A stretch of DNA of 64,000 nt from Phyllosticta citribraziliensis (GCF_038025025.1 NW_027117348.1:1364001-1428000); one strand, 5' to 3'. Shown: positions 1 through 64,000, counted from the first letter of the stretch. Made by a program: numbers and translations. The notes: generated from the letters alone by a model not told the origin.

Positions 1-330
1 GCTGTCTGAATGCGTCGCCTCACGACGCAGCGAACACATCGAGGCCAGACGGAATCCCGACGCACCACCCCGTCCCACCACGCGTCTGCCTGCCTGTCCG
101 TCTGTCCGTCCATCCGATGCACGCACGCACAGGCACTCGCCTCGACGCTCCCCCGACCCCCCGCCGACCTGAGTGGAGCCAGCTGGCTGGCGCGCGATAA
201 GGACCAGCGCACCCACCACAGCGCAGACGACGGTGGTGGCACTTGGTCGATGCGCGACGAAGCCAGTCTACGGAAGTACCGGACTGCTTGATCTGTCCGA
301 CTTGACTGAACTCAACCTTTTGTCTCTCTC

Positions 331-440
331 ACTCACGCTCTCACTCACTACTCACTGCTCACTACTCACTACTCGCCACTCACTACTCACCACTCACCAC
401 TCACTACTCACTACTCACTACTCACTACTCACTACTCACC
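331..440. repeat. Heptamer tandem repeat (CTCACTA)n, degenerate
   Basis: Repeated CTCACTA/CTCACCA units are directly visible and explain the 'HSLLTT' repeats in the spurious ORF 173..499. Confidence 0.9.
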
Positions 441-1398
441 TGCCCAGCTCTGCCTCAGCTCCACCAGATGCCAGAGAGGCTGCTGCACTCAATATCTAGC
501 ATTCTCGACACCGCGCGAATCGCAAGCAAGGAGAGGGAAATCGAGATGAAACGAAACAAAAAGCGAGAGAAAGCGTGCGCTTGAAGGCGTAAGGGACAGC
601 AGAGAGAGCAGACCAGACCAGACCAGAGCGGCGCGCACACGCATGCTCAAGAGCTGCAAAAAGAGAGCGAAGAAGATGAAGGCATCATAAGGTAGGTACG
701 AAAGCCGGTGGGTGGCCAAGCACCTCGCGGAAGGGTGAGAAAGAAGCCCAGCAACACAGCATGGAAAACACGACAGAGCCTCGTGCAAGCAGGTAAGGTA
801 AGGTATAGAATATATGCATATGTTTATTGCCTGAGCCGGCCAACCCATTGGCCTTGGCCTATCCCGTTCCGCATACCTTACCATCCCAAATGATATGAAC
901 TGTTCAGCAAACGAAGCCAACGAGCTCACCGACCGACAGACTGGCAGTCCAGCTGTCCGTCAGCGAGCCTACCTGCCTGTTTGCCTGATATCCCTCAGTC
1001 CATCAACGTCGTCAATGATGCATGATTCCTTCCGGCAATCCATCCATGCATTGTGCATTCCCATCCCATCCCATCCCATTCCATCCATGTCCGTGTGCAG
1101 AAGAAAGGGGGAGAGAGAAGAGAAAGAGAAACAAAAGTAGTCGTGGTGTGTATGAGCCGTGCCGAGAAGAAAGAAAAAAGAAAAGGAAAAGGAAAAGGGA
1201 GGCGAGCAGCAAGTGTCACGGCGACACTGCCGCAGCTCGGCCATCCGTGTTTACTGTACAGAGAGGAGAGGTAAGGAGGATTGCATGCCTGCTTTTGTAG
1301 TTATGGTCCAGTTGATGCAAATGTGTGGTTGGGTTGGTTCGGTCGGTCGCCGCCCGTGACTTCACACGTGACGTCGTGATACAAGTGATCAAAGAAGC

Positions 1399-2820
1399 TC
1401 ACGCTCGGCCGTGGGTGCGCAACAGCTCTTCGTCGTACTCGAGGCGGTTGATTCTCTTCTTAGTATACTCAAAGGCCGAGAAGAAGATGGCGTTGACGAC
1501 ACACGAGCGGCTCATTGAAACGCCAATGCCTGTCATTGTAAATCAGATTAGCGCTTGTCACTGACAGCCAAGACGTTTTGGTTGGTCGATTTGCTCCCCT
1601 AGTGCACTTGACTAGCGTGCAGGCGGGGTGGTGCCGTGCCGCCTATGACGTACCCTTGTACATGCGAGGATTGAAGAATTGAATCTTTGGGCGGTCCGTT
1701 TTGTTCCTGTGTTGTGTGAAGCAGTTGCGCTGGTAGATGGACTTGGCCGTGTCGATGGGGTAGATGCAGGCCCAGCTGACGAGGCCACAGAGCCCGCCTG
1801 CGATGACGACGGCCAGAGGCGAAGTGGGCGAGTTGCCGCGAGCATTGGCAAGGAGCTGCTTGGAGCTTTCGTACGTTGTGAAATATATCCCAGTCCCGAT
1901 ACTATCGCGGACTACCGTTGACGTCAGCATTGCCTCCTCAGTCAAACCGACACAACTTACGCAAGTGGTAGTGGACGCCGGCGTAGAGGCCACCAAAGCC
2001 CCTCTGTCTGACGAGATTTTGTGCCGTCCTCAAGGTGCCCAACTCTGCGTAACTAGCGCTGATGGGATTCGGCTTTGCATTGCCTTCTTTGGATTGGGCG
2101 AGCACGGAAATCTGAGCGCTCATCTTGGTGAGCTCGAACGGACCTGAAAGAGTCAGCCGGCGTCTAGAGTTAGATTTTCAAATCATACAGGCAATGAATG
2201 TGATTACAGCACCAGCCGTCGCACCGGCAGCCCCGAAACATGACATTGTCGCAATGTTGGGCATGGCTCCTGTGCTGTTGGCAATGGCGAGCGGCGAGCT
2301 GCCCGTGGCCCTCTTCATCCATTCATCGTAGGTGTATTTTGCGCGCTGGTAGACTGAAAAGGACACTGTGCGGACGAGCGTGATGCTTGCGAGCGGAGAA
2401 ATTACACCTGAGTTGCGTTAGTGAGCGACAGGCAGGTGAGGCGTCTCGCTCACCTCGCCAAAAGCCCTTGGTGCCTTCTGTGCGGTACGTGTGCTGAACG
2501 CAATCAACGACGCCGGTGAATCTGTTTGAATATCTGCACCCAGTCAGAAGAGTCGCCAATAACGACGGTTGAGCCATACGTCTGCATCCGCGTCTTGACC
2601 GAGTCCAACGGGTACTACAGCAGCGTTAGAGAGCGCGTTTGCACAGGGCCATTCGACTCACCGCCGTGACAGTCGACAGCAAGCTGCTCGAGCTCGCCGC
2701 AATCTCGGTCCTGTACTTTTTGCAAAGCTTGGTGTATTCGTGCCTCATGACGACCGAATCGGGGACGGGGTGCTGCGGCGCCGCAACGGCGGCACCGTCT
2801 TCTCTCGCGCTCGAGGGCAT
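1399..2820 (-). CDS. Mitochondrial carrier (SLC25) family protein, 7 exons
   Basis: Three carrier signature motifs: YPLDSVKTRMQ, CPFELTKMSAQ, YPIDTAKSIYQ. Manually read GT-AG introns at 2615-2661, 2534-2579, 2408-2453, 2144-2188, 1912-1960 and 1530-1653 join the ORF fragments in frame. ATG at 2820, TGA at 1399-1401. Confidence 0.9.
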
Positions 2821-3489
2821 GCTGGCTATCGCTAGCGTTTGAAGACCAAGAGCGGTCTTCAAGGCAATCGCGACTTAGCCAGCAGCCTATCCAGGTCCAT
2901 CAGCTTGCCCCAGCAGAGTCGACGTGGTGGCGGCGCGGTCGCTGGGGGTGAAAATTGGCGGGTGTGGTGGTGAATTGGGGAGGTCAAGGGTTGAAGCTGC
3001 GGGGTCGTTCGCGTAGGAGCTCAGGTGGGTTGTGTGGCGAACGGGGCGGGCGTCGACTCGGGCTTGGGCGGGCGCGTCGCGTCGAGCGCAGTGGTTGGCA
3101 GCGGAGGCGAGGAGGGGGACTGGCTACTGGATTGATGGAGGGTTGACGTTGTGTTTGACACTGCAGAGGCTATGATGTGCCCTCGTGGGGAAGCCCTCTC
3201 CGCTGATCGACACGTCCTGCTAGCGCTTCACTCGTCACCATCTACTCGACGTACCTTTTGGCTTACCACCCGTCCACTCACATGGCTCTATCGCCGCCTT
3301 CTGTCCACACCACATCACACAGCGGCCCGCCTTTGGTCCAACTCGAGTAGGCCCGATATCAGACGACCTGATCTGACACCCTTGCCCTCTTGTGCGACGC
3401 TAGGTCAATTATCCACCTTATTTCGCCCTCTCTGGCGGCCCGCCTGGACCTCGCACATGTCATGACCATCATTCCATTCCCTGCTAATA

Positions 3490-4899
3490 CTACAACAGAA
3501 TCATGGCCAATCCACTCGCCAGTCCCGCCATAACCCACAACCACCCCAATATCGTCACGTTTGCAGCCACGCTGGGTGCTACTTTTGCAACAGCGCTGGT
3601 TGAAACAACGCCCGTCCCCGTATACGTACAACTGCTGCCACATCCATAGTCGTTTGGACAGCAACCCCCGCCCTGACTTGCTGCGCAACTCGACCATCCG
3701 TTGGCGCAGGTTCCCGTCGTCGAAGCAAAACTGACGCCCGATTGACCGGCTATCGTCACCGAATTCCCGTCAACGACTGTGATGCTGGCAGAAGCCGGAC
3801 ACGACGTTGAGTGACAATCGCGACCCACCCTGCAGCAGCCTCCCTGATAATATGCCGAGCACATGTAGAAACCAGTTGGACAGCCATTGATGCTTTCAAA
3901 GGGTGTGCCCGTAGTCCGAGACAACGAGCCTGAAGATTCCTCGCTGCCGCTCGTTGGGCGCAACGGCGCAACAGCACTGGCAGTGCTCGAGGCAGCATTC
4001 GTTGACGTAGGGGCGATTGTCGACGTGATTCTTGACGATGGTTCTGCGGACCGGGATTGGGTGGTTGCTGTTGTTATCGACGTGCGGCGTGAGGCTTGGC
4101 CGGTGGCCGTGTTGGAGAGAGTTGACGTCCTCGTCGTTCCCTTTTCCGTGATGATTGTCGTACTGATTGATGCCTTGAGGCCTACCACGAGTCAGTCAAG
4201 GATACGAGGGGCCACAAAGCTTGGCTGAAGAAGCCATCGTGTGCGGTACTCACATCCTTCAGAGACACAGTAGAAGCCAGGGACACAGCATCCGCCATTT
4301 GGACAGCTCGAGTATCCTGCCGAACTATCACAGTTGGCAACACCGCCACTGCAACTGCTTCCTTCTGGACAACATCCGACGTCTCCATTTCCAGTATCTT
4401 CGACAATCTGACAAGTTTCTGATATCCCGCAACAGGAATCGGGTCGGTCGATGTTGGTGCAGGCAGACGTCCCTGTGGGACACTGAAAGTCGCGCCTTTG
4501 AACTGCGCCGTGCCCGCCTTGTGGGAAAAACCTGGGAAAATTCCAATGACGGCCGTAGTCTTCCGAATGCTTCAACGCGGGCGGAAGCAACGTCACGTTG
4601 AGAAATTCGCCCTCCACGATGGCCACTTGGTTGGTATCCGCGCCGGCTTCAGCAGCAGCGAATTCCCAGTAGTCAAAGTAAAACTTTTGGCCTGGGTCGT
4701 CGCTCATTTTGCGCACGGCGCGGGGCACCTCGACGGCCATGCGCGCGCGTATTGCGGCATCACGCTTGACGAGGGCCTCTTGCTCGGGCCAGTGCTTTTC
4801 ATGTTGCGCCAAGTTCGAGGGCCATTCTGGTTCTGCTTGGGCGAGGTGAGCGGAGGCGAGAAGGAGACATGACGAGAGCGAAAGTAGAGGGCGCGGCAT
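3490..4899 (-). CDS. Secreted Cys-rich, S/T-rich GPI-anchored cell-surface protein, 2 exons
   Basis: Signal peptide MPRPLLSLSSCLLLASAHLAQA, KR/RR processing sites, repeated CP(T/E/N)G...CC motifs, a Thr/Ser-rich linker and a hydrophobic C-terminal GPI-like tail. Intron 4182-4253 joins ORFs 4192..5097 and 3490..4188. Confidence 0.85.
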
Positions 4900-5698
4900 G
4901 GAGATGGCGATTTCGGTCCCCGGCAGGCCTGTTGAGCGACCTGAAGCACGAGCAGAGGACAGGGCAAGGGTCGGACAGAGTCCAATCCGGCAGGTAGGAA
5001 TATGTAGATATGTACAAGTGAGTAACGTCAAAAGACTAGGACAGGGTGGGGAACAGCAAACAAAGACTATTTCTTCGGTAGCGCGGTCTGCCGTCAATGT
5101 CGGGCAGGGTTGCTGCGGAGCCCTGCACGGTGAGGATGGCTGGAAGGCAGCGTGGCGTGGCCGTAGTGCTTCCTGTGGTTTTTAATTCGAGAGGTTGGGC
5201 TGGGCGACGACAAGGCTGCTGACCGCTCATCATCTCACGGTGCCTGTCGCTGACATGACTTGTTGCGCGTCTGCATGGCTGTGAATGGCTGCTTCGTTTG
5301 TGCCCGATTACCACCTCGAGCGTTCCGTTGGACGGCAGACATGTGCCTCTGTGAGAGTTGGAAACGAGAGGTGTGTGGAGCAAGGATGGTGGATGGTCGA
5401 CGAACTGCGGTGACTGAAGGGCGGGAGCGGAGAAACGGGCGCACGGGCCTTTGCCGCGATCCAATACAGGGTTACCATGGCAAAACGGCCACCATTGCCC
5501 ATCTGCGTTGAATCCTGGGATTCGGCGAGGCTTTGCAGTGCGTTCGAAACACATCTTTCAAAGAAGGTATCTATCTTTGGGAGCATAACATGATGTTGTC
5601 TCAATATCAAACTCTGTGTCAAACCCCCATCACTGCACTCTCTCGAACAATACGTTCAGAGGAAAATAGCGCTATGAGATCTCGGGCAACTTCTGGTT

Positions 5699-6776
5699 TC
5701 ACTCTTCATCAAAAACCTTTGTCAAACGTCGCAACAGATCGACCGCTGCCACATGTCTAGGTCCTTTACTACTGCTCTCGCGATCCATCCGAAGCCTTGG
5801 GTACTCCTCCATTTCTGGTCGGATCTTGCTTGCCCGAGACTCTTCTGAAGCGGCTTTGCGCTCAATTCGTTCCCGTTCCATCTTGGTCCTGCTTGAAACT
5901 GCCTTGTAATGCTTGAGAATGATGCGATCTAGTTGACTTCGGGTATTCAAGTAGCCGCGCTCAAGCTCTGTATTTTCATGCGGAGGCAGACTGTTAGTTC
6001 TGGTTCCCGCAAAGCTCTCCTTCACACTCTCAATCAGCTGGAGAAGGTTGTTGATGTGGCTTCCGGCTTGATCCAGGGCTTCAGCGGTGATGGTTTGTGT
6101 TTGAGGGCGTGGAGTAGAAGATGAAAGATTGCCCGTTGCCACGAAGCTTTCATATATGGCAGATGGAGTTAGTAGTACTTCTGCAACAGTTCTGTAGCTA
6201 CAGCCACAGAGATGAGCGAACTTACGGCGTTTGATCTTCTTCATTGTGACGGGACAAGGACTCTTTGTATCTTGCCTCGGCTTCCTTCTCCTGAAGAATC
6301 AGGGTACTAATCGTCTGATACTTCTCCTCAGTAGCCTTGCCCTGACGCACGCTTAAAGCCAACTGCAAAGTCGCCGTAAGAAGCAACAGAGTGCTCTTCA
6401 GCTTCTCCAGCCTTGCATTCAAGACGTCGACATTGAGCTGTCGGAACGGCCAACTGAAGCTCCAGGTGTCGGGTTTCTGGTCCTCCCCGATTTCCACATA
6501 CATTTTACCGAAGATTTCTCTGCAGTCATTCATAGTCTCTTGGGCCGCAACGAGCGCCTCGGCGCGCAGCAATTCCTCAGCTCCGGCTTCTTTAAATACA
6601 TACCCAAGCTCTTTGATTGTCTTTGTCGTTTGCCTAACATCTTTTCCCAGGGCCGACATCCGTTCGTAACTCGTTGCTACACTGTCAGCATAGTCGTAAA
6701 TGGTCTTGGTCAGGCGGATTCCAAAATCGGCAACTGAAAAGGCGGAGGCGGCGACGCCAAAGGCCGCCGCGGCCAT
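5699..6776 (-). CDS. Protein with HeLo-like / fungal N-terminal domain of STAND proteins, 2 exons, ~333 aa
   Basis: The N-terminus MAAAAFGVAASAFSVADFGIRLTKTIYDYADSV...WPFRQLNVDVLNARLEKLKSTLLLL matches the Helo_like_N pattern (hydrophobic N-helix, then WPF...LE..KSTL.L). Intron 6147-6225 (GTAAGT...CTAAC...AAG) joins it in frame to ORF 5699..6244. Confidence 0.7.
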
Positions 6777-7335
6777 TTTGCAAGAGCTTGAAGCTTGGAT
6801 CGCGAGAAAAGAAAGAGCTTGAAAGTGGTCGATTTGTCATTTGAAAGAAAGGTTTCAGAGACAGATTGGTCCATCAGGCTGGCGGAACAGCGCTGGCTCA
6901 GCATCTTATCATTCAGCCTGGTCGCGCAGGCTGACCAGTACAGCCTGTGGGCAGGCTCGCCGACACAGCCCATGGAGGAGGCAGTGAAAGCTTTGTAATA
7001 GCTCCGTAATGTCAGCATTGATTGGAACGCTGCTATCACAGAGGCACTTTTCTTGAGAAGCTGGAGAGGCACAGAAGTTGATGTTCGGGAGTCGTGCCAT
7101 CGCGGTGTGCCGCCACAGAACGAGCCACACCAGACGCCACCCCAGCATCCCAGCACGGCACCGCACCCAGGCACTCAACAAGCATTGACCAAAAACGCGT
7201 CCCCGTTCCCTCCGTGCCTCCCTCTCTCTCAAGTCTCACCTCGACCGCGCCAGGCCACGCACCCAACTCCACCAGCTCAACCCTACCGTACCTGCCGCAC
7301 CCACAGCGACGCCTTCCCCTCGGCCAGCCCACGCC

Positions 7336-8171
7336 ATGCTCGCCTTTATGTCTCCATCACCCAACGCTGCCGCGCCACCGCAAAGCCCACCACACGCCTA
7401 CGCGCCGACGCGCTCCTCGCCTCTCACTCCCCGCGACCCAAATGCGCACCTCGCCCGGCGCCCCTTCTCCTTCGCATCCTCCAATAGCACGATGGACGCA
7501 CAACCGCCGCAAGGCGCCTTCGGCAAGCCCGCACAGCCGACGCCGTTTGCGAAGAGAGACGCGAAGCCGAACCCGTTGATACAGCGGAGTGGGAGCGATG
7601 TCGCGCGCGAGCGACGACGTGACATGTTTTTGCGCCGGGTGGCAAACGATCGGGATGACCGGCGGTGGTCTGCCAGGAGCGAGCAGGTTTGTGGCCGTCG
7701 GCGGCGTGGTCGGGAGAGAGCTAACTTGGCGCGCAGATCTTGAGGTTGGATTATGTGCAGCGACAGAAACGGTGGGAGGCAGAGATGGCGAGGCGAGCAC
7801 CGAAAGCGGCAGAGCCACCTTCGGATGAAGAGGATGATCAAGATGTCATGTGGGATGATGAGGACGGTGCCGTTGCCAGCAGCCAGGCGACCAATTGGTC
7901 GTATCAGCACCCACTTTCACAGCAGCAAAGGAGCGAGTCACTCGAGGAAGAAGCAGATGTGGTGGCGCAACAGGAAGACGCTGAGCTCGAGGCTTTGCTG
8001 GACATGATGGAGGAGGATGAACGAGGTCAGGACGATGGAAGCCTAGCCTTTGGGAGCGACGACGAGTACGACCACATTTTTGAAGAGGCCGTCAATGCAC
8101 CACCGAGGAATACGCATGGCCTGCAACAAGGCACAACCCACGACAATGACGATATGGACATGACGGGTTGA
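7336..8171 (+). CDS. Hypothetical fungal protein (P/S-rich N-terminus, basic middle, acidic C-terminus), 2 exons
   Basis: Intron 7687-7736 (GTTTGT...GCTAAC...GCAG) joins ORFs 7336..7743 and 7740..8171 in frame. Motif RERRRDMFLRRVANDRDDRRW. Confidence 0.7.
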
Positions 8172-8290
8172 GAAACAGGTGTCTGGAGAATTGGGTATCA
8201 TCGTATATCTTGCTTGCTGTCCAAAACCAGATGTACAGGCATCACCGTAATTACGAGCTTGCTACGCTAATGGTACGCAATTGAATCGAA

Positions 8291-9381
8291 TTATTGTGTC
8301 GGACATCCCCCGTCCAGCTCGCCCAGAGCCTCGCGCGCGGCACTGTCATCTCCAACCAGATCAGGCGGAGGTGATCCAGCTGCTTGCATCTAAAAGTCGT
8401 CAGCGCGTGTCCGCAAGCACTCCATGCAAACTCACCTTTTGCATCCGCTCCACGATGTACTCTCTGTCTGCCGTATCCTCATCACTGTACTCGCTCCTCT
8501 CAAACCTCTGCACAATCTCCCTGACACAGCGCTGCTGCTCTTCGTACCGGCTCAAATCTTCCTTGTTGCACTTTTCCCGATTCTTTCCAAACCAGCCGGG
8601 AAACTTGTCGTCGAGGTCTTTCATGGGCTCATACAGAATCTCCTTGTTGGTCAACTGCTCCATCATGCCCATGAGCATTTTGGAAAAGTCCTCATCGTTC
8701 TCGCCTCCCTCTCCCGCCCCCGGGAAGCCGCCCCGCTCCATCTCGGCCAGCATTTGCGCGAGGAAATCGTCCGAGCCAGACGACGCGGCGGCGGCATCAG
8801 CCTGCTCGCCCGAGGCTTGCATGCGCTCCATCGTGCGGCGAATCTGTTCTTGAAAGTTTTCATCCTTTTTGTCGGCGGCCGGCTTTGCACTTGCCGCACC
8901 GGGGGTAGACGTAGACGTTGCGGGCGCGGGTTTGGCGCTGGAACCTGCAGCGCTAGCAGCGGCCGGGTTGGCGTCGGCGGCGGCATTGTCACCGAGCTCT
9001 TTCATGAGGTCTTCGAACTGCTTTTGCATGTCGGGGTTGTTGCCCAGCTCGCCAAGCAGCTCGGCCATGCCAGCTTGCAGCTGTTGTGCGAATTCATCGT
9101 CGTCGGGCACTTGGGCAGAGGTTGAGGCGGCGGCGGGGGCTGTAGGCGGTCTGCCTGGACCAGACGCAGCCGGCTGCGAGGCAGCAGAGGGTTTGTCTTC
9201 GAGTTTGGTGGCGGAGAAGTCGTCGAGAACGTCTGCGGCGCGGTCAGTATGCTCGTCGGCAATGCGCAGCGCAGGGTGCTTGCGGACCATCCAGATCGTC
9301 GAGGTCATCCTCGTCTGGGTCGGGGATGTCCTCGACGGCCTGCGCGGGAGGCTGTTGCTTTTTGTCGTCCTTGTCCGCCAT
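8291..9381 (-). CDS. PEX19: Peroxin Pex19 (peroxisomal membrane protein chaperone/receptor), 3 exons
   Basis: N-terminal DPDEDDLDDLDDVLDDF, the motif MMEQLTNKEILYEPMKDL, MQKMQAAGSPP, and a C-terminal CaaX motif CPTQ*. Introns 9233-9287 and 8390-8435. Confidence 0.95.
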
Positions 9382-9749
9382 GACTCCGTGCCAGTATGCT
9401 GCTCAAAGAAGAAGACGAGGAGGAGAACGGCATCCGCGCGGTAGTCTGAAGTGGAGGACGAGTGAGGGCGGCGTGGGCATCCTGGTCGGCCAGAGAACCC
9501 CGCAGGCGGTGAGCTGCAGATTGTCGCACAGACCGCAGAGGGATCCAGACCATTCGCTGGCCGACGGGACGCTCAACTCTTCCCACCGCAGCACACGCTC
9601 ACCACCTCTTTCTCTTGCATCTGCAAACCGGCCTCTCGTCTGCCACAGCCACGCCAATCTCGTCGCTCACGGTAACACCCGTACGACCATCTCTGCAAGT
9701 GAACTCGTCATCTAGACCACGTCCACCAGAGCCCCACTACGCGCCCACC

Positions 9750-10449
9750 ATGACATCGCTGGCGCAAACGCGTCTCTCAGAAGAGAGGTGAGCCGACTCC
9801 CCCGTCACAATCTCTACGCTTCACCCGCCCATCGCAGCATTTGGCCGTCCCCGATCTCATGAGTAACGCAACAGAAAGCGGTGGCGCAAGGACCATCCAT
9901 TCGGCTTCGTCGCACGTCCCATGAAGACGGCAACCAACACGCTGGACCTGAAGAAGTGGGAGTGCGTCATCCCAGGCAAGGAAAAGACGATTTGGGACGG
10001 CGCAGCTCTCAAGCTGGAGATGTCGTTTCCAGAGGGTACGTCGGCCATTTTTGGGACCGTGGGGTCCCAGGCACGCCGTAGACGCTTGCAAGGCTAACAA
10101 CATTATTGTGTAGAATACCCCACCAAGCCGCCCAAGTGTATGGTTCCGCGCACCCCCAACAAGCTCAAGCTTTGGACTTACTGACGCCCGCGCAGGCAAA
10201 TTCGTCCCGCCGCTCTTCCACCCCAACGTCTACCCGTCCGGCACCGTGTGTCTGAGCATCCTCAACGAAGATGAGGGCTGGCGCCCGGCCATCACGGTCA
10301 AGGAGATTCTGCTCGGCATCCAGTCGCTGCTCGACGAGCCGAACCCGGAGTCGCCCGCCCAGGCCGACGCCTTCAACCTGTTCAAAAAGGACCGCGTCGC
10401 CTACGAGAAGAAGATCAAGCAGGTCGTCAAGGAGAACCAGGGACGCTAA
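9750..10449 (+). CDS. UBC9: SUMO-conjugating enzyme E2, 4 exons
   Basis: [35 protein letters not shown] and [29 protein letters not shown]. Introns 9788-9874, 10036-10113 and 10138-10195. Divergent from PEX19. Confidence 0.97.
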
Positions 10450-11333
10450 GCATCAGCAGCAGGCGGGCGGGCGCTTAGTTGGGCTGATGTTTCGCCCGCA
10501 GCAACATCGTCTGTGGGGCTCTGCTCTGGGCGGATTGGGAGGAAATGATTAACTGCGTACGGTACCTTGCCGCGGCAAGTGATGATGATGGGCCCTTTTT
10601 ATCTGGGTGTTTTTGGGACGCACGGCATGACGAGGACACGTGCTACGAACGACCGGCGTCCGGCGCTTTATACTCATCCCTCAGCGCTTTTCTGGCGACG
10701 TTAATGGATCCGTCGCACTCATCCCCTCCCCTCTTCACTTTCCGGCTTGTCGAGTAGCACGCGGAGGAACTTTTCGCGCTTTGCACAGGCGAGCGGGGAG
10801 CGCGTCAGGCTGCATCTGGTTTTTGCAAGCAGATAGGGCGGCGGACCGACAGGCGGGCAATCCTCGCCGTCCGTGGTGCGGCATCATGCTCTGTCCTACC
10901 CCGTCCTGTCCTGCATCCAACAAGTCCCGGATGCGTCGGCCATACGTCCCTTTTTACTAGACTGAGAGAGAATGAACGAACGAACGAGAGAGATCGAGAA
11001 TGAAAGAAAGAGAGAAGTGAGGCAGGCAGGCAGGTAGATGAATCAGTCCGGAGTGCAAAAGTTCCTTTTTACGGAGTCCGTAGATACCTCAGGTAGTTGG
11101 TTGGAACTAGGGTACTTCTATTTTCACGTGTTTCTCTCGCGTGTGTATGAATGGTGCTGTAGGACTGTGTAGAGGATATGATGGAGTGCCGGCTGTCTGG
11201 CACTTGGTCTATCTGATTTCCTTGCAGCACACACGCCTCAGGTCGACTCCTCAACCACCCACCCACCTCTTCCCTCCCTCCCTCTCGCCACAGTCCAGTC
11301 CACTGCCCTCAAATATCAAATATCAACCATCAG

Positions 11334-13754
11334 TTAATTCCCTCTCCCTCTCCCCCTACCCTCCTTCTCGCACTCCCTCACCACCTCCGCACGCCCGCGC
11401 GAAGGCATCCGCGTCCTCATCCCCGCCACCGGGCCAACGACTCTGCCCATTTCCATCTGCATCCCCGCATCCAAGTCCAAACCCATCTCCATGTGCGTGC
11501 CCGGCAGGCAGAGCGAGATGCGCGGCGGTGAAGAGGCGGATGGAGATGGACGGGTGGGTTGTATGTGAGGCGTGCGAGGGGTGCGAGGAGGGTTGTTGTT
11601 GGGGTGGTGGGTTAGCTGTGCGAGGGGGAGAGGGGGAGAGGGGGGTGGAGGTAGAGGTGGAGGTGGCGAGTTCGGTGGTCTGGCTGCGTTGTTGGTTTCC
11701 AGTTGTTGGCTCTGCGCTGAGGGTTTTTGCTGCCGTCCTAATCTGCCTCTTCCTTTTTCCCTTTCCCTTTCCCTTTCCCTCTCTCTTTCTCTCTCATGCG
11801 CAGCCGCGGCGACAGCGGCATATGTCTTTGTCTTTTCCTGCCCACCCACACCATCACCGCCGCGGCCACGGCCTCTGCCTGCACAGCGCAAACCAGCATC
11901 TTGACTTTGCGTGTGCGTTTGGCCTCCACCGCCACCGCCCGGCAGTACCCTCGCAGCGTTGCGCCGCGCCCACTTCCTCGCCGTCGCCGTCGGGCTCGCG
12001 ACGACGCTGCTCCACGCGCGGGCGCTGGCGCTAGCACGACGACCTTTCCCGCTGCCGCGGCGGCGGCCGTCACTGGTTGTCATTGACGGCGCGGCTGTGT
12101 CGCTCCACACGACAGCGCCAGCGCCAGCGCCAATTGTGCTCTTCCCCTCCGTCTCCCACTCACGCTCCGGCGGGGGCGAAAACGGGGCTCTCGCTGCCGT
12201 CGCCGCCTCCGCCGTCGACGCCGTCTCGTCTCTCAGCGCCCCATCCCCATCCCCAACTCCATCAGCAGGAGCGCACGCATCCACCGTCCGAGGCGAGCAC
12301 AGCGGCGAGAACGACGCAAAGCGGCCACGCCCAAACACGCCGTCAGGGCGCGGCGAAAAGGGGAAGGCGAAGCTGGAGCGACGGCGGGCGCCGCCGCCCA
12401 TTTGCGCGGCGGCGCCGGGAGGCACGGGGCTGCCGATGAAGGACGGCGGGGCGCTGCGGGGGTGACGCGGAGTGGAGAGGGAAAGGGGCAGGTCGAAGAG
12501 CTGTTTGCTTTTGGTGTTGACGAAGCGAGCAAGGGCGCGGAGGGGCGAGGGTTTTGCGTTGCCGTTGGTATTGATGTTGCCGTTGGTGTTGCCATTGCTG
12601 GTGTTGATGCCGGTGCGAGGGGAGACGAGAGGCGTGTCTGGCGTGCGTGCGGTAGGTGACAGCAGCGGAGAGAGCGGGCTGTGAATGGGGTGCTGCGAGA
12701 GACACGGCTCACTGCGGGAGCGACCAGAGACGGGGACGAGGCGCGCGCGGTGCGGATGCAGCGAAGAGCTGGCCGACGAGTCGAAGACGATGGCGCGGCT
12801 AGCCGGAATCCCCTGGTATGAGCGATACGTGACGTGACGGGGCGGCGGCACGAAGACGACGGGCGATGCTGTGGCCAGCCCGACGCGCTCATCTGGCGGC
12901 AGCGTTTCGTCGATGCTTCGTTTGCTCGTCTGCGACGCGTCCAGCTCGTGCGGTCCCACATCCACATCCGCTTTCGCCTCCGCCGGCGCGGCAAAACTAG
13001 TGTCGTTGCTGCGCGGCGACTCGCTGGCATTGACGGCTGTAGACCAGTCGGGCGAGTCTCTTCGTTTCTTGCAGCTGCCGTGCTCGTCTCGGATCTGGTC
13101 GAACTTGGCTCTGATCAGCTTGCACACGAGGCAAGAAGCTGTGCACTCGCCGCTGTGGCGGACACATTCGAGATGGTCGCGAAGGCCAGTCCAGACGGCT
13201 TTGGCGACGACTTGGCCGCGGTCGACACCGTGCTCGTCGACGAGGGCGAGGGCCGCCTGGAAGACGTCGTCGGCGATGCTGTCGTCGCTGCTGTGGATGC
13301 TATGCGGATACGGAGGCGAGGCCGGCGAAGGCGGAGGAGCCGCATTGCCGTGGGAATCATCCGTCGACGTCGGGGAGATGTCTCCTGTGACAGCATCTTT
13401 CTCGCCATCTCTTTCATCGTCCTCGCTGGCCTCCTCATAACTGCTCTCACTGCTCCTCCCACTTCGACTCAAGCCCCTGACGCCAAAGACTTCGACGTCG
13501 GCTCCAAAACTCCCCGTTTGGACCCAATGCTCCCATTCCAGTCGGCCTATCCCCTGCGGCTCCCACTTGCTCGCCACTTGCTCCCATTTCCTGTCCTTGG
13601 CTGCTGACTTTTCGGTCGATCGAAATGCCGTGATTTGCCGCGTGGCCATGATGCGAGAGAGTGCCTCGTCGCGGGTGCACGACCACAGGCGCGACCAAAG
13701 AGTGATTTGCGATTCGTCGGGCGCTGAGGAATCCTTGCCGTCGGGTGTGGCCAT
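11334..13754 (-). CDS. Large low-complexity hypothetical (orphan-like) protein
   Basis: A 2.4-kb open frame with the first ATG at 13754 (MATPDGKDSS). It has a Trp-rich N-terminal segment, a CxxHxxxCxxxCxxC cluster, then S/P/R-rich disordered sequence. The 3' end runs through simple repeats and may be shorter in reality. Confidence 0.5.
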   Translation of the reverse strand: MATPDGKDSSAPDESQITLWSRLWSCTRDEALSRIMATRQITAFRSTEKSAAKDRKWEQVASKWEPQGIGRLEWEHWVQTGSFGADVEVFGVRGLSRSGRSSESSYEEASEDDERDGEKDAVTGDISPTSTDDSHGNAAPPPSPASPPYPHSIHSSDDSIADDVFQAALALVDEHGVDRGQVVAKAVWTGLRDHLECVRHSGECTASCLVCKLIRAKFDQIRDEHGSCKKRRDSPDWSTAVNASESPRSNDTSFAAPAEAKADVDVGPHELDASQTSKRSIDETLPPDERVGLATASPVVFVPPPRHVTYRSYQGIPASRAIVFDSSASSSLHPHRARLVPVSGRSRSEPCLSQHPIHSPLSPLLSPTARTPDTPLVSPRTGINTSNGNTNGNINTNGNAKPSPLRALARFVNTKSKQLFDLPLSLSTPRHPRSAPPSFIGSPVPPGAAAQMGGGARRRSSFAFPFSPRPDGVFGRGRFASFSPLCSPRTVDACAPADGVGDGDGALRDETASTAEAATAARAPFSPPPEREWETEGKSTIGAGAGAVVWSDTAAPSMTTSDGRRRGSGKGRRASASARAWSSVVASPTATARKWARRNAARVLPGGGGGGQTHTQSQDAGLRCAGRGRGRGGDGVGGQEKTKTYAAVAAAAHEREREREREREREKGRGRLGRQQKPSAQSQQLETNNAARPPNSPPPPLPPPPSPPLPLAQLTHHPNNNPPRTPRTPHIQPTRPSPSASSPPRISLCLPGTHMEMGLDLDAGMQMEMGRVVGPVAGMRTRMPSRGRAEVVRECEKEGRGRGRGN

Positions 13755-14496
13755 CGTGTCTGACGGTGAAGCTACCGCGAGTGGCTGGTGCGCGTCGTCT
13801 GCCGAGTCTTGGAATATCAGATCTAGCTGTAGTTCAGTTGCAGTTTCTTTCCGCTTCTTGGAGCACCAAGCCAACACTTACACGCCTATATATCTGAACA
13901 GGAGATGCGAATAGGGGTATGGTCGAGGCGGCCCCTTGTCTCGGCAGCGCGTTTGACAGTCATCAAGACATTGCACCCAGTGATCGAAGCCGGGGAGAAA
14001 ACGACGCGAAGCTCCGGCTCTTGCAAGACATGTTCAGTCCTTGTTCTGCTCTTGTCGGCAAAACAAGACAAAGTAGGCCAATGCTCGACCAGATGAACAC
14101 GAATACTGGAACAGCAGCCCGGTACAATGACCAAAAGGCTACAGCCTGATTCTCTTCCGCGTTGGCCACTTCATCTTGAGCAAGGTGTCACCATCTCTTT
14201 ACGTGCTTCTTTTTTCCATGCATTGTTTTTAGACTGTAGGCGGAACGAAGGGTATTATGGATCCAATCCCCCAGCGACCCAGGACTGTCCGTTCCATGAG
14301 GAACCCTTCAGTTGCACTTTTTTCCTCTTCCATGACCCATGCTTCCTCAAATTAAGCCCCAATTCTGAACCAAGGCGAGAATTTTGGGAGTCGTCGATAC
14401 CGATTGCACCTTTGATACTTGAGAGGCGGCTGCCGTTTGTCGTGTCAATGTTCGTGTCGAATTTTTCCACGGCCATGCGGAACATGGTCATGAGAG

Positions 14497-15470
<974 letters not shown>

Positions 15471-15628
15471 GTTGGCGATCGAGGTTAGGGTATTGCGCCG
15501 GTCGGCCTGGATGCGCGCAAAGTTGGATGTCAGCGGTGTGTTGCGATTGCGGGCGGGGTTGTTGAGAGGAACAGGAGGAAGGGCGGCATACGGCAACGGG
15601 TTGAATACGAGTTGGGCGGTGTTGGCGC

Positions 15629-15663
15629 GAGGCAGAGGCAGAGGCAGAGGCAGAGGCAGAGGC
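15629..15663. repeat. (GAGGCA)n microsatellite upstream of the Pab2-like gene
   Basis: About 6 tandem hexamers are directly visible. Confidence 0.9.
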
Positions 15664-16335
15664 TGATGAGGGGATGGAGTCGACGAGTGTGTGGGGAGAG
15701 CGGAAGTCGCGTCAAGCTCAAGCCAAGACCCGGGGCCGTGGATCCGAGCGTCGGCTAGCGCCGGTTAGCGCCAGACACCCCAACCCGCGTCGCCGTATCT
15801 GATATAAAACATGCCACTTTGTCTTTCGTCATGATTCTGATGAATTGAATGATGCCTTACAGGACTAATCATGGCTCGTGTCAGACAGATCAACCACCCT
15901 CCAAGGTCGTTATCAGATTTGATTGACTGCTATCAAAGCTCTACTTGGAGCTCCGCCATCTTGTGAAATCTGTATTTTTTACTTTTTATTTTTATTTTTT
16001 GGCCATCAAAGACACTGCAATGTTTGCTGCCTGGCTTACCCACCGTTTGCATGTCTTAAACACCAGCCCATCCATCCCACGTCAAACGACAGACGGCCGA
16101 CGTTGGTAGAAGCAGCCAGGGCAGTCAGGGACCAGGCAAGCGGAAGCGAGCACGCCCCACGCTAAACGCGGCTGGAGCCCGCAAACACCACGGCTCCTGC
16201 ATCCATAGCCAGCCCTAAATCCTGCACCCTTTGTCCTCTTTTTGCTCTGCGAAATTCCAACCCCAGACCCCTTGCAACCCGTGCATATTTGCTCCTCCTC
16301 TTTCATCATAGCCCGTCTTTCCCGACGTCACCGCC

Positions 16336-17105
16336 ATGCCCAACTACTCCGACGCCCAACAGCCGCTGCTCGACACGAGCAGAACCCTAACAAGCTTCGG
16401 CGACCAGCACTTTGGACGCGTCCCGTCGGCCTCGTCAGAGACGGAGATTGCGCGCAGCCGCCAGGCCACGCAGCGGTTCCTCAGCTCCAAGACGGGCCAC
16501 TACGCCGTCCTGCTGCTCGTCGGCCTGGACGTGTCGTGCATCTTTGCAGGTAGGCAACACACGCGGAAGAGCCAGCTCGAATGCTTCTTGTCCCCTGTTC
16601 TCCGTCCATGATTCTGAACTCGGGACTGTTGTAGACTTTGTGATCCGGCTCTTCCTGTGCGAGAAGCGGCTGTCCTACGGCTGGAACGATGGCCTCGAGG
16701 CGCTGGGCATTGTCAGCCTAGTCTTTTCCTGCCTCTTCATGGTCGAGTTGGTGGCGTCGCTATGGGCCTTTGGCTTGGAGTATGTCCCTCCAAAACTTTC
16801 TGCATTGACCGGAATGTCCATTCATGTCGATACTCACATGACCTAGGTACCTCAAAGCGCCTTTCCACATTTTCGACGCGCTCGTCATCCTGGCCAGCTT
16901 CATTCTCGACATTCTGTTGCGCGGCGTCATTGAAGAGGTCGCCTCACTCGTCATCGTCCTGCGTCTGTGGCGCATCTTCAAGATCATCGAGGAGCTCAGC
17001 GTCGGCGCCTCGGAGCAAACCGAGGACCTCGAAGCCCGCATCGAAGGCCTCGAGGACGAGAACCGCAGGCTGAGGTCCGAGGTCCAACGTCTCAAAGGTC
17101 GCTGA
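16336..17105 (+). CDS. Voltage-gated proton channel Hv1-like protein, 3 exons
   Basis: Four TM helices: S1 with Asp (LLVGLDVSCIFAD), S2 FSCLFMVEL, S3 FHIFDALVI, and S4 LRLWRIFKII (RxWRxxK). C-terminal coiled coil LEARIEGLEDENRRLRSEV, no pore domain. Introns 16550-16634 and 16780-16846. Confidence 0.9.
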
Positions 17106-17419
17106 ATCTTCTACAGATCGGCCAATGCAGATCTGGATGGGGAGGCTCCATGTGAGTGACTAGACCCAGAGTCCCGAACCCCTGAAGCCAGCGCAGGAGA
17201 AGTCGTCATAAGCTGCGACTTTTGCTGTCAGCTCCCTCACTGTAAATATGTACATAACAAGCACGCGAATGAGGTAATGGATTGGTAGGAGGAAAGGAGA
17301 CGGAGAAACACAACACAGCAGCGCTTCTTCAAATTCTCAGCACACAAACACGGAAAAGCTATCGGTTACCTTGTTACAGCCATGAATCTAGTCGAGTAAT
17401 CACACGACGACTCAAGTCA

Positions 17420-20400
17420 CAAGACCAGCATGTGCTTCTTGCGCACGCGCATCTGGCGGCTAGGTACTGGTGTGCATGTATAAAACCTGCTCCTTTTGCC
17501 CGACCTCCACTCCTTCCTCAACAACATGGCTACTATGGCCAAGCACCACAATGTCGATTCATCACATACTCCCTGCCGTTGGCTTCAACTTGCAAAAGAC
17601 TGTTCGTTTTGTCGTTTGTCTCCCCACGTCCCGTCGGTTTGCTCTCCCCCCCAACCCCACCACATCACTCAAACAACTCAATGGCACGCAGCATCAGTAG
17701 ACAACGCCGGTTCTCACCTCCCTTACAATGCCGCCAGGCTTCTCCATCCTTCATTCTATCTTCTCCTCTTGGCCCGACGTCAGGTAGCGCCGTTTCGCGT
17801 CCTGCGTCATCTCCAGAAACTCGATTACACACAGCCCACGGAAAAAGAACGAGAAGTGCGAAGGTGATTGAATTGCACCTGATGAGTCCACTGTTGTGGT
17901 CCGTCTTCTGCTGATGCAACAGAAACGCCTCAAAGTTCCCTCCTTTTATAGGCGGCTGGCAGGCGGATCTGCCGATATGTCCGCACGTTGCATGTGGTCC
18001 ACTGCTCCCTCGTGCCTCGAGTCTGATGAGGCTGTGCGTAGGCAGCTGTCGACAGTCACTCGGCATACTTTCATTGGCCGTTCAAGCTGCTGCTCAGCTA
18101 TAAATTGCTTGCGTTCTTCGCCTGGGACTCTCCTTTCTTCAACTGCTTCATTGTGCTGGCTTGGCTGGGCAGAACATACCACGAGGAGACGCCACTCGCG
18201 GTCGATCGCCCTTGTCGTCGCAATTGGACTTTGTTTTCTTGCCGTTTTTCTGCGGATTTTCGACTTGGAACGGACAGTCAGACAACCAGACTGCTGTGAT
18301 CCTCCCTAACTCTCAGCAGAACACTACAATGTGGATACGCAGCATTATCCAGCAATGCCACTCGACTCCTCCATCCAACGCCGTCACCGCCCTTCGCTGC
18401 TCGGAAAACCAAGCCAGGTCTGCCAAACACGAGGCACCAAGACCGAAAAAACAAAAGTGTGCCTCGAGGGCCAGATGCCACACCCAAGAAGTACAATTGC
18501 AAAGTGGAGGGCTCTGCGGGCTGGATGTGTCGCCGTGTTCGCCAGAGCAGAAGCAGCGCAGGTCTGGCTTTTATACATGACTCCACATCTCTGGAATAAG
18601 GCAGCGGTGTCAGAAGCTACTGCGGAGCTTGTGACACTCCCCAGCCACGGATCTTGTGCTTTTGCATGTGGTGGATAAGCTCGGACTCGGACCCTCAGCC
18701 GCGTGCGCGTTGCGGAGGTGTATATATGTCTCGCCTTTCTGGCCTGCTGTGCTGCTTCCTTGACACGCACATCAACGCCCATGATTTTGCGTTGGACAGA
18801 AAACGATTTTGCTCGAAAAATTGCACCGCACTGTTGTTCTGCTCTTTTTGCTGACCCTTCCCCTGCAGACCGAACACCACTGTCCTTGCTCTCGTCACTG
18901 ACACATGGTGATGGCCGTCAAGTCGGAACATTGATGCTGTTCATCACTCAATGACGCTGCCCGCCACTTCCTCCCTTCCCCCGCTCCAGGCGGCAACCAA
19001 GTGTTGTGGTAAGCCATAAATGCCACAAAGTAATTGGCAGATCGTGGGGCTTCCTCACGTTGGTATGCCAATGCAGTCAACGTGTCGCAGATACAGCAGA
19101 AGCAGGATCAACAGAAATCTGCGAGTTTTTATAGACGACCGACGAGTACATGCAGTTAGTACAAGCGAAAGTCACAAGCAAATTGCTCTCATGGCAGGAC
19201 CGCATGTGATACCCCTGAGCCCGCACCACTCCAGCAGTCCGACAGCGGCGTCTGGCGAGTATAAAAGTCCCGCTTCTTCGTCTGCTCTGTTTCTTGCTTC
19301 AGCACCTCTGCTTTGAGCATCGAGCGGGCTTTCCTGCACACAGGAGCCAGGATGACAAGAAATGGATGACTGTTGGTGGTTCGCCTGTGCGTAGTGGAAT
19401 CGACACCCACTACACTTTCCTGTTTGTTGTGCGTTTGCCTTCGCGCCTCCGTGGAAGAGAGAAGAGGCGAGAGTAGAAGAAATGAGTAGGAATCTGTCAT
19501 CGTCGATCAGTGATGCTGCTGGCCATCTCAGTCTACGATCGCTGGCCCAAATCACCATTGCATATCGCAGCAAACGCCTCCACTAAATAGCCATGCCGGC
19601 CTGGAAAGCAAATTCAGGGGCAGCGCAACGCAAAAAGCAGTCTTGACTGCCAACATCTCTGAAATACAAAGCGTCCGTTTCCCGATAGCTTTACTAGATA
19701 GACTCGCCGTGCCTATTGCAGAAGCAGGACACCTCTCCCTCCCTGGTCTTTTATACCTTTCCGCCTGGAGCAGCAGAAGGCGGACGGGTAGACCACCATA
19801 GACCACGCGTGTCAGCTGCCCACTTACGCCAACGCCTCCACATGACACCCGCGGCCCCATCTCTGCCTCTGCATGTGCAACTCTACTCCAACCCCGACTC
19901 CGCTCTATAAAACTTCACCTCGCCGCCTCATTTCTCTCCCACAGCCACAGTGCAACGCACAGCTTACCTGCAATGGACACACGAGACGAAATCGTCACTG
20001 TGCTGCTTGCCGCTTGCTCCGTTGGCAATGTGTTTTCTTGGGCTTCAGAACCCACTTCTTTTGCGGTCGCTGGCTGCGGGTGCGAGTCGCGGTGTTTGAC
20101 ATAGCTCTATGATTCAGGGGTTCGCTTGATGAAGGAGGACAGTAAGTCATGATGATAGTGTAGGAGGTATTTGTCGCTTGATGATGATTCCGCGCGTAGT
20201 ACAACCGCATATGGGACTAGATGCTCTTCGGTTTTTGGAATTCAACTCAAGTCAGCAGACAGACGTCAGTCACTCCAGCACATGCAACCCTCCACCTCAA
20301 CCCCTCGACGTCTATAAAAGAGCCTTTCCTTTCTATACTTTTTCTTCAACAGCGGCGGAAGCATCAGCGCAGACGAACAGCTTGATGAGTTTAACTATGC

Positions 20401-21400
20401 GGATTAGCCTTCGTTGAATTCACTGTCTTTCTTCTCCTTCTGCTTTTCTCCGACCAGTAAGTCATGGTGGTGCTGTAGGAGGTATTGTCGCGTGATGACG
20501 ATGATGATGTTCCCGGCTCGAGGATGGGCAGGGGCTCTGGCTTTCTTGCCCTGATTCAGCTGCCAAAATTCAGCAGACGTCAGCAGACAGACGTCATCCA
20601 GTTCAGCACATGCAACTCTCCATCTCAGCCCTCAACGCCTATAAAACCGCCATTCCTTTCCCGCTTCCTTCTCTCAACAGCAGCGGCTTTGCACTCTCAA
20701 CAGCGGCAATACTGTGTGCGAGTGCGAGAAGCGATTCACTTTGCTGTCTTTCTGTCACCTTCTGTCAGTGTCACTTCTTTCGCCTGCGTCGGCTGCGGCG
20801 GTTGACAGCGCACAGCTGCTAAGGAGTTCGGACGAATTATATGGTCAGTGAGAGCGAAGGTGCTGCAAAGCATCGAAGCATGATGACGTTGGAAAACACT
20901 ATTCCACTTCCCCACCGTGCCAGCCCCCAAAACACAGAAAAGCAGTCGCAGAAACGACTGCGAGACAGACGCCAACGGCGAAAAGTACTCGACCATGATC
21001 AAACCACACGACAATCCACGAGTGATCCTCTCATCTTTCTGTTGATGCAAAGGGCTGAAGCGCCCTGAGTTGCAGGAAGACAGAACCCGCAGATCGTGGA
21101 GTTTTTATAGCACGGCAGTCATTCAGGCAGCGGCAGTGTCACGAGCTTCCTGCTTCGTTCGTTTCTCGCAGGCATGTGTAGGTTCAGTCAGCTGCCATCC
21201 AGCTTGGAAGCATGTGTTCGACGCCCCGTGCTGAGGCCGCAGGCCTGAGGCCGTGGAGTATTGAGTATCGAGTATCGAGTATAAAACCACCTACCCACTC
21301 CCTTCTCTTTCTGTCTCCTCCAAGGGCAGTCAGCAAAAGGATCTCGTCCCTGAATCCAAACAGGCCACTGTACTGCGTGGAAGAAGTCGAAGTCCCACAA
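17420..21400. promoter_or_regulatory. Array of 13 TATA-box modules with GCATGTG/CACATGC motifs (candidate small-RNA transcription units)
   Basis: TATAAAA(+) at 17479, 19260, 19906, 20313, 20640, 21280; TATAAAT(+) at 18099; TATATA(+) at 18721. TTTTATA(-) at 17944, 18569, 19127, 19749, 21103. Nine GCATGTG/CACATGC copies. The function is inferred, not shown. Confidence 0.55.
20140..20790 (+). repeat. Diverged direct tandem duplication, ~320-bp unit
   Basis: CAGTAAGTCATG.TG.T...GTAGGAGGTATT at ~20140 and ~20455. GTCAGCAGACAGACGTCA...CAGCACATGCAAC.CTCCA.CTCA.CCCTC.ACG.CTATAAAA...TTCCTTTC...TCAACAGC.GCGG at 20251-20358 and 20579-20687. Confidence 0.9.
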
Positions 21401-21822
21401 GGCCTACTGCCGTGGTCTGGCTCTGACTCTGCCAGCCCTGATCAAGCCGCAGAAAGACGACGCGCTCATATTCCGACGTGTAGGAGGGAGGCTACACGGC
21501 AGCGCAAGGATGATTATCATCATCATTGACTAACAAAACACATGCATACATGCATGCTCGAGAGAAGAGAGATAGGATACGATGCTACAACCAACGACCC
21601 CCTCCCCCCTCTCCCCAGTCTATCCTTCCTCCACGAAGCCAAACACGCCCCAACGCCTCAACGCATGCACCGCATGTTCCAGCCAACTGAATACTCATCC
21701 CATTCCATAGAAAACCCATCCATTGTAACGCCAAGCAAGACTCCATTTATCCCTCCATCCGTCAAGTCCACGCAAGTAACCCACACACCCCCTGAGAAAG
21801 AAAAGATACTTCAGATACTGAA

Positions 21823-23790
21823 TCACGCCGCACCAGCAGCGCCCTGCGTCTCCGGCGGCGGCGCATCCGTCATCGACGCGTCGGCCGCCGGCCCCGTCGA
21901 TGGTGCAGCAGCGGTGATAGGAGCGTCGGCGTCAGGCTCGCCGTCTGCATCTGCATCCGCGTCGGCGTCAGCGTCTGCATCGGCACCAACATCTGTCCCT
22001 CCAGCAGCTGCAGCGTTGCCGGCGCCAGGGGCGTCGGGCATGGCGGTATCCGCAGCGGACGCTGCGGTCGCCGGAGGGGGAGCGGAGGGGTTGTGAGGAG
22101 GCAGAGTGGAGGCAGTATCCTGCTGCTGCTGTTGCGGCGCAGAGACAGGAGCAGCAGTAGCGGGATTCGAGGAACCGAGCTGGCTCTGCGCGTCCAACTT
22201 CTCATCACTGCCGCCGTCAACCTGCGGCACCTCGCCCTTAGCCTCAGCCTCGCGGCGCAAGCGCTCGCGCCTGATGCCCTCCGCAACAGCGACCTCGGCC
22301 TCCTCCTTCTCCAGCAACTTCCGCAAGTCGAGCATCTTGTGGATCTTGCTGACGAGGCTCTCGAACGCGTCGCACACGTTTGCCGTGGGGAGGCCGATCA
22401 GGTCCGGGATGCCGAGCTCGATGAGCGCCTGCTGGATCTTTTGCGTCTGGATCGTGCTCTTGGCCGTGCGCAGCTTGTGCAGGCGGTCGGACTTGAACGT
22501 GACGCCCGACGACAGCCGGTCGTGCTGCGTGACGCCGAGACGCGTCATGGCACGCGGCGTGAGCTGCCGTGGCGGCTGGCTCTGCTGTTGCGTCGTTTGC
22601 TGCGTCGAGGTGAGCGACGTGCGCTTGTTACCGACCTGGTTTGCCGGGTTGGAAATGGAGTCGCGGTGCGCGGCATTGCCTGCCTGGGGCGTCTGTTGTC
22701 CATTTTGTGCCTGGCTCATTTCGTTGGCCAGAGCTATCCGGCCGTTGCGCTTGCTGGAGCGGCTTTGCTGCAGAAGTTGGTTGAACAGCGACGTGAGGGC
22801 TGCGCTGGACTGGAACTGTGCGGTCGAGGTGTTTCCTTGGGACTGAGGAGCCGACAGGCGCTGGCGGACTTCCTCGCGCTCTGCGGCCAGTTTTTCGTAG
22901 TTTGTATTGATGCGTTGGAGTTCTGCCAGGAGATACTGCTCCTCGCGAATCTCATCTGCGGAGCGCTCCAGCAATGCAGCGGCAACCTTTTTGCGCTGCT
23001 TCTCACGATCCGGATCGAACTTGGTCAAAATCTCGTGGAGATGGAACTCGGCATTCGTCATGGACGCAATCGGCGTCTTGAGCTCCATCAGCTTTGCACT
23101 GATCTGATAGTACCTCGCCTTGATGTCCTCCATTGTCCGTGGTTTCGCCTGCACAGCAGCCACCGTGCCATCCTCTGGCTTGACATCCGGCTGCGCGGGC
23201 TGGAACTCGTAGCGATCCGCAATCACGGCCCAGCGGTGATAGTATTCCTTGACCGTCTCGACCAAATAATCCGTCTCTTCCTTGCTCCATTCGTCGCTCC
23301 GCAGATGCGCCTCGTACGTCTCGTCATCGTACTCCGGACCCTCGGGCTGAATATTGAACTTGGAAAACTCGTAGCTCGTCTCGAGGAGCGGATCGGCGTC
23401 GGGGCCAGCAGCAGCAGCGGCGGCAGCATCCGCGTCGCCATTTTCCATCGCAACATCACCATTAGCGTCTCTCGTCGCGTCCGGCTGCATGCGCCGCCAG
23501 TGCCGCAAGACCAGCCCGTCGTCGCGCGCGGGATTCGTAAAGGGCCGCATCACCCACTTGGCCGCGGGGCCTTTGTTGGCGCCCCATCGCCGCTTGGGCT
23601 GGTAGCTTTTGCCTGCCTCGACGACCGACACGGGCGGCGCGCGCTCGCCGTACAGCGCTTGCACCTCGCGATTGATTCCTGTGATGCGCTTGCTGGTTGC
23701 CGTCTTTTGCTTTTTGGCTGGCGGTGGTTTGGGGAGGTTTTCTCCGGGCTGCAGGCCCATGAGGTCGCGGGCGTCGTTCATGGATGCCAT
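21823..23790 (-). CDS. SWC4: SWR1/NuA4 complex subunit Swc4/Eaf2 (DMAP1 homolog), intronless
   Basis: ITGINREVQALYGERAPP, WVMRPFTNPARDDGLVLRHW, SANT region FSKFNI...WSKEETDYL...RWAVIADRY...RTMEDIKARYY. ATG at 23790. Confidence 0.95.
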   Translation of the reverse strand: MASMNDARDLMGLQPGENLPKPPPAKKQKTATSKRITGINREVQALYGERAPPVSVVEAGKSYQPKRRWGANKGPAAKWVMRPFTNPARDDGLVLRHWRRMQPDATRDANGDVAMENGDADAAAAAAAGPDADPLLETSYEFSKFNIQPEGPEYDDETYEAHLRSDEWSKEETDYLVETVKEYYHRWAVIADRYEFQPAQPDVKPEDGTVAAVQAKPRTMEDIKARYYQISAKLMELKTPIASMTNAEFHLHEILTKFDPDREKQRKKVAAALLERSADEIREEQYLLAELQRINTNYEKLAAEREEVRQRLSAPQSQGNTSTAQFQSSAALTSLFNQLLQQSRSSKRNGRIALANEMSQAQNGQQTPQAGNAAHRDSISNPANQVGNKRTSLTSTQQTTQQQSQPPRQLTPRAMTRLGVTQHDRLSSGVTFKSDRLHKLRTAKSTIQTQKIQQALIELGIPDLIGLPTANVCDAFESLVSKIHKMLDLRKLLEKEEAEVAVAEGIRRERLRREAEAKGEVPQVDGGSDEKLDAQSQLGSSNPATAAPVSAPQQQQQDTASTLPPHNPSAPPPATAASAADTAMPDAPGAGNAAAAGGTDVGADADADADADADADGEPDADAPITAAAPSTGPAADASMTDAPPPETQGAAGAA

Positions 23791-25292
23791 TTCGCCGGCG
23801 AGCGTGTGAGTCGAACGAGCGGAGCGAGTGCAGACGAGGTGGACGATCGAGGCGAGGAGAACGATCGGGACGGAGCAGAAGTGCAGGAATATCTGCAGTG
23901 GCAGCGGCGGGGGAGAGGACGCGATGGGAAGAGTCGGTCGGCGGGTGCAGTGGGTTGGTTGAGCGAACAATTGCGGCGTGCGGAGCGGGAGTGATGTTGC
24001 GGCTTGCGGAGCGTTGGAGCTAGGAAGGGCAAGCCAGCCACAGAGGTGCGAGGATGTGGGACGTGCGCGTATACATGAAAGCACTACCACCGCAGCACCG
24101 AGCGACTAACTACCTGGGTGTGTCCTTGATAAAATGTTTGGGGCCAATATCTTACAAGACGGTGATATCGAGGTCATTGAGTACGTACGGCTGAATTGAA
24201 AGCTAGTAAAGAAGCTAGGCAGTCATTAAAAGTAGTAAAAGTAGTGCTCTACACCTCCATATCTAGGTAGCCAACCATCCACCACAACGACACGACCAGC
24301 AGCATTACCCCTACCCGCAAGAAGACATGTCAAATCCCGCAACAAGAATACCACAAATGCCATCGACACGTCCGCAGACATTCCATCGTTTATTGCTGAG
24401 GTGAGTGCCTGCCCCTACTCGCCTCTCTCCACACACTCCCTCCGTCTCCTTTCCACGCTTCAACTCTTCTTCCATAACCCATTGATCCACCTGTCCGCTC
24501 CCATCTCAGTATGCCCGTACCGTCGTCCATTACCCCTGCCTCCAGCCACGCACCTCACCCCACCCCATCCCGCCGCAAAACGCCAGGGGAAAAGAGAAAT
24601 CCGTCACTCCAGCACCGGTCGGGCAGTCAGCCACGCTGTCACCGCATGCCGTCGTTGTGGGCAAAACAGCACGCTGCCGTCGTTGCTGCTCCGCGAGGCA
24701 AGATCGCCCAGCAGGCCGCTTTATACCACCATAGGATGAGAGGGTGAAAGAGCAAAAGGTCAAGGCCACGCACCTCCGTCCATTGGTGCATATCTGCTTT
24801 CTTCTCGGCCAAAACCGGCACGCGCGACTCTGACAGGAGTTTGGTAGAAGATGTGCTGGTGCAGCTAGCTCTTTGATTGCTTCGGTGCTCGACGACTGGA
24901 CGACTCGACAGGAGTCAACGGTTCGACGACGACGAGATGTTGCATCGACGCGAATGAAGAGAGAAACGGAAAAAGAAAAATCAGAAACAAAAAGTGTACA
25001 GAAGGACAAACGGGGGGATGTGCCACCATCACATCACGATGGACGTCACTCGCTCACTCCAGTGGCTCACTGACTCACAACAGCCTGCCTGTCTGCTCGT
25101 CTCATCATCATTGCCCTGCTGCTGCTGCTGCTTCTGCGGCACGACGCATCAAAACAACCGACCGCAAGAAAAAAAGGGGGGAAGACGAAAGGGCGAAGAA
25201 TGCAAACGTAAGTAATTTGAAATGAAAACTTCATAAAAAAAACCGGCGAAAGGGGGGAAAGGGACGAGCTCAGCAAACAAAAAGAGGCCCGA

Positions 25293-26727
25293 TCAAGCAT
25301 TGCCAGGCTTCTCCTCTGTATCAATATGCCAGACGACATAGTTCGGCAAGCCCCAAACACCATAGCCCGCGCGCCTGGCCATTTTGGCGAAGCCCTCGGT
25401 TTCGGCTTGGTTTTCGAATGCGTAGCAAGGAAAGTTGATGCCTGGCGTGTCCACGTCAGCATTTGCATGTTGCAAGATGTTGTTTCGTCACGCAGAGAAG
25501 AGGTCGGAGAAGAAGGCTTACCTGACCGATGCACGTCCGCCTTGACCATGATGTTGACACCGCCAATGCCGTCGAGTTCAATCTCCTCGTCCTTGTTTTC
25601 GCGCCAGTCGCCCATGCGTGCCATGTACGTGCGATCCGTCTTGTACTCCTTGTAACCTGCCACCACGAGTTAGCTCCGGATCTTGTACAAACCGACGCCA
25701 AAACGTACCCTCGGCGAGCACCACGTCCCTGTCGAGACTGTGGGACAGCTTCCTGCCCGTGTCCGACTCGACCCACGAGTTATAGTCGAACCGACCCTCA
25801 ATGTCGACCATCTTGCCGTCCTTTTCGCGGTAGCGGTGGAACCAGATGTTGGGCACCAAAATGTCGCGGTCGTGCGCAACCATGTCCTCGATAATCTTCT
25901 TGGGGCTGTCGACAATGTCAATGTCGCGCCAGTAGACCCACGAGTGCTCTGGCTTGAGCGCGGCCGAGAGGAGATAGTTTCTCGCCCGGCCCATAGTCTT
26001 TCTGCGCGGCCCTTGGGCAGCAAAGCTGTGCCGGTATTCGACGTCTTGGCTCGTTTCCACGCCAAAGTCCTTTTCGACAATCATGGTGCTGCGAAAAGCC
26101 ACGGCCTCGTTCTTCTGGACGCGCTCAAGCTCCTTGGACAAGACTGCCAGCGTGTCGTCCGTGGTGTCGGAAATGAGAAAGGCGAGATCGATCAAGTGAT
26201 GCGGGTAGGTGAGCTGCGACAAGAGGTCAAAGTGTTGGTTGATGTAAGGAGCCGCGTCTCGGAGCGGAGTCACGATAAGGACACGTTCTTCATTCTGCAT
26301 CGCCTTGGGCGTCGACTTGACTGGGTTCAGGTCGACGTGTTGTATCGTCGTCGAGTTGACTTGGACAGGGTTGTGGTGGTTGAACAGGACGGGTGTTTGC
26401 AGGTGCGCCATCCACTTTTCGCGCTCATTCGCCGTCATCTCCATGGGCGACGTTGCGGGTCCCCAGCACACAAATCTGTATATCCGAACCGTCAGTTGGA
26501 CGTCCTCCAGCTGTAGATGACAAAGTCGGGCAAGCCCCTGGTAGGATGGGTTACCTTTGCATCTCTCCAGCAGTATCGCTCAGGCCTCTCCATAATAAGA
26601 TGACTATTCCAGCTATTGCGACGAACAGCAAAAAGCGCGTGCGGGTGAGGAAATGTATGACGGCTCTGTAGGGCGGCAATCTGGATCTGGCCGCCTTCCA
26701 GTTCACTCCGCCCTTTGGGAGAAGCAT
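25293..26727 (-). CDS. ANP1: Golgi alpha-mannosyltransferase, Anp1/Van1/Mnn9 family (GT62), 4 exons
   Basis: Type II TM anchor (RFLLFVAIAGIVILLW), VLIVTPLRDA, LTYPHHLIDLAFL, RARNYLL, WVYWRDIDI (DxD), LDGIGGV and ETEGFAKMA. Introns 26476-26554, 25657-25708 and 25442-25521. The Anp1 versus Van1 assignment is less certain than the family. Confidence 0.88.
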
Positions 26728-28111
26728 GTTGGGCGACAGCAGCGCGGCGAGGGTGTCGTCGAGCTGACGAGAGGACGAGCAATCGGAGGAGCGTTCAGCG
26801 ACAAGCGGCAGAGCAGACGGAGCAGACGAAACGAGCGTGGGGGGCGCAGAGGTGGCTGCTCGGGGTGGAGGGCGGAGGCTGGCAGAGAGGTGGTGTCAAT
26901 GTCAACCTGACCTGGCAGAGGCGACTTGGCGCAGCTGATGCAAGCGATCGAGTCCCTGAGGCCGGGCGAGAAGACTCGCGGTGGCGGAGGACCGAGGAGG
27001 GCAAGCGGACGTCGACCAAGCTATGGGGTAGCTCCAGAGCAGTTTGAAAATTGTAGCGGGCAGTATACGCGCTATGGATGACGGGCGGAGCAGAACATGT
27101 TTGCTGCGGAGGAGAGCAACGGCGCCCGGCCACGGCCACGGCCTCGTTTGGCAAGTCACGTGTGACGTTTCCCAGCGCGAGCCACGCTCTGCCACGCCTC
27201 ACTGGTCGACAAATTCCAGGCTCGATGCCACAAGGTCGACTATGCTCCTGTTTCGAGTTGCTCGCCGCTGTGAACCAGTCGAAACCAAACGGCCTGCCGC
27301 TGTCGCATCAACGGATACGGAAAACTTGGGGAAGCTCTTCTCCCCACACGAACCGTGGCCAAGATAAACGGCTAGTGGTCGATCGCTCGTGTTAGCCAGT
27401 CGCGACAATGCTGATGCGGCATGACTGCATAAAACAATTCTCTCACAGCAGCCTCGGCATGTTGTTGCAGACAATTTGATGAACGGTCAATCCGCTGAAT
27501 TACATTACCGCCCATTTGCTATCCAATGCCATCGTCAAGGTCGTCATGATCGATATGCCTATTTCCAACAGCCGTGTCGCTCTCAAACACTCAAAACAAA
27601 TTCCCCAAACTCGCTACAAAACAACCAAAGAAGGAGCATTCTCAAACAAAATCCACTGACAAATGCCCGAAACTTCGCTTGGTTTGATGAAGCGAGAGGC
27701 CCTTGTCCCCCTCGGCTCCGCAAGGCTAAGCGAGGCAAAAGAACAACAACGACAACGACGACGACAGAAAAGCTCTCCCAATGCTGAGGAAATGCCGCCC
27801 GTGCAGACAACTGAACAGATGCATCTCAATGTCCCGCTGAGGGAGCCAATCTAGACGGGAGCAGGCTTGAAAAGAGAACAAGTAGACGAGACCAAGGAAA
27901 AGGGGATATAAGTATACTGATACACAGACCAACGCCAGCGAGTAAAAACGAGCCAAAACTTTTTGGATTTCCGGGGCCGTAACGTGACAGGAAGGGACTG
28001 GTGGAAACGAAGCGCGTTTTTTGGAGCAGCTCAAGCCGTGACGATGCTGTGCGGAAAGACAAAGATCAAGGTATCGTTCATAGGAAAGGGGAGAGGCACC
28101 GCTCTCACTCA

Positions 28112-29173
28112 TCATAAGGCGTACGTGTGAGGACTGCCGCCATATGCCGAGTCCTCGGGCGTCTGGTACCTGGTCGGCGCGCCATCCTCGTCGTCTTCGG
28201 CGTTGAGCTGGTCCATGAATGCGGAGACCTCAATGTCTTCTCGCTGCATGATGTCGCGGAGGACGTCGGAGCGCTCCGCGGCGTGGTACTCTTGCTCGCG
28301 CAGGTAGGCGTAGTCGTCGGGGGAGCGCTTGTCGTGTGGCTTGCGGGCAATGGTGACGAGACGACGAATGTCATCGTAAACGTTGAGCATGAGCAAGTCC
28401 CTCTCGCGGCCCTCGTCGTTGGTGCGCCGCAGCGTCTCGATCTTCTTGCCGGTGAGTCCAGACTTGTTTTGATTGTTTTGGTTGAGGTTGGTGGACGCCG
28501 CCCAGCCGCGCATCATTTGCCGGATCTCGAGACGCTTCGTCTCGATCTTGAGGCCCCTGCGGGATCCGCGCTCCCTTGCTGCCTTGTTCACCCTCTTGAC
28601 TTCGGTTGCCCGCTCCTTCTTGACCTCGACCGACTTCTTGGCCCGCGTTTCCTTGGCAGTCTTCTTGCGTGCTGAGGGGTGCGTGGCCGCCGTTGTGGAT
28701 GAGCGGCGCGATGAAGGGTCGGAGTTGTCAGAATAAGAGCCGATGGAGCCACGGCCCGAGCCGCTATCCCGGCGGGACATGGGCGTGTTGTAGCGAATGG
28801 ATTCGTCGTAGCCATTGGAGGAAAAGGAAGAGTCGAGGTTGCGTTGAAAGGGGTGAGTGAACTTGATGCAGCCACAGCTGGAGCACTCAGGCTGAGTTGA
28901 CCACTGGAGAGCTCCACACTTGTGGCAAGCCTCTTGGGCCTCGGAATGAGAGACAGGGTGCAGCGCAGTGGCGGGAGGAGTAAGGGGTTGCGAGGAGAAT
29001 CGTGCTGGGTCGAGGGGGACCAGACGAGACGTGTTATAGGGATGGTGGGCGCCATTGTGGCCTAGATCCAAGTCGTGGATGGGCAAGAGGTCCTGGATTG
29101 GTGGGAGGCTCACCGCCGCAGGTACCCGATGGGCCTGCTGGCCAGTAGCATAGGCTGTCGAACGTATGACCAT
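28112..29173 (-). CDS. Hypothetical transcription-factor-like protein: CxxC-x10-CxxC zinc ribbon plus divergent bHLH-like region
   Basis: Open frame from ATG 29173 (MVIRSTAY). It contains LPPIQDLL, CHKCGALQWSTQPECSSC, a basic helix KRVNKAARERGSRRGLKIETKRLE, a loop, then KKIETLRRT. Confidence 0.65.
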   Translation of the reverse strand: MVIRSTAYATGQQAHRVPAAVSLPPIQDLLPIHDLDLGHNGAHHPYNTSRLVPLDPARFSSQPLTPPATALHPVSHSEAQEACHKCGALQWSTQPECSSCGCIKFTHPFQRNLDSSFSSNGYDESIRYNTPMSRRDSGSGRGSIGSYSDNSDPSSRRSSTTAATHPSARKKTAKETRAKKSVEVKKERATEVKRVNKAARERGSRRGLKIETKRLEIRQMMRGWAASTNLNQNNQNKSGLTGKKIETLRRTNDEGRERDLLMLNVYDDIRRLVTIARKPHDKRSPDDYAYLREQEYHAAERSDVLRDIMQREDIEVSAFMDQLNAEDDEDGAPTRYQTPEDSAYGGSPHTYAL

Positions 29174-31002
29174 TGTGGTGGTGAGGGAGGACAGCAGAGA
29201 TGGCACTAGTGTACGAGGAAGAGGTTTGGTTGCAATTGAGCGAAGAGCACAACGACGATATAACAACGATGGGGGATTGGGACTGGAAAGGTTTTTGAAC
29301 GACAGAGGGACAAGGAAACGGCAGAAGAGAGAGGCTTTTTAATAAGAGAGGATAGCTACATGGACATGGGTAGAGGACGCAAAGAAAGACGAACCGAAGT
29401 CCAAGCTGCATCATCTGGCCAAAGATACGCCATGAGCGCAGCATCAGGGTTGCAGTGGGGAAAGGCAGCCGGCCAAATGAGCGACGGCATGCTGCCAGGC
29501 GCGCTGTATACGGCAACCGGGGATGTAACTGCGAATTTGCAGACGACAAGCGTCGGTGGGGGGGTCACGCCAAAACGATTGGCAGCTCTTGGACCAACAG
29601 AGATGTGTTTTGGTCGGCAGAGGCTGGCCCCTTGCTGGAGGGCGCCCTCTTGTGACATGAAACAGGGCCGTGAGTGACTTTCTGCCTTTGGGACGCCCTC
29701 ATGCACGACATGATCTGCCCGCATCCCCGTTATGGGCCGGCGGCGTCGGCTTGACGAATGGCCTGTCGGGGCGGCAGCGAGATGAGCCTGGAGATTGCTT
29801 GTGGAGGAGACGAGACGTCGACTTTTGGCTGGGGTGGGTGGGCTCACCGCTCAATCGTGATACCATGGCACAGACAGATGCGGTCGATGTACTGCATGGA
29901 TGCGCGTTAAACGGTCGAGCAGATGGCTCTGGAGGACCTTGAACGTGCAGCGGCAAGCGGAGCCCGAAATCTGATCACAAAAGTCGCGGCAAATACGAGA
30001 GATGCCCCGTGAGAATCATCTCATCTCGAATCTCGCCAGCCGGGCTCCTGGTCAGCGTTGAACCGGATGGGGGTGCGCGCGCCGCCTCGGGTATCGGGTC
30101 GTGCTGCATGTCATTCTGGAAGAGGTTGGATCTGGTACAGTAGCCTCTCGAGCACCGCACGCCGCCGAGAGGAGCCAACGAGGCGCTCCGCTCCTGATCG
30201 ATACCGAGATCCAGATGCGGAGAGCGACAGGTCTCGACGACAGCCGCTTCAAAGTGACAGGTTGCACGCCTGCCGTGCGACGAGCGATCAAGAGCCCGTC
30301 TGGTCCGTCGACAGCTGATCCACAGCAGCCCTCCAGCGGACGTCGAGGATCGCGGGCGAGGGATGAAAATCCCGGAGGCATGTGCGCGCCCCCATCATCC
30401 TTGTCGACACATCCATCGCAGCGGCGGATCAGCAGGCGAACGTCAGGGGAAGCCAATCTCGTAGGGGAGGGAAAAAACAATCATGATAAACAGACGGTGA
30501 AGGGAAGAAGAAAAGACATATTTCTGGGTCTGTCCAAGGAAAAGAAAAATAAAAATAAAAACAAAAATAAAAATAGTCCACGTCACGGGGACCACCTCAG
30601 CTCCACCTGCACCCACCTCACTTGGACTTCGCCCATTGTGTAACAATGCACCATTAATATTGACCATCGACGAAGCCAACGCAAAACAAAGCACCTCACT
30701 CTCAAAGCTCTGTGCTTGAATAGAATTGGAGAACGTAAGATTCGCTAAAACACGGATTAAGCCCTGCACCCCCAAGAAAAACCCCCTTCGTCCCCACCTC
30801 ACTGCTCAACTGCCATTGGTATATCTCCTAAGTACACGCGCAAGCACGCCACTCGTTGCCCCCGTCCCGAAATCAGTTAGCTAGCCCGGTGACCGCGTGC
30901 AACCGCAACGTTCCATGATGCTGCCAAGAACGTTTTGAGTATTAAGTCGTCTATGCAAGCTGAAAAGGAAAAACGCCCGCCCCTCGTTTCGCGTCGATGC
31001 CC

Positions 31003-32291
31003 TTAGTACATGCCGACCATGGCGGCAAGGACACCAGCAAGACCAAGGTAGGTGGGGCTGCCAACGTCGAGACGGCCAGCAGCGCCCGTCTTGGAGGCGG
31101 ACGAGCCAGAGGTGCCAGTGGGAGTGGAGCCAGCGCCACCGGGGTTGGACTGGCTACCAGCGCAGGTGAACTTGCCCTGAATGACGTTGCTAGAGCCAGA
31201 CAGAGACTTGAAGTGCGAGCAAGTCGAGTCAATGTTCTCCGACGACTGGATGTTGAAGGCACCCTTGACAGTGGAGAGGGCGGAAAGCGAGACACTGATG
31301 CCGAGTTAGCTTTTGCAAATACCAAGAGTGGGGGTTAACATACCCGGAGAGGTTGCCCGAGAAGTCGAGCGCACCACCAACGGACTTGAGGCTGGGGAAG
31401 CTGACGTTGCCGAGGTTGGGGTTGTCAGCAATCTGGAAACCACCGCCAATCTTCTCAACAGAGTCGAGGGAGATGTTGGCCAGGTTGCCGTTGCCAACAA
31501 AGGAGAGCGAGCCACCAATGTCGGTCAAGTTGGCAGCCTCGTAGCTCTTGATCTTATCGCCGTAGAAGCCGAGGGAGCCGTTGATGGAGGCCAGCGACGG
31601 CGTCGAGATGGTGCTGACGTTGCGGAAGGTCATGTTGTAGGCCCACTCTAGGTTGGGGAACGACGCGCTCAGGTTGTCTCCGTTGGCCGACAGGGTCAGG
31701 GCCTGGGTGATGGACTTGAACTGCACGGTAATGTCCTTGAGGTAGTTGTTGTTGGCGATGAAGAAGTTGTCGACCTCCTCGAGGTTGATGCCATCGAGGG
31801 AGTTGAGGAAAGTGTTTTGGATGTTGACCGAGTTGGCCTCAGTGACGCCCTTGCTGAAGCTCAAGCCGGACAGAGCGGGAAGACCAGACCAGTTAATCTC
31901 GTCGACCTTGGTGAGCTCGGGGAAGTTGAGGGTGCTGAGGATGGTCAGGTCGGACAGCTCAAACTTCTGAATCGACTGCAGGCTGTCGGCCGACAGCGAA
32001 GTCAGGCCCGTGGCATTGTTGACATAAAGGGTGCCGGTGATCTTCTGAATGCCATCGAGACGAATGTCACCAGTCGCGCCGGTAGCAATGGCGATGGAAC
32101 CGGAGAAGGTGGTGCAGGAGGACAGGCCCGTGGCGTCACCGGTCGAGGCAATGGTGGTGGTGCCCGTGTTGCTGCAAGACTGGGCTGTTTGAGAGTCAGA
32201 AACGCGACCGATGGGGCTCAGGGGAATGAATTCGCATACCAAAGGCGCCCGCGGCGGCCGCGAGGACGGGAAGAGCGTACTTGGCGAACAT
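31003..32291 (-). CDS. ECM33: GPI-anchored cell-wall organisation protein Ecm33 (receptor L-domain-like repeats), 3 exons
   Basis: Signal peptide MFAKYALPVLAAAAGAFA, CTTFSGSIAI, repeated SFPxL..IGG units, FNIQSSENIDSTCSHF, GKFTC and a C-terminal GPI signal. Introns 32185-32239 and 31295-31343. Confidence 0.93.
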
Positions 32292-35200
32292 GATGGTCGT
32301 CGAGAAGCTTGAGGAGAGCGGATGTCAGGAATCTGCGGGCGGACGGGCTGGAGTCAGTCTCTTTCTACCAGGGACAAGACAAGACAGGACAGGGGAGCGG
32401 GTGGAGCGACGCACGGTAGAGCTTGTTGTGCTGACGACGCCCCTCGGGAATAAATGGGGATGCGGTGGTGAAAGAGATGTTGTGGGATGAGCGAGCGGCG
32501 ACGAGTGGGAGAGGTAACGAGAGAGAAATAGGCCTTGGACGGGGGGCCAGTGGTTTGGCAGGAGCTGCTGGATTGCGACGGAGCAGCAGGCAGAGCGGGA
32601 GGGAACGAAGGTATTTTGATCAAGGGCGCGGGCAAGAAGGAGGCGGGAAAATTAGGGGAACCTGCAGCCGGCGGGCATCGAGCAATGTGGCCCGGGCGAC
32701 GCGACGCCCGCATCCCATCCCATCCACGTCGAGTGGGTGGCTTGCCCGAGTCGTGCATTCCAGGCGACGCTGCGTCTACCGCAACTCACTCTCACTGCGA
32801 GCGGATGGGGAGAGTCCTGTTCGGTCGACGACGACGACGACGACGACGGAGAACCATCAATGGCCACGGTTGCTGCCACTGCTGCAATTCTCGCCAGCCT
32901 CCAGCGACACCACATGGTCCACTGTCGACTCCCCCCATCGACACCACTCTCGTGCCCTGTAATTACGAGGCCCTCGACGCACGCCCCTATCCAAAAAAGG
33001 CTCCAGAGAAGCTGCTAGCACGGCGCCGCTACCGGTACGGCGCCGGCCATTGGCCAATCCGCATGGCGCAAGCCCAGGGCATCGTGTTGACCGGCAGGGC
33101 ACCCAGGCGCGGGTGGGGGAACAGTGCTTGTTTGCGCCAGCCATCCTTGGTGTGCCGTTGGTGCAATCCTCTGCCCGCCCGCCTTCGTGCCGCTGCCATG
33201 CTGCCGCCTTGTCGGTTGCATCGCAAACTGCGTTTTCCAAGCGCAGTAGCTCCAAGTTTCTTGCGGCCTGGCTCAATGGCGATTTGACGACGATGAAAAT
33301 TCTGGAGGCGTGAATCTCGCCCACGGCCGTCTGGTGCCGTGAAACGCTGCCGGGGGCGGTGGCTCGGTCGACTGGCTCGACTGGCTCGACTGGCTACGCC
33401 TAATTTCGGTTTGGCCGCCCCGTTGCTTGACCAGTGTCTATCTGCTGCACCATCCTCATCTCCGCCAGACCCATCTGCCATGGCGACTTTGCAGGGGGCG
33501 GTCGCAGTAGCTGCCAGTGGCATTTCTTCGGCAGCCTCAATCATGGACGTGTGGTGTGGGAGAGTGCGACGAGGCGGCGTCACGGTCGAGCATTCTCGCG
33601 CGCTTCTGGCTCGCAACGGCGCGCTCCCAGGACCCGTCGCCCGGGTCGGTGCAGTCGTCAGGCTGGCCCAAGGTTTGCGAGAACGGCCGGCGTCCAGGCC
33701 ATCATTCTTGGGTTTTGCATTGCACTGGCTGGCTGGTTTCTTCTTTCTTTTTGCAGCCAGCGCGGCGTTTCATTTTGTTTGGTTTCGTTTGGTGTCGCGT
33801 GGTCGGTGGTGAGAGTCGTGGCCGTTACAACGCCGCGCTGGGCTGGACCATGGCTGGCGATACATTAGACAGCATGCCCAGCGCACCCTGCAAGTGGTTT
33901 AGCGCCTTCGGCTACGAGGCGGCCTGGAGTCCCGCCCGTCGCCCGTCGCCCGTCACAGTCAGCACCCATCCCGTCCGTCCTGCCTCCCACTTCTCGCGGC
34001 ACATCCATGTCCTCAGCCACCCCGATTCTGCTCTGATTCCACATCTGTTCAGTCGCCACCGCGAGCTCGCCTCCTCCATGTTCGTCGGTTCGGGAGCCAC
34101 CGAGGCCAAGCTTTGCTGCAAACCTGGAATTCCCATCGTCGAATGACGTCCCACCTGCCTGCGTCGAAACCGTCTCGGACTTACGATTCCGTCCCCTACT
34201 CCAGGCACGGGCACGGGCACTGTTGGCACAGACTCATCTTCTCCTGCTGCTCCAGTTGATCCTGCCTCGACTAAGCAGGACGCGTTTCACGTCGAAAACA
34301 CATCGGCATTGCTGTCCATGCAAGGTCGTCAGGAAACCTGCACCTCAAGCAAGCCAAGCCTTATCGCTGTCCACTCACGCCGTTTGCTGCCCGCCTTGAT
34401 TTTCCGTGGGCCATATCACTCTTCACGTGAGGGGTACGGTACACACTGTCGCTCTCCTTTTTGTCCTCCCTTTGCCACTGCTCGTACTCACTGCATCTAC
34501 GAGCCTCGGCTCTCAAATCAATCAACGCACTGCCACAGGGCTCGGGAGCCACAAATACTCCTCTTCTCCCTACGGACGTCTCCGGCAAATCATGGCCCTT
34601 GCGAGTCTAGTCGGCAATTCACAAGGCTTGTTTTGCACGGAGCCGAGTCCTTGCTCTGTCCATGCGGCTCAGCAAACCACCAACTGCATGCTCAGCTGAG
34701 CGGCCAACACGCAACAATGCCTGTCTTGGTGACGCTGCCAGCTGATCTTTCGATAGTCTGTCTCGCCCGTCGATTGCCCCCATGACGGTCGACCGGTCTG
34801 AAAGTGGAGGCATCGTTGTTGACGCCGTGTTCGATCGTAAAGGTCATGAAAGCCATGACCAAGGTCGTGTTGGCCCATCAATCGCCTCGTACAACCATCA
34901 AAATCTGCATCTCAGACTATCAACGCACTATTCTGAGGCTAGAGCTCAGATCCTTGTCGGCGGTTCCGCCGTATTCCTTAGCATTTCTGATTCCAGGTTC
35001 TCGGGTTGTCGAGCCTCGGGGGGGTCGCACAGGGTCAATTGCACTCAATTTGCCACGGCCGTTTCTGTGCCACAGATTTCCTGACTAAGAGGCCGTCGTC
35101 GAGAGGCTCTCGTCGGCATCCCGAGCCGCCAGCTCACCAGACCGTTGGCGGACCTTGCCTCGCAAATCCTGGGTCTGCCTGCAGGGCCTCTATCTGAGAC

Positions 35201-38200
35201 TATATGCTGGGCAAAGGCTCTCACCTGCTGTCTTGTTTACCGCTCGCTGACGCTGCAAGTTTAATGATCCCCATCTCACCCACATCGCAGACATCGAGCC
35301 GCCAGCCAGATCCCCGACCCCCGCGAGCGCCACCTCCATCAGGGGCTCATCGAGCAAGTCGAGTCGCACCGCGTCAAACCTCTAGAGCAAACTTGGCGTC
35401 GATGATGCAGAATTGCAAAAGCGACGACGACCGCAGGAGTGCGATGCCGGCTGCACCACCTGCGCCTCTCATCGAGGGAGTGTCTGCGCCTGGCCTGCTC
35501 GCGCCAGTCGAGCCCGTCGTTGTCGACATCAGCCCATGGCCTGGCGGCCTTGTGCCTGGCAAGAATTGCCGAGTCGTCTTCTGAACCGGTGCTACGCGAC
35601 AACTGCGCTCAAGTACCATTTTGTCCTGTCCCTCAGGCCTGCGCATCATCGCGCTCCGCTGCGAAGTTTGCTAGGCTGCAATCATCATGGTGGTTGCTTT
35701 GTCAAACCTGGATCTGGACGACGACAACCACATCATTACGACATTGCCGTCTCCATCCCGGCGGCTGGCCGCTTATCCTGTGCCCCCTTCCATTTCTATT
35801 TTCTGTCACATTTCACACGCTGTTATTATTTTGGTTTCCAGTCGGCAAGCCATGGCCGTCTGGTGCGTCGGCCGGCTGGCTGCTGCCATCCATGCTGCTA
35901 CGATAGAGGCGCCGCACGCACGAAGCAATCAGCCTGGCCAAAATCCGGAAGCGAGAAAAAGCACAAAAAGCCCGTCCAATTGACGTGCATACAGACAGAC
36001 TGGTGGACTGGAGCATGCGGCGACGACGGCTCCTCCAACCGCTTGCACTACCGCTCCTCGAGCCGCAGCGACCCTGGCCCCTCATTGCCGTTTCAACTGC
36101 CCTGCAGCGCTGTGGTGGATGTGTGTGTGCCTGCTTCAGCTTGCGCTCTTCTCTCTGTCGCTCTGTACTCCCAGGCGCGGCTGCTGCACCTTCCACCGTT
36201 TCTGTTGACGTGCCGCTCGTCAACCAGGTCGACGACGTCGTCCGTCTCCCCCTCCTTCATCGCCAGGCCCCTCCTTGGATTCTGAACACCCCTCACTCCT
36301 CACGTCACATAGATCCTCATTCCGTGACGGCCGGCATCTAGTCCCGCCGCTCCGCTTCCGCTTCCGCACCCGCCCCTCCCTTTCCTCTCCCAGGATCTCC
36401 TCTTCCTCCATCTGCTCATCGTTTTAGCGCTCCCGCTTTTCCGCCGCACAGCATTGACGCGCATCTTGCTTGGTGCATATGGACTCACATCTCTTTCTAT
36501 TTTTCACCCGCTGGTCCCCACTTCCCACTGCTCCTACTGCTCCCTTGCCGGCCTCGAGCGCTGGCAACTTGCAGATTGCAGCCGCGGCTGTTGGCCGTCT
36601 TTTGACACGTCGTTTTTCTTTGACAAAGTTTTTTTCTTTTTTTCCCTTTTGCTTCCTCACTCCTTCCCTCTGCATGCGTACATACATACCCCAGACCCCT
36701 CCCCTCCCTTCTCTTTCCTTCCCCTCTTACCCCCGGCCGCCTTCATGCGCGTCAACGTCGCCCCGCCTCTCCGGCGTCAGCTTCCGCTCTTCCCCATACC
36801 ATCTCACTTATCCGCAGCAGTTTGCCTACTGCCTGCCTGCCTGCTTGCACCGCGTGCAACCTCTGATCTGGCCCGCCCTACCCTGCTGCTTTGTGTGCGC
36901 GCGTATGTTGGTTTGTATCATGCCATCTAGGGGGGCCGGGCAGGGTTAGTTGCTCACTTGCTTGCGATCGGTATCGCATCGCAGATGCTGCTCGATGGAC
37001 TGTCGGACCAGATCGCATCGGAGCTTGGACCGCACACTACTGGATGAGTTGAGATGGATGGAAGGGCTGCTGGGATGTGGGCGGGACGCGAGAGCGGAAG
37101 CGTAGGGCGGTGTTCTGTCATTTGCATGCGCCTTGCTGACTGGCTGGCTGGCTGGCTGCAACTGTGGTTGCCCCGGCAGCTCTGGCGGCTCTGCTTTGAC
37201 GCAAGACGGGGTGGTGCGTTGGTGACGTTGTTGACTGATGACGGTCGTCGTCGTGGCCAGGGTCAGGGCCAGGGTTGACTGCCAGAGCAACGATGGTGGC
37301 GAACCATGTAACAGGAGAGTGTAGAGCTAGGCAGGTAAGTCAGAAATAGTGCTATCCGTGTAGTTGCTTGGACTGTATGTACGCCCTGCTACGAGTGCTT
37401 GATCTTCGCACTCTGTTTGACCGGTCTGCTCTGTTCTGCTCTGGTCTGCGCCGTCTTTGATCTCAAGCTCGCAGTTTGGTCTGGCTTGGTTTGTGCCTCG
37501 CGGTCAGCCAGTCGGTCGTCCAGTTCGGCCCGCTACGTGCGAGGGCACGTACGGACATACGGGCCTCTTTACCACGCACTTCTACCTAAAGAAATAAGAG
37601 GCTTGTGGCGTTTTAGATGCTAGCATTCAAACATTAAAAAATGAAAATACCAGGCTCATGTGCGTTGTGCTCTAGAGTCTAGAGCTTGGGGCTTGCCTCA
37701 AGATTCGAATGGAAGCGCACCTACTTACGCGTCTGGATTTCCGCTCTTGTAGTCGTGTGTAAAGTAGAGCGTGGGTAAGGAGGGCCTGTGATGGAGAGAA
37801 GACGACAGGAGACGCAGGTGTGTCTGAAGGCGTGGTAGGTGTGGGTTGTAGAATTAATTGGACTATGTAATGAACTCCGCAGTTCAAATTCTGCTATCCA
37901 TTTTGGCCGGGCAGGTAAATGGGCAGACAGACGAGCAGACAAGCAGCACGCGCGAATCCCTTTTTTTTCAAGTCATAGTGGAAGATATTTATCCATATCT
38001 ACAATATCCACTTCCTGTTATATCAGATATCTTCCATATCTCACCTAAATCAAACCAACATCTATCCAATCACTCATGCTATCATACAAACCCGACGGAC
38101 CCCTCTACCTCCCTACTTCCTACCTCCTTCACCTCCTCCACTCATCCCCCTGACTTGCATCAACCCATAACAAACACCGCCACCTCACCGCCCAAGAGCT

Positions 38201-39627
38201 TGTTTGTCCTGCTCACGCTCGCGGCTTAGTGCATGAATAAAGGCGCGGTGGGATGGGACGGGATGTACAGTATACGCACGCAAGTGTCCGAAGATCAGAG
38301 TGCAAGGGTAGCTGAATGACTGGCCTATATGGGTGTATGGGTGTCGAAGAGAAGCGATATAACACAAGAGACCGAGAGATGAGCAGCATTAGACATCCTA
38401 CATATGCTATGGGAGACAGGTATAGGGTAGATAGGTAGCAAACTGCATTACTGGAGGGTAGAGCTGGGATAGCTGCTCTTGAATGGCTGACTGACTAACT
38501 GAGAGGACGACGCTCGAGGATGCTGGGTGCACTCCCGCCTGTACATGTAGATGTGGAGGTAGAGGATGGGCAAGGGGAAGGGGAGAGCGGAAAGAAACAG
38601 AGGTGTGATACCATTGCCTTCCATTTACGCTGACTACGGCTGATGAGAAGAGGGAGAGGTGGAGGGCGTGATGGGATGGGATGAGAAAGAGAAAGACAGC
38701 AGAAAGAGTACGAGTCGACCAATAGCTCATTCGTCTCGACCGCTACGCTGGCGCTTCGCAATCCACACCGCTGCCCAAGCCAAACAGAAACTGAAGCAGA
38801 CGGCCGCTCAGAAGCAAGACGCAACAGCCAGTCGCGCGATCTAAAATTGGACGGCTCGGCTCACTTCTCTCACTCGCCTCGACTTGACTTGACTCCAGCC
38901 ACTCCACCATCTTCACCGACAGACTCGAACCAGCCAAACAGCTCTGTCGAGCAGCACACCCACACACACCGCTCCTCCAGCCCCACGCGCACCCGTCTCC
39001 AAAAGAGTTTGTGGTGGAAGGAAAATGAAGTGACTCGCGGCAAAGTGGGGAAAGAAAGAAAGAAAAGCAGACAGACAGAGGAAGAGAAAGAGGGCAGGCG
39101 AGGTAGCAGACGCGAAACAAACGCCGCCACCACCGCCGCCGCCACCGAGAAACGCCAGGCAGTCGAACCAAGCAAGCGGCCCCCTGATCTGGTGGCGCGC
39201 GGGCGCGGGCGTCTGCCTTGGGACGACGACGACGACTGCGGCGACAGGCGCCTTTGCTCGAGCCAACCAGCCAGCCAGATGGCGTGCGTTCGGTCATGGG
39301 TAGACAGGTCGTCGGGCTGGTGCAAGCCCATCCTATCCACCAGCGCCATGTCTTGGACGTCGTTTCTTCTTTGGGGGGCCGTCGTAGCATTGTTTTTTCC
39401 TGGGCAGCGGCAGCAGTTTGTCTCGCCCTGCTGCAAGACGCGGTGCGGTGTATGGGTTGCCGCCCTTCCCCATGTCTGAGATGGAAAGGAGAGAGACAGA
39501 TTTGGAGAGGCAGGCGGCGACAGCAGCAGCTCGTGACTAAACTGGGTAGCTGGGACTGGCGGTGTGAGGGTTTGTGGACGGTTTGGTGTTTGGTGTTGGG
39601 TGGTGGTGGTGGTGGTGGCGTCGGTTC

Positions 39628-41174
39628 CTAGTTGTCTTGGAGCGCGTCAACGTCCGTGTCTTCGATGCGCCACATGTACCACATGAAGAGCGACCTGGTG
39701 GATGGAACGTCACGTGTTAGCTTACGGCTGGATTCAGGGTTTATGACGCAGGTGGAGAAGAAGGGGTTCGGCTGAAATGTTGAAGGAGCGTAGTGAGTGT
39801 CGGAAAAAATGGCAGCTCCCTGTGCTCCTCTGCGGTGGTGAATGAAAGCTCCTAGATCCAGGCTTGAGATCAAACGACTGCACCTTGAGTTCCGCCGGAG
39901 TGCAGGGAGTTGTCATTCTTTAGACATCACTTTGAGGTGATTGATGCAAGTCATTCAGAGGGGTCAGAAACTCACCTGTACGGCTTGAACGGCTCACTCA
40001 AATCCAACATCTCCTGCTCAGTCATGTACTTCCACTTCTTCCCATCCAGACCGCCCTTGGTCTTGGACTTGCCATCCTTTGCCATCTGTCCTGCCTTTCT
40101 CTTGAGCAACTCCACGTCCCTCTTCTGCCATGCCGCCATGCCGCGCTGGACGCCCAGATCGCCCGTGCTGAAAACGTCTGTCCTCTTCAAGTTAAACATT
40201 GAAAACATTTCGACGCTCCAGCGCCCGAGGCCCCGCACTTGAATCAGCATTTCGAGTAGTTCTTCGTCTGTAGCTGAAGCAAGCTTGGCGGCGGAAAGCT
40301 CTCCAGACACAAACTTTTGCGCAATTCCAATGGAGTATTCGGCTTTGCGTGTCGATAGACCGGCAGTGCGGAGATGCGGGACGGTTGCGGTTGAGACCAT
40401 GGCTGGAGTCGGAAAGAAATTGCTGGGAGCTCCGGGCGGAGCAAAGAGTGCGACGAATCGGGCTTTGATGGAGCGCGCGGCGGCACCAGAGACCTGCGTC
40501 TGTTAGGCCGTAATGGTATGCGTTGCGCAGGGGGTAATCACCTGCTGGGCCATGATTGAACTGATCAGAGCTTTGAACGGCTCCACTTCTTCCTGTAGTC
40601 CTTCAGAACTAAACATCTTGCAAGGATTCTTCTCGATGAGTGTCTTGAGTCCGGGATCAATCTTGATGAGATGCGCTTCTGCCTCCTTGAGCAAAGTCTC
40701 GGTGGTCAATGTCGGCTGTGCTTCAGATCCTGCGCCGTCTCCCTGTGCAGGCGCTTTGCGCAGATACGTGACGCGTGATCCACCAGGAGTTGTGAGAGGC
40801 GCGTTGGAAGCGTGCGGCTCTACTGGACGTGGGGCTGCTGGAGAAGAATGGCTTTCAACCTCAACCTTGCGGCGCTTGGAGACTGGTGTCTGCGGAGGTG
40901 GCATTGCCGACTGGGTCTCATCTTGAGCAGGAGGGGTTTCTGCCTTTTTCTTGGGCGGTCGACCGCGCTTCTTGGGGGTTTTGGGTGTATCATTTGCTGC
41001 GTCCGCCGCTGCGAGCTCTCCGTTGGGTTCCGTGCTCTTTGTCTTCCTTGCTCGAGTCTTGGTTTCCTTCACGGTGTCAGTTGCAGCACCAGCCTTTCCC
41101 TCTACTTCCTTGAAGGCGGGCTCGGAAGTTGCGCGGGATTGGATGCGTGCTGAGCGTCGTGTGAGCGTGGACAT
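39628..41174 (-). CDS. MAG1: DNA-3-methyladenine glycosylase (AlkA/HhH-GPD family), 3 exons
   Basis: SIMAQQVSGAAARSI, LRTAGLSTRKAEY, HhH VRGLGRWSVEMF, DVFSTGDLGVQRG and PYRSLFMWYMW. Introns 40494-40541 and 39695-39975. Confidence 0.93.
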
Positions 41175-42005
41175 GGTGGATGCAGGGATGCGAGAGGAAG
41201 ACGGAATGCGAGGACGAGCTGAAGACCGCGCAGCGTGAAAAAGGCCAAGAGCTGGCCGAAAGGCGGGCTTGAGCCTGAGTAGCACAGTTGGATGGAAAGA
41301 CTTTGTCGTGATCACGCTCGCAGTCTGCATTTGGTGGTTGGAAGTGAGTCGGCGCAGCGTGAAGTGAGCGATGACGTTGACGTGAAGGCCGGGTGTCCCG
41401 CTTTCGCGCAGTCACCGGACCACAAAGTCCCACACCTTGACTTGCCCTACAAAAGCACTGGCTTGGCAGCTTCTACATTCCAGCCCGATCACGTCCCGCA
41501 CACAGTGGGCGTTGGGTTGAGTCGCATTTCAAACATTGCGCGTGCGTCCAAGAAGCCGTCACATTGACCACCAAAATTGCTAACAGGGAGATGCCCGCTC
41601 CCAAGCGGTCGGCCAATGTGGCTGCAAAAACCAATGGGCATTCTTTTCTTTCAATACTCACCTACTAGGTCATCAAATCCCAACTTTCAAATTCAAATGA
41701 GAGATCTCTAAGCAGACTTGGCAAATCCAATCCTTGAGTACTTTTCGAAGCGCCGAAAGCGGAACCATGATTTCCGCTGCATTTAATGCTCGGGAAAAAT
41801 CCATGGGCTGCATTTGCTCATTGCTGGACCCAAATTGTTCTATTCAAGAATTGTACGCACGAGACGCAATCATCTTAGACGTTAAATCCCGCTCCTTTGC
41901 TATGATACAGTCTAACCAGATGACAACCTGGGTCCGCAGTTGTCAAATGGCCCCCATTCCGCCAAAAGGCACAAGTCCGGTTTCTCATCCATCCAAGCTC
42001 GACAC

Positions 42006-42602
42006 CTATGCCTTGGTCGCGGGCTTCTTGATGGTCAGGTTCTCGAGGTCCTCGCGCTCGGCTTTTTCAGCCTCGATTTCGCGGATGATGGGGCTCAAGT
42101 AGGGAGTGTCCTATCTCCGTCAGCGGGGAATTGCGAGTGGTCGGAATTTGCGCACCTCGTCGGGCTTGGTCCATTGGTCCTTGGGGAGCAGTTGGTGGGA
42201 CAGCGAGCACTGGTCCTGTCAGCGTCCGCCCAGCCTGTCAAATCCTATCGATCCTACCTGGAAAGCGCGGCGCATGCGGAAGACGCGGTCGTAGGACTCC
42301 TTGGCGGAAAGGCGCTTGAGGGCCTTGAGGACAACCTCGTTCTCCTCGGGGATCAAGTCATCGGCCCTGGGCAAAAGGGTCAGCCGGGGCTTGTCGTGGC
42401 AGGCAATTGAGGAGCGATGGTTAGAGCGTACCTGAGACCAATCTTGCGGTAGCCGGCAAGCTGCAGGTCGTGGTCAGCGCGGGCGGTCCTTGGAAGATGC
42501 AAAAGATGGACGCACGTCGGTGTACCAGTTGGCGAGGGGCGTCATCCAGCGGCGGAGCCACGGACGCTTGACGATGAAGTTGGTCAGGGACGGAGCGCTC
42601 AT
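42006..42602 (-). CDS. QCR7: Cytochrome bc1 complex subunit 7, 5 exons
   Basis: LAGYRKIGLRADDLIPEENEVV, YDRVFRMRRAFQCSLSHQLLPKDQWTKPDEDTPYLSPII. Introns 42461-42515, 42367-42431, 42210-42257 and 42111-42155. Confidence 0.95.
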
Positions 42603-43210
42603 TGTGACGGATGCGCGGGTGAGGGGCGGCGGAAATGGCGGGCTTGTGGGTGCGGTGAAGTGGTCGAGGGCGTTTGGAGCTCTGCGATGATGTTCAAGAC
42701 TTCCTTCGGGCGGCTTTGTTTGATGTGTTTGACGGCACCCTCATTGGCTCGCACGGGGCTCGGGCCGAGCTGCCAAGGGTGGCCGCCGCCGCCGACGCCG
42801 CACCCTACTGCGAAACGGCCACGACTTGCGGCTTGCAGTATCTCGTCTCGTGCTCCCTCGCAATCCAACCCCCCACCCCGGCTTCTGACGTCCGTCCTCG
42901 TTCATTATTCGACCCGACAACCACATTATCCCAAGCCCGCCCCTTCACCGCAACGCGCCCTTCCGCAGTGTGCTGAGCGCTGCTCCAACTCCGCTCCGTC
43001 GCCCCTTGACTTCCCCCCAACAATTCGCCCGCCCGTCCATGGAGATCACCGTCAACCGTTGACCTTCTAGTGCCGCGGGGCCGCACACTGCGGAGGCGCT
43101 TTATAACACGCGGGAAGTGCGGCCTTCCTCTGCTTCTTGGGCCTCGAGCGCACGCTATCTTGGACGCTGAGCGCTCACACTGCACACGGTAGACTGGCGC
43201 ACTTCCCAAA

Positions 43211-44456
43211 ATGACGACTCCAACTTCGGCTGCGCCAAAACCCACAACCAACACCCATGCCTCGACCTTTGCTGCCAAATTGACCGGCGCCGTCGCCAGG
43301 CTGCCTTCTTCGAGCATCAACAGCTTCTGCGGGGCCATGGCTGGCGTGGCTTCGGGAATTGTCACCTGCCCGCTCGACGTTATCAAGACCAAATTGCAAG
43401 CACAGGGTTCCTTCCGGCGGCCTTCTCCCCAGGCAAGGATATTACCTTCACAAGCACTGTACAACGGACTTTTCGGGACGGCGCGCATCATTTGGCGTGA
43501 GGACGGTATCCGCGGCATGTATCGAGGCTTGGGGCCGATGCTGCTGGGTTATCTACCGACATGGGCCGTGTACATGAGTGTCTACGAGGGCGCAAAAGAC
43601 TTTTACTACGCCAACACAGGTTCGTAGTGGTGCGTTCGATGCTCAGACGAGGCTGATAGAATTGTAAGAAAACAAGTGGCTGGCCCGCGTCAGCGCATCC
43701 ATCACCGCCGGAGCCTGCTCAACAATAGTTACCAACCCCATATGGGTCATCAAGACGCGTCTCATGTCCCAGGTCAGCGCGCGCGCCTCAGAAGATGCGC
43801 GTCCGCCATGGCACTATAAAAACACCCTTGACGCCGCCCGCAAAATGTTCCGCACCGAAGGCATCGCCTCCTTTTACTCCGGGTTGGGCCCCGCACTGCT
43901 CGGCCTCACGCACGTGGCGATCCAGTTCCCGCTGTACGAGTATTTCAAAATGCAATTCACGGGGCTCGAAATGGGTCAGACAGAGGCTCGCGAGGCTCCA
44001 GATCCAGCCCGCCAAACGCTGGGCATACTCGCTGCCACATTTTTCAGCAAGATTTGCGCTACCAGCGCAACGTACCCCCACGAAGTCTTGCGCACAAGAC
44101 TGCAGACGCAACAGCGAGCAATCCTGCCCTCGCACTCGCCGGAGGAAATCTCGTTTCGCGGCAGCCTCGAGCACGGCGGCAAGACGCGACCCCCGGGCAC
44201 CTCGTCTTCCGACGGCATGATCAATGTGCCGCGGTACCGGGGGCTCATCCGCACGTTCAAGACGATCCTCAAAGAGGAGGGTTGGCGCGCCTTTTACAAC
44301 GGCATGGGCACCAACATGGTGCGCGCGGTTCCCGCGGCCATGACGACGATGCTCACGTTCGAGATGCTGAAGAAGGCGTGCGTGAGTCTGCAGGACGCGG
44401 CGGCGGCAGAGGCCGCGGCGGCACGGCAAGAACAAGCGGCGCAGCGGTCGCCGTAA
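43211..44456 (+). CDS. Mitochondrial carrier, NAD+/folate-FAD subgroup (Yia6/Ndt1-like), 2 exons
   Basis: CPLDVIKTKLQAQ, GYLPTWAVY, NPIWVIKTRLM, HVAIQFPLYE and YPHEVLRTRLQ. Intron 43620-43668. Confidence 0.9.
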
Positions 44457-45149
44457 TCTTATACATATTTTTGGTGGCGTACGCGGACGTACGCACCAAC
44501 GGTGCCCGAGGGCTGGAGGGTACGCACATATTGGGGCAGGGAGGGGAGCCCGCCATTTGTCTATTTACCTACCTTACCATGCATCATGTCAGAAGCCCAA
44601 AAAGTCTTGGGGCTTTGTTTTTGTCGGTTTTGCGTCGCACTTGGGAGCGTTCGGGACGTTGTTCGGACTCGGGAGCCGCCGCAGCGCAGTGGAGGAGGAA
44701 TTCCATCGAGGCAAGGGAGGGGATCATCGAATCGACGCCATCTTTCAGCAAGCACGGGCAGGGATGGGGATGGGGAGCAGGCTGTCGGGGAAGCAAGAGC
44801 GCAGAGAAGCGGCGTCAGGGATTGAAATCATTTGGGTCACCACCATATTGAATTGTTCTCTCTATCGTACCCACTATTACCTCGTTTTTTCTTTTCTCCC
44901 TCTTTCTCTCTTTCTCCCCAGCGAGCGCGTCTTGTGTCTTTTCGACCATATCTTTGTCGTTGTTCCTTGGCTGTCGGGATATTAGGCTGGCCTTCTGCCT
45001 TTGGGCCTGTCAGCTTGGTGGTCAGTCGGTATGTAAGGGCCTCTGCATCAGCACCAGTTACAGGAAAATCTGGCCTGCCTTGTGACGACACGGCTGCTGC
45101 ATTTAACTGTCCTGTGATGCCTCTCTTATCTGCCCATGTGCCTGAGCGC

Positions 45150-45480
45150 TGCCCGTCTGGTGTGAGCACTGCACTGTCCCGTGATGGCCCAGCGGCCCAA
45201 ACACATGCCAAAGCGTGGACCGTCTGGTGTGAGCGTATGCCCGTCTGGTGTGAGGCCCGTCTGGTGTAGGCACTGCCCGTCTGGTGTGAGGCCCGTCTGG
45301 TGTGAGGCCCGTCTGGTGTGAGCGCTGGCCGTCCAATGTGATCACTTCACCATCCTGTGATAGCCAACCCATGCAAGCACATGCCCAAGCGTGGACCGTC
45401 TGGTGTGAGCATGTGCCCGTCCGGTATGAGGTGTGCCCGTCTGGTGTGCCGTCCGGTGTGAGCACTGACCGTCTGGTCTC
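45150..45480 (+). repeat. Minisatellite of ~13 CCGTC(T/C)GGTGTG units with a higher-order ~176-bp duplication
   Basis: GCCCGTCTGGTGTGAG is repeated with 0-5 nt linkers. CACATGCC.AAGCGTGGACCGTCTGGTGTGAGC.T.TGCCCGTC.GGT.TGAGG occurs at ~45203 and ~45378. Confidence 0.92.
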
Positions 45481-47554
45481 CCTATATCAACCTGCCTCCC
45501 TCCCCAGCTCTTCTTCTTTTCTCTACACAGCAGTTGCTGAGGTTGCAGCGGCAGCTTCTTCGGTTCCAGTGCCGAACTGTGTTTGCCGGCTCGGCAACTT
45601 CCCTCTCACTCTGCTTCTTGTGCTGTGGGCGTGGAGCGGCGGTGTCGGCGGTGTTGGGGGCGGAATCTGTGGCGTGCTGCGTCGCGGGAGCATCCATCCG
45701 TCGTTTTTACATGATGGTGGTGTACTGCGGCGCGGGGAGCGTTCATACGTTGCTGTTACGTGATGATGGTATGCGGGGATGCTTCATGTCGTTGACTTGG
45801 GGATTTCGGTTCGTTCTCCCGTTGACTTAGCTACTATTCTTCCGTGCTTGTGGGGTCTGTGTGGCCATGGCTGCTCAGTGATGCGGCAAGGCATCTAGCT
45901 TCCTTGGTGTGGCTCTTCAGTGTCTTGAAATGCTGCGTGGATTCCGCGTACTCGCACAGCCTCTGAGTCAGATGTTTCTTGAGAGATTTCGCATCAACCG
46001 AGAATCAGCAGAAGTAGTTTCCTTGTCTCCTTCTCATTCTTCCTTTTCAAATGGGCCGTGAACTGATGTCGAGGGAGAGGGGTTAACAAACTTCTTTTAT
46101 CCCTGGAAAAGGAAAAGTTCTGTCTTTCGCATGCCCCCCTTTCCCACGATAAGCTCTGCAAGGCTACTGTCATGTGCATAGACTTTCCGCCGTGGAGCAG
46201 ATATAAAACTCGCGTCTCTGTCCACGGCTGAGTCTTCTTGACAAACTCAATCGATTCAATCGCCTGGAAAGCATTCTGAACTCGTAGCCGACTGTTTGTG
46301 GTCTTCTGTCCTTGAACATGATCTTTCGAGTCCTTGGCCGGCCCGCGAGAAGTCTGTCTCCCAAAGGATTGACACTTCAAGACAATGCCATGGGCGACAG
46401 CCGCCAGCAATGCTGCCAATGCTCTTCATCATCACATCATGACGAAGTCCAACATTCTGAACCTCAGAACTCCAGCAACCGGTGCAGTCTCCCCACCACC
46501 CAGCTGCATTCCTGCTGCAACCTCCACACGCGCGCAGCACAACCCAACGTACGGCGTAGTCTTTGAAGACTGCCAGTTCATATTCTCCCACTTGTTCTCT
46601 CACGACAGCCATTTGCCCAAGACTTGGGAAGAGAAGTGAAAGCGGCGGCAACACGCCGCCTTAAGTACTCAAGCGATGGGGCCGTGCCACTGCCACGAGC
46701 AATTGAGGATATGTGTTTGCCTGGCGCGTGAAAGCTCCTGATACGCACGCGCTGCACCACATGACTGCTCCCCATGCGCACGCGGAAGACCACATGCCAG
46801 CCCTCGAAGGCACCATGTGGCAGTCGCGCCACTATAAAACCCACGCCGTCTGCCGCGCCGAACAGCCTTCACTTCACGTCGACAATCCCAGTCGACAGGG
46901 GGAAGAAGGTGCCTTCAACCAAACTGTGTGGCTCCAGCCGGTGCCCGGCAAGGACTTGTGTTTGTGGTGTCTGTGTGGTGGGCTGGAGGGACTCGCTGGC
47001 GCTCAGTGGTTTTCGTTGGGCGTGGATGCTGAAGAGTTGGGCGTGGCGATGATGGTGTTTGGAATGGGCATTGGCGAGTGATGGTGATGGACGTTTTTCA
47101 TGATGGTGTAGATTCCAACAGACGGAGGTTGACTTATAAGCGTGGCGTAATTGACGGGAAAAGGGTGAGGGTTCTAGTTCTAATAAGGACATATTCCTCA
47201 CAGCCCTCTTACCGCAACCTGGTCTGAAGGCGGAGCATTGAATCTCCTTCAAAGTGCAGTCTTATCAAGTGTCCAGGCCTCTGAGAGGGGGTCTTGACAT
47301 AATGTTGAACTGCCTTTCCTGGAACAAAGCTGTCTTGAGGTGTTTTGACGACCAGTCACGAATGGCCTCTGGAAAGCCCAGTGTGTGCATGAACGAAAGC
47401 AGACTTGCTATTTGAGTTCAGTAAGAAGCAACTGCATCAACTTCAGCGCATTCCCTGAGCGCCTTGGACTATCCTATGCAAACACCGGGTATAACAAAAA
47501 AGCAAAAGCCAATAACAACAAACCTCCTGGGCTATGCGAAGCTTTTGGAAACGC

Positions 47555-48483
47555 TCAGCCGAGAACGACGGCCAAAATGACAATCGTCAAGACCACTGCC
47601 AGAATTACCAACAGGCAGCAGGCCTTGTTCCTGGCCGCCTTTTGATGCCTCGATGCCGTCCTCAGCTCCGTATTTGCGCCTCGGGTGTCGTCTCTCACGC
47701 CCTCGACGTTTTCGCTGATTATGTCCAACTGCTCGCCCTGCTCGTGCACCATGTGTGCCACGTCCCTAAAGAGCTCGTTCAACTCGCCAACACTCTGTTC
47801 GATATTCCGAATCTCGCTCTCGCGCTCGATGATCAAGCTCTCCTGGAAGTCGACCTCATCTTGTGGAGCGAGGCGCAGTTGTTCTTGTTCTTGAAGCATT
47901 TGCTGAGAGCCATGACCTTGGCCAGAGGGCGACGTAGCGCTGCCGCCGGCATCTTCGAGAGCGGCGCGCGCAGCCGCTGCAGAACTTCGCTCCTTCTCAA
48001 TAGCGCTGCGCTGGAGCACTTGGAATTCGGTGAGAGTCGCTTTGAATTCGCGATTCAGCTTGCCCTGGGTGAACTTTTGAGATGCCTAGACGGTGAATTT
48101 GCGTCAGCATTGTTTCAGGCAGCACGCCGTGGTTCGGGCGATTCAAGGGACGCAGTTTGACGGAGATGTCGACCGTGGTAACCTACATTCAAGTCTGGCC
48201 ACTGCTGGACTTTCTTGAGCCCCTCGCCAACTTCCTTGAAGCCATTGCTCGTCTCTTCAATCAGGTCACGGACCCGCTCGCGCACGCGCTCCGTCTCCCG
48301 CTTTGTACCGAGCAGGGCGATCTGATTTGAAAGGCGGGTGACGTTGGAGGTCAGGGAAAAGAGCTGGTCGGAGAGCTGGCTCGTGAACCGCCTGAACTCC
48401 GGATCGTCAGAGTACTCTGGGTCGTCCTGCCGACGCCAGGTAGTAGGCTGCGACTCGAGGCGGGAGGAGTCGTCAAAAGACAT
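47555..48483 (-). CDS. PEP12: Endosomal/vacuolar Qa-SNARE syntaxin (Pep12/Vam3-like), 2 exons
   Basis: Habc domain, SNARE motif IIERESEIRNIEQSVGELNELFRDVAHMVHEQGEQLDIISENVE, and a C-terminal TM helix. Intron 48086-48186. Confidence 0.93.
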
Positions 48484-48898
48484 GGTGGGCGGTTCCCTGT
48501 AGCGACACGATATTTACAAGAGAGAAACCTCAGGTCGAGCGGAAATGGTGGTGCCTGATAAGAGGCGTCAAAAGTGTTGTGAAAGCGATTCTGGGCGTTG
48601 ATAGGTGGGCGGTGGTTGTTGCGTCGTTGCGTCGTCGGTCGCTCCAGATGACATAATGCGTCGTGGGCTCGTGCGCCGGCGGAAGCTTTGGCCAAAAATA
48701 GTTGCCGCTCACGTCGTCTTGGCATCTGTTTTGATTCCGCGAAAGCTCCAACAACTGCGTGATCAACATCTTTCACCGCGCCCTGGAAGAGCAATCTGCT
48801 GGACCTCCGCCTCTCCACCCTTCTCCGCGTGCCATGGACTGATTTGGACTCCTTACAACATCGGCCTCGACGACGTGACGGATCAACAACGCGGCGCA

Positions 48899-50931
48899 AT
48901 GGCGACACCCAAACCGGCGCGTCCGTACAAGGACTTTTTGTCCCCGTTCCTGCATCGCCAGTTTGGCAGGGTGATGCTGATTACACTGGTTCTCTGCTAC
49001 ATTGAATCCATGTGTATAGGAGAATGGGGAGGCTGTGAGTATTGACAACGTCCATGATTAACGCCAACTGACAATGGACAGTCCTCTTTGGATTCTGGTT
49101 CGTCTCCGCAATACGCGCCCTCCTACTCTTCATATCCTACCTATTCATTCTCTGTCTGGCCATGTCACACGCACACAGTAAGCATTGGAAACGTATCGCA
49201 TTGGTACAAGAGGAGCTGACCGTTGGACAGCCGGCCGTCGCATGACCACCTGCAGCGCCCAAACAGTCTGGCAGTACTTGCCTCGCCTTACCACCGTCTA
49301 CACAATCATCTGCTACGGCGCCTCGGCTTTCTTCTATTCGGCGGTCTACATTTGGTCGCGCTCCGCCAAGGACAACTTTGGCATTGTGGATGAGGGCAAA
49401 GCATGGGATCGGTCAAAGCTCAACGAGCGGCCGCTCTACTTTTACAGCATGCTTCTCGAGCTTGCCGTGGTGCAGTCTTTTGTCCACATTTACAGGGACT
49501 ATGGTAGAGTCAAGCTGCCCGCCAACGCCACAGGACAGGAAAAGTCGAAGCGGACTGTGCTCAAGAGACGCTTGCTGCCAATCTTGAACGATGTCCTGAC
49601 GAGAATGATTTTGTTCACCGTGGTCGGCAATGCAATTTACTTTCTCTTCATCCGCATGAGGGCATGGAGGTTGGCGTATCCATTCGCCAAATTCCAGGAT
49701 CCTTCTGTCAAGGATATGAAGCCCCGAGTGGCCAACTTTATTGGACTTTCAATGCGCGTCTTTGTCCAGGGCTTCCTCTTGACTCTGTTGTGGGAGTTTG
49801 CCAACGTCGCGCTTGCCATATATCTGGCCAAACAGCCTTTGAAGAGGCAAAAGGACCAAACCATGAAGCCCATCACGAACGATTCCAAGGATCCAAACGG
49901 CAGCCTGTTGAACGGACTGACCCTTAAGAAGGATCTTCTCCGCGTGAGTCTCCAGGATGTTCATAATTTACATTTGCTGATAAGATTAGAACATGGCTTT
50001 CTGGGAACTTGCAATAATTGCCAACCGCTTCCCAGAGCGCCGCCAGACCATTTACACCGAGCTCGAGTCGCACCGTCCAGGCGGAGCCACCGTCAAACAA
50101 GTCATCGCGGCTTGCCTAGCAGAAATCACCGATATCAAGACCCGAATCGCTTCAACCGCAACACCAACACCGCCACCAGCCGCTGAAAACAAGGCTTTGG
50201 TTCCCGTCGAAAAGCAACCCACCGCCATCGCTCCCTCCCCACTCAACGACGACGACATCTTTGCACCCTCTCCGCCGCCAAAAACGCGCCAGGAGCGCAA
50301 CCTTCAGCGCATCAACGACTTTGCACGGCGCCGCGGGACCGGCGGCATCAACGAAGAGCACCCCTTCAAATCGACCGTCGGCCACGGGCAGCAGCTCCTG
50401 GCCCAACACGTGCAGCCCGCCACGCTGCTTTCACAGGCGCAAGCCAAGTTCGTCAGCGTGCTCAGCAGCCCACTGGGCATGCCGTTCCGCCAGACGTTCA
50501 ACCGGCGCGTCGCGGCCGTCCTCCTGGGCGCCCCATACAGCCATACCACCACCATCGGCAACGCCGTTAACGCCGTCACGCAGATTGCGCTGCGCAGCAT
50601 CCAGGAAGACACGTACGCCATGGTCAACCGCGACGTCGCCACCATCATCCGCACCTTCGCTGACGTCATCCGCGCCATTGAGGACTTTGTTCGCACGTTC
50701 CCCCCGCATTGGACTGACGTGGCGTTTGACGAGGCACGAGACCGCGACGTCAGAACCGTTGACGGCGTGAGGGAGGTGCTCGTCGCGTTGAAGGGCGGCC
50801 TCGAGGCTATCTTGACTGAGTTCGGCGTCTATCTGAGTGGGTTGGATATGAGCGAGAAGGAGACGCGCGAGGCAAGGGAGTTGGTGCATGGTTGGAGGGA
50901 GAAGCTTCTATGGGAGAATGAGAGGAGCTGA
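48899..50931 (+). CDS. NDC1: Nuclear pore/spindle pole body membrane protein Ndc1, 4 exons
   Basis: RPYKDFLSPFLHRQF, multiple TM helices, LNERPLY, PITNDSKDPNGSLLNGL, AFWELAIIANRFPERRQTIY and SIQEDTYAMVNRDVATII. Introns 49035-49081, 49178-49230 and 49944-49989. Confidence 0.88.
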
Positions 50932-51267
50932 GGGGGGACAACTGGCGTGGGTCGAGAAAAGTAGTTGAGCGTGTGGAAAAGTTATCTTGTCAACTGCCTG
51001 TCCGGATTTTATTGCCGTGTCTATGTGCTACTGAATGCGTCTGGACGTTCTAAACCTAATGCCCTGTGGTTATCCGTTGCGAATTGCTACCACGACGACC
51101 CTGACGCTGGTCGTCGACGCCGATCGTCAGCCAGACTATCAGGAGTGGATAGAGAAGAGAAAGTCAGTCAACACCGGACCCCCAGCATTCGCAAAGTCGA
51201 TCCAGCATTTTCATTTCGCTACAGAGCATTCAATTCGTCCTCAATCACACCTCCCACACCTCCCACA

Positions 51268-54200
51268 CTATATATCAACCGTCTCATTAAAGCGCAGCAC
51301 GCCATTACCCTTAAAGAACCCATCAATGCGCTCGGGCAGCGTGCCCGCCGTGCCCGCGTGCTGTGCACTCCACACGCCACCGCTGCCAGCCGCGCCGGGG
51401 TCGTCGTGGTTCAGCTGGGCGCGCGGCACCTGCGTCGACAGGTCGGCGATGAGGACGAGGCCGGCGGATTTGATCGACTCGATGAGAGCGGGGGCGAGGT
51501 CCTGGAGAGAAGGAAGGGGTGGTGTTAGTGGGTTGTATGGGGAAGTAGGGGTAGGGGGGTAGGGGGGAGGGCAGCGCACCAATAACCGCGAGCTGCAAAT
51601 CAGACCCATCAGGTTGTTGCCCTGCGCCGTCTGCACCGCGTCCTTGACCGATATGGCCGTGCGCCCGCTGCTCTGCACCTTGTGCGGGTCGCTCTCCGCT
51701 ATCGACGGGTCGGCGCCGAGTTCGTTGTCCAGGAGGACGGGATCTGTACAGGGTGGCCAGTCAGCAAAAAGTCTACTACTACCAGGCTACATGGCTAGGG
51801 ACGGGGCGACGCACAGTTCGGCTGCTTCCAGTTCAGCGCCGTGCAAATGTCCTTGTTGAAGCTGCTAAACACAATCGAGCGCACGGCCGTCTCGTCGGCG
51901 GCGCGCAGGCGGCGCGCGTGGGCAAACACGACGGCGAGCAGGTTGTCGGCAAAGGTGTTGAGGTTGGGCGTGGGCCCGAGGCGCAGGCTGGCTTCTTCGT
52001 CGCGGTTCGGATACAGGACGTGCAGTTCGACGCGCACGTCAACGGGCAGTGCCGCCAGCGCGTCGGCCAGGGGCACGTACGCCGTCGCGAGGATCTTGTG
52101 GATGGCCGTCATGTCGCCAGACGGCGTGTTTGCCAGTGCCGCGAGCGGGTTGTCGCTGCAGTTACCGGCGCCAATGTGCATGAATTCTTCGAATGTGAGA
52201 CGGGGGACGGCCAGGTCGAGTTGCCCGTAGCGCACTTTCCACTGCGGACACAGGACTGGCACGCCGTCGCACGTCATCTGGACAAAGAGACGGACATAGT
52301 CGCCCGAGAGGCTGGATCCGGTGATGAAGGCGCTGGGAGACTCGTCGAATTGGCTCGTCGCTTTCCAGTAGGTTGCAAAGTGTGTGATTTCGAGCGGAGG
52401 GCCAGGGAAAGGCTTGATGATTTGGAAGCTGAACTTGATGCGGCCAATGGTCCGCAGGCGTGGGTCAAACAGCCCAAGGTTGCAGAATCCGGAGCTGCTC
52501 TCACGATTCCTGAAGACGGTTGAAGAAGCTTCTGTGCGCGCAATCACCTTGGCGCCAAAGGTCGGAAAGACGTCGAAATCGATGCTAAACGTGTCGAGAT
52601 TGTCAACTTGGAAGGAAATGACTTTATTTTCCTCGGAGATAGGGAGCAGAATGTTGCGAGGGATCAGATCTGATGATTTGGAGGCAATGGTCAGGCGTGC
52701 GGCGGGATATTTGCTGTCCTCGTAGAAGCGAACAGGCTCAGAGTCTAGTGCGCCAAAGTTGAGAACGACAAAGGTCTTATTTTCCAGAAAGTTGTGGCCA
52801 TATCTTCGGATGGGGATGATGGGAGGAGGCAGAGAAAGGTCAGGAATGCCATCCACTTCCATTGCCATTGGCTGGGGAGTGGAGGATGGAGGTGGGACAG
52901 AAGCACCCAGCATGGGCGGCGTGGGCCTTGGCGGCGGTGCCATTGACGACTTTTTGACGACAGAAGCCAACAGCTTCATGCACTCCAAGTGGCCTTCCCA
53001 TGTTGCGTAGTAAATGGCCGGCAAGTCCTTCTCGTCCTTGACGTCGACCGTGACTCCACAATCGAGCAGCGTCTTGAGACACTCGACGTGCCCTTCACTG
53101 GCAGCGTGGAACAATGGCGTCCACTGATACAGCTTGTCAGGCTGGTCAAGGTCTGCTCCGTAATCCCGAAGCATGAGACAAATATGCGGATTCCTGCCAG
53201 ACCTTGCAACCAGGTGCTGGGGATACAGTCCCTCGGCGTCGGGCAGGATCTGCGGTCGGGCCTGGAGGAGCAGCTCGACAACTTGCTCAAAGCCATGCTG
53301 ACAGGACAAGTTCAGAGGAATGTGGTCCGACTCGCCCGCTGGATCAATCCGGGCATTGTGCTCCAAAAGGCTCCTCACGCAGGCGAGGTTGTTATGGACG
53401 ATGCTGTGGATCAGGGGAGTAAAACCGTCGTGGTCTTTACAGTCGACCGTATCTGGCGCGGCAGACACCAGATCCCGAATCATTCCCACGTGGCCGTGCA
53501 TGCAGGCATAATGCAGAGGAATCCTGCCGTAGACATCTGGCGTCCGCACATTGGCGTTGCCTTCGAGACCAATGGCAAGGACCTGGGCACGGCCGGAGAT
53601 GGCAGCCTTGTGCAGGCAGTTTCGTTCATTCACGTCGTCTCCCTGGTTGAGATCAACGAGGTTGGTGTCGAGCATGGCCTTGAGAGCCGCCTCGGGAGCT
53701 TCGTAGGCCGTTGCGAGGAATGCCCGCGTAAGACGATTCCGAGCATCGGGCAGGGGCGCAACGCGGCTGATCCATTCCTGGACGCCGGCAACGTTGCCAG
53801 AGCTAATTGTCTGTATGATTTGCGGGTCCGCATCGGTATCTGCGTCGAGGGCTCGCCAAGCGTCGGGCGGCACGGTGGTGCTGTATTGCATTTGCTCTCC
53901 CTCTGCCCATGCCGCAAAGTCGAGCAGGTTTGTCGTTGCCTGATCCGACAAGTCGCTAATGACGTCTCGGTTGAAGCATGGCTGCACCTCAATGGCACGG
54001 GAAATGTACAATTCTTTTGTTCGGGACTGCAAGTCATCAGAAAGGCTAAACAGGGGTGTCGGCGAACAGGGCGAACCTTGGATGTCTTGTCCCACTACCA
54101 CACAGTCAGCCTCAACACGAGTCGAATGGCGTGCAGCCGGCGCACCTTTTTGAGGATCTTTGAGAATGCAGTGGCATTGATCTCGACAAACTGTTGCAGC

Positions 54201-54715
54201 TTGTTGAGGTCGTTGCTGAAGAGTCTAAAGGCCTCCTCGAGAATGACATAATTCGACGACAGCCGCGACACGGGCATGGACTGCGACTGCAGCGACCTCT
54301 TCTTCTCCAGCAGTGTCGACAGGCGCAGCTTCAGCTCGGCCTCCTTTTGCAGGTAGAGCTTGTTGACCTTTTCCAGCTCGCGCTCCAGGCGGAAGAAGAA
54401 GGTGGCCTTGTTTGCCTGAAGCGATATCTGGGGATCCAGCTGGCCCGGATCATTCTGGGCGTGGATGACGGGGGTAGCGCTTAGCTTTTTGATGAGCTGG
54501 AGCGGGTGTTAGCGAGAGGGGGGCCAGGGGGCGCGGTGATGCAACCTTTTTCAGGGCTTTGTAGTCGACGAAGCTTGCAGCATACTCGGGAAAGTCGAGC
54601 TGGCGCTTCTGGATGTGCTTGCCGAATTTCCTGTGCAATGGTCGTCAGATACGACCATGCCGTTTTGGGCGGCAGGACAGGCATGGCATAGGGGCACCCT
54701 GGAGGATACTCACAT
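51268..54715 (-). CDS. PHO81: SPX-ankyrin-GDPD-like CDK inhibitor of the PHO pathway (Pho81/NUC-2), 7 exons
   Basis: SPX MKFGKHIQ...VDYKALKKLIK...EINATAFSKILKKWDK, six ankyrin repeats, LSLPPPIIPIRRYGHNFL and a GDPD-like C-terminus (LNWKQPNYPV). Introns 54631-54713, 54497-54545, 54095-54145, 54027-54076, 51744-51814 and 51502-51579. Confidence 0.93.
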
Positions 54716-56055
54716 GGTGGCAGAGTGATATCAGACTCGGAGAGGCGCGCTCGGCAAGGAACGACGCGCAGAGATGGCGCCGGAGTCAGAGGGCGGAGGG
54801 AGCCAAGAAAGGCGAGGACGGCAGAGGTCCCGTCGGCGACGCGGTTTGATGGGGGGTGAGGTGGTGAAGAGATGGGGAGGCGGTGCGGTGGACTGGTTTG
54901 GTGGATCAAGACAAGATGTTGCTGGGGTTCGTCATGGCGATTCACGAGACGGGAGGAGCATGTGAGAGGGCCGGGACAAAAAAATCGAGGAGCTCGCAGG
55001 ACCGGCTTGTCAGGGTTTCGTAGCGTGTTGCAACAGGAGGGCGCTCGAGGCTGTGCCGCCGTCGTCTGCTCGACTTGTGCAGAAGTGAAGCTCGACCAAT
55101 GGTCGCCCAACGTGCGGCCACGAGGTCGGCGGCCCGTGCCCCGCGTCGGTCCTGCGACCACGACTCGACGACGACGACAACATCACCACCACCACCAGGC
55201 GTCTTCGCGGCGAGCTGTCCGATGGCTTGACAATGTTGCTGGTAGTTGGTCATTCTCACATTCCCCTCTTCTGGACACTCTCTCCTCAGTCTTTTCCCCT
55301 TTTTCGCACGCCAAACGACCCACTACCTCCTTCTCCTACTCCATCGCCATCTTCATCCACAACGAGTCAATCACCATGCTCCCGGAAAATCCTGCCAATC
55401 TCGTCCCTGCGTCGTCTTCAGCTAGCTGCCCCGCAGAGGTCCCTGGTTTAACATCCTTGCAATCGATCTTCCAGAGCTTTATCAGCGGCCATCTGCTCCT
55501 TCGTCCCTTGATCCACAGTCGACATCTTGAGATTGAGAGACCTGACGTGAGAACGACCATTCAATAGTATCTTGGTCAATTGTGATGGAAAACATCAGAG
55601 ACCAAAGCCCGCCAGCCTTCTCAGAGGGTAGTGTAGACACTCCAGGCTTCTGGAATGACTGGGAGCATCCAAGTCCATGATGTAGAACCATTTGCCATCT
55701 TTCACACCAAATTCGGTCAAGAGAGGTCCTAATGCGGCAACGCTGTAATCTTCTCTTTTCATTCTAGTCCTTCAGTCATGTTTCCATTCAGGAGCATTCA
55801 AGAATCGACAAGAAAAGACAACTGGTAGCAGCCTACATGAAAATGCAGGCCTATGCGCTGCGGGCTCAGGAAAAAGGCTTGGTCGTAGTGCTCACTTAAT
55901 CACTTTCATTCATATTGTTGCATTCCTGCCTATTTACCAAGGCATCGACAGGGTCGTAGCACACGATGCTTCTCCACGACACCGCCGTGTTCTGTTCATT
56001 TCCTCTCGGCGGCGCAGCGTAACAAACAAAGCAACAAACCGCAAACTCTCGCACC

Positions 56056-57589
56056 ATGCCCACACACGAAGCGCAACCCGAGCCTGACCATTCCGACCCG
56101 TCCGACCAGTCTGACCATTCCGGCCAGTCTGATCAGTCTGACGACAACACCATGAAAGACTCGACCCGCTCCAGACCCCTTCGCAAAAGCAGGCCTCCTC
56201 CCAAAAAGAAGACGCGCGACGAACCATCGGAGGCCAAACCGCTCAACCAAAACGACCTCGTCAAATGGATCGTCATCAGCGACGCGCCCGACCATGCATC
56301 CGTCCACGCCAAGTTCTGCAACGCCAAAAGCTACCCCGTCCTGCCGCGCAGCATCAAATATCTGGAGCGCTTCGGCGCTCGCAACTTGCGCACCGGCCTC
56401 AAGTGCTTGCGGGCCATGACCGACGCCGCCCGCCAGGAGAATGAGAGGCTAGAGCAAGAGGCTCAGGCCTTGGGCTGCGTGGATGACAAGATAAATGTGG
56501 AGCAGCAGCTGGGAGGAGGTGAAGAGCAGCATCGCAACACCACCGAAGCCGTCGTTGATGACCCAGATTCGTCGATGCAAGAAGACGCGTCCAAGGAGAG
56601 CCGCATTGCAACTCTGCGTTTTGACATCTCCTTCTACCGCAGCAAGGTCCTGCCTTTCATCCAAGCGTGCCTCATTGCCGAAGGCCAGCGTAAGTTTCTT
56701 CCATGAGTTCTCCCATCAAACAATAAGCAAACAAACAAACTCACAATTCCCTCTAGACATTTCACTGCCTCCACGCACGCCAGTAGCCTTGCCCTTCCCC
56801 GGCGGCATCTACCAAGCCTTCGAATCAACAACCCAGCGCAGCGCAGCCAAAGCCGCCTACGACATCGCGCGCGCCGGCGGCCTGCCCCAAGAGTCCTGCG
56901 ACACGGCCGCGCGCAGGAGGGTCGGTCTGCTCAGCCAGACGGCTCCCGCGTCACTCGAGGCAGACGACGAATGCCCCCCGACGCCCGGCGGCTACCAGGA
57001 GCACGACGATAGCACCGAATTGCAGACGCAGACGCCAGCACACGGCGTCGTTCCCAAGTCCTCGCCGACACACTCCTCGTTCCCGCCGACGCCGCGCGCG
57101 CCTGATTTCAGCTCCAGCCCTGCCGTCGCCGTCGCTACGCCGCGCAATGATGCCGTGACGGATGCGATGGATGTGGATACCGACGCAGCCGGCGCTGCTC
57201 GTGGCGGCTCCGGCAGCACGCCTACTACTGCTACCAAGCTCAACACGCGTGCCGACACGCCCACGCCCACGTCCCCAGTCGTCACCACCACCACCGCAAC
57301 ATCCACGCCAAACACCCTCGCCCTGGCTACCGCTCTCCCCTTCTCCCGCACACCATTAGCAGCACTCGGCACACCCATGAACCAGCAACTGCGCCGCAGC
57401 GCGCGGTCGACGACTCTGCGGTCGAGCGGCGTCGGGGCCGACGCGACGCAGGCGGACGCGGCGCCGCTGAAAGACATGAGCGTGTGGGAGCTGCAGCGCG
57501 AGATACTGCGGTTGTGTGCGCTGCGGGAGCGGTGTGTGGCGAGGAATGAGGTGTTGAGGGATTGGGTGAGGGGTGTGAGGGGAGAGTAG
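56056..57589 (+). CDS. Hypothetical (orphan-like) protein, 2 exons
   Basis: Intron 56690-56756 (GTAAGT...CTCAC...TAG) joins ORF 56056..56706 to the frame of ORF 56495..57589. It has N-terminal SDQ/SDH repeats, a basic NLS-like patch, a T/P-rich region and a C-terminal helix LKDMSVWELQREILRL. Confidence 0.6.
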
Positions 57590-60500
57590 GTCGAGAGGAT
57601 GGATGGATGGATCGGGTGAGAGGGAGGGTTCTGGTATTGAGAGGGATTGGTTGCTCTGGCGTGGCTGACGATGACGATGACGATGACAATGATGAGCAAA
57701 AGAGACGAAACGGAGATGTGTACGTACGTACAAACCTCCTTATGTACCCACATAGGACCTCACGTAGCAAGAAAACCAACCTCGTCTCCTCTCGTCTCAT
57801 CCCATCTTCAAACAACGACCACAAAGACCTACGCTTCCCATCACACACCCCTCGCTCTTGCTTTCCTCACCCGTGACAAAAACCCAAAGCACACCAAAGC
57901 CGCACCACCACCACCTCAAAAGAACTGTTGCAGAAATCTCTGCCCTACGCCCTACGCCCTGCATCCGCCACCCCGCATCCGCCCACAGAGACCCTATGTG
58001 TTTCATCGCTGTGAGTTAGGCAGGGCGGGACAGCGCAGCACAGCCTCAGGGACGGGCGGGCGCGGGCGCGGGCGAAGACGGGACGGAGCGGGAGGGCAGG
58101 GAAAAGCAGGGATAAGCAGGGGGTGAGGTCGTGGTGAGGTAGGGCGATGCAGGGAGGACGGGGGGAACAGACAAAAAGCAGGGGGAGGGGAGGGGTAAGA
58201 GTGCTGTGGCGGGCGGGCGGCAGGGTTTTGAGGCTGTGCTAGGTGCTGTGGCGGTGTTGCCGTGGCGCGACGGGAGGAGTCTTGTCATTTGTTGGTTGTT
58301 CTATTTCCGTGCATGTTGTTTGTGGTTTGTTGGCGGTGGAGCGGAGAGGAGAGGAGAGGAGGAACTTACTGTGCTGGCTTGCTTGTCTGCTTGCATCTCT
58401 ACCGCTACCTCTTCCGCTTCATCATCGTTGGCGGCGTCTCAACATCACACCTCGCTCACCTCACCTACACTCCAGCCCATCTCCATCTCCTTCTTCTTCT
58501 CCTTGACACCAAACCCACCAAACCCACCTCTACCAGCGCCGCCGCCGCCGCACCTCTTGCCGACATCGCACACAACCGCCTCCACATTCAATCGCTTTCC
58601 TCCCGTCAACGCGCCACGCGAAGACGCGGCGACGCATGCGACGCGCTCTGTTTCAAACGGGGGGCGGGCTCGGGCTGGCTCGTTTGTGCCGTAGAGTCGC
58701 CGCGTCCCGAAGCGGCGGCACTGCGAAGGACCCTGCAGCGCTGCGGCTCGTGGCCTGCTAGGCTAACTGGCAGGGAAGCGGTATCCAGAGTCTTGCGGGG
58801 ATGTGTCTGGTTGGAAGTTGCTTGTTCTACTGTGTAGTGTGTGCGCGGGCAATTACATGTGCGGGCTGTGGACGAGGAAGATGATGAGAGTAGAGAGGGG
58901 TGTGGGAAGCGAGAACGCGAGACTGGAGATGCACTGTGGACATCGGGTGGAGAGAAGATGACTGACGGCAGCCGAGTTGGCAGCTGAATACGAGAAATGC
59001 GGTGGAAATAGCAACGCGCTCGCTACTGTGTCGCTCTTAATTGCTGAATACGATCCAATTTGCTCTTTCTTTTGCCTTTCTTGCTGCCCAACCCAATAGG
59101 CAGCGCGCGATGCGAGCGAGTTTCTTGCAGTCTCTGGTCCCTTGAAAGGTACCGCGGTGGTGGGAATTGAAGAAATGACAATGCGTGGGATTGCGATACA
59201 GATGGGACTAGCGCATGGGTCCTCTCGAGACACTGTACTATGAATTAGATACTGTAGGAGGTAAGCAGGTACGTCATCAACAGGTTCCTTTATGATAGAC
59301 GACAAGAGCCGCGTAACGTGGGCTGCAACGCGCATTGTCAGACTGTGTCTGATACGAGACGGACAGAACTCTCGGAGTGGTGCTTACGCACAGCCACCTA
59401 CCTACCTCTCCTACCACAACTGCATGAACATAAGCCGCAGCAGCAGCAGAAGCAGCAGCGCGCGGCAAGAGAGGGCAAGCCTTACAAGGCGATGACGCGA
59501 GATTTTGGCACGTTGGCAGTTTTGGCGGGCGCGTGTGCTGGGATGACCCCCTCAGTCACCAGTACTTTGTTTAGCAACGCCGTCTCTTTTCTTTCTTTTG
59601 CTGTCGTCTTTTGTGAAACAGAAATTGACAGTCGACAGGAAATAATTCTGCCGTTTTGGGACACGTGTTGGAAGAGGGCTCCCTGCTCCCTGCTCCCGCT
59701 GCCGCCGCCGCCGCCGCCCTACGGACAGACAGCGTGACAGACTATGGATCACGATGCAGCGGCCAGGCCGGCCGGGCTGCCGGATGCCGGGTTGGCGGTT
59801 GAGGCTAGCAGACGGGAGCCCTGCGTCGTTTCGTTTCAACGTTTCGTTTCTCTGATTTTTTTTTTTTTTTTCTGCGTCGACTGTTTGAACAACGAAAGAG
59901 ACGTGATTGGTGGGATCAGCAAAAAGGTCGGGGGATTAATGGCGCGAGGCCAAGATGAAGCAAAGGTCCTCTGGCGGAATTTTGGCAAATGGGGAGGTTC
60001 TTGGAGACAGTCAGGATCGGGACAGGTAGAGTTTCTTGGGCGAGCTTGTTTAGAGTTGGCGGCCATGGTCCATGGAGCGGCGGGCGCGCGTCGTGATTCG
60101 CAGCGTCGGTCGGGTCGGGTGGGTGGGACCAAGGGCACGGCGGAGCGGCAACGCTGGGGAACGTGTCGCAAGATGCTGGAGACAATGCATGTACATGGAA
60201 AGATTCAGTCAAGTGGGCAGCATGACGGAGGAGGTGAGGTCATTGCAGAGTCTGGTCTGGTCTGGTCTGGTCAGGGCTGCTGTCAGGCCAGGACGGGGTG
60301 CAAATTGGCTGGCATGTGGGACTGACGGGCGTCATTTGGAGAGCGGCCGTTTTGTTGGTGGCACGCCGGGTCGAGGGTAGCGCTGGCGCGAAGGATGAAC
60401 ATCTCGATCCAGGGGTGCAGCGAGCAGTGGCACTCGTACTCTCGCGGAGCAGCGAATGGAAGAGCTGAGGCTGATGGAAAGGGAAAAGATGCCGGGCTGG

Positions 60501-61091
60501 CCTGACTTTTTTCGTCGAGGGCTCGCCAGTCGGCCCAGGGCTTCCTGGCAGTGGCACCGAGCAGGGCCTGAGATTGCATCCACCGCACACGCCGGCGAGA
60601 CAGCACCCCCCCACTGGCAGGGCAGGGCAGGGCAGGGCAGGGCAGAGCAGAGCGGTGCGAAATGCCAAAGCGACGGCACACGGCGACAGAGGCGTCAACG
60701 GTGCCCTTTTGCTCCCTCGGCCTCCCTCGTTTGCTCGACGGCGACCGTGACAGGAGCGATGAGGTGCTGTGGGTGTTGCCATGTTTAGAGCTGCCTTGAC
60801 TTGAATTGGCCGCGCATCCCGATTTGGCCAACGCCCGCCCGCCCAATCACGCCCCGGGAACCGCCCGGCACTGGCACCCCCCAAACTTCTACTTTGTCGC
60901 CCTCTCCCCGTCCATGTCAACTCGTCCCCGTCCTCTCTCACCTCACGCTTCTGCTCGACGTGCGCCATCTTTCCCTCTCCCATGGTCATCTCAATTCGTC
61001 CAACGTGACCGTGACGCCCACCCACGGCCCCTCGCCTCCTCGCCTCCTCCCTCTCCCTCTCCCTCTCCCTCCTCGCCGGCCCTGACCGACC

Positions 61092-62598
61092 ATGTCCTCC
61101 AATTCCACTCGTAAGTCCTCCTCGCATCATGCTAGAGTGCTTCTAACCCCCGTCAGCAGTGGCCACGCCGGTCCCGGCTACCACCTCCACCAGCCTGACC
61201 AGCTCCAGCTCCAGCTCCTCGCCCTCGCCCTCGTCGTCGTCTCCCACATCGACCTCGACCTCGGCGCCGCCCTCGACAACTTCGACCTCTGCAACCTCTG
61301 CAGCCCCGACCACCACGACCCCGTCGAGCACCTCTGCTCCCCCATCCACCACCACTGCCCCATCCACCACAGAGGCTCCGTCTACGACCAGCGCCCCTCC
61401 GAGTAGTTCCACCACCCAACCGTCGTCCACATCTCAGGCCCCGTCTAGCTCCTCGGGATCCGCTACCCGAACCACCGAGTCGACAACTGCAAAGCCCAGC
61501 ACTCATGTCTACACTTCCCTCGTCACCCAGTCTCCTTCGGAATCTGGTGGATCCGCCGTAATCGTCACCGTCACGGCCACTAGCGTCAGCACACCAACCA
61601 GCACGGGCACCGACTCGGAAGGCTCTTCATCCACTTCTGGCGCTTCTCTGCAGGGCAACGGCTCCTCATCGAGCGGCAGCAGCGGCGGTCTTTCGACTGG
61701 CGGAAAGACTGCCATTGCCGTCGTGATTCCCGTCGTTTGCGTGGCCCTCCTCGTCCTGGCTGGATTGTTCCTCTGGAGGAGGCGCAAGCAACGTTTGGCG
61801 GCCGAAGAAGATCGCCGGAAAGAGGTGGAAGAATACGGCTTCAATCCTAACAACGACCCCACTCTTCCCGCCGTCATTGGCGGGTCCGAAATGGCCGAAG
61901 ACTCGAGTGGCTACCGCGGCTGGGGCAACACGACAAACGTCTCTTCCAACCACAAGGCCAGCACCACCATTTCTGGCGGCGTGGCTGGCGGCCTGTCCGA
62001 CAGCGGCAGCAACCCCGGCGGCTATCACAGCCCAGGCTCCCCCACGCAAAATGGCAGCAATGCCGATTCTGGCGACCCGCTCATGTCAATGAACCGACGC
62101 AGCACCATGGACTCTGACGCACTCGGAGCCCTCGGCCAGGGTCCAGTTGCAAACGGATACAGCACTCGCCCGGATCTCGTCAACACGGCCAATGGAGGCG
62201 TGCATCGCGGGCCGTCCAACGCGTCGTCGTCGTACAGCGCGCACCACAGCGACAGCTCGGAAAACGGCAACGCGGCCAACAATGCCAACCGGCGCAGCAA
62301 CAGCTACCACTACAACTCGAATTCCAACGGCTCGAGCAACGGCGGCCCGCAAGACTATTACCCGGACAACGGCTACTACCAGGCATACAACCCCAGCGGC
62401 GGCAATGGAAACGGCGCCGCCCCCGCGAATGGCAGCGGAAACGCCAACGCCAATGCCAATGCCAACGCCAACGGCGCAGGCAACATGTGGGACGGCGGCC
62501 CGGTTGTGCAAAATGTTGCGGCGAGACGCAACACGCGCATCGAGAACCCGGTGCGCTATCCGCCGCAGGGCAACTCTGGAATTGCGCAAAACTTTTAG
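61092..62598 (+). CDS. Mid2/Skg6-like single-pass membrane protein with S/T-rich ectodomain, 2 exons
   Basis: Short first exon MSSNST and intron 61111-61156. About 180 aa of S/T/P mucin-like sequence, then TM GLSTGGKTAIAVVIPVVCVALLVLAGLFLW followed by RRRK, and a cytoplasmic tail with EEYGFNPNNDPTLP and an N/G/Y-rich region. Confidence 0.85.
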
Positions 62599-63159
62599 AC
62601 GGAAAAGAATTAGTGTAGTAGTAGCTGTTGTTGTTAACAAGTGAGGTGTGGTGGTGATGGGACGAGGGAGGACGATATCACATGTGCATGTCAACGACCT
62701 GAAGGAGGGCGGCCTCTTTGTCAGTGTCGAGTCGATACCCGGATTTACTTTGCTTCTTTTTTTTTTTTTTTTTTGCTTCGATCTTCTTTTTTACTCCATT
62801 TGCTTTGGCACCTTATTTTACCCCTCTCCTTCTTACCTTTCTTGTCGATCAATCAGTCGGTCAGATCCAGTCCAATCGATGCCCATCCCATCGTTGGCGT
62901 TGGTTGCACGTTGTAGTACGTTACGTAGCATAGCTCGCTCTGTCTATCCTGTCCATCTGCCCATCTGCCTGTCTCCCTGTCTGTTTGTCTGCAGATACGG
63001 TCTATATTTTCCTTTGTTTTTGGCTTGCTTGCCGCGGTGTGTGGGCGATCAGTTGGGGAGCGTTGTTGAGGAGCGCACGCAGCAGAGCGCGGCGAAGGGC
63101 GTCCGTCCTCTCTATCTACCTATCTACATCATATTACATAGTCTGCGCTCGTCGTCACC

Positions 63160-63340
63160 ATGTCACTACTACTACTACTATATCATATCTCACTTGTCAC
63201 TCTGTTTTCTACATTATTACTACTACTATATCACCACATCAATATTCCCTGTCTTATCTCACTTGTCACTCTGTTTCCTACATTATTACTACTACTCTAT
63301 CTCTACGATGCTACATCACCACATCAATATTCTCTGTCTA
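63160..63340. repeat. Two-copy 69-bp-period tandem duplication containing (TAC)n
   Basis: TATCTCACTTGTCACTCTGTTT.CTACATTATTACTACTACT at 63186 and 63255, each followed by ATCACCACATCAATATTC.CTGTCT. Confidence 0.9.
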
Positions 63341-63755
63341 CGCAGCTGTGTGGGGAGCTGGCAGTTATTTGCGAACGCACCTCAAAGACGCAGACCGACT
63401 GCGTGCGTGTGTGGGCGTGCGTGCGTGCGTCTTGGGAGCAGTCCGTCGTTTGGCGTGCGTGCGTCTCGGGAGCAGTCAGGTCAGTCGTTTGGCGCCATGA
63501 CTGCCCGCCTGCCCACTTACCTGGTGGTACTCAGCCAGCCAGCCAGCCAGCCTACGTAAGAGAAGGGAACATTGACAGTGTGATAGTAAGCCTAGCCTGG
63601 CCTGGCCTGGCCTACCTGCTTGTTCCGCCCGTGACTGGCCGGCTGGCTGGCAGTATATATATATATGGGGGCGTGCATGAGATGTGGATGTAGATGCAGG
63701 TGCTTCTTGGTTGGTAGCCAAGGCGACAAAGGAGACGAGACGGGACGGGCAGAGA

Positions 63756-63756
<1 letters not shown>

Positions 63757-63795
<39 letters not shown>
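63757..63795. repeat. (GA)n microsatellite
   Basis: The dinucleotide run is directly visible. Confidence 0.9.
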
Positions 63796-63800
<5 letters not shown>

Positions 63801-64000
63801 CCGAGGGTCCGGGGCATCAGATAGATAGACACATAGATAGATGGACAGCGTAGCACGCACACACACACAGCAGAGACAGCACGCATACCTAGCACGACAC
63901 CAGCAAGAGCACCACACCGCTCAAAGGGGTCAAGAGGGGGGGGTGGGGTAGGGGGGCAAAAGCCTCGTTTCTTCTGTCCTATGTATATGTATATATATAT

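Follow-up and report, generated by a model that had tools for sequence, protein, structure and literature searches.

In the 21U-RNA (piRNA) clusters of C. elegans, each mini-gene has its own upstream motif, and the disiRNA loci of Neurospora are ordinary genes with overlapping antisense transcripts and small RNAs of about 22 nt. The 21U-RNA clusters pack autonomous mini-units together on both strands, and the upstream motif is conserved where the transcribed sequence is not. The disiRNA loci show convergent transcription over a short part of a gene-rich region in a filamentous ascomycete (PMC3764098). The divergent promoters of Aspergillus histone genes set core promoters back to back about 130 to 180 bp apart with an upstream element between them (PMC6900853), and fungal lncRNAs and natural antisense transcripts are short, weakly expressed, spliced, non-coding Pol II products that are often mutually antisense (PMC3951366, PMC8113380). 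At the level of a single motif, CACATGC is the Ino2/Ino4 bHLH site, UAS_INO, in S. cerevisiae (PMC6068829; PMC2626603), and an Ino4-like bHLH protein of A. niger is described as binding CASSTG and not CATGTG (PMC6962311).

A 4.7-kb gene-free gap in Phyllosticta citribraziliensis, lying within the 64-kb stretch of DNA that was analyzed (the window), has something in common with each of these systems. It holds an array of 13 near-perfect TATA-box modules (Table 1). Core promoters stand back to back as in the histone genes, but here five such pairs follow one another about every 620 bp, no protein-coding genes are flanked, and the transcribed parts are neither conserved nor coding. Promoter geometry in the array is convergent, which would give the convergent transcription of disiRNA loci, but the units have dedicated TATA/E-box modules. 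The resemblance to 21U-RNA clusters is one of logic only, since the array has units of about 0.4 to 0.6 kb, at least one of them spliced, with TATA plus E-box. Fungal lncRNAs share the traits listed above with the array, but no periodic cluster of motif-identical promoters came up in the literature searched on them. Yeast UAS_INO is the identical 7-mer and likewise works in both orientations ahead of a core promoter, but the yeast site has an AAA extension that the array E-boxes lack, and the array is without phospholipid genes. Literature searches on Neurospora convergent transcription, filamentous-fungal bidirectional promoters and lncRNA, and Phyllosticta transcriptomes turned up no account of such an array, and we found no named equivalent in the literature and families compared.

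With middling confidence, we propose that some 13 short Pol II units make up the array, non-coding and each driven by a TATA box, and that they form a co-regulated, lineage-specific cluster in which some units are convergent. The products would be non-coding, or would at most carry unconserved micro-ORFs, and every unit would be driven by one compact promoter in which (T)GCATGTG lies 26 to 115 bp upstream of (C/G)TATAAAA. The E-box-type element is presumably bound by a bHLH-type activator, and in plus-strand units a C/T-rich tract after the box may act as the initiator. Growth of the cluster was probably by tandem duplication of a unit of about 620 bp, composed of a promoter gap of about 150 bp, flanked by a box on either side, and a body of about 465 bp; later selection would have kept the two promoter motifs and the spacing, and the transcribed bodies would have changed until they no longer resemble one another. 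Since each body has an inward-facing promoter at either end, the same 0.4 to 0.5 kb is likely to be transcribed in both sense and antisense.

Table 1. Coordinates of features in and around the array (positions in the window)
Feature	Start	End	Strand	Details
Left flanking gene, Hv1-like	16336	17105	+	Three exons; both runs have contigs that skip introns 16548-16632 and 16780-16846
Gene-free interval	17106	21822		Stop codon of Hv1-like gene to stop codon of SWC4; whole array inside
Module 1	17428	17485	+	E-box GCATGTG 17428-17434, TATAAAA 17479-17485; gap 44 bp; pyrimidine 0.72 downstream
Divergent pair 1	17944	18105		TATAAAA(-) 17944-17950, E-box 17990-17996, TATAAAT(+) 18099-18105
CTGCTTCTGC	18547	18556	-	19 nt downstream of minus-strand box 18569
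Divergent pair 2	18569	18727		TATAAAA(-) 18569-18575, E-box 18664-18670, TATATAT(+) 18721-18727
CTGCTTCTGC	19096	19105	-	29 nt downstream of minus-strand box 19127
Divergent pair 3	19127	19266		TATAAAA(-) 19127-19133, E-box 19202-19208, TATAAAA(+) 19260-19266
62-nt intron	19494	19555	-	X1 contig joint 19493->19556; CT..AC on plus strand, GT..AG on minus
CTGCTTCTGC	19718	19727	-	28 nt downstream of minus-strand box 19749
Divergent pair 4	19749	19912		TATAAAA(-) 19749-19755, E-box 19871-19877, TATAAAA(+) 19906-19912
Alignable (paralogous) units u19906, u20313, u20640	19840	20900	+	The only alignable units in the array
Tandem module	20279	20319	+	E-box CACATGC 20279-20285, TATAAAA 20313-20319
Tandem module	20607	20646	+	E-box CACATGC 20607-20613, TATAAAA 20640-20646
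Adapter-tagged contig end	20690		+	44 nt after TATAAAA 20640-20646; faint hint of a possible 5' end
Divergent pair 5	21103	21286		TATAAAA(-) 21103-21109, E-boxes 21172-21178 and 21210-21216, TATAAAA(+) 21280-21286
Right flanking gene, SWC4/DMAP1	21823	23790	-	Pfam SANT_DAMP1_like (E 8.6e-28) and DMAP1

The concentration of boxes is the most conspicuous property of the gap. By exact motif count, the window contains 15 copies of TATAAAA, 11 of them between 17479 and 21286, against an expectation of 0.68 for the whole window; a total of 15 was reached in none of 100 shuffles. The array likewise holds 12 of the window's 19 copies of the 6-mer TATAAA, at a GC content of 0.527 compared with 0.58 in the flanks; low-coding stretches elsewhere, across about 59 kb of the window, contain just 7 TATAAA and lack divergent pairs. 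TATAAAA starts at 17479, 19260, 19906, 20313, 20640, and 21280 on the plus strand and at 17944, 18569, 19127, 19749, and 21103 on the minus strand; TATAAAT at 18099 and TATATAT at 18721, both plus, complete the set. A sequence-only reading of this DNA had named these positions and strands correctly, and its five divergent pairs are borne out, with measured gaps of 155, 153, 133, 157, and 177 bp. Opposite TATA boxes about 100 to 200 bp apart, the geometry of a divergent Pol II core-promoter pair, thus occur five times. Facing boxes are separated by 465, 470, 405, 489, and 463 bp, successive plus-strand boxes by 620, 623, 538, 646, 407, 327, and 640 bp (a period of about 620 bp), and the base at -1 is C or G in all 13 modules. 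Divergent pair 5 also contains (GAGTATC)x3.9 at 21256-21282. Elsewhere in the window, three more modules of a similar kind lie at 45484-46839; a comparison of 45000-47500 with the array gave no alignable similarity (best score 29, null about 26).

The genes on either side are those named earlier, Hv1 and SWC4. The Hv1-like call comes down to Ion_trans matches below threshold and a coiled coil at the C terminus, and SWC4 is identified by its two Pfam domains, its protein being 96% identical to one from Phyllosticta citrichinensis. An SWC4-based scan of metagenome contigs returned 10 loci (27 to 56% identity, GC 0.48 to 0.51), none with a TATA array after the gene or an Hv1-like gene nearby; these loci are too remote to be informative on synteny.

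A second motif accompanies every box. GCATGTG or its complement CACATGC lies 26 to 115 bp upstream of the box in 13 of 13 modules, and the array has 10 of the 17 copies in the window, as the core-site rule for UAS_INO (CACATGC upstream of a promoter) would have it. This common E-box is what co-regulated promoters would show, and a single factor may serve all of them. The phospholipid-biosynthesis targets that mark the UAS_INO regulon are missing, with no coding gene downstream of any module, and a full-text literature search for the exact heptamers turned up nothing fungal except yeast Ino2/Ino4. Another sequence, TGCATGTG, has six copies in the array and none in the rest of the window.

The two strands differ in what follows the box. 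Over +8..+57, the pyrimidine fraction of plus-strand modules is 0.60 to 0.76 and reaches at least 0.66 in seven of eight, compared with 9% of random 50-mers; in minus-strand modules it is 0.40 to 0.62, and none of five reaches 0.66. The earlier claim of a C/T-rich tract after every TATA therefore holds for the plus strand and fails for the minus strand. Judged from these letters, plus-strand modules look like complete fungal core promoters, and minus-strand boxes are less certain; lacking the tract, they could be promoters of lower strength, or else T-rich signals for the 3' ends of plus-strand units. The recurrence of CTGCTTCTGC downstream of three minus-strand boxes was also seen as first noted, accounting for three of its five window copies, 19 to 29 nt away.

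RNA is present in the array. Two runs (X1 and X2, the latter smaller) were used as contigs, which show no start, end, strand, or level; the reason for treating both runs as RNA is that these contigs skip the flanking genes' GT..AG introns. Stretches without contig cover, namely 17172-17839 and 15836-16169 (0.66) in X1 and most of the array in X2, were read as no finding. Inside the array, X1 contigs cover 18456-18799, 18804-19132, and 19956-20651, and X2 contigs cover 18182-18323 and 21102-21242. One X1 contig (depth 22.1, 75 letters on its shorter side) skips a 62-nt minus-strand intron downstream of the minus-strand box at 19749, where splice-site and branch-like letters can be read in the sequence. 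Contig cover and this intron support the part of the earlier inference that has the stretch transcribed; that each box fires is something we infer. Mean word depth, a poor measure, is 6 to 36 for contigs wholly in the array and 688 to 6577 for those of the neighbors, and nothing in the array depths points to strong expression.

Of the contig ends, those at 19956 and 20690 lie 50 nt past the start of a plus-strand box, and those at 18182 and 18804 about 83 nt past one. Both runs also have adapter-tagged ends, like that at 20690, at 16236/16237, which is 100 nt upstream of the ATG of the Hv1-like gene. Among the contig pieces listed, at least four ends lie 6 nt or less from a box (17486, 19132, 20651, and 21102), and these fit a 3'-end role at least as well as a promoter role. 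One possibility is that the array comprises eight plus-strand units arranged head to tail, and that the "minus-strand boxes" are (T)TTTTATA, T-rich 3'-end or termination signals rather than promoters. The restriction of the C/T tract to plus-strand modules, the very regular spacing of plus-strand boxes, and the position of the E-box nearer the plus-strand box in most divergent pairs all agree with this. So do the bodies of the first three units, which stay pyrimidine-rich on the plus strand for about 300 to 360 nt after the plus-strand TATA and are purine-rich only in their last 60 to 120 nt, and the X1 contig that starts at 18804 and ends at 19132 within TTTTTATA, a sequence described as a yeast 3'-end signal. 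However, the RNA spliced at 19493/19556 has GT..AG ends on the minus strand only and lies just downstream of box 19749. Like the plus-strand boxes, those on the minus strand have C or G at -1, and all of the latter are perfect TATAAAA; three share CTGCTTCTGC at a similar distance, and an element serving purely as a terminator would have no reason to match the promoter heptamer exactly. We consider a one-stranded array unlikely.

It is also unlikely that the locus is a dedicated source of dsRNA or small RNA, in which bodies of about 465 bp would be transcribed from both ends and the RNAs would pair to give small RNAs or local chromatin marks. Tandem units 19906, 20313, and 20640 are not convergent, the weak minus-strand modules speak against balanced transcription of two strands, and sense/antisense overlap within any single unit is predicted rather than seen. 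Its attraction lies in the five convergent promoter pairs 405 to 489 bp apart, in the minus-polarity RNA (the intron) from a body that carries a complete plus-strand module as well, and in contig 18804-19132, which reaches beyond the site where the facing minus-strand unit is expected to start. The bodies are unconstrained and unstructured, as expected if only two-strand transcription matters, and Neurospora provides a precedent in which convergent transcription leads to disiRNAs and DNA methylation (PMC3764098). A more specific version, which we hold to be improbable, is a dsRNA factory of convergent-promoter cassettes of about 465 bp under one E-box factor, feeding an RNA-silencing or chromatin pathway; facing TATAAAA boxes would then double as promoter and T-rich stop, with one role on each strand. 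If true, it would be a logic-level fungal counterpart of animal small-RNA clusters, with the promoter motif conserved and the transcribed sequence free, and the modules at 45484-46839 would belong to a genome-wide family.

Returning to the reading we favor, a cluster of short non-coding units, the only units that can be aligned are u19906, u20313, and u20640. Repeat matches among them include D2 (65 nt at 83%) and D4 (32 nt at 88%), and u20313 and u20640 are 80% identical upstream and 72% identical from TATA to +60; their bodies, at 51% and 49%, are inside the shuffle range. These figures favor constraint that acts on promoters and not on the bodies. The E-box-to-TATA segment is kept in all three, and the bodies have diverged through indels that are not multiples of three. 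Remaining unit pairs could not be aligned (scores of at most 30, compared with 26 for the best of 60 shuffled pairs) and share only motifs, as do the five divergent promoter gaps, which gave no alignment beyond them. The description of the array as an expanded family therefore stands for three units and not for the rest.

Tests of coding potential agree with the sequence-only reading that the units are probably non-coding and have no peptide in common, the latter upheld by unit alignment and ORF comparison. A codon-usage log-odds scan of 17100-21800 stayed at background, mostly below 9, with peaks of 13.8 at 20400 and 10.3 at 21550, whereas exons of the Hv1-like gene and SWC4 (the latter outside the training set) scored 10 to 27.7. 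None of eight array ORFs had a Pfam match above cut-off. Of the two ORFs covered by a homologue search, that of 75 aa found no protein homologue and that of 113 aa found one marginal match (E 6e-4) among 1.84 billion representatives. Exact look-ups of nine array ORFs matched no entry, and neither did that of the SWC4 ORF, the positive control, which makes them uninformative. Leaders show no depletion of ATG (45 versus 44). ORFs of at least 100 aa number 9, more than the 2.45 of a first-order model (0 of 300 simulations) but no excess over a second-order model (4.97; P 0.06). Lipopeptide-pheromone genes were rejected: C-x-x-x ends occur in two first ORFs, one only after splicing, with no peptide in common.

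Fast-evolving micro-protein genes of about 10 to 60 aa, perhaps secreted, hydrophobic, or lipidated, could in principle give signals too weak for these tests. The excess of long ORFs over the first-order model would suit them, as would good start contexts with hydrophobic N termini in some first-ATG ORFs (for example, 34 aa at 19656(-), 43 aa at 19973(+), and 113 aa at 17526(+)) and a 27-nt stretch (D6) that is in-frame in both u19906 and u20640 just before the stop. We nonetheless find this explanation quite improbable given the absent codon-usage signal, the lack of families and of clear homologues for the ORFs searched, first-ATG ORFs of 5 to 19 aa in 6 of 13 units, and C-x-x-x ends at about chance (11 of 243 stop-terminated frames). 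The three paralogous units have no conserved ORF, their indels break frame, and u20640 has no ATG at the matching place.

Structural RNAs and repeats gave no better account, and the array remains, as first described, without a match to a named RNA family or repeat in the Rfam and TRF scans. Rfam matches, tRNAs, and C/D-box snoRNA candidates all numbered zero in the array, and 16 folds had z-scores of -0.66 to +2.77, with no stable RNA fold. Telomerase RNA or another long structured RNA was accordingly rejected. TGATGA is enriched, with 14 copies in the array and 37 in the rest of the window; snoRNA genes were still rejected for want of a C box, D box, and stem together. Pol III units were rejected because contigs cross T4-T5 runs in the bodies and one RNA is spliced, and a RIP relic was rejected on TpA/ApT of 0.60 and (CpA+TpG)/(ApC+GpT) of 1.36. 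TRF detected no long-period repeat in the array, tandem or dispersed sequence repeats were not found there, and Pfam detected no transposon domain in the array ORFs tested. A functionless relic with background transcription only, be it solo LTRs, some other old repeat, or the decaying promoters that dead genes left behind, would explain bodies with no detectable constraint and low contig depths, but is highly improbable beside perfect heptamers in 11 of 13 boxes and 10 E-boxes amid unalignable surroundings, regular spacing, and the absence of a RIP signature, of repeats, and of transposon domains in the ORFs tested, although an LTR match is conceivable.

If the boxes of this proposed non-coding cluster fire, the array would be a compact natural case of selection keeping promoters, as two heptamers and their spacing, with the transcribed sequence left to drift. 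Any function may reside in the RNAs or in transcription as such, and the array would bear on what is selected in fungal non-coding loci, be it the act of transcription, antisense pairing, or the RNA itself. It would also bear on the birth of new transcription units and genes by local duplication. To our knowledge, core-promoter rules have been little studied in Dothideomycetes, and the array offers 13 naturally occurring versions of a single minimal inducible promoter (E-box, TATA, initiator) from a member of that class. Should the module mark a genome-wide family, it would define a regulon invisible to gene annotation.

We judge it about as likely as not that the interval is a cluster, specific to its lineage, of short non-coding units that Pol II transcribes from TATA-dependent promoters under common control. 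This best reading draws on signs of selection on the promoters, on the lack of coding or structural signal, and on spliced RNA being present. The array lies within 4.7 kb that hold no gene, from the stop codon of an Hv1-like gene (17105) to that of SWC4 (21823), the latter so identified because the ORF at 21823-23790 on the minus strand carries SANT_DAMP1_like and DMAP1 domains (Pfam). This ORF is 96% identical to its best match, in Phyllosticta citrichinensis, 87% to one in P. capitalensis, and 66-73% to the next ones, in Botryosphaeriaceae, which places the source among Phyllosticta-like Dothideomycetes.

A motif recount bore out the dense, paired TATA array of the sequence-only reading, box coordinates and counts included: five divergent pairs are present, 11 of the 15 TATAAAA copies in the window fall within 17479-21286, and one copy each of TATAAAT (18099) and TATATAT (18721) bring the array to 13 boxes. 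The window total of 15 compares with 0.68 expected and was reached in 0 of 100 shuffles. For the shorter TATAAA, 12 of 19 window copies are in the array, and the other seven are scattered over ~59 kb with no divergent pair among them. Divergent gaps measure 155, 153, 133, 157, and 177 bp, convergent gaps (the bodies between facing boxes) 465, 470, 405, 489, and 463 bp, and successive plus-strand boxes are spaced by 620, 623, 538, 646, 407, 327, and 640 bp; position -1 is C or G at all 13 boxes. At 21256-21282, 3.9 tandem copies of GAGTATC adjoin and enter the TATAAAA at 21280.

All 13 boxes are preceded, at a distance of 26 to 115 bp, by the E-box heptamer GCATGTG/CACATGC, and in the divergent pairs a copy sits between both boxes. 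The heptamer is at chance level over the window as a whole (17 copies versus 13.09 expected; at least 17 in 19 of 100 shuffles), with 10 of the 17 copies within 17428-21545, and its extended form TGCATGTG occurs six times in the array and nowhere else in the window. The heptamer is identical to the consensus bound by Ino2/Ino4, a bHLH pair of yeast (PMC6068829); however, the array has no phospholipid gene, and in A. niger the Ino4-like factor binds CASSTG (PMC6962311). An Ino2/Ino4-type link would thus be only a lead.

Local alignment of all 78 pairs of oriented units, judged against the best of 60 shuffled pairs (score 26), limited genuine similarity to the units downstream of the boxes at 19906, 20313, and 20640 (a score of 90 for the one pair that does not overlap). 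The three highest scores (486, 326, and 64) were inflated by overlapping extraction windows, and four other pairs, at 27 to 30, barely exceeded the best shuffled pair. The "expanded family" of non-coding units put forward from sequence is borne out as to the lack of coding signal and the presence of RNA; as an alignable family it shrinks to these three. Among them, a repeat finder recovered two repeated stretches, one of 65 nt (83% identical) and one of 32 nt (88%), and the alignment of the three units conserves the part from E-box to TATA and not the remainder: between the 20313 and 20640 units, identity is 80% over the upstream 75 nt (best shuffle, 71%), 72% from TATA to +60 (best shuffle, 68%), and 51% and 49% over the bodies, inside the shuffle range. 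Because the five divergent gaps show no mutual alignment beyond the motifs and TRF found no long-period repeat in the array, the ~620-bp periodicity lies in where the motifs are placed and not in the sequence itself. Heptamers and spacing kept in every module amid unalignable sequence point to selection on the promoters, as do three young paralogues that retain the promoter and lose the body. The best-conserved body part of the 19906 and 20313 units is the 32-nt element (20140-20171 and 20455-20486), which opens with a consensus 5' splice site (CA/GTAAGT) followed by TGATG-type repeats and GTAGGAGGTATT; GTAGGAGG recurs at 21481. No splice at either copy was seen among the contig pieces listed for two sequencing runs, X1 and X2.

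These runs come from one organism, their RNA label is a guess, and their assembled contigs were compared with 14500-24500. In these contigs, seven canonical introns of the neighboring genes are spliced out (e.g., 16548-16632 and 16780-16846, in both runs), so X1 and X2 contain spliced RNA. Within the array, a 62-nt intron, whose AG is preceded at 14 nt by a branch-like CTGAT, lies ~160 nt past the point where the minus-strand unit at 19749 should start, and this splice is the only direct indication of Pol II transcription on the minus strand.

Contigs and intron in the array, and similar modules elsewhere in the window
Feature	Position	Strand	Remarks
X1 contig	18456-18799		inside array
X1 contig	18804-19132		inside array
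X1 contig	19956-20651		inside array
X2 contig	18182-18323		inside array
X2 contig	21102-21242		inside array
X1 contig	20690 to 23933		extends beyond array
Intron, 62 nt	19493 joined to 19556	minus (GT..AG; CT..AC on plus)	one X1 contig, depth 22.1
Module	GCATGTG 45409, TATATC 45484, C/T tract	+	ORF-poor stretch
Module	CATGTGC ~30 bp ahead of TATAAAA 46202	+	ORF-poor stretch
Module	CACATGC ~35 bp ahead of TATAAAA 46833	+	ORF-poor stretch

Assembled contigs cannot reveal starts, ends, strands, or levels, and their ends serve as weak hints only. Measured from where a plus-strand box begins, ends 19956 and 20690 lie 50 nt downstream and ends 18182 and 18804 ~83 nt downstream; end 20690 is adapter-tagged, as are ends 16236/16237, 100 nt ahead of the Hv1-like ATG. 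Four of the 13 interval ends listed (17486, 19132, 20651, and 21102) are at most 6 nt from a TATAAAA/TTTTATA box, a lower bound given 48 further contig pieces beyond those listed. Upstream transcripts may thus terminate at the module they next meet, through a roadblock or a 3'-end signal. The same four ends also feed an alternative in which TTTTATA ends each plus-strand unit and the array runs purely head to tail on that strand with T-rich terminators; given the minus-strand splice, which speaks against it, we regard this alternative as unlikely. Mean depth, a poor measure of level, was 6 to 36 for contigs wholly inside the array versus 688 to 6577 on the neighbors, giving no sign of strong expression of the array in the X1 and X2 samples. 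The 141-nt X2 contig that begins at 21102, with an adapter at 21242, fills precisely the space separating the two boxes of the fifth divergent pair, where RNA would be unexpected with outward firing from both; it could stem from the 21280 box, started in reverse, or be the 3' end of the unit starting at 20690.

The C/T-rich tract that the sequence-only reading placed after each box is a feature of plus-strand modules, in which the pyrimidine fraction over +8..+57 is 0.60 to 0.76 and at least 0.66 in seven of eight (9% of random 50-mers get there), but not of minus-strand modules (0.40 to 0.62; at least 0.66 in none of five). The bodies of the first three units are pyrimidine-rich on the plus strand over most of their length. 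Three minus-strand boxes are followed, 19 to 29 nt on, by the decamer CTGCTTCTGC, which accounts for three of its five exact copies in the window. In 17703-21727, AACGCC has nine plus-strand copies and no minus-strand copy (~1.1 expected per strand) at variable offsets from the boxes, a bias that probably reflects how C-rich the plus strand is. Local duplication probably built the array, and its units would be partly convergent; that they act as a source of dsRNA or small RNA is likewise an unlikely account in our estimate.

A codon-usage log-odds scan, for which six long ORFs from other parts of the window (SWC4 not among them) served as training set, scored 10 to 27.7 over SWC4 and 13 to 26.7 over the Hv1-like exons, and over 17100-21800 it gave background only (peaks of 13.8 at 20400, 10.7 at 20450, and 10.3 at 21550; elsewhere <10). 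First-ATG ORFs after the 13 boxes encode 113, 19, 83, 9, 57, 40, 5, 34, 43, 10, 75, 11, and 7 aa. A search for homologues of the 75-aa ORF found none, and the 113-aa ORF drew a single marginal match (E of 6e-4, to a 2389-aa protein) from 1.84 billion representatives searched; leaders show no ATG depletion (45 versus 44 expected). Counting against the non-coding reading, and on the side of micro-protein genes, the array holds nine ORFs of at least 100 aa versus 2.45 by a first-order model (nine reached in 0 of 300 simulations), or versus 4.97 by a second-order model preserving stop-codon frequency (P of 0.06). With no codon signal, no frame or start common to all three paralogues, and no Pfam family at cut-off in any of eight array ORFs, a coding cluster was rejected, and micro-protein genes seem to us improbable, more so than the preceding alternatives. 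Elsewhere, low codon-usage stretches at 33001-39151 (6.2 kb) and 57601-61251 (3.7 kb) lack TATAAA and may be intron-rich or atypical genes.

Rfam-family, tRNA, and snoRNA genes also failed as candidates: Rfam gave no match, whether over 15000-24000 with E as high as 1 or at the gathering score over the whole window, and the array yielded no tRNA and no C-box/D-box/stem candidate, despite enriched TGATGA. Fold stability of eight transcribed intervals on both strands was not above that of shuffles (z-scores of -0.66 to +2.77). RIP indices of the array are normal, so a RIP relic was rejected, and a functionless relic, set against the signs of promoter selection, is the least probable reading and a very improbable one.

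Since three more modules occur at 45409-46839, at spacings of 718 and 631 bp, the module may mark a dispersed family; no alignable similarity between these modules and the main array was found. An imperfect tandem repeat at 45220-45477 lies directly upstream of the module at 45484; it has ~5-6 copies of the 16-nt unit GCCCGTCTGGTGTGAG and variants up to 45477, is interspersed with three E-box heptamers, and may be a protein-binding repeat.

No array of this kind is described in the literature searched, supplements and subscription journals aside. In its workings it would resemble the bidirectional promoters of fungi, and it may also resemble the Neurospora loci of convergent transcription. Nematode 21U-RNA clusters combine a conserved upstream motif and free transcribed sequence in dense mini-units on both strands, and the array is similar to them in logic.
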